Source: an uncultured virus (IMG/VR IMGVR_UViG_3300025000_000089) (taxonomy: Duplodnaviria; Heunggongvirae; Uroviricota; Caudoviricetes). From it: a DNA stretch of 64,000 nucleotides. Under the pieces are notes generated by a model. The model did not search any database. It was not told the DNA's origin and worked only from the letters and a program-made list of their open reading frames with translations. Location of the stretch: IMG/VR virus record IMGVR_UViG_3300025000_000089. One strand, written 5' to 3'. Every line of letters starts with the position of its first letter. Position 1 is the first letter of the stretch. Shown piece by piece: positions 1-64,000 of the stretch. The translations under genes and the position numbers were made by a program.

Positions 1-99
1 GAGGGGTGGCTTGCAACCAAGGAGATGGCAACGCGGCAGATCCGTAAGCAGCTTGCCAGTGGACAGCCGACAGAGACGGTTACTGCGGAGTACTACTGA
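1..99 (+). CDS. Head-tail adaptor, 3' fragment
   Basis: Matches the C-terminus (EGWLATKEMATRQIRKQLASGQPTETVTAEYY) of 37403-37759; TGA overlaps next ATG. Confidence 0.7.
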   Translation, partial: EGWLATKEMATRQIRKQLASGQPTETVTAEYY

Positions 100-1556
100 T
101 GCAGACCCGCTCTCTCCCCATAGGCAACGGCGTCACCCTGGATATCAACGACACCTCCGCAAAGGATGGCGTTTCAATCTCCTTCGTCAACGCCTACACC
201 GACCGCAGCGGCGCAATCCGGACCTTACCAGGGTGCACCGAATACGCCGACACCGGAGCAGGCGACGTGCCGGTCTGGTCCTACTACTCGACTGACCTTG
301 AGGTGTTGGTTATCGTGGCCGGCGGGCGGATCTTCACGCAGGCCGAGCATGATGGAGTTCTCACCGAGGTATCCGGCGCGACCATCTCCCTGACCTCCCC
401 CCCGACCTTCACCGAAGATGCCGACAACATCTTTCTCGCCGCAGACTCCGTGATTTACAAGCTGGAAGGGACCACAGCTACAGCCGTCCCAAACTCGCCC
501 TTGCACGTCACCAGTTTGGCCTACATCGGCGGCTATCTCAAGGCGAAGGGTGAGCTAGCATCCGGCGCGGTTGCTGGCGATACGCACTACAGCGACGATA
601 AAGCCAACGGATACAGCGCGTGGGAGGTCTACAACAACGAGTCCCGACCTGACGCGCTGATGGCGATTGTGGTGGCTTACGAGCAAATTTACAACATCGG
701 GCGCACGTCGCTTGAGGTCAGCTATATCGACGGCACCGTTCCCTTTTCGGTCAACAAGAACGCCGCGCAGCACTTCGGGACCATGGCCCCCCACTCGGTA
801 GTTTTCGACGGCGAAAGCCTGTACTACCTTACGGAAGTGGCAAAAAGTCGAAAGATCATCCAGCTTGCCGGCGGCGGTAGTCCTCAAATCATCTCCTTCC
901 CCATTGACGTACCGATAGAGAAGTTTGAGCGGGTAGACGACGCGCAGGGCTTCATCATGGCATGGGCGGGACAGAACGGGTATGCGATCACCTTCCCGAC
1001 CGCAAACGCCGTGGTAGATGAGCAGTACTGGACCGGCATTACCCTTTTCTACCACCTGCAGAGCAAGGCATGGATCATCCTCGGCCAATGGGACGCAGCC
1101 ACAGCGACCTATGGCCCTTACCGCGGCGTCTCCTTCACCTTTGTGGAACCGTGGGGGCTTAGGCTCATCGGCGGCAGAGACGGCAAGCTGTACAAGCTCC
1201 AGGCGACGGAAGGGCAGGATTACACGGACGCGCCGGAATTCCTGCACAGGTGGCGCGACAACGGGACAAAGGAATGGGGCAACGGGCGGCAAGTATCGCT
1301 AGGACTGGCAGGGCGGTACGAGCAGTTCCCGTCCATCCGGCAGTGTGGCGCATACCGCAGCAGGCAGCATCAGTTCATTTTCACCGACCATACCGACGCA
1401 GGGGAGATATTCCGCGCCTCTGTCAAGACCGGCCACATCTCGCACAAGGTGGCGAACAAGAAAGCCGCCGTGATGTACCGCTATGACGTGCAGTGCGGGC
1501 AACCGGAGTTTGTGCTTAACGGCGTGGTCGAGCAGTTCGACATTCTAAGGAGCTAA
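99..1556 (+). CDS. Tail hub / packaged-DNA stabilisation protein (P22 gp10-like)
   Basis: 485 aa beta-rich; position after adaptor; NNESRPD and RWRDNGTKEWGN..SLGLAGRY motifs typical of gp10-like proteins. Confidence 0.75.
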   Translation: MQTRSLPIGNGVTLDINDTSAKDGVSISFVNAYTDRSGAIRTLPGCTEYADTGAGDVPVWSYYSTDLEVLVIVAGGRIFTQAEHDGVLTEVSGATISLTSPPTFTEDADNIFLAADSVIYKLEGTTATAVPNSPLHVTSLAYIGGYLKAKGELASGAVAGDTHYSDDKANGYSAWEVYNNESRPDALMAIVVAYEQIYNIGRTSLEVSYIDGTVPFSVNKNAAQHFGTMAPHSVVFDGESLYYLTEVAKSRKIIQLAGGGSPQIISFPIDVPIEKFERVDDAQGFIMAWAGQNGYAITFPTANAVVDEQYWTGITLFYHLQSKAWIILGQWDAATATYGPYRGVSFTFVEPWGLRLIGGRDGKLYKLQATEGQDYTDAPEFLHRWRDNGTKEWGNGRQVSLGLAGRYEQFPSIRQCGAYRSRQHQFIFTDHTDAGEIFRASVKTGHISHKVANKKAAVMYRYDVQCGQPEFVLNGVVEQFDILRS

Positions 1557-1574
1557 CCTTAAAAGGAGACTTAA

Positions 1575-1847
1575 ATGAATTTTGGACAAGCAGTTGAAGC
1601 ATTGAAGCTGGGCAGCAAGGTAGCACGTGAGGGATGGAACGGCAGGGGAATGTTTGTGGTGCATCAGAAAGGTTACCCGCAGGGCATCCCTTGCAACAAA
1701 CAGACGGCGGAAGCATGGGGGCTCAACGAGGGCGACCTCTTCCGGTGCGAGCCGTATCTGCAGATCAAGATGGTAAACGGTTCGCACGCAATGTGGGTTC
1801 CTTCCATCAATGATGTCTTGGCTGAAGACTGGTCAATAGTTCTTTAA
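1575..1847 (+). CDS. tad2: DUF2829 / Thoeris anti-defence 2 (Tad2)-like sponge
   Basis: MNFGQAVEALKLGSKVAREGWNGRGMF...WVPSINDVLAEDW family signature; RBS AAGGAG. Confidence 0.85.
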   Translation: MNFGQAVEALKLGSKVAREGWNGRGMFVVHQKGYPQGIPCNKQTAEAWGLNEGDLFRCEPYLQIKMVNGSHAMWVPSINDVLAEDWSIVL

Positions 1848-2785
1848 TGCCAAGCGAAAACCCGCAAACAACCCTCCCCCCTGTCCCGCGTGAGCCGATA
1901 GTAAGCAGCGGCGGGCAGACATCGGCGCAGTGGACCCGCTGGCTCCAACAGGTGCAGCGCGTCCTCTCCTTCGCCGGCGGGATAGCTTGGGGGATCGTCA
2001 ACAAGGCGGGTTCAAAGCTATCGGATATCGAAACCCGCACCCATGCCATGTTGCAGGACGTTCTCGGATGGGTCAACGACGCCGACGACGCCCAGGTGCG
2101 GCACATTTCCAACGCAGACGGCAAGGTGTGGCAGGACCATGTTGACGTGACCGACGGCAACCCGCACGGCACCGACCATGCAATGTTGGAGTCGATAGCC
2201 GAACTCGACCCGACCAGCACGGACGCGACCAAGGACCGGCACCTTTCCGACGCGCAAGCCAAGGTGTGGCAGGACCATTCAGAAGCCACTGACAACCCGC
2301 ACGCTACAGACCTTGAGCAAGTGACGGCAGAAGGGGCCAACTCTCCTCTTCTGTTCTCCTGCGGTGACAAGGTAGCTCTAACACCCGAAGGTGGCCTAGC
2401 CGTCAAGCTCACCAACCGCACAGGGACGGCATCGGTCAAGGGAAGCGTCCTCACCATGTCAACCGCCTATGACAACGCCTTTGCCCTACAGACAGCCGAA
2501 TTTGACGGCGTGGCGGTGGCATACGAGAGCGGCATAGCGGACGGGGCGGAATCGTGGGTAGTGGTATCGGGCATCGCTGAGGTGCTGCTAAAAGACGGCA
2601 CAGCGGCGACCCATGGCGCATGGACGAAGTGTGCCGACACGGACGGGCGCGCAGAGGCGACCATCCCGCCAAGTGGCATCGGGGCGCTTTCTACGGCAGA
2701 CCATTTCAAGGAAATCGGGCATTGCATCGAAAGCAAGGCCGCAGGAACGGACGTGCTGGCAAAAGTCGTGCTGCACTGGAACTAA
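1847..2785 (+). CDS. Tail needle/plug protein (gp26 slot) with His-containing internal repeats and a C-terminal knob
   Basis: N-terminal PPVPREPIV..QWTRWL; two HAML..RH(I/L)S.A..KVWQDH..NPH.TD repeats; synteny. Confidence 0.6.
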   Translation: MPSENPQTTLPPVPREPIVSSGGQTSAQWTRWLQQVQRVLSFAGGIAWGIVNKAGSKLSDIETRTHAMLQDVLGWVNDADDAQVRHISNADGKVWQDHVDVTDGNPHGTDHAMLESIAELDPTSTDATKDRHLSDAQAKVWQDHSEATDNPHATDLEQVTAEGANSPLLFSCGDKVALTPEGGLAVKLTNRTGTASVKGSVLTMSTAYDNAFALQTAEFDGVAVAYESGIADGAESWVVVSGIAEVLLKDGTAATHGAWTKCADTDGRAEATIPPSGIGALSTADHFKEIGHCIESKAAGTDVLAKVVLHWN

Positions 2786-2794
2786 GGAGGATTT

Positions 2795-3424
2795 ATGAGT
2801 TTTTTGGGTAGTTTCTTCGTACCTTGGGACCAGACCCACAGCAGCAACTCGCTTATCAGCACCATTGCGGACCCTATGGACCTTTCCGGCAACCGCGCAG
2901 ATCGGGCCCAAGACAGCATTATGGGATCGCAGCAGGCCGCAGCCGATGCGTCCATGAAGGAGCTGCAGGACAGTTACGACAAAATCAAGGAACTGTACAA
3001 GCCCCTTGAGGACGCGGGAAGGGAAGGACTTGCACAACTCAACAGCCAAGGTTTCACGCCGTCCGATACCTACAAGAACAGCCTTGCAGTAGGTGAGCGC
3101 GACCTAGGCCGCAAGCTCCGCGCAATGGGCCGCTATAACTCCACATTCGGCTCACGGCAGATGGGGGAGTTTTACCAGAAATCCGCACAAGAGGAAGCCG
3201 ACCGGCAGTATGCGCCGACCCTCTCGCTGATCCAGACGGGCAGCGGGGCGGTCAACGCTATCACCGGCGCGGGTACCACCTTTGGCGGGGCGACGGATAA
3301 AACGCTGGCAAATCTCGGCCAGGGGATGTTTAACGCCGCCCAGAACTACGGAGCGCAGCGGCAGAGCAGCATGAACAATGCGGCCAACACGCTCAGCTCA
3401 ATGGCGCAGTACTACAACACTTAG
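2795..3424 (+). CDS. DNA ejection protein, gp7-like paralogue A
   Basis: Ala/Gln/Gly-rich helical protein; shares LRAMGRYNST..DRQ with 42070-42750. Confidence 0.6.
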   Translation: MSFLGSFFVPWDQTHSSNSLISTIADPMDLSGNRADRAQDSIMGSQQAAADASMKELQDSYDKIKELYKPLEDAGREGLAQLNSQGFTPSDTYKNSLAVGERDLGRKLRAMGRYNSTFGSRQMGEFYQKSAQEEADRQYAPTLSLIQTGSGAVNAITGAGTTFGGATDKTLANLGQGMFNAAQNYGAQRQSSMNNAANTLSSMAQYYNT

Positions 3425-3432
3425 GAGCCGAC

Positions 3433-4044
3433 ATGCTACCTCTCATTTTAGCGGGCGCTTCCATGCTTTCCAGTTCTGCCGGTACATCAGCCGCGCAGTC
3501 TGCAACCAAGGAAGGGGCAAGGGCTCAGACGAAGATAAACCAGCAGGCAATCGACAAGCGCCGCGCCATTCAAGACGATCTGACAGCCCGAAATAAGCCG
3601 TATTACGACCAGGGGATACAGCAGATACCGTCCATCCTCGCCATGAGCAAGAATCCCGATTTCTCCGCGTCTGACCCCGCATATGGCGACAAGTACAGCC
3701 AGGGGGCGAACCAGATGCGGCTTTCGAGCATGGCGCGGCTAGGGCGAAACCTTGCGCCGCAGTCGGAGCTCGACGCCAACTTCAACAACTCGGAACAGGC
3801 GCGACTCCTGAACCGCCGACTTGATATGCTCAAGGTCGGATACGGGCAGGCAGGGACGGCGGGGCAATCGCTCATGACCACCGGCACCTCCATTGCCGAC
3901 ATCGGGCAGCGGATCGGGAACATTCAGGCGAACGCGCAGACTCTCAGGGGGCTTGGGCGGCAACAGGCAACAGACGAAGCCATGGGCGGGGCCAGCTATA
4001 TTCCGCTGTACCTCAACTATAAACGGCTGAACTCGGAGGGGTAA
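3433..4044 (+). CDS. DNA ejection protein, gp7-like paralogue B
   Basis: Hydrophobic N-terminus, NKPYYDQG motif, Ala/Gln-rich. Confidence 0.6.
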   Translation: MLPLILAGASMLSSSAGTSAAQSATKEGARAQTKINQQAIDKRRAIQDDLTARNKPYYDQGIQQIPSILAMSKNPDFSASDPAYGDKYSQGANQMRLSSMARLGRNLAPQSELDANFNNSEQARLLNRRLDMLKVGYGQAGTAGQSLMTTGTSIADIGQRIGNIQANAQTLRGLGRQQATDEAMGGASYIPLYLNYKRLNSEG

Positions 4045-5295
4045 ATGGCGCAGAACAACGTGTTTCAGATGCTGGCGCAGCAGGAGCTTGACAGGCCGCA
4101 GCGGAGACTTTCCAAGTTGCAGACCCAAATGGCTGAGATGCAGATGAAGAAGGCCACGGAGGAGCAGGCGTATCAAGACAGGTTCAAAACTGCGATGAAT
4201 AGCGGCGGTCAACCGCTGTCGCTTTCCAGTATAGGCGACCCTACATCAGCCGTGAACGTCCCGCGCTCGCCGGAAATGCCACAGCAGCCCACGATAGTGG
4301 ACCAGTTCAAGCGGCAGTACGACTTTCACTTACAAAATGGCCGCGCAGACCTCGCACAACAGGTAATGGAGCATCAGGTGGACCTGTCGAGCAAGGCGGC
4401 GAAGGTGGCAGAACAGGCGTTCAAGACGGGCGGCAAGGAGGGGCTTGCAGCATGGCTACAGGCAAACCCAACCTTTGCCCCCCTGCTAGGCGACCCCTCG
4501 CACATGCAACTCACTCAGGACGGCGTACTCTTCCCCGCTTCCGACGAGAAGGGGCAACCGGTACCGGGCATGTTCTGGTATCGCGGGGCAGACGGAAGCG
4601 TGCAATGGAAGGAGATTAAGCCGCAGGTTGACCAGGAGGCGCTGATCGACAAGCGATTCGCCAACCAACAGAAACTGCAATCCGAGCAGATCGCAGCGCA
4701 GGACCGGCGCACGGCGCAGCAGATAGCGGCGGCGGATAGACGGGCGGCGAAGTCTGGAACCCGCGATACGATGCAGGGTGGCAAGCCCACAGGTGGCAAA
4801 ATCCTCCCCGCTGGCCAACTGGAATCCATCGCAGACATGAAGCGCGTCAAGGATGTCCTGGCGGAAGCATCCGACTTGCTCAAGGGTGGCAAGGTCGATA
4901 CCGGACCCGTCTCTGGACGCTTGCAATCTCTCGGCGCAAAGGTCGGGCTTGCCTCTGACAACTTCGTCAACCTGCAGCAGAAGATGCAGACGGCAGAGAA
5001 CATTATGCTCAAGCTCCGATCTGGCGCGGCTGTCACTGAGAGCGAGTACCAGCGGTTCAAGAAGGAATTCCCGCGCACAAGCGACACTCCCGAAGTGCGG
5101 GACCGCAAGATGTCGAATGCGATTCAGTACGCCTCAACCCTCATGGACAGCAAGATGGACATTTACGAGGAGGGCGGTTACAGGGTGCCACAGAGCGTCA
5201 AGAGCGGTAGCAGGCTGGTGCAGAAGGGCAACGCGCAGCCGAAACAGGGACAGACCAAGAAGGGCGGCAGGTTCACCATCATCGAGGTGAAGTAA
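4045..5295 (+). CDS. DNA ejection protein (gp20 slot)
   Basis: Gln/Ala-rich; synteny; C-terminal half shared with 42760-44031. Confidence 0.55.
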   Translation: MAQNNVFQMLAQQELDRPQRRLSKLQTQMAEMQMKKATEEQAYQDRFKTAMNSGGQPLSLSSIGDPTSAVNVPRSPEMPQQPTIVDQFKRQYDFHLQNGRADLAQQVMEHQVDLSSKAAKVAEQAFKTGGKEGLAAWLQANPTFAPLLGDPSHMQLTQDGVLFPASDEKGQPVPGMFWYRGADGSVQWKEIKPQVDQEALIDKRFANQQKLQSEQIAAQDRRTAQQIAAADRRAAKSGTRDTMQGGKPTGGKILPAGQLESIADMKRVKDVLAEASDLLKGGKVDTGPVSGRLQSLGAKVGLASDNFVNLQQKMQTAENIMLKLRSGAAVTESEYQRFKKEFPRTSDTPEVRDRKMSNAIQYASTLMDSKMDIYEEGGYRVPQSVKSGSRLVQKGNAQPKQGQTKKGGRFTIIEVK

Positions 5296-7547
5296 TGGCA
5301 CGGTACACCGTAAAGGACAACGCGACCAAGAAGACCGTCACTTTTGAATGGGAGGGGGATGCACCGCCGACAGATTCGGATATGGCGGAAGTGTTCAGCG
5401 CGGCGAGAGTGACCCGCTCGGCTGAAATCGGCAAGGGCGCCAAGATGTCGCCGCAGGAGGCAAGCACCTACGCCGCAGACCGTGCGGCATTCGCGCAGCA
5501 GGGGGGTGTGTCCACCTTTGGAGCCAAACAGGGCGGCGACACGCGCAAAATCAGCTACAGCGATACCGGTTACCGACCGAATCAGCCCGCGAAGTCACTC
5601 AAGGATGTGGCAAGGAACGCCGTGCAGGACGTGGTGGAGCTTCCCCTCATGCCGGTGCGGATGCTTTCTGACATTGCCAACTCCCCTGATACGCCGCGCA
5701 CACTCAAGGACATCGGTGTCAATATGGCGCGTGGTCCGTTGGAATTCGTGCCGGGAGTGGGCGAGATGTTGGGCGGGCGATCAGCAACTGAGGCATGGGC
5801 GACTAACCCTGGATTCGGGGCGATGACGCTGGCAGGCGGGGCAGCAATAGGGCGCGGTGTAAAGGCTGGCATGGCTGAGCGAAGGGCGATACCGGCAGTG
5901 GAAAAACTGACCAAAGAGGTTGACAACTCCTTCAACAAAGCGGTTCGCCCGTCAGTGGAGAACACCCGCACTGCAGCCCAAGCGGCGGGCTACACGGACA
6001 ACGCAAGAACTGCCGTGAAAGAGATAGTCATCAACAAGGGCAATTACAAAATAGTCAACGAGCATGGCGAAGCGGTTGCTGGGCTTCCACAAAACCTTGA
6101 CCAGTTCCGTCAATCAATCGACGGCACGAAGCGGGCTATCTGGAAAAAGGTTGAGGAGATAAACAGCGCGGCAGGGGCGAAGGGTGCAGAGGTTCCGCTG
6201 CAGTCAGCGGTATCGGAACTCCAAAGTCTGAGAACTAACCCCGTATATTCCACCATGGAGCCGGAAACGGTATCTTACGCCGCAAAACGAGCCGACGCAC
6301 TATCTAAGCAACGAGCTTTTACTGTAGATCAGGCGCAGGATGCCATTACCCTTGCAAACCAGAGCCTCAAGAACTTCTACCGCAACCCCTCGACCGATAC
6401 AGCGTCTAGGGCATACGTGGACAGCCTCATAGCAAACCATCTGCGCAGCAACCTTGACGCCGCACTGGAATCGGCGACAGGGACACCAGCCGCCGCAGGA
6501 TTGCGGAAGTCTTACGGCTCGCTCAAGGCGATTGAGCGGGATGTGAACCAGCGGGCAACAGTGGACGCGAGAAAGAACACAAAGGGGCTGCTTGACTTTG
6601 CGGACGTCTACACGGCGGGCGAACTGGTCAACGCGCTTGCATCCTTCAACCCCGCAGGAATAGCCAAGGCTGGCACGATGGCGGCGGTCAAGGGGTACAT
6701 AAAGAAATTGAACGATCCGAATACCCACGTCAAAAGGGTTTTCACTGCAGCAGACAAGCTGGTCAACAGGGTAGACATTCAGCGCCCAACACCGTACAGC
6801 GTCCCGACAATCAGCAGGAATCAAACGGTGCTGGATTCAGAGTCGATACCAGCTGCGTCCGGTGGATCACTCGGGGATGCCATACCGGGAGGGTACCAGA
6901 AAACATACGGATGGGATGGCAAACAGGCAGGCCCGCAAGGCGTCCTCAATCCTGAGGTGCTTCCGCAGAGGTCAAGAATTTCCAACTTGGGCGATCTTGT
7001 CGGAGATCCAACGAGGTACCAGCGGGAGTACGGATGGGAAGGGCGGGGTCAATTATCGTCCATGGCAAATCCCGAAACACTCCCGCCGCAGCAATCGAGC
7101 CAGATGGTAAGGCTGTCTGATATTGGCGGGCGCATTGTGCCTCACAGAGAGGCCATGGCAAAGCGAGTCCCCCAAGGATTTAACCCAGAAGTCGCAGTTG
7201 GCAGAGAATCGCAGTTGGGCGATGTAATACCGGGGCGCAAACCATCCAATAACTCAAGTCCTACGAAGCCGCAAGGAGGCGCACCCCCAAGAAATATAAA
7301 TACGCTCAACCCTGACGCACCCGCAAGGAAGCAGTTGTCACCCAACCTTTTATCCACAACAAAAGATCATCAGTCACAAGCTTTACAGCCAAAGGCTATC
7401 ACCTGGCGCGATTTCGTCGCATCCAAGATGAGCCAGTACATGAAGGAAGAAGGTAGCCATTCCGCTGCCATGAAGCGTATGTCGCGAGAGTGGAAGGATA
7501 TAGCAAACAAACTCAACCCCAAAAAGGAGACCACAAATGAAAGGTAA
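5295..7547 (+). CDS. Large DNA ejection protein (gp16 slot), 750 aa
   Basis: Synteny; Ala-rich helical body; first ~38 aa identical to 44031-45611. Confidence 0.55.
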   Translation: MARYTVKDNATKKTVTFEWEGDAPPTDSDMAEVFSAARVTRSAEIGKGAKMSPQEASTYAADRAAFAQQGGVSTFGAKQGGDTRKISYSDTGYRPNQPAKSLKDVARNAVQDVVELPLMPVRMLSDIANSPDTPRTLKDIGVNMARGPLEFVPGVGEMLGGRSATEAWATNPGFGAMTLAGGAAIGRGVKAGMAERRAIPAVEKLTKEVDNSFNKAVRPSVENTRTAAQAAGYTDNARTAVKEIVINKGNYKIVNEHGEAVAGLPQNLDQFRQSIDGTKRAIWKKVEEINSAAGAKGAEVPLQSAVSELQSLRTNPVYSTMEPETVSYAAKRADALSKQRAFTVDQAQDAITLANQSLKNFYRNPSTDTASRAYVDSLIANHLRSNLDAALESATGTPAAAGLRKSYGSLKAIERDVNQRATVDARKNTKGLLDFADVYTAGELVNALASFNPAGIAKAGTMAAVKGYIKKLNDPNTHVKRVFTAADKLVNRVDIQRPTPYSVPTISRNQTVLDSESIPAASGGSLGDAIPGGYQKTYGWDGKQAGPQGVLNPEVLPQRSRISNLGDLVGDPTRYQREYGWEGRGQLSSMANPETLPPQQSSQMVRLSDIGGRIVPHREAMAKRVPQGFNPEVAVGRESQLGDVIPGRKPSNNSSPTKPQGGAPPRNINTLNPDAPARKQLSPNLLSTTKDHQSQALQPKAITWRDFVASKMSQYMKEEGSHSAAMKRMSREWKDIANKLNPKKETTNER

Positions 7548-7635
7548 AAGCTGCAGCATGGGTAAAGGGATGAAGATGGGGATGGCGCCGAGACCGCCCC
7601 GCCCGCCGAAGAAGCCCGGCACGAAGAAAGCCTAA
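7537..7635 (+). CDS. 32-aa Lys/Pro/Met-rich microprotein
   Basis: RBS AAGGAG; MKGKSCSMGKGMKMGMAPRPPRPPKKPGTKKA; conserved at 45731-45829. Confidence 0.7.
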   Translation: MKGKSCSMGKGMKMGMAPRPPRPPKKPGTKKA

Positions 7636-7679
7636 CCTGCGGGGGCTTCGCGGCCCCCTCCTTCACAGGAGAATTACTC

Positions 7680-7931
7680 ATGCCACAAAACACGCCCGAA
7701 CTTGCGTGGTGGGTAATGACTGGGGCCATGATTGGCCTGCTATCCCTTGTGACGTGCGGCGTTGGCATCATAGGGTATCTGATCAAGACCGGCAACGATG
7801 ACCAAAAGGCGGGGCTTGGCCGCTTGGCAGACAAGATAGACGAAATGCAGGCCCACAGTGCAACCACAGACATAACGCTTGCCAAGCACATAGCGGCGTG
7901 CATGGAGCGCCACAAGGAGCATACCACATGA
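7680..7931 (+). CDS. Small membrane protein, holin/antiholin candidate
   Basis: One long hydrophobic segment followed by a coiled-coil tail; homologue at 45873. Confidence 0.45.
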   Translation: MPQNTPELAWWVMTGAMIGLLSLVTCGVGIIGYLIKTGNDDQKAGLGRLADKIDEMQAHSATTDITLAKHIAACMERHKEHTT

Positions 7932-10030
7932 GTACTTACGCACAATCCATCGACTTCCTTCTATCTCAGGTGCGGACCTCTGCGGGCGCTTTGACTGGCG
8001 GATCAGTCTACGCCTACGCAGCCGGGACCGACGAGCTGAAAATCATCTGGCTCGACAGGGCGAAGACCATCCAGGCGGCGAACCCCTACACGCTCGACGG
8101 GAACGGGACGGCGGCACTCTTCGGCGATGGTCTGTACCGGCTCGTTATCAAGACCTCTGCCGGAGTCACCGTCTACGACCGCGACAACATACAGGTGGTG
8201 GACCCTGCAAGCGGAGTGGATGACGCAATCGCCGCCGCCGTCTCCGTCTACGTGGTCGGGTATACCACCGGCTGCGACACTCTCGCCGCTGCAGTGGCTA
8301 CGATTGGCAGCACGCGGGCAACGCTGCAATTCGGCGCGGACTTGACGATAGCGGGGAACATTTCCATTCCTTCCAACATTGAGCTTTTGCCGGTCAACGG
8401 GGCAAAGATAAACCACGGGGCATACACCATCGAATACCTCGGCAGCACCGCTCGCTGGCCGCTGTCTCAGATATTTAACGGGACCGGCGCGGTCACAGGG
8501 CTATTTTCTGTTCGTCCCGAATGGTTCGGAGCAACAGGCGACGGCACTGTCAGCGACCAGACACCCTTTCAAAAAGCTGTTGCCGCGCTCGGGTCTGGTG
8601 GCGGCGTGGTGGAGATGAGGCCGGATGCAACTTATCGTGTGACCATCATCCTGTATTACGCTGGAACGCACTTCCGGTTCAACGGCGCGACGGTCAAGAA
8701 GATCGACAACGCATCTGCCGGTGATTTCGAGCGCGTTTTCACCAATAACACCACCGGGTACAGATACACCGGCGCGACCGATTCTGCGCCCACAATCTTT
8801 GAAGGTGGCACAATCGACGGAAGCCGCGCCGCCCAGGGTACGTACCTCGGATATGAATTGGAGCACCAAAGCGCGATAGCCGCTAGCGCAGAAAGCACTT
8901 CTGTTGGCAAAATGCGCGTGATAATCCGCAACATGAACATCAAGGAAAGTGCGGGAGACGGAATCAACCTCACCTACAAGACAGACACCTCTATTGAGAA
9001 TGTCAGTTTTTGGAACTGCTTCAGGAGCGGCATCACCGTTAGTGGCGCAGGACACATCATCAATGGCCGCGTGCTCAATTCCGGCGGAGACGTTCACGAT
9101 TATTTCACCAACATTGAGCCTACTGCAGGACTCGCTCTACCAAATATCGTAAATTTCACCGATTGCCGAATCGGTAAAGGCTTGGACATCAGCAGTAACA
9201 ACACCGTAGGGAGTCGGTATACAATCCGCAACGTGGTCATGTCTGGTTACGGAGCCAACTTCTACGGCGGCACTGATATTACCTCAAAATGGACAGTTGA
9301 AGATTGCGCACTAGGCATGGCAACAACTAGCGCATTTAGGGGGCTGTATGATGCCACTTTCACCCGCTGTCGCTTCGTCGCGTTTAAAGAAACCACGGCG
9401 AGTTTCTATAAGGCCGTATACGTCAACAATGACGGACTAGCCGGAACCTATCGCTTCCGCCACTGCATGTTTGGAGTTGACGCAACCATAGAGGCGGCTG
9501 ATACCGTTTACGGCATCTACCGATCTGCGGAACTGACGACCACTGCAGCCAACGTCATAGTGGAATCCGCCGCGTTCACAGGTTTTGACTATGCGCTATA
9601 CATGCGCGGCGGCACCTATCGGGTCCAGGACATCACCACGGATGGACCCGTAGCATATTGCGTCGGCACGCTCGGCACTTATGACAATGTGGTTTACCTC
9701 AAGGGATTTTACGACAACGCGGGAAGGGTTTTCGTCACTTTGTCCGCGACAACCGCACCCGTGACCATACACTATCAAGGCGTTGAGTTGTCAGGGGGAG
9801 ACGGTACGGCGGGTGCGGGTAGCAATGTTCTGAACTTCTCAGCATTTACAAACGTGCTTAAAACGGGACGCCGGACTATCTACGTTGCAGGTACTCCGAC
9901 TGGCGGGGCGCTGGCGGGCGACGTTGCCGTGCTGACTGCGCCGACAGCGGGCGCGGCGGCGGCATGGGTAGCGACCACAAACCACAACACGGCGGCTACA
10001 TGGAAAGTCGCGGCGACGCTGGCGCCGTAA
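7928..10030 (+). CDS. Tailspike / depolymerase (beta-helix)
   Basis: N-terminal anchor (NPYTLDGNG); PEWFGATGDG..DQTPFQKA pectate-lyase-like start of beta-helix. Confidence 0.8.
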   Translation: MSTYAQSIDFLLSQVRTSAGALTGGSVYAYAAGTDELKIIWLDRAKTIQAANPYTLDGNGTAALFGDGLYRLVIKTSAGVTVYDRDNIQVVDPASGVDDAIAAAVSVYVVGYTTGCDTLAAAVATIGSTRATLQFGADLTIAGNISIPSNIELLPVNGAKINHGAYTIEYLGSTARWPLSQIFNGTGAVTGLFSVRPEWFGATGDGTVSDQTPFQKAVAALGSGGGVVEMRPDATYRVTIILYYAGTHFRFNGATVKKIDNASAGDFERVFTNNTTGYRYTGATDSAPTIFEGGTIDGSRAAQGTYLGYELEHQSAIAASAESTSVGKMRVIIRNMNIKESAGDGINLTYKTDTSIENVSFWNCFRSGITVSGAGHIINGRVLNSGGDVHDYFTNIEPTAGLALPNIVNFTDCRIGKGLDISSNNTVGSRYTIRNVVMSGYGANFYGGTDITSKWTVEDCALGMATTSAFRGLYDATFTRCRFVAFKETTASFYKAVYVNNDGLAGTYRFRHCMFGVDATIEAADTVYGIYRSAELTTTAANVIVESAAFTGFDYALYMRGGTYRVQDITTDGPVAYCVGTLGTYDNVVYLKGFYDNAGRVFVTLSATTAPVTIHYQGVELSGGDGTAGAGSNVLNFSAFTNVLKTGRRTIYVAGTPTGGALAGDVAVLTAPTAGAAAAWVATTNHNTAATWKVAATLAP

Positions 10031-10043
10031 AGGGGTAGGCATT

Positions 10044-10454
10044 ATGCCTAAATTCGGCAAAAAATCAGCGACAAAACTGGCAACGTGTCACCCGGACCTT
10101 CAGCGGCTTTTCAATGAGGTGGTGAAGCACGTTGACTGCACCATCATCTGCGGCCACAGGGGGCAAAAAGAGCAGGACGCGGCATTTAACGCACGACCGC
10201 AGCTAAGCAAGGTGAAGTGGCCGAACGGGAAACACAACCAGACACCCTCCCTGGCGGTTGACGCCATGCCCTACCCGGTGAACTGGAGCGACAGCCCCGC
10301 CAACATTGAGCACCTCAACTACTTCGCCGGGATCGTCCAGGGAATCGCGCTCAGCATGGGAATCAGGATCAGGTGGGGGCACGACTGGAACCAGGACGGC
10401 AAGCCGGATACCTCAGGGTTCTGTGACCGGCCCCACTACGAGCTCGTGCCATGA
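10044..10454 (+). CDS. Endolysin, peptidase M15 (L-Ala-D-Glu) type
   Basis: CHPDLQRL..GHR..EQ, KHN..SLAVD, IRWG.DW..DRPHYEL motifs. Confidence 0.85.
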   Translation: MPKFGKKSATKLATCHPDLQRLFNEVVKHVDCTIICGHRGQKEQDAAFNARPQLSKVKWPNGKHNQTPSLAVDAMPYPVNWSDSPANIEHLNYFAGIVQGIALSMGIRIRWGHDWNQDGKPDTSGFCDRPHYELVP

Positions 10455-10699
10455 GGGCGCTGATCCTGCTGGCGATCTTCCTCCCTGGCTGCGTCGGGCT
10501 CGGTTCCAGGGAATCCTCCGTGACACTCCCTGACGGCAAGCTCTATCGGGTGCGCTGCCAGAGTGACGGGAAGGTCGATTACTCGGACGGCGTGGTCAAG
10601 ATCGCCGTGGATAACAGGGGCCCGACCGGGCAGGTCTGGGCGGCGGGAACGGCGGCGCTCGGCAGGACACATGCACTGATCAAGGAGGCGACGAAATGA
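10451..10699 (+). CDS. Lipoprotein, spanin candidate
   Basis: Signal peptide with lipobox LPGC; overlaps endolysin stop. Confidence 0.55.
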   Translation: MRALILLAIFLPGCVGLGSRESSVTLPDGKLYRVRCQSDGKVDYSDGVVKIAVDNRGPTGQVWAAGTAALGRTHALIKEATK

Positions 10700-11256
10700 T
10701 TAAGACATGCGCCACTCTCTGCGCTGCCAGCTACGACGATAAAGCCGATGGTTTCACTACCGTGGGTGACTTGCGGTATGGCGTTTTCGATACTGATCAC
10801 GGCACCATCGTCTGCATCCGTGGCACCGCCAACATAGATAACTGGATCACCGACGCCCGCTTCTTCCCGACCCGATCCTGCGGAGGCTATCTCGCTCACA
10901 AGGGATTCGTCAAGGCGTACCGCGAACTGTGCACCGGCGGGATGCCGACCGCCAAGGATGCCAACGTGATAGCTACCGGTCACAGCCTCGGCGGGGCGCT
11001 GGCAACGCTCCTAGCAGAGCATACTGGCTGCAAAGTGGTCACATTCGGAAGCCCTCGCGTCTACTGGCGATTTGGCCGCGCTCCCGCTCTGAATCACATC
11101 CGCGTCGTGAGGGATGATGACCCTGTGCCGCAAGTGCCAAAATTTCTCTACAGCCACAGGTGCGAACCGATGACGCTGAGGGATGGCGACTCACGGCTGA
11201 TACAGGTGAAAGATCACTTCATGGCTGGCTACGTCAAGGCCATTCATCGCACCTAA
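10696..11256 (+). CDS. Class 3 lipase (alpha/beta hydrolase)
   Basis: IRGT, HKGF, TGHSLGGALA, TFGSPRV, DPVP and C-terminal DH..Y give a full Ser-Asp-His triad. Confidence 0.9.
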   Translation: MIKTCATLCAASYDDKADGFTTVGDLRYGVFDTDHGTIVCIRGTANIDNWITDARFFPTRSCGGYLAHKGFVKAYRELCTGGMPTAKDANVIATGHSLGGALATLLAEHTGCKVVTFGSPRVYWRFGRAPALNHIRVVRDDDPVPQVPKFLYSHRCEPMTLRDGDSRLIQVKDHFMAGYVKAIHRT

Positions 11257-11280
11257 CCCCTTCCCCTCGCCCTTTGGCAA

Positions 11281-11318
11281 AGCGGGCGCTCTCCCTCCTA
11301 GCGCCCGCTGTCTTTTTA
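11281..11318. terminator. Intrinsic terminator between convergent late and immunity operons
   Basis: AGCGGGCGCT-N9-AGCGCCCGCT then a T-run; same element at ~49089-49126. Confidence 0.8.
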
Positions 11319-11498
11319 TCCCCCTCCCCCTATCGTCCGCAGCTTAATAAACTCCGTCACCGTCACCCCCTCCGCTTTCGCCCTCTGCCGCAGCGTATCA
11401 TGCTCATGCTCCGTCACGCGGATGGACATTTTATGCGTGGGGATCTCCTTGGGGCGACCTGCACCGTCGCGCCTGCCGCCTGAACCTTTACCGCCCAT
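11316..11498 (-). CDS. Ribbon-helix-helix DNA-binding protein
   Basis: GG.R.GAGRP leader, then MSIRVTEHEHDTLRQRAKAEGVTVTEFI. Confidence 0.75.
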   Translation of the reverse strand: MGGKGSGGRRDGAGRPKEIPTHKMSIRVTEHEHDTLRQRAKAEGVTVTEFIKLRTIGGGG

Positions 11499-12060
11499 TA
11501 TTTGCCCCTTCGTTCTCGATCTGCATGGCGGGCTTCTGGTAGGACTTCTCCCGGAGCGCCCCCATCATCTGCATCATACGCATGACCTCTTGAGGGTCTA
11601 CCTTGGCGCTGTTCCCGCCCTCCCGCCCCTCGGTGGAGAACAGGTCGTGCTTGTGGACGAACGCGGTGTAGAACCTCTCCATTTCCTTGGCGAAAGCCTT
11701 CCGGTAGTAGTCGAGCAGCCCGCAGAAGTCGATGTACTCGGAAGGTGTGAGCTTCATCCCCACGAGGTTCCTGCACTTCCGGCCCCGGCGCGTGAAGTCA
11801 TAGATGCCCTTTTCTTGCGGCTCAATGCTCACATAGCACTGGTACAGCAGCTTTTCGTCGTACAGACCGTTGAACTTGAATTCGTAGGTCTTCGGCTGAT
11901 CCTGCACAATGTCGTCAAGCGTGATCCCGTGCTTCTCAAGGAGCAGGTTCAGCTTCCGCTGTGCCGATACAGCTTCCCCGCCCACTCCCTGTGTTGCTAG
12001 TGCGTGAACCTTCTGAATGAGGCTTCTAACCGATTCCGGTACCCCCGACCCTTTGCTCAT
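11488..12060 (-). CDS. DUF2786-like protein
   Basis: IQKVHALATQGVGGEAVSAQRKLNLLLEKHGI resembles the DUF2786 N-terminus; slot holds a different gene in unit 2. Confidence 0.55.
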   Translation of the reverse strand: MSKGSGVPESVRSLIQKVHALATQGVGGEAVSAQRKLNLLLEKHGITLDDIVQDQPKTYEFKFNGLYDEKLLYQCYVSIEPQEKGIYDFTRRGRKCRNLVGMKLTPSEYIDFCGLLDYYRKAFAKEMERFYTAFVHKHDLFSTEGREGGNSAKVDPQEVMRMMQMMGALREKSYQKPAMQIENEGANNGR

Positions 12061-12162
12061 ACCCCCCCCGTTTTGCCTTAGTTGTCCCTCACTCTTGAAA
12101 CAACTATACACCCGACCTTTTGCTTTGTCCAGTCAAAAATCAAAAGAAAGTAAAATATTTTT

Positions 12163-12477
12163 TTAGCTATTCATCGCCACCGCCGCCGCGTATAACCGAG
12201 CCTTTCCCGCGCGGTCCATTTTCCCGACCTCCTCTGAGAGCAACTTATCTATTCCCTCCTGCTGATCGGGGGAGAGCTGGAAAAACTCGGAGGGGGCGCA
12301 GGCGAATACTTCACAGAGGCGGGTGAGGGTGGAACCGCTGAGGCCGCGCCTGCCGTGTTCCATTGCGCTGATATTTTGCTTCTGCGCCCCTATCATGTGG
12401 GCTAGCTGCTCCTGGGTTAATCCGGCCTCCTCGCGCATTCTGCGGAGGTTGCGACCGGTGATTTTAAGTAGGTCCAT
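12163..12477 (-). CDS. CI-like XRE helix-turn-helix repressor
   Basis: LRRMREEAGLTQEQLA..KQNISAMEHG; divergent from the early operon. Confidence 0.85.
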   Translation of the reverse strand: MDLLKITGRNLRRMREEAGLTQEQLAHMIGAQKQNISAMEHGRRGLSGSTLTRLCEVFACAPSEFFQLSPDQQEGIDKLLSEEVGKMDRAGKARLYAAAVAMNS

Positions 12478-12509
12478 TTCGATACCTCCAAGTAACTGAT
12501 TAATAACAA

Positions 12510-12600
12510 TAGAGTATCATTTACTTACACGCTGTCAAATAAGAATTACACAGGGTGTTATTTTATTGTTGACAAGTAATCGTTTAAAGATTACAAGTAC
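12510..12600. promoter_or_regulatory. Divergent promoters and operator of the genetic switch
   Basis: TTGACA at 12569 (+) and 12533-12538 (-); palindrome GTAATC-N7-GATTAC at 12576-12594. Confidence 0.7.
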
Positions 12601-12605
12601 ACACC

Positions 12606-12836
12606 ATGAAGCAACGAGGGGAGGTGATTAACGAAATGAGCAACGAGGCGATGGCGATAGAGGAAGAGGATCGGATTACTATCAAGATTCCGGTCGGAGA
12701 GAAGAAAGAGGCATGGGAGGAGGCGCGGTTTCTGGGCGTGAACCTCACCAGCTTTACCAGGATGGCGATCAAGGAGAAGATGACGCGGGAGCGGATCAGG
12801 CGGGCGGAAGAGGAGAGGGCGACACAGGCAGTCTAA
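12606..12836 (+). CDS. Cro-position regulator, ribbon-helix-helix type
   Basis: ITIKIP..A..LGVNLTSFTRMAIKE; first gene of the rightward operon. Confidence 0.65.
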   Translation: MKQRGEVINEMSNEAMAIEEEDRITIKIPVGEKKEAWEEARFLGVNLTSFTRMAIKEKMTRERIRRAEEERATQAV

Positions 12837-12851
12837 CCCACAGGAGGGGCA

Positions 12852-13034
12852 ATGAGATCCTTATACACCATTTTCTGCATTCTCACGGCAATGATCGGTT
12901 ACACGATTCACAAGAGCATAGGGTGGGCAATCGTAGACTTCTTTTTCTGCCCGATAGCTTGGGCGAAATGGCTTATCTGTCACGAGGTAACGCTCACGGT
13001 CATCAAGTCCACGTTTACTTGGTTCTTTGTGTAG
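12852..13034 (+). CDS. Small membrane protein
   Basis: 60 aa, hydrophobic, good RBS; absent from unit 2. Confidence 0.6.
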   Translation: MRSLYTIFCILTAMIGYTIHKSIGWAIVDFFFCPIAWAKWLICHEVTLTVIKSTFTWFFV

Positions 13035-13065
13035 CCATCAGCTAACCCCTCACAGGGAGGCAGTC

Positions 13066-13269
13066 ATGGAACGCTACAACGTGATAGTGACTAGCATTTT
13101 CCCGCAACCTAGCGGATTCGGCACAGCTCGCACGGTCATCAACCCGCAGCCGCTGACCATCGAAGCCGCTAGCGACCTAGCAACAGAACGCCGCAATCAG
13201 GGCGCAGTAGTCACCCTGGAGGCGGTACGGATTGAGCCGCTAGACAACCTTTGGAGGAAACATGAGTAA
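13066..13269 (+). CDS. Conserved hypothetical early protein
   Basis: RBS GGGAGG; near-identical to 51416-51610. Confidence 0.7.
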   Translation: MERYNVIVTSIFPQPSGFGTARTVINPQPLTIEAASDLATERRNQGAVVTLEAVRIEPLDNLWRKHE

Positions 13270-13876
13270 GACCCAAATTGACAAAATGGTAAACCGCTTT
13301 CTGGCTTGGCCGATGCCGAAAGACTTCGCTCCCGACTGCGGAATCAGTTTCAAGAGGGAACCGGATGCAAAAGGCTGTGCCCCCGCTTGGCCGGTCGGGA
13401 CGAACCTCTTTACTGCTGATCAGGCGCGGCAGATGTTCGAGCACTGTCTTTTCAGCGAAGCTTTGAGCGGGCTGCAACTGCACCAACAGCGAGTGGTGGA
13501 CGAGAAAGTGGAACTTGACAAGAAAGTCACCGCATTGAGCAACTTCATTGGCCTGAGCCCGATTTTCGACACGCTCGACCCCTCAGAGCAGGAGCGGCTG
13601 AAAGAGCAGAACGATGTCATGTGGCAATACTCCGAAATTCTCGGAGCGCGAATCGCCGCATTTGCGGAGGTTGTGCGGCATAGTAGCACCGAGCCGAAAG
13701 CCGAGTGGTTTATGCACGTCCTTGGCCCCGATGATGTCTTCCCTTGCGTTGGCGAATTTGATGCGCTGCGGAAGGCGAACCAGCACAACCGCTCATGGGC
13801 GCGGCTGATGGCCGACGATCCGAAACCCAACGATCCGTATTGCGTCGCTGTAGCTGTCACTAGGGAAGACATCTAA
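13262..13876 (+). CDS. Three-domain protein with central crAss001_48-like (Sequestin-type sponge) domain
   Basis: HQQRVVDEKVELDKKVTALSNFI..F..L...EQERL.EQ..VM.QYSEILGARIAAF. Confidence 0.7.
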   Translation: MSKTQIDKMVNRFLAWPMPKDFAPDCGISFKREPDAKGCAPAWPVGTNLFTADQARQMFEHCLFSEALSGLQLHQQRVVDEKVELDKKVTALSNFIGLSPIFDTLDPSEQERLKEQNDVMWQYSEILGARIAAFAEVVRHSSTEPKAEWFMHVLGPDDVFPCVGEFDALRKANQHNRSWARLMADDPKPNDPYCVAVAVTREDI

Positions 13877-13970
13877 CATGTTTCACCCGCTGGACCCTGC
13901 CGCGCTGGGCGGGAGGGGAGGTGTAAGGAAGTGGCGACAGAGTGTTATTTCGGATAGGAGGAGGTGAGAA

Positions 13971-14375
13971 GTGAGGCCGATTAAGTTCAGGGCGTGGGAT
14001 GAGCCAAACGAAACAGGTGGGCCGGAAGGCATGAGCTATAACGCTAGGCCCGATTGCGACGCGACAGCCATCATGCAATTTACCGGGGTCTTAGATAAAG
14101 ACGGCAAGGAAATTTACGATGGCGATATTCTCCACACTAGGAGTGAACTTGTCAACCTAAGCAGCGGACGACAGACTGGTAAATTTTCCGAAAAACTGTC
14201 CGTGGTGGAGTGGAACACGGACGGATGGGGATATTTTCACGCCAGATCTATTGAAAACAGCCCATGCACTATTGGGTTTAAGGAGAAGGGAATAAAGATA
14301 CTAGCGAAGTATTCATCTGTTGTAGGGAATATTTACGAAAATCCGTACTTGGTGGCACTAGAAGAGGCGGTTTAA
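13971..14375 (+). CDS. YopX family protein
   Basis: IKFRAWD..MQFTGVLDKDGKEIYDGDI..VVGNIYENP. Confidence 0.9.
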   Translation: MRPIKFRAWDEPNETGGPEGMSYNARPDCDATAIMQFTGVLDKDGKEIYDGDILHTRSELVNLSSGRQTGKFSEKLSVVEWNTDGWGYFHARSIENSPCTIGFKEKGIKILAKYSSVVGNIYENPYLVALEEAV

Positions 14376-14401
14376 CCATCAGCTTTCACAGGAGGTTGCA
14401 C

Positions 14402-14761
14402 ATGCAAACTTATGTCGAGGAGCAGGGACCGTTCAACGTAATCGGAGTTTACCGCGCAGAGTTCGACAAGCGCACCGTCAAGATCCTTTCCCCCAACAAC
14501 TCGCTTGCCTACGCGCAGCACATGGTGGATCTCATCAAGGGGGAGCTGGCGACGAAACAGATCTGCGGCGAGGGCGGAAAGGTGATGATTGACGCCTACC
14601 TTGAGCCCGCAGGTTGCCCGCGACCGCTCAGTCCTGAGTTGCAGGCGACGATGCACAGGGAGACAGCGCGGCGGGCGATTGAGGACGTGGCGCGCAACAA
14701 GACCGCCGAGAGGGTACGTTACATGCGCGGGGAGCTGACGCGGATGGGAGTGACAGCATGA
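14402..14761 (+). CDS. Conserved hypothetical protein
   Basis: Near-identical to 52503-52862; RBS AGGAGG. Confidence 0.7.
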   Translation: MQTYVEEQGPFNVIGVYRAEFDKRTVKILSPNNSLAYAQHMVDLIKGELATKQICGEGGKVMIDAYLEPAGCPRPLSPELQATMHRETARRAIEDVARNKTAERVRYMRGELTRMGVTA

Positions 14762-14919
14762 ACACTCCCCACAAATGCCCCCGCTGCCAGGAGTGGACCA
14801 GTGAAAAGTTCTACTGCGTCCCATGCCGCGATTACCTCAAGCACCCGCCGTACATCGACATGCGGCGCAAGCATCAGTACTGGACGGAGCACAGCCACAC
14901 GGCGGGAGGGAGCTATTGA
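14758..14919 (+). CDS. 53-aa zinc-finger protein
   Basis: CPRC..YCVPC; same-length homologue at 52859-53020. Confidence 0.6.
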   Translation: MNTPHKCPRCQEWTSEKFYCVPCRDYLKHPPYIDMRRKHQYWTEHSHTAGGSY

Positions 14920-15831
14920 GGCCCTATTACCGCAGAGAGCCCACGCGCTACGAAGCAATAGCCGAGCGCGTCCGAGTCGGCAAGAAGGTCACGCAAGAGG
15001 ACATGCAATTTTATCAGGAGAGGAGGCAACATGTCGGAATGGATGTCACAGCGGCAAATCAGGGAGGCGAAAGCGGCAAGGGTGCGCCTCTGGACGACCG
15101 GCGCAATCATCATAGCGGTGTTGCTGATACAGAGCTCCATACACAGCTGCACGCCGACTGTACCGAGTACGTCAGTGTTTGACGTGTGGGCGATGCAGCA
15201 AGAGGCGGAAAGGAGGGCGGGAAGATGACCATCAAAGAAGTGCCAACCCACATCCTGCGGGAGTCGCTGCTGGCTATCGCGGATCTGGGGCGCAAGTATC
15301 GCGAGGAGCCGCAAGTAACAGCGTATGCGGCGAGAGAACGCGAGACACTTGAGGCTTACCATTGCCCCCTCTGCATGTTCCAGTTTGAGAATACGGGACT
15401 GTATCCTTGGGATGTCAAGCCAACAAAAGGTATTTCTTGTACTTGTCCATGGTTCTGGATAGAGGGACATATGTGTCAAGAATACGAAGATGACATAAGG
15501 GGGGAGGTATCTTATGCCGACTTCCCCATCCCCGACCGCCTAGCCCGCATCGCCCGTTGGGAGGAAGCAATCAACGCGGAACTGGCGGGGAGAGCGGAGT
15601 GAACTGGCTAAAAGACCTCGCCCTCGACCACTGGCACGGATTCCTGCAGGAGTTGGCCGACATCCGCGAGGAGTTCAGGGCGACGTTTCGGAGGGATGAT
15701 GGACAGCTTTAAAAGGGCGCAGGCGGCTTACGACGCGATGCTTCCGCCCGAATATTGGGACAGCGGGCCATGTGATTATTGCAAGGCAGTGGACTGTTAC
15801 AGATGTGAACACAGGGAGAGAGGAGCCGAAG

Positions 15832-16080
15832 ATGACGATGCAGGAGATTTGGGAGAAGATCAAGCTTGAGAACGCCCGCAGCAAGGAGAAGCACGGAATG
15901 TGGAGGGATACGCCAAGGCTCGACCAAGGCAACGCCATTTATGGTGAGTTTATCGAGTGGTGGCGCGCTTATGTAGCGGGCGACATCGACGGCGAACATG
16001 GCGAAAAGGCCGAGCTGATCCAGCTAGCCAACGTCTGCATCCGGCGTTACATGGCACTGACAGGGGAAAGGGACGCATAA
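15832..16080 (+). CDS. MazG-like all-alpha NTP pyrophosphatase-like protein
   Basis: E.ARSKEKHG..GEF.E..AELIQLANVCIR pattern; homologue at 54074-54322. Confidence 0.5.
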   Translation: MTMQEIWEKIKLENARSKEKHGMWRDTPRLDQGNAIYGEFIEWWRAYVAGDIDGEHGEKAELIQLANVCIRRYMALTGERDA

Positions 16081-16814
16081 CAACGAAGGACGAAAAAGGA
16101 GAAGGTATGAAGGTTTGTGATTCCGGACACGACGAGATAGTTTTTGACGATTCAGCTTACCGCGCCGAATGTCCCGCCTGCAAGCTGCTGGCGCTCATGG
16201 GCGAGCAGGATGACAAGATCGAGTCGCTGCAAGACGAGGTTGAAGAATTCAAGGGGAACTTGGCTCAGGCGAACCAGCGACTGCGGGACGCGGATCTCGA
16301 AACGGTCGAATAAAAAAGCCTCTGCCGCAAACAGAGGCCCAAACAGCAGACAGGGGAAATCATGACAAAGAAAATGGTGGAAGTCAAGAGCATACCGGAG
16401 ATATTGGCGGACTTGAAGACGCAGCACAAGGCGCTGATGAAGGCTAATCCGAACGTGTCGTCTATCTGGTACGAGGTCAAAGGTATCCCGCATCAGGAAC
16501 TGATGGAGTGGGCGAAGACTAACAAGGTCAATTGCGACTATTGCGAACACAATAGCGCGTTAAGGGCCCAGGCATCCGCAGTCTCAGGATGGGACCCATC
16601 CAGGGTGATATTTCTCTATTCCGAAAAAGGAACGGTGAAGTCCGTCAGCAAGTTTTCCGGCTTTAAGCCCAACAAGAAAGCCGATGCCTAACACCATCAC
16701 CATCGGCACCATCGAGATTAGCGCAATCAACCGCAGCCTCTGGCTATACGACCGCGCCGCAGGGATCGGGCGATTCGTGGAGCTGGCAGAGGTCAGGCGA
16801 ATATTGGAGGGGAA

Positions 16815-17294
16815 ATGAACTTACGAGAAATGACCGCAGATTTTGCCGCGTACATGAACGCGGAGACGGACGAAGAGATAGCCGCTGCGCTTGCCGATAT
16901 CACCGCTGGACAGATCGAAGAGAAGGCTGAGAACTACTGCTGGTTTCTGCGCGACATGGCCGGAGACATCGAAAAGTTCAAGACCGAAGAGGCGCGGCTG
17001 TCGGCGGCACGGAAGGCGATGGAGAACAAGCAGAAGCGGGTGAAGGAGTACATGCTCTCCGCGCTGGAATCCGCCGGCATCGCCAAGCTGACCGCGGGCA
17101 CGTTCAAAGTGAGCATCCAGGCGAACCCGCCCGCGCTTGACGTGATCGACGCATCACTAACCCCTGCCGAGTACAAGGTGATCATTCCGGCGCGGGAGGA
17201 GGCAGACACAGCGCGGATAAAGGAGGCGTTGAAAAATGGAGAAGAAGTCGAAGGATACCAGCTTACCAGGGGCAGTTCCCTCCGAATTCGATGA
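16815..17294 (+). CDS. Siphovirus Gp157 family protein
   Basis: EEKAENY..EEARL..RKAMEN..KEYM..FKVSIQANPP..IKEALKNG..VEG..SLRIR. Confidence 0.85.
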   Translation: MNLREMTADFAAYMNAETDEEIAAALADITAGQIEEKAENYCWFLRDMAGDIEKFKTEEARLSAARKAMENKQKRVKEYMLSALESAGIAKLTAGTFKVSIQANPPALDVIDASLTPAEYKVIIPAREEADTARIKEALKNGEEVEGYQLTRGSSLRIR

Positions 17295-17356
17295 CCGGCT
17301 AGAGAACCACGACGAGCGCAGGAAGTGGAAGCGGCACAAAACAGATGAGGACTGAC

Positions 17357-18088
17357 ATGAGCGAAGAAACCTTGAAAGCACTGGCGAAGATGAGGGAGCC
17401 TTTCCCTCCCAACCAGATTAGTAAACTGTGCCGGTCCACGAAGAAGGATAACCCCAAGGCGGATTGTCGCGTCTGTGGTGGGTTCCACGGTCAACCGTCC
17501 ATCGCTTTGGACTACGTGGGTCACGCGGCACTCACCGACCGGCTCTTAGAGGTGGATCCTATGTGGACATGGGAGCCGCTAGCCTATGACCCGACAGGCT
17601 CGCCGCTACTCGACCGTGACGGCGGCATGTGGATCAAGCTCACCGTTTGCGGGGTGACACGCCTAGGCTATGGCGATGCTCAAGGGAAGTCGGGCGGCGA
17701 TGCCATGAAGGAGCGTATCGGCGACGCCTTGCGCAACGCCGCTATGCGCTTTGGTGCCGCGCTTGACCTCTGGCACAAGGGGGAGCTTCACGTGGAGGAA
17801 GATGGACAGCCAGACAAGGAACCCCGGCCAGCGCAGCAACCGTCTAAGCCCACACAGCAGCCAAACGCCGGCCCGGAGGACGCAGAGTATCACGAGCGCA
17901 TCAAAGATGCCCTGCGAGCCATTTACGGCGATGACAAGGCGGCGGCACTGGCAAAGGTGGAAGAACTCACCACGTGGGAAAAAGACGGAAAAACCATCAA
18001 GGGTAACGCTGATTACAGGAAGAAGACCGGCAAGGGCGCGCAGATACTTTGTCATCAACTGGAAAAGCTGGCAGGAGTGACCAAGTAA
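17357..18088 (+). CDS. Rad52/Sak-like single-strand annealing protein
   Basis: LDYVGHAALTDRL..KERIGDALRNAAMRFGAALDLW. Confidence 0.75.
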   Translation: MSEETLKALAKMREPFPPNQISKLCRSTKKDNPKADCRVCGGFHGQPSIALDYVGHAALTDRLLEVDPMWTWEPLAYDPTGSPLLDRDGGMWIKLTVCGVTRLGYGDAQGKSGGDAMKERIGDALRNAAMRFGAALDLWHKGELHVEEDGQPDKEPRPAQQPSKPTQQPNAGPEDAEYHERIKDALRAIYGDDKAAALAKVEELTTWEKDGKTIKGNADYRKKTGKGAQILCHQLEKLAGVTK

Positions 18089-18521
18089 CGGCGGGCGATG
18101 GTCCGCAGGAGGGGTGATGGACGTACCAGAGATAACAGAAGAAACCGTGGCAAAGTGGCGCGAGCGGTGCCGCACTGAGTCGCTGACACCGGAGGATGTG
18201 GCGGCGTATCGCGTCAACTACGATGTCGCAGGGTGGGCGCGGTCGGAATACCGCAACAGCATACCTTTCGGCGCGGTGCTGGCTATTGAGCGGCTGTGCT
18301 GCGAGATGGAGCGGCTGACGGAGATCGCGGATCAACTAACCTGTCAGAAGAACGCCTGTCAACAGGTCATAGCTGAACGGGACGCCGAGATAGAGCGGCT
18401 CAAATCCGGCGCTCAAGGGTATCCACACGTTGGCGCAGTTCGACCTCGCCAATGGGTACCGGCTATTGCTGCACCCGAAGGACGTGGCGAAGCTGTGCGA
18501 GAATGCGCTGAAGGAGGAGAA

Positions 18522-18893
18522 GTGACCGCCAACACATGCCCCCATGAACAAGCAGAACAGCAGACCCTTGCAGCGTGGTTAGACTGGCACGGCATCCGAT
18601 GGTGTCACATACCGAACGAAGGGAAAAAGACAGTAGCCTACCACGCGAAAATGAAGCGGCAAGGGCTCAAATCTGGCGTTCCTGACGTTCTTATCTTCGA
18701 CCCGCCGCCAATGTATCCCGCCGACTTTGTAGGCGCTGTAATCGAGCTTAAGCGCGTCAAGGGTGGCACCGTGTCGCCGGAGCAACGGTACTGGCTGGCA
18801 GAACTGGAATTGCGGCGATGGAAATGCACCGTTGCCAAGGGTGCGGGCGCAGCTATCGAGTGGTTGGAATCGTTGGGATACGGAAAGAAATAG
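18522..18893 (+). CDS. VRR-NUC nuclease
   Basis: HIPNEG..GLKSGVPD..IELKR..GTVSPEQ; own RBS AGGAGG and GTG start. Confidence 0.85.
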   Translation: MTANTCPHEQAEQQTLAAWLDWHGIRWCHIPNEGKKTVAYHAKMKRQGLKSGVPDVLIFDPPPMYPADFVGAVIELKRVKGGTVSPEQRYWLAELELRRWKCTVAKGAGAAIEWLESLGYGKK

Positions 18894-18996
18894 CTACCAG
18901 GGGCCAACACCTCTCGCCGTCATTGCGGCCCCTGCTACCGTCTCCCCTTTGGGATTGGCCCTCTGGGGAGACATTTTAAACACCTTGGAGGTGTGT

Positions 18997-20385
18997 GTGA
19001 CATACGAAGAGTTTTTGCAATCGAAGTTGATAACGTCTGCACCGTCTGGATTCGACATCGCCCGGGACAGTCTCCCCGCGAATATGTACGAGTACCAGAA
19101 GGATCTGGTGCAGTGGGGGTGTAAGAGAGGCAAGGCTGCATTCTTTACCATGACTGGGACAGGTAAGACCGTTATGGAAGGTGCGTGGGGGCAGATGGTA
19201 TGCAACCATACCGGCGGCACAGTCTTATGGTTGGCGCCGTTGGCAGTATCAAAGCAAACCGTCAGAGAGTGCGCCAAGTTCGGCATAACAGTTCACCTTT
19301 GCCGCACTCAATCCGATGTTATCCCCGGTGCACTCAATATCACCAACTACCAGATGTTGCACCATTTTGACCCGGCTGCGTTTATCGGGATCATTCTTGA
19401 CGAATCCAGCCTTATCAAAGCGGCAGACGGCAAAACTCGCATTCAGATTATTGAGTTTGCCAGTTCAATTGCATACCGACTTGCCGGGACAGCCACACCA
19501 TCACCTAACGATTACATGGAACTTGGCAATCATGCCGAGTTTCTAGGCATCATGAGCTATACCGAAATGCTCGCCACGTTCTTTGTTCATGACGGTGGCG
19601 AAACAAGCAAGTGGAGGCTCAAGGGACACGCGGAGGAGAGCTTTTGGGAGTGGCTGGCAACGTGGGGTGTTTTCCTCACAAAGCCGTCTGACCTTGGATA
19701 CTCAGATGAAGGGTTCGACCTTCCACTGCTCAACACGTTTCAGCATGTGGTGGAGTCGGCACCGACAGAGGGAAGTCTCTTTGTGGTCGAAGCGGCGAGT
19801 CTCACGGAACGCCGCGCAGCAAGGAAGGAGTCGCTTGAAAGAAGGGTGGCTAAATGCGCCGAAATCGTCGCGCAGAGCCGCAAGCCCTTTCTGGTATGGT
19901 GCGGGCTCAATGCGGAATCTGAAGCACTCAAAGCGGCCATTCCCGGCGCGGTGGAAGTGACCGGCAGTGACAGCGACGAACACAAGGAAAAATCCATGAT
20001 GGATTTCGCCGCGGGCAAGATCGACGTGATGATTTCTAAGAGTTCGATCTGCGGTTTCGGCATGAATTGGCAAGTCTGCGCTGATACTGCTTTCGTCGGC
20101 ATGTCCGATTCTTTTGAGGCGCTTTTCCAGTCAACGAAGCGTTTCCACCGACACGGGCAGACCAAGGAAGTCAACCGTCACCTCATTATCAGCGAGGCGG
20201 AAGGGTCCGTATTGAACAACGTCAAGCGCAAAGAGAAAGAGTTTGAAACCATGATCGCTCACATGGTTGAGCATACCAAGAAAATGAGCATCGCCAATAT
20301 TCGCAGTCTCACGAATCAGAAGGATTCTTATAGAGCAGAGGATGCGATAGTCATCCCGGCATGGCTCAAAGAGGGAGGGTATTAA
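18997..20385 (+). CDS. SF2 (SNF2-like) helicase/ATPase
   Basis: TGTGKT, ILDESS, TATPSPND, GFGMNWQ. Confidence 0.85.
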   Translation: MTYEEFLQSKLITSAPSGFDIARDSLPANMYEYQKDLVQWGCKRGKAAFFTMTGTGKTVMEGAWGQMVCNHTGGTVLWLAPLAVSKQTVRECAKFGITVHLCRTQSDVIPGALNITNYQMLHHFDPAAFIGIILDESSLIKAADGKTRIQIIEFASSIAYRLAGTATPSPNDYMELGNHAEFLGIMSYTEMLATFFVHDGGETSKWRLKGHAEESFWEWLATWGVFLTKPSDLGYSDEGFDLPLLNTFQHVVESAPTEGSLFVVEAASLTERRAARKESLERRVAKCAEIVAQSRKPFLVWCGLNAESEALKAAIPGAVEVTGSDSDEHKEKSMMDFAAGKIDVMISKSSICGFGMNWQVCADTAFVGMSDSFEALFQSTKRFHRHGQTKEVNRHLIISEAEGSVLNNVKRKEKEFETMIAHMVEHTKKMSIANIRSLTNQKDSYRAEDAIVIPAWLKEGGY

Positions 20386-20386
20386 C

Positions 20387-21304
20387 TTGGTGAAGGACCA
20401 GATCGTCAATGATAAGTTTGCAGTTTACAACGCTGATTGCGTCGAGGTGGCGAGAGGTATCCCGACCGATTCAATCCACTATTCCATCAGCTCCATCCCG
20501 TTCGCTTCGCTGTACACGTATTCCAACTCCGAGCGCGACATGGGGAACTGCCGCACGTACTCCGAGTTTGGCGACCACTTCGCTTTCATGGTCAAGGAGT
20601 GGCTGCGCGTCATGATGCCGGGGCGTCTGGTGTCGATCCACTGCATGAACCTCCCGACCAGCAAGCAGCACCACGGCCATATCGGGCTGCAAGACTTTCG
20701 CGGCGACATCATCCGGTGGTTTCAGTCTGAGGGGTTTATCTACCACTCCGAAGTCTGCATCTGGAAGGATCCTGTTGTGGCAATGCAGCGCACGAAAGCA
20801 CTTGGGCTTCTTCATAAGCAGATCAAGAAGAACAGCGCCATGAGCCGCCAAGGGATACCTGATTACCTTGTCACATTCCGCAAGCCTGGCGACAATCCCG
20901 AACCGGTGACGCATACCAATGAATCGTTTCCGGTCCTCATGTGGCAGCGTTACGCTGACCCGGTATGGGTAACAACAAATCAGCTTGAAGATGATGGTTT
21001 TTTCAAGCTCACCCAGGATATTAACCCGAGCGACACTCTGCAAAAGCAGTCAGCAAGGGACCACAAAGATGAGCGCCACATTTGCCCGCTCCAGCTCCGT
21101 GTGATCGAAAGGGGCATCAACCTGTGGAGTAACCCGGGCGACGTGGTTTATGACCCTTTTGGCGGCATCGGCAGCACCGGATACGTGGCACTCAAGAGCC
21201 AACGCCGCACAGTCATGTCCGAGCTGAAAGAGAGCTATTACCGGCAACTCGTACTCAACTGCCAGTCTGCTGTCGATCACCGCGACAGTATGCTGCTTTT
21301 CTAG
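20387..21304 (+). CDS. Beta-class N4/N6 DNA methyltransferase
   Basis: Catalytic-position SIPF, HICPLQL, DPFGGIGST. Confidence 0.85.
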   Translation: MVKDQIVNDKFAVYNADCVEVARGIPTDSIHYSISSIPFASLYTYSNSERDMGNCRTYSEFGDHFAFMVKEWLRVMMPGRLVSIHCMNLPTSKQHHGHIGLQDFRGDIIRWFQSEGFIYHSEVCIWKDPVVAMQRTKALGLLHKQIKKNSAMSRQGIPDYLVTFRKPGDNPEPVTHTNESFPVLMWQRYADPVWVTTNQLEDDGFFKLTQDINPSDTLQKQSARDHKDERHICPLQLRVIERGINLWSNPGDVVYDPFGGIGSTGYVALKSQRRTVMSELKESYYRQLVLNCQSAVDHRDSMLLF

Positions 21305-21316
21305 GGGGGGCCACTA

Positions 21317-21688
21317 ATGGGTAAAGAATCCCGCGCAAAACTAGCAGCTCCCGAGACCATGCTCCCCCGCGCAGACGTGCCGGTTATCGCGATGCTGGCG
21401 CTGATGGACGCGCTACTGGTTGACATGGAGAGGACGGCGCATACAGTCACCGAAAGCAGCAGGTTGCGAGAACATCGCGCACGGCTGAGAGCGTCGATGA
21501 GAAAGGATGTGGAGAGGTACAACGGAACGTTCGCCGGCAGGGTGACGGATGAGCTGATCCAGAAATGCGACCGCTACCTCTGCCGCGTCCAGGATGCCAT
21601 GGATACCTTTTTCGAAGACCTCACGCCGGAAGATTTGGCGGAAATGGAGCGTGTCAAAGCGAACTGGCCGCAGCACAAAGACAATTAA
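21317..21688 (+). CDS. Conserved hypothetical protein
   Basis: Near-identical to 58006-58377. Confidence 0.7.
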   Translation: MGKESRAKLAAPETMLPRADVPVIAMLALMDALLVDMERTAHTVTESSRLREHRARLRASMRKDVERYNGTFAGRVTDELIQKCDRYLCRVQDAMDTFFEDLTPEDLAEMERVKANWPQHKDN

Positions 21689-22509
21689 CCATCCTCTGCC
21701 CTGTGCGGCTGGGGATATTTCCGAAGGGGGCAACGATGCCACACGAACAAATTGAGGACAGTTATGTCTCTGCCGAATCGACCGGCTACAGCGAAGGCGC
21801 AGGAGGGCTTTCTGGCTGTACTCACGAGGACGGCAACGGGTATTGCAACCATCCGATGGGCGTCCACGTAGACTGCGAGGATGCAAGTGCAATGGATGTG
21901 GATACATTGGACATCGATGTAATGTGCCTGAGGGCGCTATAACGGCTGGGGATATTTGGGGAGGGGAAGATGACAGTTAGGGATGCGGGATACATCAGCA
22001 GGATGCTCATAGAGGCATCCAACCACCATAGCGGGCTCACGGCGGAACTAATGGAGGGTGCAGCGTCGGAGATTGACTTGCTGATAGACGAGAAGGCCGA
22101 TTTGCAAGCCAAGATAGACCGCCTCACCCTCTCCGCAGCCGAATCGCAGCGGGAGGTGGAGAGGTTGAAAGAGATTGCAATTTTGCTTGACGAAAAGGCG
22201 ATGCAGTACATCAACAAAGCAGCGGCTTGTGAGGAATGGGAGGAAAAGGCCCAAAATGCCGAAGCCGAGCGGGACAAGTACAAGGCCGCGCTGGAGTCAC
22301 AGACAGCATTGGTAAACAGCAATATTATCACTACATGGCCTGACATAGCAGGTCGGTTGATAGCTATCGCCAAGGAAGCACTGACAGAGGCGGTGCGGCA
22401 TGAGTAAGCCGGGATTCCTCCTCAAATTCATAGCCGAGTGCGTAGCTTTTGCCGTCACCGGATCCTCTTGCAACACTCCCAGGAAGAAGAAAAAGAAGGA
22501 GGGGAAGAA

Positions 22510-22692
22510 GTGACCACACCCTGTCCCAAATGCCAAGGCAGCGGCAAAGACCTGACCAAGCTGGCCGTCCGCGCCAAAGTTCCAAACACCCTCCCCGGCC
22601 TGCCGCGCTATAAGCTCGTATCGCCGTTGTGCGACCTCTGCGGCGGGAGCGGGGAGCGGGAGGAAATTGGCCTGACCATCAGCCAAGCGTAG
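22510..22692 (+). CDS. DnaJ-type zinc-finger microprotein
   Basis: CPKCQGSG and CDLCGGSG; conserved in unit 2 (~59011-59193). Confidence 0.6.
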   Translation: MTTPCPKCQGSGKDLTKLAVRAKVPNTLPGLPRYKLVSPLCDLCGGSGEREEIGLTISQA

Positions 22693-22701
22693 GAGACTGA
22701 C

Positions 22702-23271
22702 ATGATATGTATTGATTGTGGAGCGGAGACGGGCAGTAAAAGGCGCAAACGGTGCGACCCTTGCCGAGTGATAAGGGAAGCGGAGAAGATCAAAGAGACC
22801 AACAGGCGGCACTCGATCAAACGGGCGGCAGAGAAGAAAGCGAACCCGCGAAAGTGTGTGAACGATGGCAAGCCTACGGAGCATCCCCGCGTCAAGTACT
22901 GCAAAGAGTGCCGTATCGCAGCAGCAAAGGCGCGGGAAGAGAGCAAGTCAAAGCGCGTTGCTGTGGCGCGTATCGGCACAGAGGAGCGCAGGAAGCGGCA
23001 GAGGGAGGCAGAGGGTGAGATCCTCATCAAGCCTGCGAAGCCCTGGAAGCGCAAGCCGAAGCCCGCGCCGATCATGACCAACGAAGAGCAGAAAAGGCAC
23101 GATGAAGAACTGGAAAAGCGGCTGTCGGAGGAGTGCGGATACAACCGCAGCGACCCGCGATCACTGTCAAAGGAGGAGATCGAGGTGCTATTGCATTCTC
23201 TCATCCGCGAACCGCAACGGCCTAGTTATGTCGGCTACTGTGACAGGATGATGACAGAGGGATGGAGCTGA
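22702..23271 (+). CDS. Basic Cys-rich (zinc-binding) protein
   Basis: CxxC pairs; homologue at 59350-59919. Confidence 0.65.
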   Translation: MICIDCGAETGSKRRKRCDPCRVIREAEKIKETNRRHSIKRAAEKKANPRKCVNDGKPTEHPRVKYCKECRIAAAKAREESKSKRVAVARIGTEERRKRQREAEGEILIKPAKPWKRKPKPAPIMTNEEQKRHDEELEKRLSEECGYNRSDPRSLSKEEIEVLLHSLIREPQRPSYVGYCDRMMTEGWS

Positions 23272-23303
23272 CAGAGTTAACCCCCTTGCACATTCATTTT
23301 CCA

Positions 23304-23479
23304 TTGCGTGCGCTGCGGGCTGAGAGTATTATGACGGAAATATTGAGCGGTTGAACACAACGGGCCGGTTGTGTGTTAACATAGAGCTTAGGTTAGTGGT
23401 TCGCCCTCTGTACGGAGTGGTGCGCTGCAACCGGTACCCCGATGTGGAGACGGCCCTCTCCCATTGGGGTATTTTTTTT
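23304..23479 (+). promoter_or_regulatory. Promoter(s), leader and terminator upstream of the replication initiator
   Basis: TTGCGT-17-TATTAT at 23304-23332; TGnTAACAT at 23374-23382; hairpin 23435-23471 plus T8. Confidence 0.65.
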
Positions 23480-23508
23480 GTTTTTCTGCAATGAAGGAGC
23501 GGCAATAG

Positions 23509-24225
23509 ATGAATTCCGATATCCGATTAAAGGTAAGCTTTCCCAATCATCACAAGATCAAGAAACTGTACCGGCGATTAGGGCCACAGGGACCGCTAAG
23601 TCTGATATATCTCTGGCTCTATGTTGCTGAAAATAAACCGGATGGCGTGCTTTCTGGCATGGATGATGAGGACGTAGAATTAGCTGCGCAATGGACCGGC
23701 GATGCTCGTAGCATGCTCGTAGCATTGCTAGAGCTATGCTTGCTCGAAAAAGGGCATGACGGATACATCGTTCACGACTGGAAAGATAACAATCCGTACG
23801 CCGCCCATGCACCTCTCCGAGCAGAAAAGGCAAGAAAAGCCGCTTCAATCCGATGGGAGAAAAGAGGGAAAAATCAAGATGTTAATGCTAAGGGCAATGC
23901 TCCGAGCATGCCACTAGCATCATTTAGCAATGCCCCTTCTCCTTCTCCTTCTCCTTATCCAAAAGAAAAAGAAATGTCGGAATTCGAAAAAGAGCGTTTG
24001 GAATTCTTCGAGCAGCTATGGGAGGTCTACCCGAAGAAGGACGGAAAGAAGGCTGCGCTTCGTCACTATCTCGCATCCGTCAAAACCGATGCCGACCTTG
24101 AACGCATTAACGCAGCGTTGGGTTCATACCTGATCCATGTCAAGGAGACGGACCCGAAGTTTATCAAGAACGGCTCGACGTGGTTTCACAACTGGGAAGA
24201 CTGGGAGCCAACCAATGAGCGTTAA
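23509..24225 (+). CDS. Replication initiator (O-like)
   Basis: YIVHDW.D.NP, PSPSPSP linker, FEQLWEVYPKK.GKK..A..FIKNGSTWF; upstream of helicase. Confidence 0.8.
   Translation: MNSDIRLKVSFPNHHKIKKLYRRLGPQGPLSLIYLWLYVAENKPDGVLSGMDDEDVELAAQWTGDARSMLVALLELCLLEKGHDGYIVHDWKDNNPYAAHAPLRAEKARKAASIRWEKRGKNQDVNAKGNAPSMPLASFSNAPSPSPSPYPKEKEMSEFEKERLEFFEQLWEVYPKKDGKKAALRHYLASVKTDADLERINAALGSYLIHVKETDPKFIKNGSTWFHNWEDWEPTNER
23702..23935. repeat. Iteron-like ATGCT..AGCA repeats, putative origin
   Basis: ATGCTCGTAGCATGCTCGTAGCATTGCTAGAGC and AATGCTAAGGGCAATGCTCCGAGCATGC inside the initiator gene. Confidence 0.55.
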
Positions 24226-25591
24226 GCCCCTCCCCGCCAACGTGGAAGCCGAGATGAGCGTACTTGGCGCGGTCTTTATGGACAATGACTGCTTCAAGAC
24301 AGTTTCCGGCCTGGTAGACGGCGGCGACTTTTCGAGAGAGCCGCATCGAATCATCTTCCACGCCATGTGTGGCGCAGCGATCACCGGCACCCCTGTTGAC
24401 CTTGTAACCATGTCGGCGGCACTCAAGGACAGCGGCAACCTTGAGGCAGTCGGCGGCGGCGCTTACCTCTACGCGCTTTCGGATTTCGTACCGACATCGG
24501 CCAACGTCGCCCACTACTGCAAACTGGTCAAAGAGGCATCGGTAAGGCGGAAACTGATCGAGCATTGCCAACGGGTAACGGCGGCGGCGTACTCTGGGCC
24601 CCTGGACGAGAGCTTGAAGGAAGCGCGGATGGAACTGGCAGGACTTGCCGGGAGCATGGATAGCTTCGGCGGCGTCAGTCTCAAGGACATCACCACCGTG
24701 CAGGACCGGGCCGCACTCTACGCCAAGCACGCGAGGGATCTGGAGCGCAACAGGTTCACCACCGGCTTTTACCGACTTGACTCCATCATCCGCGGCGTGG
24801 CACCGGGCGAGGTAATGACCATCATCGCAGAGCCGGGCGGATTCAAGACGGCATGGCTGCAAAACCTCCTTCTGCGCGGTGCCAAGCGCACCGGACTCCA
24901 TCACCTGTTCTTTTCCCTCGAAATGCCGGTGGAAAAGGTCTTTGAACGTGAGGCGCAGATTTCGAGCGGGATGGTGGGGCGGGAGGTCGAGAAGATCTAC
25001 CGTCACGCGGAAGACAAGACACGGGAAGAGGCGAAGGACCTTTACAAGCGGACGTACAGTCATGGATCACACGGCCTGCTGGTCTGTGACAAGCCACGGC
25101 TCGACATTGCCAAGATCACCCGATACACGGAGCTCGCGGCGACCAAGTACGGCAAGATCAACGCGATAGGGATTGACTACCTGGGGCTGATGCACGCGCC
25201 AGGGAAAAGCCTTTTCGAGAAAACGCAGTTCATCGCGCCAGAATTCAAGCACATGGCGAAGGAGTTGGGGATACCGGTTATCCTCCTATGCCAGATCAAC
25301 AGGGAAGGGGCAAAGAACGCACACGACATCCTCATAACCGATGCCAAGGGCGGCGGCGACATCGAAGCATCCGCAGACATCATGCTAGGCTTTTACCACG
25401 ACGAAAACGGCATCCTCGTTTGCAAGGTGCTGAAGAACCGCAACGGGGCAAGCGGCGGGAAACTGGCTGTCGAGCTGAACAGGGAAGCGTTTCAGTTTCT
25501 GGACATGACCGAGTACGAGGAGCCGGTGAAAGGTGGTAGGCGGGTAATGGCTGTGCCGCGTAAACGAACAGGGGAGGATCTGCCAGAATGA
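24215..25591 (+). CDS. DnaB-like replicative helicase (divergent)
   Basis: EAEMSVLG N-domain, AEPGGFKT, FFSLEM, IDYLGL, QINRE, KNRNG. Confidence 0.85.
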   Translation: MSVKPLPANVEAEMSVLGAVFMDNDCFKTVSGLVDGGDFSREPHRIIFHAMCGAAITGTPVDLVTMSAALKDSGNLEAVGGGAYLYALSDFVPTSANVAHYCKLVKEASVRRKLIEHCQRVTAAAYSGPLDESLKEARMELAGLAGSMDSFGGVSLKDITTVQDRAALYAKHARDLERNRFTTGFYRLDSIIRGVAPGEVMTIIAEPGGFKTAWLQNLLLRGAKRTGLHHLFFSLEMPVEKVFEREAQISSGMVGREVEKIYRHAEDKTREEAKDLYKRTYSHGSHGLLVCDKPRLDIAKITRYTELAATKYGKINAIGIDYLGLMHAPGKSLFEKTQFIAPEFKHMAKELGIPVILLCQINREGAKNAHDILITDAKGGGDIEASADIMLGFYHDENGILVCKVLKNRNGASGGKLAVELNREAFQFLDMTEYEEPVKGGRRVMAVPRKRTGEDLPE

Positions 25592-26867
25592 GCAACTACC
25601 GATACCTGACCAACATCAACGGCAAGTGGCAGCGCGAATACCCCGACAACGTGTTTCAGTGGCTTTGGGCGAATGACGGCAAAGAAGCCGTAGCCGTATC
25701 GGACGCGGATAAGGTCTACTACTGCTCGACCCCCGCCATGATGGAGCGGTACCGGGAGGCATGGGCGGCGGAAGGGAAGATGGGAGATACGCGAACGGTG
25801 GCAATGTTCTTCGATCTGGGGCAGAAGTTGCACGGTGCGGATGTGATCGAAACAGCAAACGAGCTTTTCTGAGCCGCTACCCCGTCAAATTTGGGCGAAC
25901 TGGGTTTGGCGCATAGGACATTGAGGGGCAGAAAAAAGGGGCGGCTTAAAACGCAAATTTGGAGGTTTTATGTTATCAGTGGGGCAGAAGTTGTGGTATG
26001 TGCCGAATCATGGAGAGGCGCGTGAGATCGAAGTAACCAAAGTGGGCAGGAAATGGGCGACCACTCCGGCGCGGAGGGGTTTAAGGGTAGACGTGAACAC
26101 GCTTCGCGCTGATGATGCGGGGTATTCGCCCGGCAGATGTTACCTTGACCGCGAGAAATACGAAACAGAACAGGCAAGACAGGCTGAATGGTGGAATCTG
26201 TACCGGTGTCTATCCGCTTCCCCGCCGGCGCACATGACGCTTGAGGACATCAGGGAGATCCGCGCTAAGCTGCAGATATAGCCAAATTTGGGGCGAAATA
26301 GGGAAAGGGGGAATTATGAGCAAGGAACTTGGAAAATACAAGCGGGCACTGGAATTCGCCAAGACAGGTCTTATTGCTTTGTCGCGGCTCGGTGGTGGCA
26401 ACTCGGACGGGAACGAAATGGCAAGAAAACAGTTGGAGGGGATTGACGCCATCCTTAACCCGCCGCCCGTTTACGAAGATGTGACGGTGGAGCGGTGGGA
26501 GTGCGATGTGTGCGGCGGCATACGTCAGACGGACCCTTGCAACGATTTGTGTCTCTGCCATACGACCGGAGAGGATTTAAAAAAGTGGACCTACACCAAA
26601 CTCACCGGCATCCGACGCGTGCAAGTGGCACAGAAGGTCGAGCGGAGTGTTAGCGTGGAGGCGCACATCAACGGGTTCGGAAATGTCTTTAGCCTTAACG
26701 GGGACAGCCTCTTTTCTGAACATCCCGAGGTCCATAGCAAAACCGGCACTCTCACATTCATGGTTAAGGAGTAAATGGAAAGGCCCCTTGAGTGGGGCCA
26801 GTTTCATAATAAGGTTGACATTTCCTCAATGATGTTGTACGGCTACACGCAAACAGAGGGCACGCAC

Positions 26868-27194
26868 ATGAATGTTAACGACCGGACCGTCAACGCGATA
26901 CAGGGGAAAACGTGGAGCTACCAGCAGCAGGAGCGCGAATCGCTCACCTATACCGTGAACTGGTCCGCTGTATTGGGTGCTGACACCATCGAAACCAGCG
27001 CGTGGACGGTACAGGGGCAGGCAATGTCAACAGGGGCTTACACGGACTCTCACGCGGCTGTAACGGTCAACGCAAGCCAGGGGAGGTATAAACTGGCGAA
27101 CGTGATCACCACGGCGAACGGAGAGACGCATGAGCGCGTGATAAAGCTGCAGGTGCTGCCGGCTGACGTGGAAGTGGCGGGGGATTACGAATAA
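26868..27194 (+). CDS. Fibre-tail adaptor-like protein
   Basis: E.LTYTVNWS.VLG.DTI..SAWTV..Y.L.N.ITT..G...ER; first late gene after hairpin 26782-26799 and TTGACA at 26815. Confidence 0.6.
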   Translation: MNVNDRTVNAIQGKTWSYQQQERESLTYTVNWSAVLGADTIETSAWTVQGQAMSTGAYTDSHAAVTVNASQGRYKLANVITTANGETHERVIKLQVLPADVEVAGDYE

Positions 27195-27607
27195 TGGCCG
27201 CTCGCAAGGACGTTTACAACCGCGAAGAGACGATGCAGACAATCTGCGAACTTATCGCGCGGAAACAGACGTTGAACCAGATAACGAAGTTGCCGGGAAT
27301 GCCGAGTTACGAGACGGTGATGCAGTGGTTGAAGCAGGACAAGGCGCTGGCTGATAACTACGCCTGTGCGCGCGAGTTAAGGGCCGATGCAAGGGCCGAC
27401 AGGATAGATGAAATCACCACCATGATCGTCAACGGGGAACTCGATCCGCAGGCAGCAAGAGTCATTATCGACGCCGAGAAGTGGCTAGCTGGGAAAGAGC
27501 AGCCGAAGAAGTACGGCGACAAGATCTTCCAAGAGCACAGCGGGAGTTTGAATGTTACAGCGCTCACAGATGAGGAACTTATCGCCCTCGCAGAGAGCGC
27601 AGATTGA
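27194..27607 (+). CDS. terS: Terminase small subunit (Sf6-like)
   Basis: ICELIA..L..I...PGMPS..TV.QWL..YA.ARE..PKKYGDK. Confidence 0.85.
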   Translation: MAARKDVYNREETMQTICELIARKQTLNQITKLPGMPSYETVMQWLKQDKALADNYACARELRADARADRIDEITTMIVNGELDPQAARVIIDAEKWLAGKEQPKKYGDKIFQEHSGSLNVTALTDEELIALAESAD

Positions 27608-29021
27608 GCTAGAGATAAGGCGGCGGGGTTTACGAACTCCGCTTTCCTTCACCGACTGGCTCACGAAGGCACAGCCGCTGCTTACTTGGAACGCGCCGCA
27701 CCTGGAGCTCATCCGTGAAAAGCTGATGGACGTGGTCGAGGGGCGAATCAAGAAGCTGATGATCTTCACCCCGCCTCGTCACGGAAAGAGCCAGCAGAAC
27801 ACTATCAGCCTGCCAGCCTGGTACCTTGAGCGGTGGCCGGAGCGCAGGGTTATCATTGGGGCTTACAATGCGACACTGGCAGAGAAGTTCAGCAGGAAAG
27901 CGCGTAAGCTCACACGCGCCAAGCTCAGTAACGAACGCACCGCCGTTGACGATTGGGAGACTGTCGCAGGTGGTGGGCTTAGAGCAGTGGGCGTCGGTGG
28001 TGGGATTACCGGCATGGGCGGCAACCTCATACTCATTGATGACCCGGTTAAATCCAGAGAGGAAGCAAACAGCCCTCGATACCAGGAGAAGTGTTGGGAC
28101 TGGTACACAGACGACCTCTACACCCGCTTAGAGCCGGGAGGGTCGATAGTCTTGACGATGACCCGCTGGCATGATGCGGATCTTGCAGGGCGCATTCTGG
28201 CAAGTGACGACGGGCCGAACTGGGAAGTTATCACCCTTCCCGCACTGGCAACTCACAACGATCTGTTGGGCCGCGCAGTAGGTGACGCTCTTTGGCCGGA
28301 TCGCTACGATGAAGCGGCGTTGGCTGAGATACGGAGCATCCTGGGGCCGAACTCCTTCAACGCTCTCTATCAGCAGAACCCGATCCCAGACGAGGGCGAT
28401 TTTTTCAAAGCCGCCGATTGCCAGTGGTACGAGACGCCGCCGAAGCATCTGCACATCTACGGGGCATCGGATTACGCGGTACTTGACGGAGAGGGCGACT
28501 TTACCGAGCATGGCGTGTTTGGCGTTGATCCAAACGATGATCTTTACATATTGGACTGGTGGTATGACCAGACGACCGCGGATAAGTGGATAGAATCCCT
28601 GCTCGATCTGGTCAACTCGCATAAGCCGCTGTTCTGGGTCGGAGAGGGCGGCGTCATCAGGAGGGCAATCGAGCCTTTCCTTGTCAAGCGCAGCCGGGAG
28701 CGCAGGGTTTACGCCCGCTTTGAGTGGCTGAATTCGATCCATGACAAGCCGACGAGGGCGAGAGCGTTTCAGGCGCGTTGGGCGATGCGGAAAGTGTATC
28801 TGCCAAAGAACGTGCCATGGGCGGATAGGTTGCTGTCGCAGCTTACCCGTTTCCCTGCAGGCGCACATGATGACGCGGTGGACGTTTGCTCACTCATAGG
28901 CAGGGCGCTTGACGAGATCCACGGCGCAACTCTGCCGGTAGACGACACGAAGCCGAAGAAGGACGCATGGGACAAGCGTTTCGACGGTGACGGTGATGAG
29001 GATGACTGGAAGGTGAATTAG
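27552..29021 (+). CDS. terL: Terminase large subunit (start uncertain)
   Basis: PPRHGKS, LIDDPVK, MTRWH, YQQNP, FPAGAHDDAVD. Confidence 0.95.
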   Translation: MLQRSQMRNLSPSQRAQIELEIRRRGLRTPLSFTDWLTKAQPLLTWNAPHLELIREKLMDVVEGRIKKLMIFTPPRHGKSQQNTISLPAWYLERWPERRVIIGAYNATLAEKFSRKARKLTRAKLSNERTAVDDWETVAGGGLRAVGVGGGITGMGGNLILIDDPVKSREEANSPRYQEKCWDWYTDDLYTRLEPGGSIVLTMTRWHDADLAGRILASDDGPNWEVITLPALATHNDLLGRAVGDALWPDRYDEAALAEIRSILGPNSFNALYQQNPIPDEGDFFKAADCQWYETPPKHLHIYGASDYAVLDGEGDFTEHGVFGVDPNDDLYILDWWYDQTTADKWIESLLDLVNSHKPLFWVGEGGVIRRAIEPFLVKRSRERRVYARFEWLNSIHDKPTRARAFQARWAMRKVYLPKNVPWADRLLSQLTRFPAGAHDDAVDVCSLIGRALDEIHGATLPVDDTKPKKDAWDKRFDGDGDEDDWKVN

Positions 29022-29059
29022 CTGCACCCTTTGTGCGATAACCCGCACCAGGAGACAAC

Positions 29060-30976
29060 ATGACAGACCCGAGCAAGACCCCGCCCGACTTGCACTCAAC
29101 GCTCGTCCAATGGTTCGAGGACAGCGAAGACTCCACGCAGGACGCCCGCAAGCTGGCAGAGAGGGACGCGGACTATTACGACGGCAAGCAGCTCACGCCG
29201 GAAGAGTACCGCACCCTTAAAGCCCGCAGACAGCCCCCCGTTGTCAATAACCGCATCAAGCCCAAGATTGATTTCATGCTTGGCGCGGAGCTCAAGACCC
29301 GCACAGACCCTAAAGCTTTCCCCCGAAATCCCAACGTAGACGAGGACGCCGCGAACGCCGCAACGGATGCGCTGAGGTACATCTGCGACGCGACCAAGTT
29401 TGAGCGTGTGCGTTCACTCTGCTATGAGGACGGGCTGAAATACGGCAGCTACGGCGGTCAGATCGTCGTCACTCCCAAGGGGGATGACTTCAAGATCGAC
29501 TTCGTTCATGTGCCGTGGGATCGGATGTTTTACGATTGCCATTCCCGCGCCAAAGACTACAGCGATGCGAAGTATAAGGGCGTCGTGATTTGGCAGGACA
29601 GGGAGGACGCACTCGAAAGCGAGCTCTACACGGCAGCAGACAAAGAAAGCATCCTTGCCAACACCATGGCGAGCGTCACAGCCGGGCAGACCTACGATGA
29701 CAAGCCACAGAACCGGTGGGCCGACAAAGGGCGCGACAGGGTGCGCGTCGTCTACATGGAGTACAAGAAGGGCGGCGAGTGGTATTTCTGCTATCTCACC
29801 AAGGGCGGATTTCTGCGCGAACCGGCGAAGATGCCCTTTGTCAACGATGACGGCGAATCGGTACCGTCGCTTGAGTTTCAATCCCTTTTCGTTGACCGCG
29901 ACGGCAACAGATACGGCCAAATCCGGCAGTACATCGACATGCAGGACGAGATCAACAAGCGCCGGTCGAAAGGGATCCACCTTATCAACTCGCGGCAGAC
30001 CATCGGGGAAAAGGGCGCGGTGGCCGATGTCAACGCGGCCAAGCGCGAACTTGCCAAGCCGGACGGTCATGTTGAAATAACGCCAAGCATGAAGTTCGAC
30101 CTTCTCCCGACCAACGACATGAGCGCCGGTAACTTCCAGATGCTGCAGGAGGCGAAAGCCGAAATTGACGCACAGGGCCCGAACGCTGCACTGGTAGGCG
30201 GCGAGAAGCGCGACCTTTCCGGCAGGGCGATACAGGCGCTGCAGGGTGGCAGTAACACGGAGACGGCGATACAGACGGATGGACTCAGAGATTGGGAACA
30301 CCGCGTTTATCGGCTCATGTGGTACTGCGTCAAGAAGTACTGGACCGCCGAAAAGTGGTTCCGCGTCACCGATGACGAGAACGCGCCGAAGTATGTCGGA
30401 CTGAACACGCCTTCAACCGCTGGCGAAGAGTTCATCAAGAAGCAGCAGAAGTCGGGGCATCAGCTTGACGAGGAGATGGTGCAGCGGATCATGATGGACC
30501 CCGCAGCACAGCAGCCGGTGGTGACGAACAATGTGGCCGAACTGGACGTTGACATCATCCTGGAGGACGTACCGGACACTGTGACGATTCAGCAGGAGCA
30601 GTTTGAGAGTCTGACACAGCTATTCCCGACCGTTCCCGAGCAACTCAAGCCTTTGACGCTCGAAATGCTGATTCAGGCGTCAACCCTTCGCAACAAGCAA
30701 CGCTTTATCGACAAGCTGCAGGGCAAAGGGGAGGAAGAGAAACCGGACCCAATGGCCGAAATGCAACAGCAGATGCAGCAGATCATGATGCGGCTCGAAA
30801 TCGCAGAGAAACAGGCCAAAATCGCCAAGATCGAGACAAGCGCAATGCTCGACCTTGCTAACGCGGAGGCGGCGGAAATAGGGCAGGATTTGGCAGAATA
30901 CAACGCCATTGTGCAGGACTTCGAGAGGGTGAATAACCCGCAACCTCAGCAACCGGCACAAGGGGCGCAGCAATGA
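29060..30976 (+). CDS. Portal protein (P22-like, Gln-rich barrel tail)
   Basis: DYYDGKQ..NRIKP.ID, D.QDEINKRRSK, SGRAIQA; follows terL. Confidence 0.9.
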   Translation: MTDPSKTPPDLHSTLVQWFEDSEDSTQDARKLAERDADYYDGKQLTPEEYRTLKARRQPPVVNNRIKPKIDFMLGAELKTRTDPKAFPRNPNVDEDAANAATDALRYICDATKFERVRSLCYEDGLKYGSYGGQIVVTPKGDDFKIDFVHVPWDRMFYDCHSRAKDYSDAKYKGVVIWQDREDALESELYTAADKESILANTMASVTAGQTYDDKPQNRWADKGRDRVRVVYMEYKKGGEWYFCYLTKGGFLREPAKMPFVNDDGESVPSLEFQSLFVDRDGNRYGQIRQYIDMQDEINKRRSKGIHLINSRQTIGEKGAVADVNAAKRELAKPDGHVEITPSMKFDLLPTNDMSAGNFQMLQEAKAEIDAQGPNAALVGGEKRDLSGRAIQALQGGSNTETAIQTDGLRDWEHRVYRLMWYCVKKYWTAEKWFRVTDDENAPKYVGLNTPSTAGEEFIKKQQKSGHQLDEEMVQRIMMDPAAQQPVVTNNVAELDVDIILEDVPDTVTIQQEQFESLTQLFPTVPEQLKPLTLEMLIQASTLRNKQRFIDKLQGKGEEEKPDPMAEMQQQMQQIMMRLEIAEKQAKIAKIETSAMLDLANAEAAEIGQDLAEYNAIVQDFERVNNPQPQQPAQGAQQ

Positions 30977-32352
30977 CCATAACGCTCGAAACGCCCGATA
31001 CGTGGCCGGGGAGCGAATCGCCAACGAACCCGAGCGGCGAGCGGCGCAATGTGCTGACCGTCAACGGGGTGGAGCCGGATAATGACGGCAATGTGGAGGT
31101 GCAGACAGCCGGAGATATGCCCGCCGCACTGATCGTCCAGGCGCTTCAAGCCGCATATCCTCGCCTTACGTGGCTCATGTCCGGTAACTCGACCGATGGA
31201 CAGCCCGACACGGCGACAGCGGCGGCGATTGACGCTTTCATGACCGCAACCGGCGTGGCAAGCGATTACGTCGCCTTCCTCGACCTGGGCGCTGCGGCGG
31301 CATCGGCGGGAACGTTGACCATCGCCAACGCCTACTCCGCATCGTCGGCGGATAACGTGGTTCTTGTGCAGTCGCATGGTGCGCTGGTTATTGCCAACGC
31401 CTACTCAGGGAGCTTTGCCGACAACATAACACTCTCTAACCCCTCGCTGCTGGTTCTGGCGATTGACGATGCCTACAGCGGCAGTTTTGCCGATGCCGTC
31501 ACCCTTGTACAATCCCACGGCGTACTAGCCATTGCTGACGCTTACAGTGCGAGCTTTGCCGATGCGGTGACGCTGGCACTCGCTGGCGGGGCCCTGACCA
31601 TTGCAGATGCTTATTCGGCATCGTCGGCAGATAATGTGGTGCTGACAGCGGGTGTTTCGGCCCCCACTCAGCCGGTAATCAGCGTCACCCCTGGCGACAC
31701 CACAAACGTGATCGCCCTCATATCGGGCGGCGTCGGCGCTACCTCCTACAACCTCAAATGGGGTACCGTAGCAGGAACCCGCAGCAACACGATAACCAGT
31801 GTCACCCTCCCGTACACGCATACGGGGAGGACCAACGGGACCGCGTACTATTACAGCGTCGTGGCTATCAACGGGGCGGGGTCGGTGGAGTCGGCAGAGG
31901 TCAGCGGGACACCGGTTGCGGCATCCACCAACTTTTATACCCAAAATTGGGATCTCGCAGCTACCAACGCTACCACTTATGATGGATGGATTAGCGGGAC
32001 ATCTGGAGTCGATGGGATCGCCCACGTGGCCAATACCTTTGCATGGAGTGCCCCTAATAGCTTTGCTTTAGGAGGTGGAGACGGAGCATCGGAGGGAACT
32101 GGTTGGCTAGAGCGCACCATGACCATCGCGGCAGGGACTCTTAGTTTCGGCCTTAGACTCGATAGTGGCTCGCCGGAACCGGTGTATGTCAAAGTCTACG
32201 TTGACGGCGCTCAAGTGGGCCTAACTGGTGGTTACAGTGCCAATAACTCGAATTACACTATAACCATATCCTCCGGCAGCGTTATTCGGTTCAGCGGAAC
32301 CAGTCTCGCCGGGGCAATGCACATTGATAACATTTCCATCCCGATACCGTAA
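30973..32352 (+). CDS. Fibre rope protein 1: five ~23-aa repeats, FN3 domain, beta-sandwich tip
   Basis: (T/V/A)I(A/D)(N/D)AYS(A/G)S(S/F)AD(N/A)..L x5; ATSYNLKWG..YTHTG.TNGTAYYYSVVAIN FN3 signature. Confidence 0.65.
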   Translation: MTITLETPDTWPGSESPTNPSGERRNVLTVNGVEPDNDGNVEVQTAGDMPAALIVQALQAAYPRLTWLMSGNSTDGQPDTATAAAIDAFMTATGVASDYVAFLDLGAAAASAGTLTIANAYSASSADNVVLVQSHGALVIANAYSGSFADNITLSNPSLLVLAIDDAYSGSFADAVTLVQSHGVLAIADAYSASFADAVTLALAGGALTIADAYSASSADNVVLTAGVSAPTQPVISVTPGDTTNVIALISGGVGATSYNLKWGTVAGTRSNTITSVTLPYTHTGRTNGTAYYYSVVAINGAGSVESAEVSGTPVAASTNFYTQNWDLAATNATTYDGWISGTSGVDGIAHVANTFAWSAPNSFALGGGDGASEGTGWLERTMTIAAGTLSFGLRLDSGSPEPVYVKVYVDGAQVGLTGGYSANNSNYTITISSGSVIRFSGTSLAGAMHIDNISIPIP

Positions 32353-32361
32353 GGATATGAC

Positions 32362-33678
32362 ATGACAACCATACTCCAAAATGCGGCATCGTGGATTGCA
32401 TCGATCAATCCGCCCCATCCAGACTATGGCAGCACTACGCAGTCATACATCCAGAGCGTGCATCAGTCGGTTATCGACTTCACTCTGGTAAGCGATCTTT
32501 CTGGCAACCCCGTCAACCAATGGCGGGGGTATCGCTACTGGCTAGGCATGACCACTATCGTGCCAGAAAATCCGGTTGTCTACGCCTCAAACGATAATGC
32601 CAATTGGACATTACAGTTCTGGATGGATGACGTTAGCTGGTATGACAGCGTAGACGAAATAATTGGACCCGTGGCAGAAGATGCTGAAATCCTCTATGAC
32701 CCCGTAGGCGACCAGCTCGTATGCTATTGGGTCAGGACGGACGAGACCATAGTGTCTGACTACAACGGCACTGTAACGCCCGGCCCTGGAGTCATGCGGC
32801 GCACCTACTCGGCTGCTGGGGTGTTGTCTGCTGCCACATGCGTACTGCCGTGGGAAGGGTTCATCCTGTACTCCAACTCCCCCGCCGTAGTGCGCGAGGA
32901 TGCCACACACTGGCACATGTTCGGCGTGGTGCAGGATACCACCTACCTCTCTGCTAAAACCGCAGATTATCAGCGAATCACTTATCGTTTTTCGGTGGAC
33001 GGCATTACGTGGGGGGCGGTGCAGTATTTGGGCACGGTGGCCGAGTTTACCGCAGCTTATCCGGGCTTTGAACCCAACCACATCACGGCAGTGGCAAATC
33101 CTGCTATTTCGGGACAGATTGACCTATTGATAAACGCGCTAGTGACGCCAAGACCTGCTTCGTGGCTGAGTGGGTGCCGACTGTTTCACGCCGTTGTCAA
33201 CCTACCCGACCCGACCGCAATCAGTTATCCCTTGGCACCTACGGCGGTACTTGCTCCTGTCGCTGGCAGTTGGGATGACATCGGCATTTACAGATCCGGT
33301 TTTACGCTGACAGCGGCTAGCGGCGAGATGACCATGCGCCTCTGGTACTCCGGCATAGCGAACACCGATTCTTACCCCGAGAGTTGCCGCACTGGCTACA
33401 CGGAAGGGGTGGTCTACCAGTATGACGCTGGCGGGGTGATTACACCATATGGCGAGTTCACCATCGCCGACGCCTACAGCGCATCATCCGCCGACAACAT
33501 CGCCCTCGCCCTGGCAGGCGGCACTTTCGCCATAGCCGGTGCCTACAGTGCCAGCTCTGCCGACAATCTGACCCTCTCGCAATCAAGCAGCGTCACATGG
33601 CCGATCCGTTCCATCACCGGAGACGCCCGAACCCTCAACAAAACCCTGCGGCGGTTCGTCGCGGGAACATGGCAATAA
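32362..33678 (+). CDS. Fibre rope protein 2: glycosidase-like beta-propeller plus two repeats
   Basis: YRYWLGMT..ENPVVYASND..W, SVDGITW, WDD..IYRS..LWYSG; two AYSASSADN repeats at the C-terminus. Confidence 0.55.
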   Translation: MTTILQNAASWIASINPPHPDYGSTTQSYIQSVHQSVIDFTLVSDLSGNPVNQWRGYRYWLGMTTIVPENPVVYASNDNANWTLQFWMDDVSWYDSVDEIIGPVAEDAEILYDPVGDQLVCYWVRTDETIVSDYNGTVTPGPGVMRRTYSAAGVLSAATCVLPWEGFILYSNSPAVVREDATHWHMFGVVQDTTYLSAKTADYQRITYRFSVDGITWGAVQYLGTVAEFTAAYPGFEPNHITAVANPAISGQIDLLINALVTPRPASWLSGCRLFHAVVNLPDPTAISYPLAPTAVLAPVAGSWDDIGIYRSGFTLTAASGEMTMRLWYSGIANTDSYPESCRTGYTEGVVYQYDAGGVITPYGEFTIADAYSASSADNIALALAGGTFAIAGAYSASSADNLTLSQSSSVTWPIRSITGDARTLNKTLRRFVAGTWQ

Positions 33679-33691
33679 AGGAGAAAATGAC

Positions 33692-34066
33692 ATGGCTAAG
33701 AAATACGCAGACGCAGTATTTGACGCGGCACTCGCAAAGATCGCCACAGGGACCACTCTCAGCTTTTGCAGCGCGGAACCCGCCAACTATGCCGGTATCG
33801 CAGCGGTAAAGCTGGCAGGCGTGACGGTGACAGCGGGCGACGGCAACGGTGATTACACCATCGCTGACGGGCCGGTAAGCGGGCGCAAAGTCACCGTGGG
33901 GGCGCAGACGGGCATGACCCCCACAGCCAACGGGACCATCATCTATGCCTGCGTTGACGATGGTACGACCCTTCTTGCCGGTACCAGCGTGACCAGCCAG
34001 GCAGTCACGACCGCGCAGACGTGGGACTCGCCCGCATTCGCTTTCGGCATCACGGACCCGGTGTAA
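33692..34066 (+). CDS. Fibre bead subunit (GP4 gp80-like)
   Basis: 124 aa; CSAEP..YTIADG.VSGRKVTV..SQAVT...TWDSPAF..I.DP. Confidence 0.6.
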   Translation: MAKKYADAVFDAALAKIATGTTLSFCSAEPANYAGIAAVKLAGVTVTAGDGNGDYTIADGPVSGRKVTVGAQTGMTPTANGTIIYACVDDGTTLLAGTSVTSQAVTTAQTWDSPAFAFGITDPV

Positions 34067-34194
34067 GTAATAATTCTCTTGACTTAGCACCCGAAACAGA
34101 GTAGGGAAACAACACAACTGAGTAACACAAAACCGCCGCCGGGTAATCAACGGGCGCTTACACGGAGCCGCCATCCACAAAGGGCGCGAAGGAG

Positions 34195-34875
34195 ATGCAA
34201 ATGGAAGACTGGCTTGAGGATGCCGTAATCGAAGAACCGGAAGTGGCCGCGCAGGAGACGGTGGGGGAAACGGGCGAAGAAGCAACTCAGGACGCCGCTG
34301 AGCCCCCCGCTGAGAAGCCTGCAGCAAAGCCCGAAGAAGGACTTCAGGCCGCACTCCTTGCAGAGCGCCGGAAGCGGCAGGAGCTAGAGCAGAGGCTGGC
34401 CGCAAAGCCGGAAGAGCCGAAAGCCGACTTTTGGGAAGATCCTGAAGCGCGACTAGCCCAGACCGAGCAAAAGTTTCAGCAGCAGCTTATCAACCAGAAG
34501 CTCGACATGTCCGAAGCCTTCGCCCGCGACAAGTACGCCGATTTTGGCGACAAGATCGTCATCTTCGAGGCGATGGTACAGGAGAACCCCGCACTCTATC
34601 AGCAGATGCTGGCGCAGGCGAACCCCGCCGATTTCGCCTACAGGACGGCGACGAACCAGCAGAAGCTGCAGGAGATGGGCGACCCGACCGCGTACGAGCA
34701 GAAGCTGCGTGAGAAGATCACCGCAGAGATTGAAGCGAAGTACGCGACCAAGGGCGCGGCAGAGCATCAGAAGCGCGCAGAACTCCCTGGCACGCTGGCT
34801 ACGGTATCCGGCGCAGGGGGAGCAACAGCACAAACGTGGAGCGGGCCTACCTCGCTTGACGACCTACTCAGATAA
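34195..34875 (+). CDS. Capsid scaffolding protein
   Basis: Acidic N-terminus, AALLAERRKRQELE coiled coil, directly before the capsid gene. Confidence 0.75.
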   Translation: MQMEDWLEDAVIEEPEVAAQETVGETGEEATQDAAEPPAEKPAAKPEEGLQAALLAERRKRQELEQRLAAKPEEPKADFWEDPEARLAQTEQKFQQQLINQKLDMSEAFARDKYADFGDKIVIFEAMVQENPALYQQMLAQANPADFAYRTATNQQKLQEMGDPTAYEQKLREKITAEIEAKYATKGAAEHQKRAELPGTLATVSGAGGATAQTWSGPTSLDDLLR

Positions 34876-34952
34876 GCCTTTACCGGAGAACACCGATCAG
34901 GCACAACCATTTAACCGGAACGTCGTGAGACAGTCCCGTAAGGAGAAACACC

Positions 34953-36071
34953 ATGGCAAATACCGCCGTAGCTGCAGGCCTCACTGTTCAGCAGTGGGAT
35001 GACAAGTTTTTTACCGAGTACATCCGCGCCAACCGCTTCAAGAAGTATATGGGCAAGGATGAGAACAGCATCATCCAGATGAAGGAGGATCTGACCGCCA
35101 AGAAGGGCAAGACGGTTACCTACTCCCTGGTCAACTCCCTCTCCGGCGCGGGCGTCACCGGTTCCGCTACCCTCGTCGGTTCCGAAGAGAAGATGAACAG
35201 CCGGTCCTGCACCGTCACCGTCAACAAGATCCGCAACGCGGTCGTTGTGCCGGAGATTGATGAGCAGTACAGCGCCATTTCCCTCCGCGATGCCGGCCGC
35301 GTGGTCCTGAAAGACTGGATTCTGCGCAAGACCAAGACTGACATCATCAACGCCCTCGGTCAGGTCGGCGGCGACTACGCAGGCACCATCTACACCATCT
35401 TTCAGGCAGCAGGTGGGGCAACCACCACAGCCCAGGATATCTGGTGCGCCGCCAACTCCGACCGCGTTCTTTTTGGGGCCGCAACGTCCAACTACTCCGC
35501 GACCTTCGCAACCGCTCTCGGCAACGTGGACGACTCCGGCGACCTGATCACCGCCGCCCGCCTGAACCTGATGAAAGCCCTCGCCAAGACCGCCTCTCCC
35601 GCGATCCGCCCCGTCACCGTCAACGGTGATGAGGAATGGTATGTGGTCTTTACCGGTACCAAGAACTTCAAGCGGCTCCAGGAGGACTCGACCATCGCCA
35701 CCGCCAACCGCGACGCCCTTCAGCGCGGGAAGGACAACCCGATCTTCACCGGCGACTCCCTCATGTACAACGGCATGATCATCAGGGAGATCCCCGAAAT
35801 CGGCGATTGCGCCATCACCGGTGGCACCTCTGCCGACGTGCAGCCGGTATTCCTCTGCGGCGCCCAGGCTCTCGGCTTCGCAGTGGCGCAGAGGTCCAAG
35901 ACCGTGACGGATGACACGGACTATGGCGATAAGGCAGGGGTAGCCTTGCAAGAGATTCGCGGGATTCAGAAGTTGATGTTCGGAAGCGATGCTACTGTAG
36001 ATACCACCACCAAGAAGGACAATGGTATCTTCACCGGCTTCTTCGCTGCACCTGCTCTGGCAAGCGCCTAG
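34953..36071 (+). CDS. Major capsid protein (DUF4043 / N4-gp56-like)
   Basis: YMGKDENSIIQ..DL..KKG.TVT..L..L.G.GV.G...L.G.EE; NPIFTG..YNG; strong codon bias. Confidence 0.9.
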   Translation: MANTAVAAGLTVQQWDDKFFTEYIRANRFKKYMGKDENSIIQMKEDLTAKKGKTVTYSLVNSLSGAGVTGSATLVGSEEKMNSRSCTVTVNKIRNAVVVPEIDEQYSAISLRDAGRVVLKDWILRKTKTDIINALGQVGGDYAGTIYTIFQAAGGATTTAQDIWCAANSDRVLFGAATSNYSATFATALGNVDDSGDLITAARLNLMKALAKTASPAIRPVTVNGDEEWYVVFTGTKNFKRLQEDSTIATANRDALQRGKDNPIFTGDSLMYNGMIIREIPEIGDCAITGGTSADVQPVFLCGAQALGFAVAQRSKTVTDDTDYGDKAGVALQEIRGIQKLMFGSDATVDTTTKKDNGIFTGFFAAPALASA

Positions 36072-36132
36072 GTAATCGTACTTGACTTTTCGTATACCAT
36101 TGTGGTATCTTGCTGACAAAGGAGATACCACA

Positions 36133-36798
36133 ATGCGAAAACAATGCACGGTTGACGGATGTGAAGAAAACGTAAAAGGCTTGGGTTTCTGCGCTAAGCA
36201 CTACCAGCAGTACAAAAAGGGGCGGGACCCGCACGACAAGACACCTCCCCCCCCCAAGGTGTGCAGCGTAGAAGGATGCAACAGGCCCCACACAGCGCAC
36301 AGCTTCTGCTCCATGCACCTATTGAGGTGGCAAAAGGGTCAAGACCTCAGGACGCCGAACAGGAACGGGCTGTCATTAAGAGAGAAATTTGACAAGTATG
36401 TTGTAAAGGGCGACCAGTGCTGGGGGTGGAAGGGCCATAAAAACGGTGACGGGTACGGGACCATTAAGGACAGCACCGATTACAGTGGCAAGAAGGCCCA
36501 CAGAGTTTCTTACGAACTGCATGTAGGCAAAATCCCCAAGGGAATGCTTGTTTGCCATAAGTGTGACAACCCTGGATGCGTTAACCCTGACCACCTTTTC
36601 CTCGGAACCCAGCATGACAACATGATTGACATGGCGATAAAGGGCAGGCACACGGGCAAGTTAACCCCTGATGAGGTTGCCAAGATAAGAACGTTGTCAG
36701 GGACAGACACCCACAAGAACATAGCTTCACTCTTTGGGCTAAGCCAACAAACAGTGTCAGCAATCATCAACCGTAAAACATGGAAGCACCTTCCATAA
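36133..36798 (+). CDS. HNH homing endonuclease
   Basis: Two C.V.GC..C..H zinc motifs, AHRVSY..VCHKCDNPGCVNPDHL.LGT..DN..D, C-terminal HTH; own promoter TTGACT at 36082. Confidence 0.9.
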   Translation: MRKQCTVDGCEENVKGLGFCAKHYQQYKKGRDPHDKTPPPPKVCSVEGCNRPHTAHSFCSMHLLRWQKGQDLRTPNRNGLSLREKFDKYVVKGDQCWGWKGHKNGDGYGTIKDSTDYSGKKAHRVSYELHVGKIPKGMLVCHKCDNPGCVNPDHLFLGTQHDNMIDMAIKGRHTGKLTPDEVAKIRTLSGTDTHKNIASLFGLSQQTVSAIINRKTWKHLP

Positions 36799-36810
36799 AG
36801 GAGATACATC

Positions 36811-37233
36811 GTGGCCGGAGAGACAACTTTGGATTTAGTCCCAACCGCCCCCCTGCTGACTTCCAAGTCCGTGGGGCAGCTCGTAGCACAAAAGCACGTT
36901 GTCGCAATCAGGACCACCGACCTTGCGACCAACGACATCACCGGAGTCTGCAAGGTTCCGGCAGCGTCTACCGTATTCGGCTTTTTCCTTCATACCGATG
37001 ATCTCGACAGCAACGCATCCGAAGCCCTCGTGTGGTCCGTCCTCATCGACACCACCGTTGTACAGGCAGGGATCACCAACGCGACCGCGAAGGCCGGTAC
37101 CTTCTTCGCCTGCTCCACTGGTCCCGTCACCGTGGACGCCGACACTGTTGTGTCGCTCAAGGCGACTACGGCGGCAGGGACCGCAGCGGCCGGCAACTGC
37201 ACCATCACCCCCGTCTACACCACATCCGCATAA
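36811..37233 (+). CDS. Capsid decoration/cement protein
   Basis: 140 aa Thr/Ala-rich, capsid-like codon bias, follows the capsid gene. Confidence 0.55.
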   Translation: MAGETTLDLVPTAPLLTSKSVGQLVAQKHVVAIRTTDLATNDITGVCKVPAASTVFGFFLHTDDLDSNASEALVWSVLIDTTVVQAGITNATAKAGTFFACSTGPVTVDADTVVSLKATTAAGTAAAGNCTITPVYTTSA

Positions 37234-37402
37234 GGAGGAGGGGCGGCAACGCCCCTTAACTCTATGGTCGTCAAGTACATCGGACCATCGGCATCGGTGG
37301 CCACTTTCGGACAAGAATTCATGCAGGGCGTAGCGGCGGCAGTTTCCGACCCTCACGCCTTCCGCAAACTCAGCAACAACCCCACTTTTGAGGTGGTCGA
37401 AC

Positions 37403-37759
37403 ATGGTGATAGGCAAACTGGCAGAGAAGGTGATGCAGAAGTTGGGAGTATTCGACCGCAGCAGCGGAATAGCGGCGGAAGACCTCGAAAACGTCGCTGA
37501 CGCCTACAAAGCCGTGTACTACGTCCTTTCGGATGACGGGCTCGTCTCATGGGCCTACTCCGCAAGCGACGAAGCCGACATTCCCGACCGTTTCAGCCTC
37601 TCGCTGATAAACCTCATCGCCGCCGAAATTGCCGACTTCTACAGCGTTCCCCCACCGGGGGAGGGGTGGCTGGCAACCAAGGAGATGGCAACGCGACAAA
37701 TCCGTAAGCAGCTTGCCAGTGGACAGCCGACAGAGACGGTTACTGCGGAGTACTACTGA
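37403..37759 (+). CDS. Head-tail adaptor (gp4 slot)
   Basis: A.KV.QKLGV..AED..IP...L..L.A....FY; translationally coupled to the gp10-like gene. Confidence 0.65.
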   Translation: MVIGKLAEKVMQKLGVFDRSSGIAAEDLENVADAYKAVYYVLSDDGLVSWAYSASDEADIPDRFSLSLINLIAAEIADFYSVPPPGEGWLATKEMATRQIRKQLASGQPTETVTAEYY

Positions 37760-39216
37760 TGCAGACCCGCTCTCTCCCCATAGGCAACGGCGTCACCCTG
37801 GACATCAACGACACCTCTGCAAAGGACGGCGTTTCGATTTCCTTCGTCAACGCGTACACCGACCGCAGCGGCGCAATCCGCACAGTACCCGGATGCACCG
37901 AATACGCCGACACCGGAGCAGGCGATGTGCCGGTATGGTCCTACTACTCCACCGACCTTGAGGTATTGGTTATCGTGGCAGGCGGGCGGATTTTCACGCA
38001 GACTGAGCAGGATGGGGCGCTCATCGAGGTATCCGGCGCGACCATTTCTCTGACCTCCCCTCCGACCTTCACCGAAGATGCCGACAACATCTTTTTCGCC
38101 GCCGACTCCGTGATTTACAAGTTGCAAGGAACCGCAGCAACCGCCGTTCCGAATTCGCCTTTGCACGTGACGAGCTTGGCCTACATCGGCGGCTACCTCA
38201 AGGCAAGGGGAGAGCTGGCAACTAGCGCAGTTGCAGGCGATACGCACTACAGCGACGATAAAGCCAACGGGTACGCGGCATGGGAGGTCTACAACAACGA
38301 GTCCCGCCCTGACGCGCTGATGGCGATTGTGGTGGCTTACGAGCAGATCTACAACATCGGGCGCACGTCGCTTGAGGTCAGCTACATCGACGGCACCGTA
38401 CCTTTTAGCGTCAACAAGAACGCCGCGCAGCACTTTGGGACCATGGCGCCTCACTCGGTAGTTTTCGACGGCGAGAGCCTGTACTACCTCACGGAAGTGG
38501 CGAAGAGCCGAAAGATCATCCAGCTTGCCGGTGGCGGCAGTCCTCAAATTATCTCCTTCCCCATTGACGTGCCAATAGAGAAGTTTGAGAGAGTGGACGA
38601 CGCGCAGGGCTTCATTATGGCATGGGCGGGGCAGAATGGGTACGCGATCACCTTCCCGACCGCCAACGCCGTAGTGGATGAGCAGTACTGGACCGGCATC
38701 ACCCTTTTCTATCACCTGCAGAGTAAGGCATGGATCATTCTCGGCCAATGGGACGCAGCGACAGCGACCTATGGACCCTATCGCGGTGTCTCCTTTACCT
38801 TCGTGGAGCCTTGGGGCTTGCGGCTCATCGGAGGCAGGGACGGCAAGCTGTACAAGCTCCAGGCTACGCAGGGGCAGGATTATACGGACGCACCGGAATT
38901 CCTGCACAGATGGCGCGATAACGGGACGAAGGAATGGGGCAACGGGCGGCAAGTGTCGCTAGGGCTGGCAGGGAGATACGAGCAGTTCCCCTCCATCCGG
39001 CAGTGTGGCGCATACCGCAGCAGACAGCATCAGTTCATCTTTACCGACCACACCGACGCAGGGGAGATATTCCGCGCTTCGATCAAGACCGGCCACATCT
39101 CACACAAGGTACCGAACAAGAAATCCGCAGTAATGTACCGCTATGACGTGCAGTGCGGGCAACCGGAATTTATGCTTAACGGCGTGGTCGAGCAGTTCGA
39201 CGTGCTTAGGAGCTAG
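37759..39216 (+). CDS. Tail hub (gp10-like), unit 2 allele
   Basis: 485 aa; about 18 substitutions vs 99-1556 by eye. Confidence 0.75.
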   Translation: MQTRSLPIGNGVTLDINDTSAKDGVSISFVNAYTDRSGAIRTVPGCTEYADTGAGDVPVWSYYSTDLEVLVIVAGGRIFTQTEQDGALIEVSGATISLTSPPTFTEDADNIFFAADSVIYKLQGTAATAVPNSPLHVTSLAYIGGYLKARGELATSAVAGDTHYSDDKANGYAAWEVYNNESRPDALMAIVVAYEQIYNIGRTSLEVSYIDGTVPFSVNKNAAQHFGTMAPHSVVFDGESLYYLTEVAKSRKIIQLAGGGSPQIISFPIDVPIEKFERVDDAQGFIMAWAGQNGYAITFPTANAVVDEQYWTGITLFYHLQSKAWIILGQWDAATATYGPYRGVSFTFVEPWGLRLIGGRDGKLYKLQATQGQDYTDAPEFLHRWRDNGTKEWGNGRQVSLGLAGRYEQFPSIRQCGAYRSRQHQFIFTDHTDAGEIFRASIKTGHISHKVPNKKSAVMYRYDVQCGQPEFMLNGVVEQFDVLRS

Positions 39217-39217
39217 T

Positions 39218-39661
39218 ATGGAATGTTGGGTAAGTCGTGAAGCGTTAAATGAGATGGTGTCAGAAGGTGAGCGTGTGTTCCCTCTAGAAACGGGGGGGCT
39301 ATTGCTGGGGTATTGGGGCAATGGCTCGCCAGTTGTTACAACAGCGATAGGCCCCGGCCCAAAAGCGACACATGAGCGGTTAAACTTCGAACCCGATTAC
39401 GACTGGCATACATTAGAAGTTGGCAGGCTTTACAAAGATAACGATAAGTTGTTCTATCTCGGAGATTGGCACACTCATCCATGTGGGCCGTCATTCCCTA
39501 GTGAGATGGACACTGGCGTGTTGCACATGCTTAAAAACAACGAAGACGCTCAAACGCCAAAACCCTTGATGCTAATTCTTGGTAACCACCTTGACCGCTT
39601 AGGAGCGCATTGTCTGACTTCAAATGGGGTAGAGTCGCTAGATATAAAGGTATTTGACTAA
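39218..39661 (+). CDS. JAB/Mov34/MPN metallo-isopeptidase, stand-alone
   Basis: ETGGLLLGY..GPGPKA..YLGDWHTHP....PSEMD is a complete JAMM motif; RBS AGGAG. Confidence 0.9.
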   Translation: MECWVSREALNEMVSEGERVFPLETGGLLLGYWGNGSPVVTTAIGPGPKATHERLNFEPDYDWHTLEVGRLYKDNDKLFYLGDWHTHPCGPSFPSEMDTGVLHMLKNNEDAQTPKPLMLILGNHLDRLGAHCLTSNGVESLDIKVFD

Positions 39662-39731
39662 TGGCGGGCGAGAACCCGCGTAAATGCTTTAGCCAGCCGG
39701 CTATACAAGACAGACAGAAAGGGAGACAGAC

Positions 39732-40052
39732 ATGATCATCAAAATTAAGCAAGGCGCAGTAGATCAAAACTCTTGGCGGTTCCACGATGGCGTTCATGAG
39801 TTCAGCTATGCAACCGTGCAACGCTCCGATATCCCTCTCTTAGGCGGTGTGCCTCATAACGAGCAGATGGGTATTCAGTATGAAGGTGACGATGGTGTTG
39901 TGAGGGAAAATCACTTTGTGGGGGCGGCAATTCCGGATTATTGCCTATGCCTTACCTTCATCGACTTTAACGGCAAACCCCACGAGGTTTATACCGACGC
40001 CCCGGTTTATCTACTAAATGACGGCGGCAAAACCATAGAGCGTTTGGCATAA
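39732..40052 (+). CDS. Hypothetical 106-aa protein flanked by 16-nt inverted repeats
   Basis: RBS GGGAG; ends VYLLNDGGKTIERLA. Confidence 0.7.
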   Translation: MIIKIKQGAVDQNSWRFHDGVHEFSYATVQRSDIPLLGGVPHNEQMGIQYEGDDGVVRENHFVGAAIPDYCLCLTFIDFNGKPHEVYTDAPVYLLNDGGKTIERLA

Positions 40053-40083
40053 CCACTAGCTGGCTGGCTAAATAAAGGAATTT

Positions 40084-41019
40084 ATGTCCGAAAACCCGCA
40101 AACAACCCTCCCCCCTGTCCCGCGTGAGCCGATAGTAAGCAGCGGCGGGCAGACCTCAGCGCAGTGGACCCGCTGGCTGCAACAGGTGCAGCGTGTCCTT
40201 TCTTTCGCGGGCGGGATAGCTTGGGGGATCGTCAACAAGGCGGGATCTCGGTTAACTGACATCACAATCCGCACCCATGCCATGTTGCAGGACGTTCTTG
40301 GATGGAGCAGCGACGCCGACGACGCCCAGGTGCGGCACATTTCCAACGCTGACGGAAAGGTCTGGCAGGACCATGTTGACGAGACAGACGGCAATCCGCA
40401 CGGCACCGACCATGCCATGTTGGATGAGATAGCCGAACTCGATCCGACCAGCACGGATCCGACCAAGGACCGGCACCTTTCCGACGCACAGGCTAAGGTG
40501 TGGCAGGGCCACACGGAAGCCACTGACAACCCTCACGCGACAGACCTTGAGCAAGTGACGGCAGCAGGGGCCAACTCTCCCATTCTGTTCTCCTGCGGCG
40601 GCAAAGTCGCTTTCACCCCCGAAGGCGGCGTGGCCGTCAAGCTCACCAACCGCACAGGGGCGGCATCGGTCAAGGGAAGCGTCCTCACCATGTCAACCGC
40701 CTACGATAACGCTTTCGCCCTACAGACAGCCGAATATGACGGCGTGGCAGTGGCATACGAAAGCGGCGTGGCAGACGGGGCGGAATCGTGGGTAGTGGTA
40801 TCGGGCATCGCGGAAGTGCTACTGAAAGACGGCACAGCGGCGACTCACGGCGCGTGGACGAAATGCGCCGATACGGACGGACGCGCAGAGGCGACAACCC
40901 CGCCAAGCGGCATAGGGGCGCTTTCTACGGCAGACCATTTCAAGGAAATCGGGCATTGCATCGAGAGCAAGACCGCAGGAACGGACGTGCTGGCAAAGGT
41001 CGTGCTGCACTGGAACTAA
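40084..41019 (+). CDS. Tail needle/plug protein, unit 2 allele
   Basis: Close homologue of 1847-2785. Confidence 0.6.
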   Translation: MSENPQTTLPPVPREPIVSSGGQTSAQWTRWLQQVQRVLSFAGGIAWGIVNKAGSRLTDITIRTHAMLQDVLGWSSDADDAQVRHISNADGKVWQDHVDETDGNPHGTDHAMLDEIAELDPTSTDPTKDRHLSDAQAKVWQGHTEATDNPHATDLEQVTAAGANSPILFSCGGKVAFTPEGGVAVKLTNRTGAASVKGSVLTMSTAYDNAFALQTAEYDGVAVAYESGVADGAESWVVVSGIAEVLLKDGTAATHGAWTKCADTDGRAEATTPPSGIGALSTADHFKEIGHCIESKTAGTDVLAKVVLHWN

Positions 41020-41032
41020 GGAGAAACGCGCG

Positions 41033-42079
41033 GTGATAAAAACCCTATCCCTCTGCCCCACATGCTTCCGCAAGATCGAGGCCGAAATTGTCTACCGTGA
41101 CGGGATGGTGATGATGGACAAGGAATGTCCTGAGCACGGCAAGTTTTCAGCTGTTGTGGAAAGGGACATCCAACACGTTTCCAACTTTTACCACCGTGGC
41201 ACTCTTGGCAACAACAACACCATCATCATCCACACTCACGACCAATGCAACATGGCGTGTCCGTGGTGCTATTACCCCATGGGAAGCGAACCGATGCACC
41301 CGTTCAGCTATTACGATCAGGTGCTATCGGCCTACAAGGGCTCGTTCAACCTCCTTATGTCGGGCGGGGAACCTACGTTGAGGCCGGACTTTTTCGAGTT
41401 TGCAGCGGAAGCCCACAACTCCGGATGGGGCATCAGTGCCATTACCAACATGTTGAAGCTGGCGGATCACGATTTCATGATTCAGGCCCTTGGCTCTCCC
41501 GCGCTCAACCATGGCGACATGCTCCGGTTCGCCGTTTCAATGCAGCACCCGAAGAACTACCCCGAAGAGGTCTATAACCTCAAGGTGCAGGCGATAGAGA
41601 ACCTTGAACGGGCGCAAAAGCGCGTCATGTGCGCCATGTTTAGCGTGCAGACACTGGATGAACTGGACTGGATACGCGAATGGTACGACTTGACCAAGGG
41701 CGGCTATCCGATGTTGCGAATCCGCACCATGTTCAAAAATTGGGGCAACAAGGGCGATGAGAACCGGCTTTTCCTGTCGGATCTGCACAAGGCGTTCTTG
41801 GAGAAGTTCGCAGACCTTCACCCGCGCATTTCCGAAAGGGTCGAGCATTCGAACATGTACTGCATCTATCTGGAAATGGACGGCGGTATGCAGGTATCGC
41901 TCAGTTCCGCGCCTACGGTCGAGAATCTTGACTATCATCAGGCATCGCGGCCCGTCTACATGCTGGCGATGGATGGGCGCTGCTACCCAGTCCCGATAAC
42001 GCAGGTAATTAATGAGGGAATCGAAGCCGGATGGAAAGACGGTTTTAGGCTCCAACAAGGAGGTACGGTATGTGGGTAG
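41033..42079 (+). CDS. Radical SAM enzyme, Tes/MJ0619-like architecture
   Basis: N-terminal SLCPTC..KECPEHG metal domain, CNMACPWC (CX3CX2C), SGGEPT, C-terminal DGRCYP. Confidence 0.85.
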   Translation: MIKTLSLCPTCFRKIEAEIVYRDGMVMMDKECPEHGKFSAVVERDIQHVSNFYHRGTLGNNNTIIIHTHDQCNMACPWCYYPMGSEPMHPFSYYDQVLSAYKGSFNLLMSGGEPTLRPDFFEFAAEAHNSGWGISAITNMLKLADHDFMIQALGSPALNHGDMLRFAVSMQHPKNYPEEVYNLKVQAIENLERAQKRVMCAMFSVQTLDELDWIREWYDLTKGGYPMLRIRTMFKNWGNKGDENRLFLSDLHKAFLEKFADLHPRISERVEHSNMYCIYLEMDGGMQVSLSSAPTVENLDYHQASRPVYMLAMDGRCYPVPITQVINEGIEAGWKDGFRLQQGGTVCG

Positions 42080-42750
42080 CGGCGGCAGTGGTAGGCGCGG
42101 CAGTAGTTGGCGCAGTAGCATCAAACGTGGCAGCAAACAAGGCATCGAACGCCGCCGACGATGCATCGAAGAGACAGGCATCATCGGCCAAAACTGCCCT
42201 TGAACTGGAAAAGGAGCAGTTTGAATACCAGAAGCAGCTCAACGAGCCGTTTTACAACATGGGCCTTCCTGCGGCGGCATCCTATGCTTCAGCTATCACA
42301 GGGGAGCCCCAGAAGTATGTCGGGCTTGACGGTGTGGAACGCACGTCTGAGGTGTGGAGGCCGGAAGAGACGGACGCTTACAAGTGGCAGCAGAGCCAGA
42401 TGGAGAAGAACACCAACCGCTCACTTCGGGCAATGGGGCGATACAACTCCACGTACGGCATGGACGCTATCACGAAGGGTAACCGCGACCTCGCCGCGTC
42501 CGAGTATGACCGGCAGTTGGGAAGGTTATCGGACCTCACCAACGTGGCAAGGGGCGGGGCTTCGTCGCTGTCGGCACTGTCGGGGCAGTACGCCAACAAC
42601 GCCGGAAACAACATCGTGAACTCCGGCAACAATCAGGCTAACTCGATGCTGGCAAGCGGGATGATAAAAACCAACGCCATGAACAACAATGTCCAGGGGC
42701 TTTACTCTCTAGCCAACATGGGGATGCAGTACTACGGCAACAAGAAATAG
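42070..42750 (+). CDS. DNA ejection protein, gp7-like
   Basis: Val/Ala leader, NEPFYNMG, LRAMGRYNST. Confidence 0.65.
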   Translation: MWVAAAVVGAAVVGAVASNVAANKASNAADDASKRQASSAKTALELEKEQFEYQKQLNEPFYNMGLPAAASYASAITGEPQKYVGLDGVERTSEVWRPEETDAYKWQQSQMEKNTNRSLRAMGRYNSTYGMDAITKGNRDLAASEYDRQLGRLSDLTNVARGGASSLSALSGQYANNAGNNIVNSGNNQANSMLASGMIKTNAMNNNVQGLYSLANMGMQYYGNKK

Positions 42751-42759
42751 GAGCCGACA

Positions 42760-44031
42760 ATGGATGTTAACTACCTCGCATATGCCGATGCTGTCGGACG
42801 CAACAATGCCAACGCAGACGGGTTAAAAAGCCTGAGAGAAACGCTGGAAAAGCAAAGCGAGTTGGCACGGCTTGCACCCCAAGAGGCGCAGACTGCAAAG
42901 CTCCGCGATATGCAGATTAAACAGGCGCAGATAACGATTGACGATGCCGTAGCCAAACAGGGTGCGTTGTCTTCAATCGGTGGCACGCTGCAGGGCGGCT
43001 ATGAGCAGCAGATGAGGCGGGAGCAGGAACAGAAGCAGACGGAAGCCAAGCAGAAGGGGCTTGAGACGTACCTGAACACCCTCAAGGCGCTTGACGGTAT
43101 GTCGAACCTCGACCCGAAGGTTAAGACGGACATTGGGAAGCATTTCCTTTCTCAGAATCCTGAGTATGCGCCGATTGCCGCAAACCTCACTTTCGTGGAC
43201 TCGCAGAAGGTCAAAGCCGCTCGGCAGTTCGGCGACGGCGAACTGAAAGACCCGACGACCGGCCAAGTCCTCCCTGCTGGATATTACGAAACAGAGGGAG
43301 AATGGACCGGCGATGCATCACAGCCGGTCAAGTTGACCAGTTACAAGCTTGTACCGGAGAAGCCTGACCAAGAGGCGCTGATCGACAAGCGATTTGCCAA
43401 CCAGCAGAAGCTGCAAGCCGAACAGATAGCAGCGCAGGACCGGCGCACGGCGCAGCAGATAGCGGCGGCGGATAGGCGGGCGGCGAAGTCTGGAACCCGC
43501 GACACGATGCAGGGCGGCAAGCCCACAGGCGGCAAAATCCTCCCCGCTGGCCAACTGGAATCCATCGCAGATATGAAGCGCGTCAAGGATGTCCTGGCTG
43601 AAGCATCCGACTTGCTCAAGGGCGGCAAGGTCGATACCGGACCAGTCTCAGGGCGCTTGCAATCTCTCGGCGCAAAGGTCGGGCTCGCATCTGACAACTT
43701 CGTCAACCTGCAGCAGAAGATGCAGACGGCAGAGAACATCATGCTTAAGCTCCGATCCGGCGCGGCTGTCACCGAGAGCGAGTACCAGCGGTTTAAGAAA
43801 GAATTCCCGCGCACAAGCGACACTCCCGAAGTGCGGGACCGCAAGATGTCTAACGCGATCCAGTACGCCTCAACACTCATGGACAGCAAGATGGACATTT
43901 ACGAAGAGGGCGGCTACAGAGTGCCGCAGAGCGTCAAGAGCGGCAACAAACCGGCGCAGAAGGGCAACGCACAGCCGAAACAGGGACAAACCAAGAAGGG
44001 CGGCAGGTTCACCATCATCGAGGTGAAGTAA
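42760..44031 (+). CDS. DNA ejection protein (gp20 slot), unit 2
   Basis: Near-identical to 4045-5295 from DQEALIDKRF onward; N-terminal half differs. Confidence 0.55.
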   Translation: MDVNYLAYADAVGRNNANADGLKSLRETLEKQSELARLAPQEAQTAKLRDMQIKQAQITIDDAVAKQGALSSIGGTLQGGYEQQMRREQEQKQTEAKQKGLETYLNTLKALDGMSNLDPKVKTDIGKHFLSQNPEYAPIAANLTFVDSQKVKAARQFGDGELKDPTTGQVLPAGYYETEGEWTGDASQPVKLTSYKLVPEKPDQEALIDKRFANQQKLQAEQIAAQDRRTAQQIAAADRRAAKSGTRDTMQGGKPTGGKILPAGQLESIADMKRVKDVLAEASDLLKGGKVDTGPVSGRLQSLGAKVGLASDNFVNLQQKMQTAENIMLKLRSGAAVTESEYQRFKKEFPRTSDTPEVRDRKMSNAIQYASTLMDSKMDIYEEGGYRVPQSVKSGNKPAQKGNAQPKQGQTKKGGRFTIIEVK

Positions 44032-45611
44032 TGGCACGGTACACCGTAAAGGACAACGCGACCAAGAAGACCGTCACCTTTGAATGGGAGGGAGATGCGC
44101 CGCCGACAGATTCGGATATGGCGGAAGTGTTCAGCGCGGCACGGACCTCCTCCCGTAAAGAGTACTCCCCCGCTGAAACTGAGCAAATGCGACGGAAATT
44201 CGTAGCCGACGAGGGTACTCTGCTCACCCGCGCAAAGGAAGCTCTCCCTTCTCGTCAAACTCTCGCCAATATCGCCCGACCGACCCTTGAGGCAGGGGGA
44301 GCAGTAGGCGGCGGCATCATCGGCGCAGCAGGGGGCGCACTGGCAGGACTTGGCATAGGCTCCATTCCAGGCGCAACAGTGGGAGGCGTGACCGGCGCAG
44401 GACTCGGTTATGCCATGGGCAAGAACATTGCCGACAACATCGAAGGGACCGCAGGCGGCACGGCGGGACAGATGACAGTGCGGGCGCTCAAGGACATCGG
44501 GACCGGCGCGGCATTTGAGATGGGGGGGCAGGTAGCGGCAAAGGTAATCCCGCCCGTTGTCGGTGGTACTGCGAAGTTTCTAGGCAAGGCTACTAAGCCG
44601 CTCCTCGGGCGTCTATCCGGTACAGGTACAGGAGCCGTAGAGGAGGCAATCGCAAGCGGGATGCAGCCGACCAATAGCATCAACCCGCTCAAGAGCACAA
44701 CGACCTACGACAAGGCGTTGCGCGGCAAGATTTCAGGTGAGGACATAGTTGAGTCCGCCCGCACTGCGTTGACCCGCCTCAAGGATGCCAGAACGTCCAC
44801 ATACCAAGGGCATTTACAGGAAATTGCGCAGAACTCTGCACCTATCGACCTCAGACCAGTCAAGGGTGAAGTGGTGAGTCTGATGCAGAAGTACAACGTC
44901 AAGATCGACCCTGCGACCGGTGCGCTTGACACCTCCCGAATTGCAATGGGTAAGACAGGACGCAACGACATACAGGAAATAATCGAAACGGTTTCGGCGT
45001 GGGGAACAAAGCAGGGTGATAACACTGCGCTCGGGCTTGACACGCTGAAGCGGCAACTTGACGACTTCTACTCCGACTCCTCCCAAGCGCGGCAGTTTGT
45101 GACGCAACTCCGCAACAAAGTTAAAGACACCATTGTAGCGAACGTCCCGCAATACGACGAAATGACCAAGGGATACACCGAAGCGACCAAGATTATCAAG
45201 GACGTGGAAGCGGGGCTTATGCTGCGAAAACAGGGAATGTCGGGGCGCATCGTTGCCGACCAGACCTTGAGGCGGCTCATGTCTGCCATGAAAGACAACT
45301 TTGCACTGCGGCGGGAACTGGTGGACATTCTCGGCAAAGAAGGCGGGGAGGAGTTGGGTCAAGCAATCGCCGGTTACGCACACAATTCCGTGATGCCGGT
45401 CGGGCTCGCTGGCACCGGACCCGCAATAATTGGCAGTGCGGCAGTCACAAGGATGGTTGACCCGTCATTCGGCGCACTCATGGCTGCATCGTCGCCGCGT
45501 GTTCAGGGCGAATTTTTGCGCATGTGGGGCAAGGGGATGAAAGGCGCTGTTGCAAGCAAGCAGGCGATTAAACCCTTGGCTGTAACGGCAGCGACCATAA
45601 CCGACAACTAG
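44031..45611 (+). CDS. Large DNA ejection protein (gp16 slot), 526 aa
   Basis: Shared first ~38 aa; Gly/Ala-zipper hydrophobic stretch; SSPRVQGE motif near the C-terminus. Confidence 0.55.
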   Translation: MARYTVKDNATKKTVTFEWEGDAPPTDSDMAEVFSAARTSSRKEYSPAETEQMRRKFVADEGTLLTRAKEALPSRQTLANIARPTLEAGGAVGGGIIGAAGGALAGLGIGSIPGATVGGVTGAGLGYAMGKNIADNIEGTAGGTAGQMTVRALKDIGTGAAFEMGGQVAAKVIPPVVGGTAKFLGKATKPLLGRLSGTGTGAVEEAIASGMQPTNSINPLKSTTTYDKALRGKISGEDIVESARTALTRLKDARTSTYQGHLQEIAQNSAPIDLRPVKGEVVSLMQKYNVKIDPATGALDTSRIAMGKTGRNDIQEIIETVSAWGTKQGDNTALGLDTLKRQLDDFYSDSSQARQFVTQLRNKVKDTIVANVPQYDEMTKGYTEATKIIKDVEAGLMLRKQGMSGRIVADQTLRRLMSAMKDNFALRRELVDILGKEGGEELGQAIAGYAHNSVMPVGLAGTGPAIIGSAAVTRMVDPSFGALMAASSPRVQGEFLRMWGKGMKGAVASKQAIKPLAVTAATITDN

Positions 45612-45676
45612 CAATCAGCCTGCATACCAATTAGCACGATCAAGATAAAACCTGCGAACAGAACATCAGCAAACAT
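45608..45676 (-). CDS. 22-aa hydrophobic antisense micropeptide
   Basis: MFADVLFAGFILIVLIGMQADC; RBS AGGAGG; extended -10 TGGTATACT (+ strand 45699-45707). Confidence 0.6.
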   Translation of the reverse strand: MFADVLFAGFILIVLIGMQADC

Positions 45677-45730
45677 AGACACCACCTCCTGATTTAGGAG
45701 TATACCACCACAACCAGAAAGGAGCCACAA

Positions 45731-45829
45731 ATGAAAGGTAAAGGAATGAGCATGGGTAAAGGAATGAAAACGGCCATGGCACCGAGGCCCCCGAAGCCGC
45801 CGAAGAAGCCCGGCACGAAGAAAGCCTAA
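45731..45829 (+). CDS. 32-aa Lys/Pro/Met-rich microprotein
   Basis: MKGKGMSMGKGMKTAMAPRPPKPPKKPGTKKA; RBS AAGGAG. Confidence 0.7.
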   Translation: MKGKGMSMGKGMKTAMAPRPPKPPKKPGTKKA

Positions 45830-45872
45830 CTGTAGGGGCTACGGCCCCTGCACTACCCCGCAAGGAGCCGTA

Positions 45873-46103
45873 ATGCCTACTTCAACACCTGAGCTTGCAT
45901 GGTGGGTAATGACCGGGGCTATCGCCGGTTTGCTATCGCTTATAACGCTGATGGTTGGAGCGTTGACCTATCTCGCCAAGGCCGGATTTGACCGAGTAAT
46001 TAGCCGCCTGGACACGATGCAGACCAGGGAAGCCGTCACTGAAAAGACGCTGGCGGAACACATCGCACGGTGCGAGGAGCGCCACAAGGAGCGCATGACA
46101 TGA
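45873..46103 (+). CDS. Small membrane protein, holin/antiholin candidate
   Basis: Homologue of 7680-7931. Confidence 0.45.
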   Translation: MPTSTPELAWWVMTGAIAGLLSLITLMVGALTYLAKAGFDRVISRLDTMQTREAVTEKTLAEHIARCEERHKERMT

Positions 46104-48064
46104 GTACTTACGCACAATCCATCGACTTCCTGCTATCCCAAGTGCGGACCTCTGCGGGCGCTTTGACTGGCGGATCAGTCTACGCCTACGCAGCCGGGAC
46201 CGACGAGCTGAAAATCATCTGGCTCGACAGGGCGAAGACCATCCAGGCGGCGAACCCCTACACGCTCGACGGCAACGGGACGGCGGCACTCTTTGGGGAT
46301 GGTTTGTACCGGATCCTGATCAAGACGAGCGCGGGCGTTACCGTCTACGACCGCGACAACATACAGGTAGTGGACCCTGCGAGCGGAGTAGATGACGCAA
46401 TCGCCGCCGCCGTGTCTGTCTACGTGGTCGGATATACCACCGGCTGCGACACTCTCGCCGCTGCAGTGGCTACGATTGGCAGCACCCGGGCAACGCTGCA
46501 ATTCGGCGCGGACTTGACGATAGCGGGGAACATCTCCATTCCCTCCAACATCGAACTGCTACCGGTCAACGGGGCGAAGATCAATCACGGCGCGTACACG
46601 ATTGCCTACCTTGGCAGCACCGCCCGCTGGCCGCTCGCACAGATATTCAACGGGACCGGTGCAATCACCTACGGACCCAATACGCCGTGGGATCACCCTG
46701 AATGGTACGGCGCAGTAGCCGACGCAGCGACGGACGGCAGCGGGACGGACTCGACGGTTGCACTGCAGAAATCGTTCAACTGCGCGACGCCGACGAAGCT
46801 CTCTTCCGGTAATTACCTGTTCAGCAACCTCACCCTCCCGACGCTCAAGACGGTGGTAGGTACCGGCATCCACTCGACCAACCTGATCGCCAAAACGGGC
46901 AGCACAGGGACCGCGATAACTGAGCAGGGATATGCGGCGAAGATCACCCTGCGCGAGTTTGCCGTCTACGGGCGCGACCAGGCTTACACGGGCGGGCTGA
47001 AACTCGGATACACGCTTGGCGGCACTGGCGTTTTCGGTACTGAGGGGCTGATAGATAACGTGTGGGTGCGCGACTTCCCCGCGGGCTTCCCCGGTATCGA
47101 CATCAACGCCAACGTGGGACAGTTCGGGCGCATCATGGCACAGTCTACGGGCGGCGTACAAATCATCGGAACCGGTAACATGGTCGGGCATGTGGAGTCG
47201 ATGCAGAGCAGGGGATTCACCGTCACCCGCTACGACGCGACTACCTTGCAAGCCGCGTGCAACTTTCAGGACACGCAAATCGGCGCGATTGAGGTCGAGG
47301 CGACGGATGAGGGCGTGGTTCCGATCTACTTCAGCGGCAACACGCACATCTCAAGCGTGTATCTGGCACCGACCGCAGGAGCAACGCACCCGCACCTGAT
47401 CGAAATGGACCCCTCTTCAACCACGTGGAAGATCGACAACCTGAAATTCTACTTTCACGTAGGTGACGCGCCGATCATCACGAACGGCAACATCAAATCA
47501 GGCTCCACCTATTTCGGCGGCAACGCATCGGGCAAGAGCTACGCGGGGCAGGGTAACTACTCCTCTGACATGTGGCTGGCGGGAAACACGTTCGCCGTTG
47601 CCAACCAGAAGCTGCAGAGTTTCGTGCTGTCGATCGCCAACAACACCAGCACGCTTCAGCATCGGTTCCAAGACACCTATGGCACCGGGGCGGCCACTCT
47701 TGACGATATGATCACCGACGCGGCCTACGCATGGAACAACACGCCGACAGGGACCGACGCGAGCACGGCTTTCGTAGCCGGCGGGAAGATAGGATCTGCG
47801 TCAACCAACACGTTTTGGCTCGACACGCCAAACGCGCAGATCACGGCCAACTGTCTGACCATGGCAGCGGTGCAGCTCAACTCCTGCGGCACGGCGCTAA
47901 CGGTGGTGCCGGCGATCTACGCGATAGACGTCAACGGAACATCGAAAGCGCGCCTCTGCCTGCAATTTTATAATGCTGCGACCGGCGCGGCGTATCCGCT
48001 GACCACTGCCAATATCGCGGATGGGAAGACAATCCAAGTGCTGTTCATGGGCTTTCTGCGATAA
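46100..48064 (+). CDS. Tailspike with a different receptor-binding body
   Basis: First ~188 aa nearly identical to 7928-10030, unrelated after QIFNGTGA. Confidence 0.8.
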   Translation: MSTYAQSIDFLLSQVRTSAGALTGGSVYAYAAGTDELKIIWLDRAKTIQAANPYTLDGNGTAALFGDGLYRILIKTSAGVTVYDRDNIQVVDPASGVDDAIAAAVSVYVVGYTTGCDTLAAAVATIGSTRATLQFGADLTIAGNISIPSNIELLPVNGAKINHGAYTIAYLGSTARWPLAQIFNGTGAITYGPNTPWDHPEWYGAVADAATDGSGTDSTVALQKSFNCATPTKLSSGNYLFSNLTLPTLKTVVGTGIHSTNLIAKTGSTGTAITEQGYAAKITLREFAVYGRDQAYTGGLKLGYTLGGTGVFGTEGLIDNVWVRDFPAGFPGIDINANVGQFGRIMAQSTGGVQIIGTGNMVGHVESMQSRGFTVTRYDATTLQAACNFQDTQIGAIEVEATDEGVVPIYFSGNTHISSVYLAPTAGATHPHLIEMDPSSTTWKIDNLKFYFHVGDAPIITNGNIKSGSTYFGGNASGKSYAGQGNYSSDMWLAGNTFAVANQKLQSFVLSIANNTSTLQHRFQDTYGTGAATLDDMITDAAYAWNNTPTGTDASTAFVAGGKIGSASTNTFWLDTPNAQITANCLTMAAVQLNSCGTALTVVPAIYAIDVNGTSKARLCLQFYNAATGAAYPLTTANIADGKTIQVLFMGFLR

Positions 48065-48073
48065 GGGGGGATT

Positions 48074-48508
48074 ATGACCAGAGAAGAAGCCTGTAAGAAA
48101 CTCCACGAAGCCGCCCACGCCGAATTGGGCGTGCAAGAGGTAGCGGGTGAAGGCGACAATCCGCGCATCCTCGAATATGCCGCGTTCACCACTCTCCGCG
48201 CCCGTAAGGATTCGGTCCCATGGTGCGCGTCGTTCGCAAACTGGGTCTGCAATGCGGCGGGGATGAAAGGTACCGGATTTGCCAACGCACGCTCTTTCCT
48301 TGATTGGGGGGTAAAGCTTGACAAGCCCATTCTCGGCTGTGTGGTGGTCTTGAAGCGTGGCAAGCCGCCCGCTGGTCATGTCACCTTCTGCGACCATCCC
48401 GACATCAGCAACGGCATTGTGCGCTGCGTGGGAGGCAACCAGGGGGATAAGGTCCGCGTCTCCCGCTACCCCATTTCGGACGTTCTCGGCTACAGGAGCC
48501 CGATATGA
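48074..48508 (+). CDS. TIGR02594-family (NlpC/P60-CHAP-like) endolysin
   Basis: ELGVQE..G..DNPRILEY..PWCASFANW..ARSFLDWG..GHV.F..GGNQGD.V. Confidence 0.85.
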   Translation: MTREEACKKLHEAAHAELGVQEVAGEGDNPRILEYAAFTTLRARKDSVPWCASFANWVCNAAGMKGTGFANARSFLDWGVKLDKPILGCVVVLKRGKPPAGHVTFCDHPDISNGIVRCVGGNQGDKVRVSRYPISDVLGYRSPI

Positions 48509-49065
48509 TAAAAACCTGCGCCACTCTCTGCGCTGCCAGTTACGACGATAAAGCCGATGGTTTTACTACCGTGGGCGACTTGCGGTATGGCGTTTTCGAT
48601 ACTGATCACGGCACCATCGTCTGCATCCGTGGCACCGCCAACCTCGACAATTGGCTGACGGATGCTCGATTCTTCCCCGCTCGCTCTTGTGGTGGCTATC
48701 TCGCTCACAAGGGCTTTGTCAGGGCATACCGTGAACTCTGCACAGGCGGGATGCCAACCGCCAAAAACGCCAACGTGATAGCTACCGGTCACAGCCTCGG
48801 CGGGGCGCTGGCAACGCTGCTAGCGGAGCATACTGGCTGCAAAGTGGTCACTTTCGGAAGCCCTCGCGTGTACTGGCGATTTGGCCGCGCTCCCGCTCTG
48901 GACCACATCCGCGTCGTGAGGGACGATGACCCTGTGCCGGAAGTGCCAAAATTCCTCTACAGCCACAGGTGCGAACCGGTGACGCTGAGGGATGGCGATT
49001 CGCGGCTGATACAGGTCAAAGATCACTTTATGGCTGGCTACGTCAAGGCCGTTCAGCATACTTAA
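48505..49065 (+). CDS. Class 3 lipase
   Basis: Near-identical to 10696-11256; GHSLGG. Confidence 0.9.
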   Translation: MIKTCATLCAASYDDKADGFTTVGDLRYGVFDTDHGTIVCIRGTANLDNWLTDARFFPARSCGGYLAHKGFVRAYRELCTGGMPTAKNANVIATGHSLGGALATLLAEHTGCKVVTFGSPRVYWRFGRAPALDHIRVVRDDDPVPEVPKFLYSHRCEPVTLRDGDSRLIQVKDHFMAGYVKAVQHT

Positions 49066-49144
49066 CCCTTCCCCTCGCCCTTTGGCAAAGCGGGCGCTCT
49101 CCCTCCTAGCGCCCGCTGTCTTTTTTGCTGCATTCGCACACGGT

Positions 49145-49891
49145 TTAAATCGCCATCAGTTCGCAAAGTATCCCACACTCACCCATTATCATTTTGTCTT
49201 TCCTCCCTGCTGCCGGGTCCAACTCATCCAGGTACGTCCCGTTGATACAGGATGCACCTATAGCTCTTTCCATCTCAGCCCGCGCCTTGAACACTAGCGG
49301 AAAGTCTCGGCGTATGCGGTTCCAGTACCCCATACGCCCCTTCACACACCCGATACAGTTGTTATTTTGATATCCCTTCTCATACATAATGGGGCGCTTG
49401 ATGCCGCTAGCGCGAAGTATTTCATGTGCGTGTTCCTTGGTTATGTTGGCATCTATCAGTGGACAAATGTGTTCCTGGTTCGGCATACTAACTATCAGCC
49501 CATGATCGGGATCATCTCTGCGTTTCCTCTCATTGCAATCCATCCCCCACACATACCTCAACTTCACGTCAAGCGGCTGCTCGTATTCCCAGCGTTTCCG
49601 CACGTCACGCTTAAGCATTCCCGTGCAAGACGCACCCGCTATCCCGTTTATGTATCGCCTGGACATGCAAGCGGCTTCAACGGTTTTGTATGGGGATTGC
49701 AGTATCTCAATGGGCTTGCCGAACCATTGTTCGTAATCCCTTACAAACCGTATGCTGTCCTCGTGCTGGTCGTCTATGTGCGTGTAAATCACGCGGTCAA
49801 CCTGATCTATCGCTAGTTTTGTCGCTACGGCAGAGGAAACCCCTGCACTGAACCATGCCACCGTCAGCTTAGTGGAACCCGTCATCTCCAT
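49145..49891 (-). CDS. PAPS-reductase-like PP-loop protein
   Basis: VAWFSAGVSSAVA, CTGMLK, NNNCIGCVKG, ECGILC. Confidence 0.75.
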   Translation of the reverse strand: MEMTGSTKLTVAWFSAGVSSAVATKLAIDQVDRVIYTHIDDQHEDSIRFVRDYEQWFGKPIEILQSPYKTVEAACMSRRYINGIAGASCTGMLKRDVRKRWEYEQPLDVKLRYVWGMDCNERKRRDDPDHGLIVSMPNQEHICPLIDANITKEHAHEILRASGIKRPIMYEKGYQNNNCIGCVKGRMGYWNRIRRDFPLVFKARAEMERAIGASCINGTYLDELDPAAGRKDKMIMGECGILCELMAI

Positions 49892-49987
49892 CACTGTTAG
49901 ACCTCCATGCGGCAGTAAGGACAATTGCACAAAAAACGACTATGGATAAATCTTTGAAAGCTTGAGGAAGGTCTACACTGGCAATTA

Positions 49988-50170
49988 TCACCCCTCCCCC
50001 CCTATCGTCCGCACCTTAATAAACTCCGTCACCGTCACCCCTGCCGCTTTCGCCCTCTGCCGCAGCGTCTCATGCTCATGATCCGTCACGCGTATGGACA
50101 TTTTATGCGTGGGGATTTCCTTGGGACGGCCTGCACCGTCGCGCTTGCCGCCTGAACCTTTACCGCCCAT
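49988..50170 (-). CDS. Ribbon-helix-helix protein
   Basis: Near-identical to 11316-11498. Confidence 0.75.
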   Translation of the reverse strand: MGGKGSGGKRDGAGRPKEIPTHKMSIRVTDHEHETLRQRAKAAGVTVTEFIKVRTIGGEG

Positions 50171-50182
50171 TTTGCACTCCTC

Positions 50183-50428
50183 TTAAACCATCTCAGCGAG
50201 TAGTTTCTCGGCATCGTCGCGGGAAACCATCTTGCTTCGTTGCTGGTAGACGTGGAAGAAGAAGTCAGTGGCTGTCTCTGCCAGTTTCTCGCCCGTGCGC
50301 GTGTCTACGTCGCGCTGAGTCGCCTCTACCGTGGTTGGGGTCAGTATTCCGTCAACCATGCGCGGGCCAGTGAACTTGAAATAACCCCCTGCCTTCGTTG
50401 CCTTTTTCACCATCTCTGATGTGGTCAT
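50183..50428 (-). CDS. Hypothetical protein in the DUF2786 slot
   Basis: Same upstream region as 11488-12060, unrelated coding sequence. Confidence 0.55.
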   Translation of the reverse strand: MTTSEMVKKATKAGGYFKFTGPRMVDGILTPTTVEATQRDVDTRTGEKLAETATDFFFHVYQQRSKMVSRDDAEKLLAEMV

Positions 50429-50536
50429 GTCCCCCCCCCCCCCGTTCTGCCTTAGTTGTCCCTCACTCTTGAAACAACTGTACACCCGCCCTTTTGCTTT
50501 GTCCAGTCAATAATCAAAAGAAAGTAAAATATTTTC

Positions 50537-50851
50537 TCAGCTATTCATCGCCACCGCCGCCGCGTAAAGTCTCGCCTTTCCCTGCTTGTCCATTTTCCCG
50601 ACCTCCTCGGAGAGTAGCTTATCTATCCCCTCCTGCTGATCGGGAGCTAATTGGAAGAACTCGGAGGGGGCGCAGGCGAAGACTTCGCAGAGGCGGGTGA
50701 GGGTGGAGCCACTGAGGCCGCGCCTGCCGTGTTCCATGGCGGAAACGTTCTGCTTGACCACGCCCAGATAGTGCGCAAGCTCCTCCTGAGTGAGTCCTGC
50801 CTCAATTCTCATCCTCCGTAAATTCGCGCCAGTAACCTTATTAATTTCCAT
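50537..50851 (-). CDS. CI-like XRE repressor, unit 2 allele
   Basis: HTH GLTQEELA..GVVKQNVSAME; C-terminal half nearly identical to unit 1. Confidence 0.85.
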   Translation of the reverse strand: MEINKVTGANLRRMRIEAGLTQEELAHYLGVVKQNVSAMEHGRRGLSGSTLTRLCEVFACAPSEFFQLAPDQQEGIDKLLSEEVGKMDKQGKARLYAAAVAMNS

Positions 50852-50889
50852 GTGACCCTCCACATGCTGAAAGTGACCGTCTTATAAGC

Positions 50890-50985
50890 ATATTGTAACC
50901 AACGTCTAACCGTTGTCAAAGAAAATTCGCAACAGATGATAAAATGTTGTTGACAGGTAACCACGAAAAGGTTACAAGGTTACGC
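50890..50985. promoter_or_regulatory. Divergent promoters and operator, unit 2
   Basis: TTGACA at 50950 (+) and ~50914-50919 (-); GTAACC-N7-GGTTAC at 50957-50975; extra half-sites at 50895 and 50978. Confidence 0.7.
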
Positions 50986-51025
50986 AACAGAAATGATTTG
51001 AAGGAAATAACGAAAGGGGCACCGT

Positions 51026-51181
51026 ATGAGCTTTGAAAAAATAGAAACAACGGGAATATGCCTTTGCATGGCAGGCATCGCTTGGATATGGCTCCCGTCA
51101 TTCGCAGCTGGCTATGTCACTGGCTATCTAGCCCATACGGTGATCCGAAAATGGGCCGAGCCAAGAAACGCAGAAATATAA
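51026..51181 (+). CDS. 51-aa membrane protein
   Basis: RBS AAGGGG; GICLCMAGIAWIWLPSFAAGYVTGYLA hydrophobic segment. Confidence 0.5.
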   Translation: MSFEKIETTGICLCMAGIAWIWLPSFAAGYVTGYLAHTVIRKWAEPRNAEI

Positions 51182-51188
51182 AAAGGAG

Positions 51189-51395
51189 GTGATTTGGATG
51201 AAGCAGAATAAACAGGGAAAAGCAGTAACACCGCCGCCCACAGATGATGTCAGGATTACGTTTGAGGTAGAAACGCCGGAAGAGAAACGGACGCTGTTCA
51301 GGCTGGCAAAGGCCAAGGACCGCACACTTAGCAGCTACATCCGCACAATACTCCGTGCAGCAATCGCGGAAGAGGAAAAAGCACAGGCAGTCTAA
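51189..51395 (+). CDS. Cro-position ribbon-helix-helix regulator
   Basis: VRITFEV..LA....RTLSSYIRTIL; ends QAV like the unit 1 gene. Confidence 0.65.
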   Translation: MIWMKQNKQGKAVTPPPTDDVRITFEVETPEEKRTLFRLAKAKDRTLSSYIRTILRAAIAEEEKAQAV

Positions 51396-52047
51396 CCCCT
51401 CACAGGGAGGCAGTCATGGAACGCTACAACGTGATAGTGACTAGCATTTTTCCGCAACCTAGCGGATTCGGCACGGCTCGCACGGTCATCAACCCGCAGC
51501 CGCTGAGCATCGAAGCCGCAAGCGACCTTGCAACAGAACGCCGCAAACAGGGCGCAGTCGTCACCCTGGAGGCGGTCAGGATTGAGCCGCTACCTTTGGA
51601 GGAAACATGAGCAAGGACGTTTGTAAAAAGTGCGGAGGCAACAATACATATTGGCGGGAAGATAACGCCGATACTGGCATGGATGAGCATGCACTAGTTT
51701 GCCGTGACTGTGACAGGAAACCGGCTCGGCTTCCGCTTTCGTTCCGAGTGCGCGAGTGGGCCAGTATCCGGTTTGGCCGGATGTGGGGCCGAGTAATTGT
51801 TACCAGACTTTTCCGACTAGCCCGATGGTCTGCCAAGGTCGGTAAGGGCCGGTGTACCTGGTGCGGCGCAGCTCCCGGCTTCTCTTCTGCCTATGTTGGA
51901 GGTAAAGGGTTGAGGTGCAGCTCTCACGTGAGAGATTGCACAGGGGCATAACATGCGTTTCACCCGCTGGACCCTGCCGCGCTGGGCGAGAGGGGAGGTG
52001 TAAGGAAGTGTCAACGGAGTGCTATTTCGGATAGGGGGGGGTGGGAA

Positions 52048-52464
52048 GTGAGGATAATTAAATTCAGAGCTTGGGACAGACGGCACCAGAAGATGCTTGA
52101 GAACGCTGTAAGGGTTGGTGAAATCCTATATTGGGACGGTGGAAAATGCTTCACCTTCATAACTGACTTTAACACTGACCCGCCGCGCCATGAGGTCATG
52201 CAGTTTACCGAACTCCTCGACAAAAACGGCGTCGAGATATGCGAAGGGGATGTGGTGAAGGGTTCCCACCCCGTAATGAGCCGCCCTGGTCACATCGACG
52301 GAAGCGTGCGCTTCATCGGGGTAGTAGGATACGACAGTCGATGGGGTGGCTTCCGTCGCCAAGGCGTCAATCAGTATAAAGGCTTATCCGCTGCACTTAT
52401 GCACGGGGAGGAGCTTGAGGTCATCGGCAACATCCACCAACACCCCGAGCTACTTAACCCCTAA
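52048..52464 (+). CDS. YopX family protein
   Basis: IKFRAWD..MQFT.LLDKNG.EI.EGD..EVIGNIHQHP. Confidence 0.9.
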   Translation: MRIIKFRAWDRRHQKMLENAVRVGEILYWDGGKCFTFITDFNTDPPRHEVMQFTELLDKNGVEICEGDVVKGSHPVMSRPGHIDGSVRFIGVVGYDSRWGGFRRQGVNQYKGLSAALMHGEELEVIGNIHQHPELLNP

Positions 52465-54073
52465 CCCGCAGCGGTTTAACCATCAGCTCACAGGAGGTTG
52501 CTATGCAAACTTATGTAGAGGAGCAGGGACCGTTCAACGTAATCGGAGTTTACCGCGCAGAGTTCGACAAGCGCACCGTCAAGATCCTCTCCCCCAACAA
52601 CTCGCTGGCCTACGCGCAGCACATGGTGGAACTGATCAAGGGGGAACTGGCGACCAAGCAGATATGCGGCGAGGGCGGAAAGGTCATGATCGACGCCTAC
52701 CTGGAGCCCGCAGGTTGCCCGCGCCCACTCAGCCCTGAGTTGCAAGCGATGATGCACAGGGAGACAGCGCGGCGGGCAATTGAGGATGTATCACACAACA
52801 AGACCACCGAGAGAAACGCCTACATGCGCGGGGAGCTGACACGGATGGGAGTGACAGCATGAACATTCCCCACAAATGCCCCCGCTGCCAAGAGTGGACC
52901 AGTGAGAAATTCTATTGCAAGCCGTGCCGTCTCCATCTCACGCGCATCCCGTACATCGACATGCGGCGCAAGCATCAGTATTGGACGGAGCACAGCCACA
53001 CGGCGGGAGGGAGCTATTAATGAGCCAGCACTATACCCGTAACACTTCACAGGTGATGCACTATTGCTCGACGTGTCGCCGCCACACCATGCACCGCGTT
53101 GACGATAGGCGGCTAGGCTCATGCACTGAACACGGCGCATCCGGTCTGAGCAAGAAACAGGAGCAGCAATTGAAAGCGAAAGAGGAAGCAGAAAGCCAAC
53201 CTGCACTTTTCTAGACACAAGGGGAGGGATCTGTGAAGCCCTACTACCGCAGGGAGCCGACGCGCCTTGAGGAGATAGCCGAGCGCGTCAGAGTCGGCAA
53301 GAAGGTATCAGCAGAGGACATGCGATTTTATCAGGAGAGGAGGCGGCATGGAAGGGTGGAGGTCGCAACGGCGGGAAAAGGAAAAGAGGCTGGCGCGGAT
53401 ACGGTTCTGGTCAGCGTTTACGATCATCATGGTGGTTCTACTGGTTCAGAGCGCCGTACGCAGCTGCACGTTGACTGTACCGAGTGTGTCAGTATTTGAC
53501 GTGTGGGCAGATCAGCAAGGGGCGGCAAGGAGGGCGGGGAGATGAAGGTGGATAATCCGAGGTTCAGCGGGTTGACAGGTTTTCCTGTGAACTGCACTGA
53601 GTGTCCGTTTTACGGCAAAGATAACAGATGTGAAGCAGATGGTCACGGTTGTCCCACCCGCGAAACCTACGCCGAAGCCTGCCGGGTAGCGGAAGCCCGG
53701 GCGGCAGAGGAGAAGCCGGAAGCGGCAGCACCTCTTGCGGCAGACGCAACGCTTCGTGACCACTTCGCGGCGACGGCGCTCAATGCGCTTTTAACGTGGA
53801 GTAACGCGTGTGACATCTCCCCCGAAAGCCATGCGGTAACGGCTTACGGTTTAGCCGATGCCATGATGAAAGAGAGAGCTAAATGAGCTGGCTAAAAAAC
53901 CTCGCCCTCGACCACTGGCACGGATTCATGCAGGAGTTGGCCGACATCCGCGAGGAGTTCAGGGCGACGTTTCGGAGGGATGATGGGCCGCTTTGACACG
54001 CTACAGAGCCGATACGACGCGCAGGAGCCAGCGGGATACTGGGAGTCGCTTGAGGATGACAGGGAGGATGAAG

Positions 54074-54322
54074 ATGACGATGCAGGAGATTTTCGAGAAG
54101 ATCAAGCTTGAGAACGCCCGCAGCAAGGAGAAGCACGGCATGTGGCGGGATACGCCAAGGCTCGACCAAGGCAACGCCATTTATGGTGAGTTTATCGAGT
54201 GGTGGCGCGCTTATGTAGCGGGCGACATCGACGGCGAACATGGCGAAAAGGCCGAGCTGATCCAGCTAGCCAACGTCTGCATCCGACGAATCATGGCGCT
54301 GACAGGGGAAAGGGACGCATAA
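54074..54322 (+). CDS. MazG-like protein
   Basis: Near-identical to 15832-16080. Confidence 0.5.
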   Translation: MTMQEIFEKIKLENARSKEKHGMWRDTPRLDQGNAIYGEFIEWWRAYVAGDIDGEHGEKAELIQLANVCIRRIMALTGERDA

Positions 54323-55059
54323 CAACGAAGGACAAAAAAAGGAGAAATGACCATGAGGGGAACGAAAGCCAAGGCACTGAGGAGAAGCATCTACAAAGGG
54401 AAATCGACCAGGGCGAAGACGTACCAGATGGGGCACGAACCGCAGCCGTACACCAACATGCGGAAAACCGCGATGGGTACGTGGGTAGGCACGCCCAACC
54501 CCACGTGCATCTGCACCGGACTCAGGCGCGCATATCAGGACGCAAAGTCGGCGCGATAAGAAAAAGCCTCTGCCGCAAACAGAGGCCCAAACAGCAGACA
54601 GGGGAAATCATGACAAAGAAAATGGTGGAAGTCAAGAGGATGACGTTTACAGAGGCGAGTGAGAAGCTGTCTGGCATCGCGGGGAGAGAGTATCACGCTA
54701 TCAAGTTCGAGCTCACCCGCAGCCCTGGCGGATGCTTCGATAACGGCAGGGATCATAAAACGGAGTGCACGCTGTACATCAACGGCGGCAACCATATCAC
54801 CGGGGCAGACTGGGAAGAGGCGTTTATGAAGCTCGAAAACCTTAAAGCCGATCCCGCACCCGACCCGATGGAGATAGCCCCCACCGGCGACCCGACCGAG
54901 CGCGACGAGGCAACCGACGATGAACCCGACCACTAGCATCACCATCGGCACCATCGAGATATCAGCCATCAACCGCCGCCTCTGGCTATACGACCGCGCC
55001 GTAGGGATCGGGCGATTCGTGGAACTGGCAGAGGTTAGGCGAATATTGGAGGGAAAACA

Positions 55060-55539
55060 GTGAACTTACGGGAAATGACCGCAGATTTTGCCGCGTACAT
55101 GAACGCGGAGACGGACGAAGAGATAGCCGCCGCGCTTGCCGACATCACCGCTGGACAGATCGAAGAGAAGGCCGAAAACTACTGCTGGTTTCTGCGCGAC
55201 CTTGCCGGAGACATCGAGAAGTTCAAGACCGAAGAGTCGCGGCTGTCGGCGGCACGGAAGGCGATGGAGAACAAGCAGAAGCGGGTGAAGGAGTACATGC
55301 TCTCCGCGCTGGAATCCGCTGGCATCGCCAAGCTGGCCGCTGGCACGTTCAAAGTGAGCATCCAGGCGAATCCGCCCGCGCTCGACGTGATCGACGCATC
55401 ATTAACCCCTGCCGAGTACAAGGTGATCATTCCGGCGCGGGAGGAGGCAGACACGGCGCGGATAAAGGAGGTGCTGAAAAATGGCGGAGAAGTCGAAGGA
55501 TACCAACTCACCAGGGGCAGTTCCCTCCGAATCCGATGA
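55060..55539 (+). CDS. Siphovirus Gp157 family protein
   Basis: Near-identical to 16815-17294. Confidence 0.85.
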   Translation: MNLREMTADFAAYMNAETDEEIAAALADITAGQIEEKAENYCWFLRDLAGDIEKFKTEESRLSAARKAMENKQKRVKEYMLSALESAGIAKLAAGTFKVSIQANPPALDVIDASLTPAEYKVIIPAREEADTARIKEVLKNGGEVEGYQLTRGSSLRIR

Positions 55540-55609
55540 CCGGCTAGAGAACCACGACGAGCGCAGGAAGTGGAGGCGGCATAGGGTGGATGAGGACTAG
55601 GGGGAGTCA

Positions 55610-56287
55610 ATGAGCGACAAAATAGAAGTGTACAAGGCAATAGTGGCTGTTCAGGCAGCACTCGCCAAAGAGGGCATCAGCAAAGACCGCACTTGCACAC
55701 AGGGCGCGTCCTACAAGTTCCGTGGCATTGACGATGTTTACAACGCTCTCGCCCCGTTTCTCGCAGATGCGAATCTCTGCGTACTCCCCCGCATGTTGGG
55801 GCGCGACTGCGTAGAGCGACAGAGCAAACAGGGAGGGGCGCTGTTTTACACCACCGTCACCGCCGAGTTTGACTTTGTGAGCGCCATCGACGGTAGCAAG
55901 CACACCGTAGGCCCGATGTACGGCGAGGCAATGGACAGCGGCGATAAAGGGACCAACAAGGCAATGTCTGCGGCTTACAAATACGCTGCATTCCAAGCCT
56001 TCTGCATCCCGACTGAGGGCGATAACGACAGCGAAAACTCAACGCACGAAGTGAAGCCACAGAGACAGCCCCAGCGCCCCGCGCAGCAGCCGCCCAAGCC
56101 CGCGCCTCCCGCCGATTCCGCGCTTATCTCCGACGCGCAGCGGAAAATGATCTTTGCGAAAATGAAGGCGGCAGGGCTGGAGCCGGAGACGCTGAAGGCG
56201 GCGTTTAAGGTGGAGAGCTCGTCGCAGATCAAAAAGGCGCAGGTTGAGGACGTGCTGGCATGGATTGACGGACAGGCGCAGAGCTAA
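55610..56287 (+). CDS. ERF-family single-strand annealing protein
   Basis: YKFRGIDDVYNAL..GEAMDSGDK..KAMSAAYKYA..F.IPTEGD. Confidence 0.9.
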   Translation: MSDKIEVYKAIVAVQAALAKEGISKDRTCTQGASYKFRGIDDVYNALAPFLADANLCVLPRMLGRDCVERQSKQGGALFYTTVTAEFDFVSAIDGSKHTVGPMYGEAMDSGDKGTNKAMSAAYKYAAFQAFCIPTEGDNDSENSTHEVKPQRQPQRPAQQPPKPAPPADSALISDAQRKMIFAKMKAAGLEPETLKAAFKVESSSQIKKAQVEDVLAWIDGQAQS

Positions 56288-56641
56288 CGGCGGGCGATGG
56301 TCCGCAGGAGGGGTGATGGACATACCAGAGATAACAGAAGAAACCGTGGCAAGGTTGCGCGAGCAGTACCGCACTGAGCCGCTGACACCGGAGGATGTGG
56401 CTTGTTACCGCGTCAACTACGATGTCGCAGTATGGGCGCGGTCGGAGTGCAGTAACAGCATACCTTTTGGCGCGGTGCTGGCTATCGAGCGGCTGTGCTG
56501 CGAGGTGGAGCGGCTGAGCGCCAAATCCGCCCGCAGCAGGCATGAAGGCCGCATGGAAGCACTCAACGCTGTCTTTCAGATTAACGGACCGTCGCGGGCT
56601 ATTGCGCGGCTTACAGAGAAGTACGCAGCAGAGTTGAAGCT

Positions 56642-57040
56642 GTGAGGATGACCGAAGAGCAATACGTCGCACTTCTCGGCAAGCGGGCAGAACATCCAGC
56701 ACCGAAGCCGTCGAAGTACCGCAACAAGAAGGTAGTCACCGATGAGGGAACGTTTGACAGCCGACACGAATACAACGTGTGGTGCCAACGGAAGATGGAA
56801 CAGTCTGCGGGCGTCATATCGGGCCTACAGCGGCAAGTAAGTTACGAGCTGATACCTTCGGCCAACCTCGACGGTCGGAAGCTGCCAGCGGTGCGCTACG
56901 TGGCCGATTTCGTCTACCTGCGCGACGGGGAGACGGTAGTGGAAGATGCGAAGGGCATGGCGTCATTGCCGGACTTCAAAATCAAGCGGCGGCTCATGTG
57001 GTGGCTGCATGGAATCAGGGTGATAGAGACGAGGAAATAG
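56642..57040 (+). CDS. DUF1064 (PD-D/ExK) nuclease
   Basis: SKYRNKK..FDS..E..L.RQV.YELIP..YVADFVY..VEDAKG. Confidence 0.9.
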   Translation: MRMTEEQYVALLGKRAEHPAPKPSKYRNKKVVTDEGTFDSRHEYNVWCQRKMEQSAGVISGLQRQVSYELIPSANLDGRKLPAVRYVADFVYLRDGETVVEDAKGMASLPDFKIKRRLMWWLHGIRVIETRK

Positions 57041-57199
57041 CTACCAGGGGCCAACACCTCTCGCCGTCGTTGCGGCCCCTGCTACAACCGCCCTTTGGGG
57101 ATTGGCTCCACTGGGCGGTAAGTTCTTAATATCTCTTGCACTAATTACGGTTTTTGTATATAGTACGCAGAAGCCGTAACTAACGCAAAGGAGATATGC

Positions 57200-57607
57200 A
57201 TGGTCAAAGAGCGCAAGAAGACGAAGCAGGGGTATCTCAGATACGAGAAAGACAGTACTGGGCGGTTGAGGATGCAGCATAACATTGTGTGGGAACAGCA
57301 CCATGGACCCATCCCGCTAGGTATGCAGATTCACCACAAGGATCTTGATCGTGCAAACAATGACATCTTGAACCTTCAACTTGTCACCCCATTGGAGCAC
57401 AAGCGGCTACACTCCGGTTGTCGCATCGTAAACGGAGAGTGGGAAAAACCCTGTAAGACTTGCGGAGAGTTCAAGCCGTGCACCGAAGAGCATTGGTATT
57501 TCTCCCGCGGCACAATCAATGGAAAAATCTGCAAAAAGTGTTTCATACAGAAAAGCCTAGATGTGCGCAAGCAACTTATAGCCAAAGGCTGGAAGCGCAA
57601 GTATTGA
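57200..57607 (+). CDS. HNH endonuclease
   Basis: H..VWEQHHGPIP.G.QIHHKD.DR.NN...NL..V...EH; TTGCAC..TATAGT promoter-like sequence upstream. Confidence 0.85.
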   Translation: MVKERKKTKQGYLRYEKDSTGRLRMQHNIVWEQHHGPIPLGMQIHHKDLDRANNDILNLQLVTPLEHKRLHSGCRIVNGEWEKPCKTCGEFKPCTEEHWYFSRGTINGKICKKCFIQKSLDVRKQLIAKGWKRKY

Positions 57608-59960
57608 GCAACTAAAACTTTCGCTCTAGGAGGCACCAATGACCCCGCAAGAGCGCGCAGAAGCCCACTGGAACGGCTACGTCGGCCCGCTGATGGAAGT
57701 GATGCTGAAATCCATGCTGGACGTGTGCCGCTTCCATTACATCAGCAGCCATGTACACGGCAGCAAGCACGGAGTTGAGGACGAGCAGGAGCGGGCGAAG
57801 TGTCCAAAGTAACCGGCACATGGCACCCGCCCCAATGCGGCGAGTGTAAATCCCCCGCCACTCCGCGCACCGTCCTTATCTGGAGCGGCGGCAGTGGACG
57901 GGACAGCAAAATGATATGTGGTGACTGCCAGGATAGGCAATGGAGGTTGAGAGATGGGAAAAGATGTGAGAATGAGGATGGCGCGGGTATCTGAGGAGGT
58001 GGCTAATGGGTAAGGAAGCCCGCGCAAAACTAGCAGCACCTGAGACCATGCTCCCCCGCGCAGACGTGCCGGTTATCGCGATGCTGGCGCTGATGGACGC
58101 GCTACTGGTTGACATGGAGAGGACGGCGCATACAGTCACCGAAAGCAGCAGGTTGCGAGAACATCGCGCACGGCTGAGAGCGTCGATGCGGAAGGACGTG
58201 GAGAGGTACAACGGAACGTTCGCCGGCAGAGTTACGGATGAGCTCATCCAGAAATGCGACCGCTACCTCTGCCGCGTTCAGGATGCCATGGATACCTTTT
58301 TTGAAAACATCACACCGGAAGACTTGGCAGAAATGGAGCGCGTCAAAGCGAACTGGCCGCAGCACAAAGACAATTAACCATCCTCTGCCCTGTGCGGTCT
58401 GGGGATATTTGGGGAGGGGAAGATGGATTGTCCTAACGGTCACGGTGAAATGGAATGGGCGCGGCAGTACATAGAAGCAGGCAGATACGGCGTGATGGTA
58501 GAGGTCTGGATTTGTCAAGAGTGCCAGTATTCACACGCGCAGGTTGCCTAACCCGCCCCCTGTGGCGGCTACGTGAGGGAGGGGAAGATGGGAGTGAGGG
58601 ACGCGGGATATATCAGCAGGATGCTCATAGAGGCATCCAACCACCATAGCGGGCTCACGGCGGAGCTAATGGAGGGTGCAGCATCAGAGATAGACTTGTT
58701 GGTGGATGAAAAGGCCGATTTGCAAGCCGAGATCTCCCGCCTCACCCTCTCCGCAGCCGAATCGCAGCGGGAGGAATGGAGGGACGGGGCGGCTGACTTT
58801 GCTTGCCACCTCATCAACAACTGTGAATTGGAGACGATCACTGAAGAGTTTATCCGTCAAGCGCTGATGGACTTCGCAAAAGCGGCAGAGGCGGTGCACC
58901 ATGAGTAAACCGGGGTTCCTCCTCAAATTCATAGCCGAGTGCGTAGCTTTTGCCGTCACTGGCTCCGCTTGCAACACTCCCAAGAAGAAGAAAAAGAAGG
59001 AGGGGAAGAAGTGAGCGCACCCTGTCCCAAATGCCAAGGCAGCGGCAAAGACCTGACGAAAATGGCCATCCGCGCCAAAGTTCCTAACACCCTCCCCGGC
59101 CTGCCGCGCTACAAGCTGGTATCGCCGTTGTGCGACCTCTGCGGCGGGAGTGGGGAGCGGGAGGAAATTGGCCTGACCAGCAGCCAAGCGTAGGAGACTG
59201 ACATGATATGTGAAGACTGTCGTTATAAGTGGGATAAATCGCAAGCTATGGGATGGTGTCACTGGTCGTTTACAAGGCCGAAAAAAAGACACTGTGTCAA
59301 TTTTGTGTCGTGCGATTGACCGCACTTGTGCAGTGTGCAGGAGACTGACATGAAATGCATTGATTGTGGAGCGGAGACAGGTAGCAACAGGCGCAAAAGG
59401 TGCGACCCCTGCCGCGATATAAGGGAAACCGAAAAGATCAAAGAGACCAACCGGCGGCACTCGATCAAGAAAACCGCCGAGCGCCAAGCGAACCCGCGTA
59501 AGTGCATCGTCTGCGGCGAGCCTACGGAGCATTCCCGCGTAAAGTACTGCGCACCGTGTCGCATTGCAGCAGCGCAGGCGCGGGAGGAGAGCAGGACCAA
59601 GCGCGTCGCCGTGGCACGCATCGGCACAGAGGAGCGCAGGAAGCGGCAGAGGGAGGCAGAGGATGAAATCCTCATCAAGCCTGCAAAGCCCTGGAAGCGG
59701 AAGCCGAAGCCCGCGCCGATCATGACCAATGAAGAGCAGAAGAGGCACGACGAAGAACTGGAAAAGCGGCTGTCGGAGGAGTGCGGATATAATCGCAGCG
59801 ATCCGCGCTCACTGTCAAAGGAAGAGATTGCGGCGCTGTTGCCCACTCTCATCCGTGAACCGCAACAGCAAAGCTATGTCGGCTACTGTGACAGGATGAT
59901 GACAGAAGGGTGGAGTTGATAATACTAACCCGCGCTAATACCATTTCCATTCACGTTACA

Positions 59961-60123
59961 TTGTGCTTGCGGCGGTCTAGTAGTATTATGGTGGCAAATA
60001 TTGAGCGGTTGACGAGCCTGTGGGGGGCGCGTAGACTATAAGCTTCGGTGTAGGGCGGATTGCGCCCGAACCCCTAACCCTCCCCGGTGCGCCCCACACG
60101 CCCGGTGGAGGGTTTTGTATTTT
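59961..60123 (+). promoter_or_regulatory. Tandem promoters, leader and terminator upstream of the initiator, unit 2
   Basis: TTGTGC-17-TATTAT at 59961; TTGACG-17-TAGACT at 60009; hairpin 60076-60114 plus T-rich tail. Confidence 0.65.
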
Positions 60124-60147
60124 CAGTGATATGCAGGAGGTAGTGAA

Positions 60148-61047
60148 GTGGCGCGGCCTCAAAAAGCTACAGTGGATTATTTCCCTCATCAAGCAGAACA
60201 CGGCGCAACTCTGTTTATCCTCCAAGACAAATGGGGGAATGACGGATTTGCAGCATGGTTCAAGATACTAGAGAGGCTTGCTGCATCAGATGGTCATTAC
60301 ATCGACTGCCGCAACCAAGGGGTGTGGCTGCACCTTGTAGCCTATACGAGAGTGGACACTCACACGCTAACTGAGATGCTCGACCTGCTCGCCGGACTGG
60401 GAAAGATTGACTCTGAATTATGGAAAGAGCGTGTCATTTTCTGTCAGCGTTTTGTCGATGGGATCACAGATGCATACCGTCGCCGCATTAATGCATTACC
60501 CTCCCGCGACAAGGTTATTGCCGTCACAAAGGTGGTTATTGCCGTCAATATGCCGTCAGAAACTCCCACGAACGAGCAAACTGACGGCAGAAGTACAGAA
60601 AGGGAAAGGGAAAGGGAAAGGGAAAGGGAAAGAAAAGAAGAAGAAACCTTTTCTGCATCCTTCGATGCAGAGCAACCCGCCGAGCATGAATTTTACCTTA
60701 CAGCCAAGAAGCGGAAACTGACCGGGGAGAGGCTGTCAACCTTTAACGAGTTCATGGACGCTTTCGGGGACAGGAGAGGCAAAGCACAGGCGGCGGATTC
60801 ATGGCACGACCTCAAGCCATTCACCCGCTCGCTGTTCGCTGAAATCATGGCCGGGGCGAAACGGTACAACGAAAGCCGCGACAAGATGAAACAGGAGAAC
60901 CGGACACCGAAGATGGCGCAGGGGTGGCTGACTGGTAGGAGATGGGAAGACGAAGCCCTGGGTGATAGCGCCAAAAACGTTTTCTCCCCCGTAACGCAAC
61001 AAGAAGCCGAACGACTCAGAAAGGCGATGGCAAAATATGACGACTGA
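60148..61047 (+). CDS. Replication initiator (DUF4373-like N-terminus)
   Basis: MARP.K..VDYFPH; C-terminal F.EF..AF....GK..A..PKMAQGWL..RRWEDE. Confidence 0.8.
   Translation: MARPQKATVDYFPHQAEHGATLFILQDKWGNDGFAAWFKILERLAASDGHYIDCRNQGVWLHLVAYTRVDTHTLTEMLDLLAGLGKIDSELWKERVIFCQRFVDGITDAYRRRINALPSRDKVIAVTKVVIAVNMPSETPTNEQTDGRSTERERERERERERKEEETFSASFDAEQPAEHEFYLTAKKRKLTGERLSTFNEFMDAFGDRRGKAQAADSWHDLKPFTRSLFAEIMAGAKRYNESRDKMKQENRTPKMAQGWLTGRRWEDEALGDSAKNVFSPVTQQEAERLRKAMAKYDD
60513..60627. repeat. Iterons and purine tract, putative origin
   Basis: GGTTATTGCCGTCA x2, a third TGCCGTCA, inverted TGACGGCA at 60582, (GAAAGG)5 at 60598. Confidence 0.6.
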
Positions 61048-62377
61048 CAGGCAGGTACCACCACAGGCGATAGAGTCGGAAATGTCAATCCTCGGCGCGA
61101 TATTCGTTGAGAACGAGGCGATTGATACCGTAGCGGCGATAATAAAGGCTGATGACCTTTACCGCATCTCGCACCGTCACATCTACGCCGCCATGTGTGC
61201 GCTGCACGACAGCAACCAGCCTATCGACACTGTGACGCTCTCTGCAAAGCTCAAAGGGGCGGGAGTGCTTGAAGAGGTCGGCGGCGCTGCCTATCTCGCC
61301 GTGCTGGTCGATTTCGTACCGATGGCGGCAAATGTGGCCTACTACTGCAAAGAAGTCGCGCAGAAGGCAACAGAGCGCCGGATACTGGCCGGGGCAAGCG
61401 AGGCGGCACGGATCATCTACGCCGGCGGCGAACTGTCGGAAGCGGTGACGGTGATTGAGACTGCGATTCAGCCGGTCGTGGGGGTGCAGGCAACGGAGCC
61501 GGTGAGCATGGCCGCGTCACTGAGGGAAGCGGTTGTCAGGATCGAAAAGCGCCATGAGTCAAGGGGCGAGATCCAAGGCATCCCTTACGGCATCGCTGAG
61601 CTTGACGCCGCAACATCGGGGATGCATCCAGGAGAGCTGATCGTCATCGCAGGCCGTCCGTCAATGGGAAAGACCGCGCTTGCGCTGAACGTGCTTGGCA
61701 ATGTCGGAGCAACAGGCCGCGCCGGTATGTTGTTCTCGCTGGAAATGAGCAGGGGCGACAACGTGGACCGCATGGCGTCATCGAGGGGCATCAAGTACCA
61801 GAACATCCGCAGCGGGCAGCTTTCAGAGCTTGAGTGGATGAAGCTGTCGAAGTGTTTCGGGGAAATGAACGACTGGCGGCTGATGATTGATGACACTCCC
61901 GCTATCTCCCTGCGCGAAATCAGAGCCAAGGCGAGACGGCAGAAGCGCGACGGGCTTGACCTGATCGTCATCGACTATCTGCAGCTCATGTCTGTGACAG
62001 ATCCGCGAGCTAGCCGTGTACAGGGCATCGGGGAAATCAGCCGCGGGCTGAAGCATCTGGCGCGGGAGCTGGGAGTACCGGTTATCGCTCTCTCGCAGCT
62101 CAGTCGTGAGGTTGACAAGCGGATGGACAAGCGGCCGGTCATGAGCGACCTTCGCGACTCAGGCGAGATAGAGCAGGACGCGGATGTCATCATCTTCCCT
62201 TACAGGCCCGCCGTCTACTGCGACAAGTGCCGCGACAGGGTAGAGTCAAGCGACCACAGTTACAAAGAGCATCAGGCTAAAGCGGAGATAATCATTGAGA
62301 AGCAGCGGGCGGGAGAACGCAACTTGAGCGTTCCTGCCTGCTGGATTGGTCAGTATCAGCGGTTTGACAGCGTTTAA
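61037..62377 (+). CDS. dnaB: Replicative DNA helicase
   Basis: GRPSMGKT, FSLEM, IDYLQL, LSQLSR, DLRDSGEIEQDAD. Confidence 0.95.
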   Translation: MTTDRQVPPQAIESEMSILGAIFVENEAIDTVAAIIKADDLYRISHRHIYAAMCALHDSNQPIDTVTLSAKLKGAGVLEEVGGAAYLAVLVDFVPMAANVAYYCKEVAQKATERRILAGASEAARIIYAGGELSEAVTVIETAIQPVVGVQATEPVSMAASLREAVVRIEKRHESRGEIQGIPYGIAELDAATSGMHPGELIVIAGRPSMGKTALALNVLGNVGATGRAGMLFSLEMSRGDNVDRMASSRGIKYQNIRSGQLSELEWMKLSKCFGEMNDWRLMIDDTPAISLREIRAKARRQKRDGLDLIVIDYLQLMSVTDPRASRVQGIGEISRGLKHLARELGVPVIALSQLSREVDKRMDKRPVMSDLRDSGEIEQDADVIIFPYRPAVYCDKCRDRVESSDHSYKEHQAKAEIIIEKQRAGERNLSVPACWIGQYQRFDSV

Positions 62378-62386
62378 GGGGGAACT

Positions 62387-62566
62387 ATGAAATCAGGCAC
62401 GCGGGTGAAGATGGTCAAGACGATGGCACCGGTTGAGGTGCCGAACGGCACAGAAGGAGTGGTGACGAGTGCTAGCGAACGCATGGTTGTGGTTCAGTGG
62501 AGCAACGGGTATGTGCTCCCGATGTTCCTTGAAGAGGTAATCGAAACAGCAAACGAGCTTTTCTGA
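62387..62566 (+). CDS. DUF4314-like 59-aa protein
   Basis: GTRVKMVK...VP.GTEG.V.....V.WSNG; not in the supplied ORF track. Confidence 0.55.
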   Translation: MKSGTRVKMVKTMAPVEVPNGTEGVVTSASERMVVVQWSNGYVLPMFLEEVIETANELF

Positions 62567-62663
62567 GCCGATACCCCGTCAAATTTGGGCGAACGGGGGC
62601 GAGTGTAGGTAACGAGTCGCGTAGGGGGAAAGGGGCGGCTTAAAACGCAAATTTGGAGGTTTT

Positions 62664-62983
62664 ATGTTATCAGTGGGGCAGAAGTTGTGGTTTGTGCCAA
62701 GAAGGGGAGAGGCGCAAGAGGTTGAAGTGATTAAGGTGGACCGGAAGTGGGCGTATATTTCGGGCAGTCGTCCAGATCTGCGGGTTGATGTTGAAACGCT
62801 TTCTGCTGATGGTCGTGGCTACTCTTCCCCCGGCCAATGCCACATGGACCGCGAGGCTTACGAATTGGATGTGACGCGGAGAAAGGAGTGGTCAGAATGG
62901 TATGGCGACTTGGGGCCACATCCCCGCCGCCGCACCTGACGCTTGAGGACATCAGGGAAATCCGCGCTAAGCTGCGGCTGTAG
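62664..62983 (+). pseudogene. Frameshifted homologue of 25970-26281 (or read error)
   Basis: Homology continues in another frame (SPPPHLTLEDIREIRAKL) after the G4 run at 62912-62915. Confidence 0.6.
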
Positions 62984-64000
62984 GCAAATTTGGACGAAAT
63001 AGGGAAAAAAGGGGGGGGGTTATGACGGTGAATGAGTGTTTGGTGAGTTGCACAGAAGAGTTGATGAAGTTGATGAAGGCGGAACGTGTTGAGGTATACA
63101 ATCGGAGTATGGATGCGATGGTCGAAGCACTCGAAACCATCTCGGGACTTGTCAGGGATGCCACGAAACACAGTAGTTGCCAAGACTGCACAGTGGAAAG
63201 AAAAATGGAAAGTGTGCATGAGTACATCGCGAGGGTTATCAAATTGGTGGAACAAGGGCAAAGGGGGGAATCATGAACAAGAAAGAGCAGGCGTATGTGG
63301 AGGAGCTTGAGACGCGGCTGGCGTTGCGGTTTACGGGAGAGGGGACGATAGTGCCGGATGTGCCGCCGCCAACAGTGTATGAGATGGGCGACGTGCTGAC
63401 CAAGGGTTTCGTGTTCAACTTATACGGCAGTCGGGTAAGTGTGGCGTGTTCATCGTCAGTCAGCCACGCGGTAGGCCGAAACGACAAGACCGCCCGCAAA
63501 CAGTCAATAGCCCTCTACAGCACCCGCAAACTCGCACTCCAGGCCATGCGGCGGGAAATGGAGATGAACTTTGCGCGGGAGCTGCGGGCGGTGGATAGGA
63601 TGATCGCGGCAGAGGATAAGGGGGAGGAATCATGAGCGAATTGGAGCGGTACAAGGAAGCGGTGGAGTATCTGACGCGGGAAATGATCAGGATGCACAAA
63701 ATCAGTGGCGCTAGGGTGAGGGACGACGTTGAGAAGATCCTCAACCCGCAGCCCGTCTACGAAGAGGTGACGGTGGAGCGGTGGGAGTGTCCGAAGTGCG
63801 GGGCCGTCCATAAACCAGAAGACCACCGCGACTACTGCTGCAATATCCCGAGATCGGACGGTATTTCTCTCACCGGCACCCGCCGCGTGCAAGTGGCGCA
63901 GAAGGTGGAGCGGAGCGTTAGCGTGGAGGCGCACATCAACGGGTTCGGAAATGTCTTTAGCCTTAACGGGGACAGCCTCTTTTCTGAACATCCCGAGGTC

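Follow-up and report, generated by a model that had tools for sequence, protein, structure and literature searches.

A 204-residue protein encoded by an uncultured virus of the Caudoviricetes (IMG/VR record IMGVR_UViG_3300025000_000089) carries a known sponge for an immune signal in a new fusion, together with one good new candidate domain at its N-terminus (the N-domain, residues 1-63) and a weak one at its C-terminus (the C-domain, residues 147-204). The gene (P0001) lies at 13262..13876 on the forward strand of the window, by which we mean the whole stretch of 64,000 nucleotides that was analysed. In the reading that we prefer, with a probability of about 0.55, this would be an early gene whose Sequestin core traps 3'cADPR, whose N-domain acts against another nucleotide signal and whose C-domain is a passenger. 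The first-pass annotation had seen three parts in this open reading frame and proposed that both flanks are new anti-defence domains. The three parts are real, since the N- and C-domains each recur without the other two, and the proposal survives as a lead for the N-domain, which is found with four sponge families; it fails for the C-domain, for which no second sponge fusion appeared in 30 loci. As only the former is supported, we retain one candidate domain rather than two.

The virus contig is 67,350 bases long and contains two phage units that are related to each other and spaced about 37.7 kb apart. They occupy positions 1-29855 and 37661-64000 of the window in tandem, with blocks of 75-95% identity between swapped genes, and the record may correspond either to tandem prophages or to a joined assembly. 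The fusion gene belongs to a rightward run of small genes, with a divergent Cro/CI-type repressor before it (12163..12477, reverse strand) and a YopX-family gene after it (13971..14375, forward strand; counterpart in unit 2 at 52048-52464), and from this position we infer that it is expressed early; a promoter and terminator scan gave no signal above chance. Its start overlaps the stop of an upstream 67-aa gene common to both units (13066..13269, forward strand), and its GGAGG ribosome-binding site (13253..13257, forward strand) is located in DNA shared with unit 2, at the left edge of the slot that differs between the units. In unit 2, the slot is occupied by a Cys-rich gene of 114 aa (51607..51951, forward strand) which, as already proposed at first pass, is unrelated: it has no similarity to the fusion gene and matched no family above cut-off in profile searches. 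Sequence common to both units breaks off at the start codons (13270 and 51615) and is found again from the stop codons (13874 and 51949) on, which indicates that the slot was swapped whole. An assembly artefact was rejected as the origin of the fusion, the protein being present on 21 contigs and an independent assembly matching 967 bases at 99.7%. Unit 2 alone has a JAB-domain gene (39143-39661), whose similarity to CBASS Cap3 stays below cut-off.

The middle domain (residues 74-134; 13481..13663, forward strand) is, by profile and pocket residues, a member of the Sequestin family, the crAss001_48 likeness of the first-pass annotation: residues 74-132 match PF21825 with 66 bits against a cut-off of 24.8 (E-value 2.7e-18). 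The first-pass statement that this family soaks up cADPR signals agrees with the preprint that named PF21825 Sequestin, a family of 3'cADPR sponges that includes SequestinA, SequestinB and T4 Y16O (Tal et al., bioRxiv 10.1101/2025.07.12.664507; PMC12265669). According to that account, two antiparallel protomers hold two 3'cADPR molecules at their interface and SequestinA binds 3'cADPR intact, so that ThsA stays off, NAD+ is preserved and phage replication proceeds; type I Thoeris was blocked by 10 of the 13 Sequestins tested, the other three being inactive (PMC12265669). Residues R77, E81, Q116 and R130 correspond to R8, E12, Q47 and R61 of SequestinA with the same spacing (+4/+35/+14); E12, Q47 (printed 'O47') and R61 are reported there as essential and R8 as dispensable (PMC12265669). 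These four pocket residues are invariant in all 11 Sequestin domains that we aligned, 10 of which had been picked as N-fused relatives. The closest Sequestins are stand-alone proteins (90%, L363). The whole protein already figures, letter for letter and without name or test, as rows 1828 and 1840 of the published Sequestin homologue table, which the first-pass annotation had not recorded. It is probable, by analogy with the characterised members, that the protein dimerises through its Sequestin part, traps 3'cADPR early in infection and keeps ThsA off; in this respect the fusion gene would hold no surprise, being an anti-Thoeris member of an established family.

The N-domain (13262..13450, forward strand) represents an unnamed family that we treat as a candidate counter-signalling module. 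It consists of a helix, the motif MVxRFLxWxLPxDFxPDxGISF, a variable loop, the motif PxGTNL[FL] and a second helix. Residues 1-63 have no match in Pfam, PHROG, NCBIfam or PDB, and a PDB sequence search with the whole protein likewise returned nothing. The family is large, with 4,014 clusters at 50% identity, 352-374 loci in IMG/VR, 35 loci in genomes of GTDB, most of them from Proteobacteria, and, by tblastn, six records (four phages) among cultured phages; one Geobacteraceae bin encodes an N-Sequestin gene with 72% DNA identity over 419 bases. A protein word search, run below 115 aa and above 200 aa, with the range between partly reached by the cluster census and the locus scans, retrieved 72 short relatives of 62-114 aa and 1,213 long ones of 201-2000 aa. 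Many of the short relatives are the domain alone, and in a second clade of the family 45 of 80 loci are N-only ORFs of at most 130 aa, many of them around 70 aa. The N-domain is thus a short phage protein that also occurs by itself.

Among 368 distinct N-domains, W16, P19, P24, D25, G46, T47 and N48 are conserved at 100%, and Q54 and R12 at 93-95%; the conserved positions include no strongly basic set, and the core is largely hydrophobic and proline-rich. As the conserved set has a single Arg, two Asp residues and a core of Thr-Asn/Trp/Phe, a ligand would more likely be contacted through its bases than through its phosphates. The predicted structure comprises two helices linked by an ordered loop (pLDDT 80, pTM 0.59), and predictions of a two-copy complex scored 0.51, 0.36 and 0.02 against a mark of 0.42, which speaks neither for nor against a homo-oligomer. 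Foldseek searches with this model returned only an N-family member from the viral set and nothing from the PDB; the best Z-score in the VIA fold search was 3.5, and the Atlas gave unnamed clusters only, all under 0.9. The hydrophobic, proline-rich core could also be that of a structural helper, which would oligomerise, stabilise or localise its partners and bind no signal. Such a role would fit the tolerance of the N-domain at either end of its partners and inside them (N-terminal, middle and C-terminal in 31, 70 and 19 of 120 long proteins) and its presence twice in five of these 120 proteins. We nevertheless regard it as unlikely, since very many genes encode the N-domain alone, the invariant polar residues D25, T47 and N48 with the nearly invariant Q54 and R12 suggest a specific contact, and Sequestin and Acb4 are reported to oligomerise by themselves (10.64898/2026.06.04.730250).

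Sponge domains are indeed often fused, as stated at first pass, and fusion to known sponges recurs in a small share of the N family. The domain was found joined to four sponge families (Sequestin, Acb4, Tad2 and Acb2-like) in at least six architectures. It precedes Sequestin, as in our protein, or follows it (row 2283 of the published Sequestin table); it follows Acb4 in Curvibacter phage TJ1, and it precedes Tad2 in one locus (L091) and an Acb2-like domain in another (L454). The latter scores 26.6 bits against a cut-off of 27 for PF24729 and closely resembles an Acb2 homologue listed in the Hadary table. In eight further loci (L048, L062, L079, L102, L103, L450, L451 and L458), a whole N-domain of 50-60 aa is inserted in frame within Acb4 at one variable spot, placed by a weak alignment to 9E4W only, with both halves of Acb4 intact; both the long and the short type of N-domain are represented among these insertions. 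Comamonas prophages carry letter-identical copies of one Sequestin, with either Tad2 (row 315) or the N-domain (row 304) in front. Reconstruction on the trees required 11 changes for 18 Sequestin fusions (N tree) and nine changes for 19 N fusions (Sequestin tree), on 59-61 columns that are too weak for counting origins; this hints at several joins between the N-domain and Sequestin.

We then have to weigh the possibility that both flanks are ordinary modules of mosaic early regions with unrelated jobs, comparable to DUF551, Lar or Ead/Ea22 partners, which met Sequestin through module shuffling, Sequestin being the only anti-defence part. The N-domain is indeed fused, in any position, to DUF551, Lar, Lcl_C, NADAR, MazG-like, DUF6378 and hundreds of unnamed domains, a breadth that the first-pass annotation had not noted and which weakens guilt by fusion. 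Sponges are present in only two of the best 150 of the 4,014 N clusters (105 scanned anew, the other 45 taken from the long-protein scan or from precomputed annotation) and in three of 119 long N proteins; the second clade has none in 80 loci, and the C-domain lacks a sponge partner elsewhere. A separate sponge gene adjoins the N gene in two of 195 loci, as judged with home-made profiles.

Against this stands the content of the Sequestin homologue table (3,244 IMG/VR proteins by the count of Tal et al., PMC12265669), which holds the N-domain and not the generic modules. With single motifs and at most 400 characters per cell, in a table where long mosaics may be under-represented, we counted 34 true rows among 35 hits for the N-domain, compared to 39 for Tad2 and 35 for Acb4. 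Four generic modules, searched with five motifs (those for DUF551 and Lar derived from sequences of this analysis), gave no true row and three chance hits. The 34 N rows correspond to about eight lineages, 16 being Comamonas near-copies. The locus scans, made with home-made profiles and checked against Pfam for most ORFs of at least 100 aa, point in the same direction: 21 of 195 N loci carry a sponge (15/80, 6/35 and, for the second clade, 0/80) versus none of 102 control loci (0/80 and 0/22 for two modules of the same mosaic genes), although these controls are too small to discriminate at a sponge rate of 1-2%. Pfam found no sponge in the 78 distinct control ORFs, and after clustering at 90% identity the comparison becomes 12/151 for N versus 0/78 (Fisher p 0.009, kinship ignored). 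In the last scan, the short type of N-domain was with a sponge in seven of 16 loci and the long type in none of 21. Among the 80 Sequestin loci nearest to that of the window, a set biased by a query built from N-fused domains, eight have the N-domain, three Tad2 and two Acb4. The spread of the N-domain over four sponge families and six architectures, and the conservation in eight loci of an in-frame insertion of both types at one spot of Acb4, also argue against shuffling of indifferent modules. We consider the mosaic explanation possible but doubtful, and a further counter-signalling activity of the N-domain, as a candidate sponge module, remains a tentative proposal, somewhat short of even odds.

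Some partners of the N-domain handle nucleotides, namely MazG-like pyrophosphatases (L008, L009, L013 and P0132), NADAR (P0129) and DUF6378 (L217). Sequestin itself has further partners. A helical domain of the phrog_1761 type joins the N-domain in both orders, Sequestin (22 rows of the Sequestin table) and Tad1 (one row); examples are L038:3734-4207, L025, L070, L072, L417, L419, L459 and P0194. It has seven entries in the screen table of Tal et al., where it blocked none of the transformed-in systems (PMC12265669), so that partnership with a sponge is no guarantee that any of the five standard systems will be blocked. As that preprint remarks, proteins negative in the screen might recognise signals of another kind, and the pockets of Acb4 lack a strongly basic character (PMC12265669); the phrog_1761-type domain may have a ligand that their panel did not include. 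Another candidate sponge partner is a beta-rich domain without a name, with WMPYQ at its end, located before Sequestin (17 table rows), before Acb4-Sequestin and before the N-domain (L404:2183-2683, L424:2195-2686 and L063:3644-4504). Finally, a 35-aa Cys-containing module with a KFHGYSG motif precedes Sequestin in L373, L394 and L441 and in five table rows, and the C-domain in L248. Neither the N nor the C motif occurs among the screened proteins tabulated by Tal et al. (PMC12265669).

The C-domain (13700..13873, forward strand; motif WxxH[IV]LGPDD) is a small mobile module with a predicted beta-beta-alpha-beta fold. A word search gave a single hit and a profile revealed a wider family, in which the domain occurs with other N-terminal partners or alone, as genes of 59-88 aa; tblastn detected none in cultured phages. 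A metagenome scan yielded 38 loci, of which 30 (L129-L158) were dropped as wrong-frame chance matches and one (L121) is a copy of the window's gene. The model of this domain, built from eight sequences (pLDDT 77), matched nothing in the PDB by Foldseek; in VIA its best Z-score of 4.5, to ClpS, is within background, and the hits in the Atlas were unnamed clusters plus UPF0150/HicB, whose TM of 0.55 is under the Atlas bar. Its commonest partner is a helical module, W (W-C in 13 of 30 loci), which in P0083 follows N-Sequestin in frame. These modules therefore seem to share a neighbourhood, and the gene could have arisen by read-through and recombination. N-Sequestin relatives (L087) end exactly where the link to the C-domain begins.

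One could imagine a sponge for three signals, all three domains being directed against defence. In six loci of one lineage, the C-domain is encoded behind a gene with a RyR domain (PF02026, E-value 5.6e-9; L124:2175-2621, directly upstream of the W-C gene), and an RyR-like sponge for gcADPR has been reported (10.64898/2026.06.04.730250). Moreover, the C-domain of L248 is joined to a small Cys-containing module of the KFHGYSG type, which it shares with the Sequestins of L373, L394 and L441. Both links are second-hand and confined to single lineages, and outside the window's gene the C-domain was fused to Sequestin, Acb4 or Tad2 in none of 30 loci (20 clusters), a small sample scanned with home-made profiles. 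A three-signal sponge thus appears highly improbable and a sponge function of the C-domain very unlikely; the C-domain is likely a passenger from module shuffling.

In the preferred reading, the Sequestin part would dimerise and sequester the Thoeris signal 3'cADPR, such that ThsA is not switched on, and the N-domain would provide another site, binding a different signal, just as Tad2 and Acb4 do where they stand in this position. The C-domain would have been added through loss of the stop codon of an N-Sequestin gene, with read-through into the module of a neighbouring gene. The search by fusion that led to Sequestin considered Pfam families only (PMC12265669) and could therefore overlook a partner without a name, even one as common as Tad2 or Acb4. 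The N-domain is such a partner, and stand-alone genes of 65-70 aa exist for it. If active, it could reveal a new sponge fold or, via the ligand bound, an unknown bacterial immune signal, and it is as a candidate open to testing that the N-domain gives the finding its value.

Neither flank could be assigned to a known sponge. Identification of the N- or C-domain as Lockin, Acb5, Tad1, Tad2 or Acb2 found no support and was set aside: named sponge profiles match neither, the fold searches showed no clear similarity, and the motifs are absent from sponge tables (for the N-domain, the Lockin, Acb5, Tad1, Tad2 and Acb2 tables that were searched). Full-text searches of the openly accessible literature returned no description of either domain, and none of their motifs is described in the supplements of PMC12265669 and 10.1101/2025.08.24.671296 (PMC12393519); related literature comprises PMC13243611, PMC13728456 and PMC13712596.

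Compared to known systems, the protein of the window belongs with the Sequestins by its Pfam family, its R/E/Q/R pocket and its presence in the IMG/VR homologue table of Tal et al., but it has three parts, whereas the tested Sequestins are mostly stand-alone. It resembles the reported two-sponge fusions, i.e., Acb4-Tad2 of phage Pm86, Tad2-Sequestin of Comamonas and Acb4-Sequestin gp59 of Pseudomonas phage Ab09 (10.64898/2026.06.04.730250), in that Sequestin forms an in-frame fusion with another small domain, the N-domain standing at the place of Tad2 or Acb4. In those fusions, however, both halves are proven sponges, while the N-domain matches no known family or fold and is also fused to many non-sponges. 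As in the mosaic early-region proteins (Ead/Ea22, DUF551 and Lar fusions), the N- and C-domains are exchangeable modules; yet the mosaic modules used as controls (ERQRQ-type and WLIE-type in the loci, DUF551 and Lar motifs in the table) joined no sponge, whereas the N-domain did.

Follow-up and report, generated by a model that had tools for sequence, protein, structure and literature searches.

In other podoviruses, the slot before the gene of the first ejection protein (IVP-B) holds an acetyltransferase-family protein, IVP-A, of which T7 gp13 and P22 gp14 are the examples given in the parts of Hardies et al. (2016, PMC4819975) that treat this slot. The same parts name T7 gp13 internal virion protein A, describe the slot gene of the phiRIO-1 group as non-structural, and report that alternative proteins can substitute for IVP-A. 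The role of IVP-A has been puzzling for decades. The gp7-like proteins encoded next are membrane-inserting according to the portion of PMC8954989 that concerns them, and the first 20 residues of P22 gp7 are cut off by host OpdA, as stated in the P22 record.

The second system to which the present locus can be compared is the archaeal tetraether lipid synthase GDGT-MAS, or Tes (MJ0619; PDB 7TOL and 7TOM). The structural sections of Lloyd et al. (2022, PMC9433317) place the rubredoxin-like iron site of GDGT-MAS at C9X2C12X20C33X2H36, describe the active site as a hydrophobic lipid tunnel and the enzyme as co-purifying with E. coli phospholipid, and locate the substrate-sulfur intermediate on a C-terminal auxiliary [4Fe-4S] cluster; the substrates named there are lipids, not proteins. 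An N-terminal auxiliary [4Fe-4S] cluster, with a second CX3CX2C motif plus a histidine, lies between the rubredoxin domain and the radical SAM core.

This study analyzed a stretch of 64,000 nucleotides from an uncultured virus of the Caudoviricetes (IMG/VR IMGVR_UViG_3300025000_000089), hereafter the window. Positions 1 to about 12,400 constitute unit 1, a sister phage unit without the enzyme described below. The features of the locus were as follows.

37759..39216, + strand: Hc3 / P22 gp10-like tail hub, 485 aa, start of the tail and ejection block (phrog_578, E 1.1e-20; about 91% nucleotide identity to the unit 1 block 1-1555)
40084..41019, + strand: putative 311-aa protein in the P22 gp26 needle position (position only; 90.8% nucleotide identity to unit 1 1855-2789)
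41018..41024, + strand: Shine-Dalgarno-like site, 8 nt ahead of the enzyme GTG (direct sequence reading)
41024..43364, + strand: exchangeable cassette comprising the genes of the enzyme and the gp7-like protein plus the gp20-like gene's 5' half (unit 1 compared by blastn with the remainder of the window)
41033..42079, + strand: radical SAM enzyme gene, 348 aa, GTG start (GDGT-MAS/Tes fold, compact phage-restricted subfamily)
41039..41161, + strand: rubredoxin-like metal-binding domain, residues 3-43 (PF23545, Zn_ribbon_HMPTM, E 1.6e-18)
41246..41269, + strand: CX3CX2C radical SAM cluster motif, C72/C76/C79 (invariant in both alignments; aligns to the 7tol radical SAM motif)
42057..42064, + strand: Shine-Dalgarno site of the ejection protein gene, within the last codons of the enzyme (direct sequence reading)
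42070..42750, + strand: gp7-like (IVP-B) first ejection protein, 226 aa, candidate substrate (phrog_598 "DNA ejection", E 3e-21; own gp7 HMM 6e-28)
42070..42126, + strand: Met-Trp dyad and, after it, a hydrophobic segment of Gly/Ala/Val; residues 1-19 of the gp7-like protein (sequence)
42760..44031, + strand: gp20-like second ejection protein, 423 aa (position)
44031..45611, + strand: gp16-like third ejection protein, 526 aa (position; weak match to phrog_167, E 7e-6)

This gene order mirrors the P22 order 10-26-14-7-20-16, and the enzyme occupies the place of IVP-A, between the tail hub or needle and the gp7-like IVP-B. The gene upstream of the enzyme had been called a tail needle in the first-pass annotation; its product matched nothing in Pfam or PHROG, and we retain the name for its position only. 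The gp20-like protein similarly had no family match in Pfam or PHROG. The source phage is short-tailed, and tight gene spacing is normal all through the window operon.

The comparison with unit 1 revealed that the cassette at 41024..43364 is unmatched there, that its flanks are 91-94% identical, and that unit 1 carries the enzyme-less segment 2790-4628 instead, as the first-pass annotation had proposed in noting that unit 1 lacks the enzyme. The N-terminal half of the gp20-like protein lies in the swapped cassette, and its C-terminal half is common to unit 1 (78% amino acid identity, residues 129-423 only). The further proposal that unit 1 has a second gp7 paralogue was abandoned, given that only 2795-3424 is detectably gp7-like (own HMM, 4.7e-12) and 3433-4044 is not.

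The enzyme gene was found as originally read: the 348-aa ORF contains the CX3CX2C motif at C72, C76 and C79 and shares its last 10 nt with the beginning of the gp7-like gene. Pfam assigned Zn_ribbon_HMPTM (PF23545) and Radical_SAM (PF04055) only. The metal ligands C8, C11, C32 and H35 form a CX2CX20CX2H site with spacing identical to that of GDGT-MAS, and these ligands, the three cluster cysteines, and the SAM-binding GGEPT box were invariant in all 30 aligned family members, which are only 49-75% identical, and in 13 of 13 wider relatives at 24% identity. With at least 374 metagenomic homologues and 61 invariant columns in the 30-sequence alignment, chance is not an issue for this family.

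The family, which comprised 83 representative clusters at E ≤1e-30, is phage-restricted and forms a large branch of the Tes fold that is confined to phages and uncultured. A tblastn search of 50,697 GenBank phage records yielded no copy of the enzyme and a single generic match at 22% coverage, and neither a megablast search with 36000-48000 nor a tblastn search with the gp7-like partner found a match among GenBank phages. Within 185,579 species genomes, the enzyme occurred in three phage-like MAG contigs only, binned with Sulfurovum, Geobacteraceae, and Nitrospiraceae.

The linkage of the enzyme to gp7-like genes, predicted from this single locus, proved to be conserved. The distance from the enzyme stop to the start of the next gene was -13 to +4 nt in 30 of the 31 resolvable loci, the exception being L009 (+130). 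The next gene belonged to phrog_598 in 13 of 21 non-redundant loci scanned, and our own HMM added L010, L153, L154, and L155. The gene upstream varied among loci; in L013/14/15/37, the enzyme gene is flanked by terminase and portal on its two sides as a pair with the gene of a hydrophobic Gly/Ala-rich 122-aa protein, which begins 1 nt after it. The enzyme and partner genes thus move together.

We surveyed the IVP-A slot with a gp7-anchored scan of viral contigs, from which 78 slot proteins were obtained and used for building IVP-A/GNAT HMMs. The results revealed that 54 of the 78 were IVP-A/GNAT-like by these HMMs, some of them fused to SET domains, which agrees with the first-pass statement, and with the relevant parts of PMC4819975, that this slot holds the acetyltransferase-family P22 gp14 or T7 gp13. 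Pfam detected SET in 8 of the 78; a sulfotransferase match passed the cut-off in 3 (one protein), and an Asp/Asn hydroxylase was detected in 1. P22 gp14 itself matched DUF2824 only in Pfam, had only a weak glyoxalase match in the PDB search, and gave no BLASTP match to the GNAT domain of L157; the only, indirect link between P22 gp14 and GNAT is L142, which matches both GNAT and DUF2824 (2.4e-4).

The radical SAM enzyme differs from IVP-A in fold and in its need for Fe-S clusters, SAM, and anoxia, and it is nevertheless its equivalent in place. The IVP-A/GNAT HMMs found no IVP-A/GNAT-like ORF in enzyme-only loci, which indicates that the enzyme replaces the resident GNAT there. Deeper relatives of the enzyme adjoin or are fused with that GNAT: in L157, L231, and L232, a single protein joins enzyme and GNAT, and a gp7-like gene comes next; the same kind of fusion makes up 6 of 7 representative clusters in the 468-490 aa range; and L040/41 encode a separate GNAT-fold protein after the enzyme (Atlas TM 0.87). 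Among fused forms of at least 610 aa, no enzyme-gp7 fusion was found, and these were only cellular Tes-like proteins with 23-31% identity. The enzyme-rich slot and the GNAT fusions provide new support for the idea that the enzyme may modify the ejection protein.

The partner gene was confirmed as gp7-like by its phrog_598 match, and its N-terminus reads as had been quoted. The partner is close to P22 gp7 in length (226 and 229 aa) and identical in position; Pfam PF25688 (P22_gp7) gave no match at E ≤1, and the partner is therefore a distant member of the P22 gp7-like group. The Gly/Ala/Val leader, offered in the first-pass annotation as evidence of a substrate, was rejected as a specific substrate mark because 67 of 80 gp7-like proteins from enzyme-less phages have such a leader, including those of Rhodoferax phage P26218 and of Vibrio and Thalassomonas phages. 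The same annotation had cautioned that hydrophobic leaders are common in gp7-like proteins, and rightly so.

A narrower feature was associated with the enzyme. Where the hydrophobic segment begins, 15 of the 21 non-redundant linked proteins have a Met-aromatic or aromatic-Cys/Met dyad, as against 0 of the 44 unlinked ones (Fisher 2.6e-10); the motif was chosen post hoc. Under looser settings, the counts were 16 of 21 linked proteins and 1 of 63 without a stand-alone enzyme (60 enzyme-less and 3 GNAT-type), and any aromatic residue at the segment start was found in 19 of 21 linked and 19 of 44 unlinked proteins. The GNAT-associated relatives L040, L157, and L231 have a gp7-like protein with neither leader nor dyad. 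Because the gp7 core tree offered only two phylogenetically independent pairs on supported branches, which leaves the comparison underpowered, shared ancestry may underlie the association.

On the basis of these findings, we propose that the enzyme modifies the ejection protein of the next cistron, its candidate substrate, and assign this reading a probability of about 50%. The enzyme sits in the slot where related phages have an acetyltransferase and, for this reason, probably tailors the injected ejection protein chemically. The gene product has the GDGT-MAS/Tes fold, with the rubredoxin-like iron domain and the SAM-cleaving cluster both retained, and is predicted to be active as a radical SAM enzyme. 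The enzyme would be a late, probably non-structural protein. Its gene has taken the IVP-A position directly before the first ejection protein gene, alone in the window phage, whereas deeper relatives keep the usual GNAT as a neighbour or fusion partner. In an infected anoxic cell, a 5'-deoxyadenosyl radical generated by the enzyme would modify the ejection protein before it enters the procapsid; the prime candidate site would be the Met/Cys-aromatic dyad with which the hydrophobic membrane-inserting segment begins, and the modification would change the insertion or survival of the protein in the host envelope. The removal of the P22 gp7 N-terminus by OpdA is a precedent.

More tentatively, the whole IVP-A slot of P22/epsilon15-like podoviruses might be a hypervariable locus for tailoring ejection proteins, with interchangeable GNAT, GNAT-SET, sulfotransferase, Asp/Asn hydroxylase, and Tes-like radical SAM enzymes, each of which would decorate the pore-forming ejection protein. 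With the radical SAM enzyme, Tes-type C-H chemistry would be applied to a protein, for example, by a crosslink at the Met/Cys-aromatic dyad or by coupling of aliphatic side chains or of an acyl chain in the membrane-inserting helix. We regard this generalization as possible but doubtful. If true, it would be the first case of a phage virion protein modified by a radical SAM enzyme and would provide a function for the long-unexplained T7 gp13 / P22 gp14 position; that recognizable protein-modifying enzymes occupy the same slot makes the IVP-A role testable. Our full-text literature search returned no phage ejection or IVP module reported to contain a radical SAM enzyme, the papers mentioning radical SAM being concerned with other things, and no report of SET or sulfotransferase genes in the IVP-A slot. 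Covalent tailoring of ejection proteins, if it occurs, would be relevant to the way podoviruses penetrate envelopes in anoxic habitats and might be an adaptation to anoxic hosts.

An alternative explanation is that the enzyme is an accessory protein acting on a host component or a small molecule that has nothing to do with the ejection proteins, perhaps in counter-defence or metabolism, the junction simply tolerating insertions. Many unrelated families occur in the slot, and the presence of a homing HNH gene in L080 indicates that unrelated inserts are tolerated; moreover, the enzyme is missing from the sister phage unit 1 and was found in only 2 of the 80 gp7-anchored loci, and the tight spacing to the partner is the operon norm. 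However, in the 31 resolvable loci the enzyme was never apart from a partner gene with a hydrophobic start, even where the pair lies elsewhere in the genome. The enzyme also excludes or fuses with the resident GNAT of the slot, and the N-terminus of the partner co-varies with its presence. We therefore consider an accessory role unlikely.

A role directed at lipids has to be considered in the light of the enzyme's lineage. The AF2 model (pLDDT 91.7) and the sequence both led to GDGT-MAS: a PDB sequence search returned 7tol at 1.8e-23, Foldseek aligned the model with GDGT-MAS at E 4e-18 and TM 0.74, and VIA-align superposed 324 of 348 residues on 7tol at Z 30.1 and rmsd 3.1 A, the next entry reaching Z 17.1. 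The enzyme thus belongs to the MJ0619/Tes lineage, and the first-pass annotation was correct on the lineage; the C-terminal match that it claimed had no counterpart in our 13-sequence alignment. The enzyme is a relative with the Tes fold and is not Tes. It is approximately 150 residues shorter, is encoded by phages binned with bacteria, and lies in a virion-protein operon; in the 13-sequence alignment, L212 and L159 have the insertion that bears the N-terminal auxiliary cluster motif and all phage-type sequences lack it, the C-terminal Cys-rich motifs of cellular Tes homologues are unmatched in the phage sequences, and the enzyme scored 64.7 bits against the cut-off of 450 for the Tes NCBIfam equivalog. 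For these three reasons, it is not a Tes equivalent. Judged from these motifs, one of the Tes auxiliary clusters, and probably the other as well, appears to be missing from the phage family, which could consequently show the chemical reach of a minimal Tes scaffold.

Under the lipid-directed alternative, the hydrophobic tunnel would receive an aliphatic chain end, as in Tes, and a host membrane lipid, or a lipid carried by the hydrophobic segment of the ejection protein, would be modified, so that the enzyme would prepare the lipids around the ejectosome and not the protein itself. The superposition of the whole enzyme chain on GDGT-MAS favors this explanation, and the GNAT fold associated with the enzyme includes acyl-transferases. 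The membrane-inserting nature of the partner (PMC8954989) and the lipid tunnel and co-purified phospholipid described for GDGT-MAS (PMC9433317) point the same way. By contrast, the phage family lacks the N-terminal auxiliary motif and shows no counterpart in the alignment of the C-terminal Cys motifs of cellular Tes, and it is on the C-terminal cluster that the GDGT-MAS intermediate forms; the bit score is far from that of a Tes equivalog, and a lipid role leaves the partner-specific dyad unexplained. A lipid target accordingly seems distinctly unlikely to us.

For modification of the ejection protein, the preferred reading, a parallel is offered by the ribosomal-peptide radical SAM maturases (SuiB, SkfB, EpeE, and proteusin epimerases), with which the enzyme shares the generic radical SAM core (Z 13-17) and a gene adjoining that of a candidate protein substrate. 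In the subclade of L031, L032, L034, L036, and L155, the partner additionally has a leader-like hydrophilic stretch of 25-35 residues before the hydrophobic segment. However, Pfam found no SPASM, twitch, or other peptide-binding domain in the phage enzyme, the candidate substrate is a 226-aa virion protein instead of a short peptide, and the folds of the maturases rank far below GDGT-MAS as structural matches. That GDGT-MAS, the closest relative of solved structure, acts on lipids also speaks against a protein substrate. The TrsS radical SAM (seleno)protein (NCBIfam NF045646) was the top NCBIfam match (E 1.2e-23), over the N-terminal metal domain, but the enzyme reached 83 bits where the cut-off is 490, only residues 3-55 lay in the best-scoring stretch, and TrsS has 441 aa.

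The enzyme might also be packaged as an internal virion protein and injected with the DNA for modifying host components early in infection, as the name given to T7 gp13 would allow; the slot gene of the phiRIO-1 group is, however, called non-structural in the relevant part of PMC4819975, and Fe-S clusters would be unlikely to outlast unfolding and passage through the portal channel, to judge from the refolding described in part of PMC8954989. Although the enzyme gene lies among ejection protein genes, we regard packaging as highly improbable. A non-catalytic assembly chaperone that merely retains the radical SAM fold would accord with the assembly or infectivity role attributed to IVP-A, but is scarcely credible in view of cluster ligands and a GGEPT box that stay invariant at the identities given above.

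Further cysteines of the enzyme were also compared. C200 and C317 are invariant in the 30-sequence alignment, and L036 has lost C317 together with C277. The conserved Cys-containing tail was rejected as a functional motif: the ribosome site and start codon of the next gene lie within the 3' end of the enzyme gene, and the Gly-Gly...Cys-Gly tail is a by-product of them. Comparable enzyme tails occurred wherever the next gene overlaps.

The radical SAM enzyme gene and the gene for the gp7-like (IVP-B) ejection protein lie in the window as follows:

41033-42079, + strand: radical SAM enzyme gene; GTG start, 348 residues, Shine-Dalgarno-like site 8 nt upstream
42070-42750, + strand: gp7-like ejection protein gene; ATG start, phrog_598 'DNA ejection' (E 3e-21)
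42057-64, + strand: ribosome site of the gp7-like gene, within the final codons of the enzyme gene

The last 10 nt of the enzyme ORF overlap the ATG of the gp7-like gene, as the first-pass annotation had reported, and the phrog_598 match confirmed the type of the downstream product. The gene order in unit 2, the phage segment carrying the enzyme (Hc3, needle-position gene, enzyme, and 226-, 423-, and 526-aa proteins), parallels 10-26-14-7-20-16 of P22, and no promoter or + strand terminator patterns beyond chance split the block from Hc3 to the 526-aa protein. The needle-position protein upstream of the enzyme had no family match in Pfam or PHROG. Many enzyme homologues end in a Gly-Gly...Cys-Gly tail, which we rejected as a functional motif because the ribosome site and start of the next gene overlap the 3' end of the enzyme gene.

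The enzyme had initially been assigned to the family of the tetraether lipid synthase Tes (GDGT-MAS, MJ0619; PDB 7tol). Pfam matched an HMPTM/MJ0619 zinc-ribbon domain (E 1.6e-18) and Radical_SAM, and the top NCBIfam matches were TrsS (83 bits; cut-off 490) and Tes (64.7 bits; cut-off 450), both with their highest-scoring stretches at the enzyme N-terminus. An alignment of 30 sequences with 49-75% identity to the window protein contained 61 invariant columns, among others C8, C11, C32, H35, C72, C76, C79, GGEPT, C200, and C317; in the alignment with wider relatives (A6), C277 and C317 were missing from L036, a member at 41% identity. The sole strong solved-structure match in a sequence search was 7tol (E 1.8e-23), and the confident AlphaFold model (pLDDT 91.7, pTM 0.89) matched it in Foldseek (E 4e-18) and VIA-align (Z 30.1, rmsd 3.1 A, 324 residues), where generic radical SAM cores came next at Z 17 or less. 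GDGT-MAS has four cofactors according to excerpts of Lloyd et al. (2022; PMC9433317): an iron in a rubredoxin site with CX2CX20CX2H ligands, an N-terminal auxiliary cluster on a second CX3CX2C, the radical SAM cluster, and a C-terminal auxiliary cluster that carries the substrate-sulfur intermediate. The phage enzyme retains CX2CX20CX2H with identical spacing and the radical SAM motif, whereas the insertion bearing the N-terminal auxiliary cluster motif is absent and the Cys-rich C-terminal motifs of cellular Tes homologues have no counterpart (A6). Because the fold is kept and these motifs are missing, the enzyme is a Tes-fold relative that fails Tes membership; the assignment thus held for the fold and for the rubredoxin and radical SAM motifs, but not for Tes itself. 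Reduced in this way, it need not catalyse the C-C coupling of lipid tails. It is a conserved radical SAM protein with the Tes fold and is surely catalytic. One 671-aa homologue (P0235) carries a LAGLIDADG homing-endonuclease (intein-like) insertion at the junction of zinc ribbon and radical SAM core, echoing intein-containing Tes variants in NCBIfam.

A word-indexed metagenomic search revealed at least 374 homologues at E up to 1e-3 (314-366 aa among the 120 matches listed, many on 20-57 kb contigs), and an exhaustive profile search revealed 83 representative clusters at E up to 1e-30. IMG/VR loci comprised 36 at 41-100% identity (L003, L005-L039) and two at 30% (L040/41). No member was found in 50,697 GenBank phage records, and among 185,579 species, one genome each, members occurred on only three MAG contigs (Sulfurovum, Geobacteraceae, and Nitrospiraceae; 26-42 kb), all with phage gene content. 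Among 34 sequences with the full enzyme gene, the next gene was resolvable in 31 (not in L018, L024, and L028) and began -13 to +4 nt from the enzyme stop in 30 of them, with L009 at +130. It was phrog_598 in 13 of 21 non-redundant loci, and a gp7 HMM made here added L010, L153, L154, and L155, which supports the proposed link to the next gene; the upstream neighbour was highly variable. In L013/14/15/37, the enzyme gene lies between terminase and portal and is followed 1 nt on by a gene for a 122-aa Gly/Ala-rich hydrophobic protein. These surveys show a family confined to phages and linked to both the IVP-A slot and the gene of the first ejection protein. L024 (4419-5468) has the enzyme gene broken into ORFs of 205 and 136 aa, which reflects either pseudogene formation or faulty assembly; the near-identical L030 (7001-8050) is intact. 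Two Omnitrophota MAGs (L156 and L158, about 3490-8180) encode cellular relatives of 408-410 aa (28-31% identity) clustered with a UbiA prenyltransferase, a radical SAM/SPASM protein, an M28 peptidase, and a small Gly-rich membrane protein; the cluster may encode a pathway for a lipid or peptide and so hint at the ancestral role.

According to excerpts of Hardies et al. (2016; PMC4819975), T7 IVP-A (gp13) is acetyltransferase-like, as is the small non-structural gene that precedes IVP-B in many podoviruses, and alternative proteins can substitute at this position. These excerpts, the P22-like gene order, and our slot survey agree with the earlier placement of the enzyme in the slot of the acetyltransferase-type T7 gp13 and P22 gp14.

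Pfam matches (E up to 1e-3) of 78 proteins encoded just upstream of a gp7-like gene
GNAT families: 14 loci (one partial)
SET domains: 8 loci, all above cut-off
Sulfotransferase above cut-off: 3 loci (one protein)
Sulfotransferase below cut-off: 4 loci
Asp/Asn beta-hydroxylase: 1 locus
Cupin (below cut-off): 1 locus
HNH: 1 locus
Radical SAM enzyme family of the window: 2 loci
No Pfam match: 44 loci

HMMs made from the slot proteins classified 54 of the 78 as IVP-A/GNAT-like, with SET domains forming the C-terminal part of some. Modifying enzymes other than radical SAM are often encoded just upstream of the gp7-like gene in enzyme-less phages: IVP-A-like proteins with C-terminal SET in L083, L084, L095, L107, L120, L122, L123, and L151, the sulfotransferase in L114/116/117, and the beta-hydroxylase in L147. 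The slot HMMs matched no ORF of any enzyme-only locus, indicating that the enzyme replaces IVP-A there. L040/41 encode a 305-aa homologue (30% identity, every cluster ligand kept), then a 157-aa GNAT-fold protein (Atlas TM 0.87), then the gp7-like gene; in L157, L231, and L232, enzyme and GNAT form one protein of about 455 aa encoded before the gp7-like gene, and such fusions account for 6 of the 7 representative clusters with lengths of 468-490 aa. Two proteins that are encoded separately in one lineage and fused in another are classically taken to share a task, and we read the arrangement in this way.

The hydrophobic leader of the gp7-like protein had been proposed as a possible mark of the enzyme substrate. 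In a gp7-anchored control, the pattern search gave 228 viral stretches, 184 of them encoding a relative; the enzyme occurred in 2 of the best 80 of the 184. Among 80 homologues from 76 viral loci and 4 cultured phages lacking the enzyme, 67 had a Gly/Ala/Val hydrophobic start, and the leader is therefore a family trait, contrary to the initial proposal. A dyad (Met-aromatic or aromatic-Cys/Met) began the hydrophobic segment in 15 of 21 non-redundant linked proteins, those with the enzyme gene, versus 0 of 44 unlinked ones (Fisher 2.6e-10; motif picked post hoc), and any aromatic in 19/21 versus 19/44 (p 3e-4). Looser settings gave 16/21 versus 1/63 rows without a stand-alone enzyme (60 enzyme-less, 3 GNAT-type). 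On a gp7 core tree (84 of 105 rows after dropping those >85% identical; N-terminal 40 profile positions excluded), linked proteins were scattered, with 10 changes, only 2 of them forced by supported branches. Because the tree offers only 2 independent pairs, the association of dyad and enzyme may reflect shared ancestry. In P22 gp7 (L230, 9369-10058), the Gly-zipper hydrophobic segment is C-terminal rather than N-terminal, and the P22 record states that host OpdA removes the first 20 residues.

We estimate a probability of about 0.5 that the enzyme modifies the ejection protein of the next gene. The change would take place ahead of packaging, with the Met/Cys-aromatic start of the membrane-inserting segment as the likeliest site. 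Against this reading, the gp7-like proteins of the GNAT-type relatives have neither leader nor dyad, GDGT-MAS, the nearest solved relative, acts on lipid substrates (excerpts of PMC9433317), and the slot accepts unrelated inserts. Such inserts favour an unrelated accessory gene, which we consider unlikely; the lipid substrates favour a lipid-directed role, to which we give a slightly lower chance. An injected effector is highly improbable, and a non-catalytic chaperone even more so. A bolder extension of ejection-protein modification, that the slot is an ejection-protein tailoring locus, is tentative. Full-text literature searches, with subscription-only papers outside their scope, returned no paper that places a radical SAM enzyme in an ejection or IVP module of a phage, or SET or sulfotransferase genes in the IVP-A slot; Tes-fold radical SAM enzymes and IVP-A slot proteins are already known, and a variant of both kinds is new here.

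The window is a composite string of three related podovirus segments (1-12,400; 12,400-49,900; 49,900-64,000), and a 37.5-kb IMG/VR contig corresponds to unit 2. Units 1 and 2 have mosaic blocks in common at 82-94% nt identity (about 91% around the cassette below), with swapped cassettes in between:

41024-43364, unit 2: enzyme, gp7-like gene, and 5' half of the gp20-like gene
2790-4628, unit 1: counterpart cassette replacing 41024-43364

Unit 1 had been credited with a second gp7 paralogue in place of the enzyme; 2795-3424 encodes its only detectably gp7-like protein, which has no hydrophobic start, and 3433-4044 is not detectably gp7-like. The gp20-like protein (42760-44031; 4045-5295 in unit 1) is chimeric: residues 129-423 are 78% identical to the unit 1 protein and the N-terminal 128 unrelated, which places a recombination joint inside the gene. 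Between the Hc3 and needle-position genes, unit 2 encodes a prokaryotic JAB/MPN-domain protein (39218-39661; Prok-JAB, E 4e-12) and a 106-aa protein (39732-40052); unit 1 has a 90-aa phrog_1048/872 protein in this interval instead. The JAB/MPN gene, located in the tail module, may serve counter-defence in a deubiquitinase-like manner. An HNH endonuclease gene (36082-36798; HNH_3, E 2e-14) is inserted right after the major capsid protein gene.
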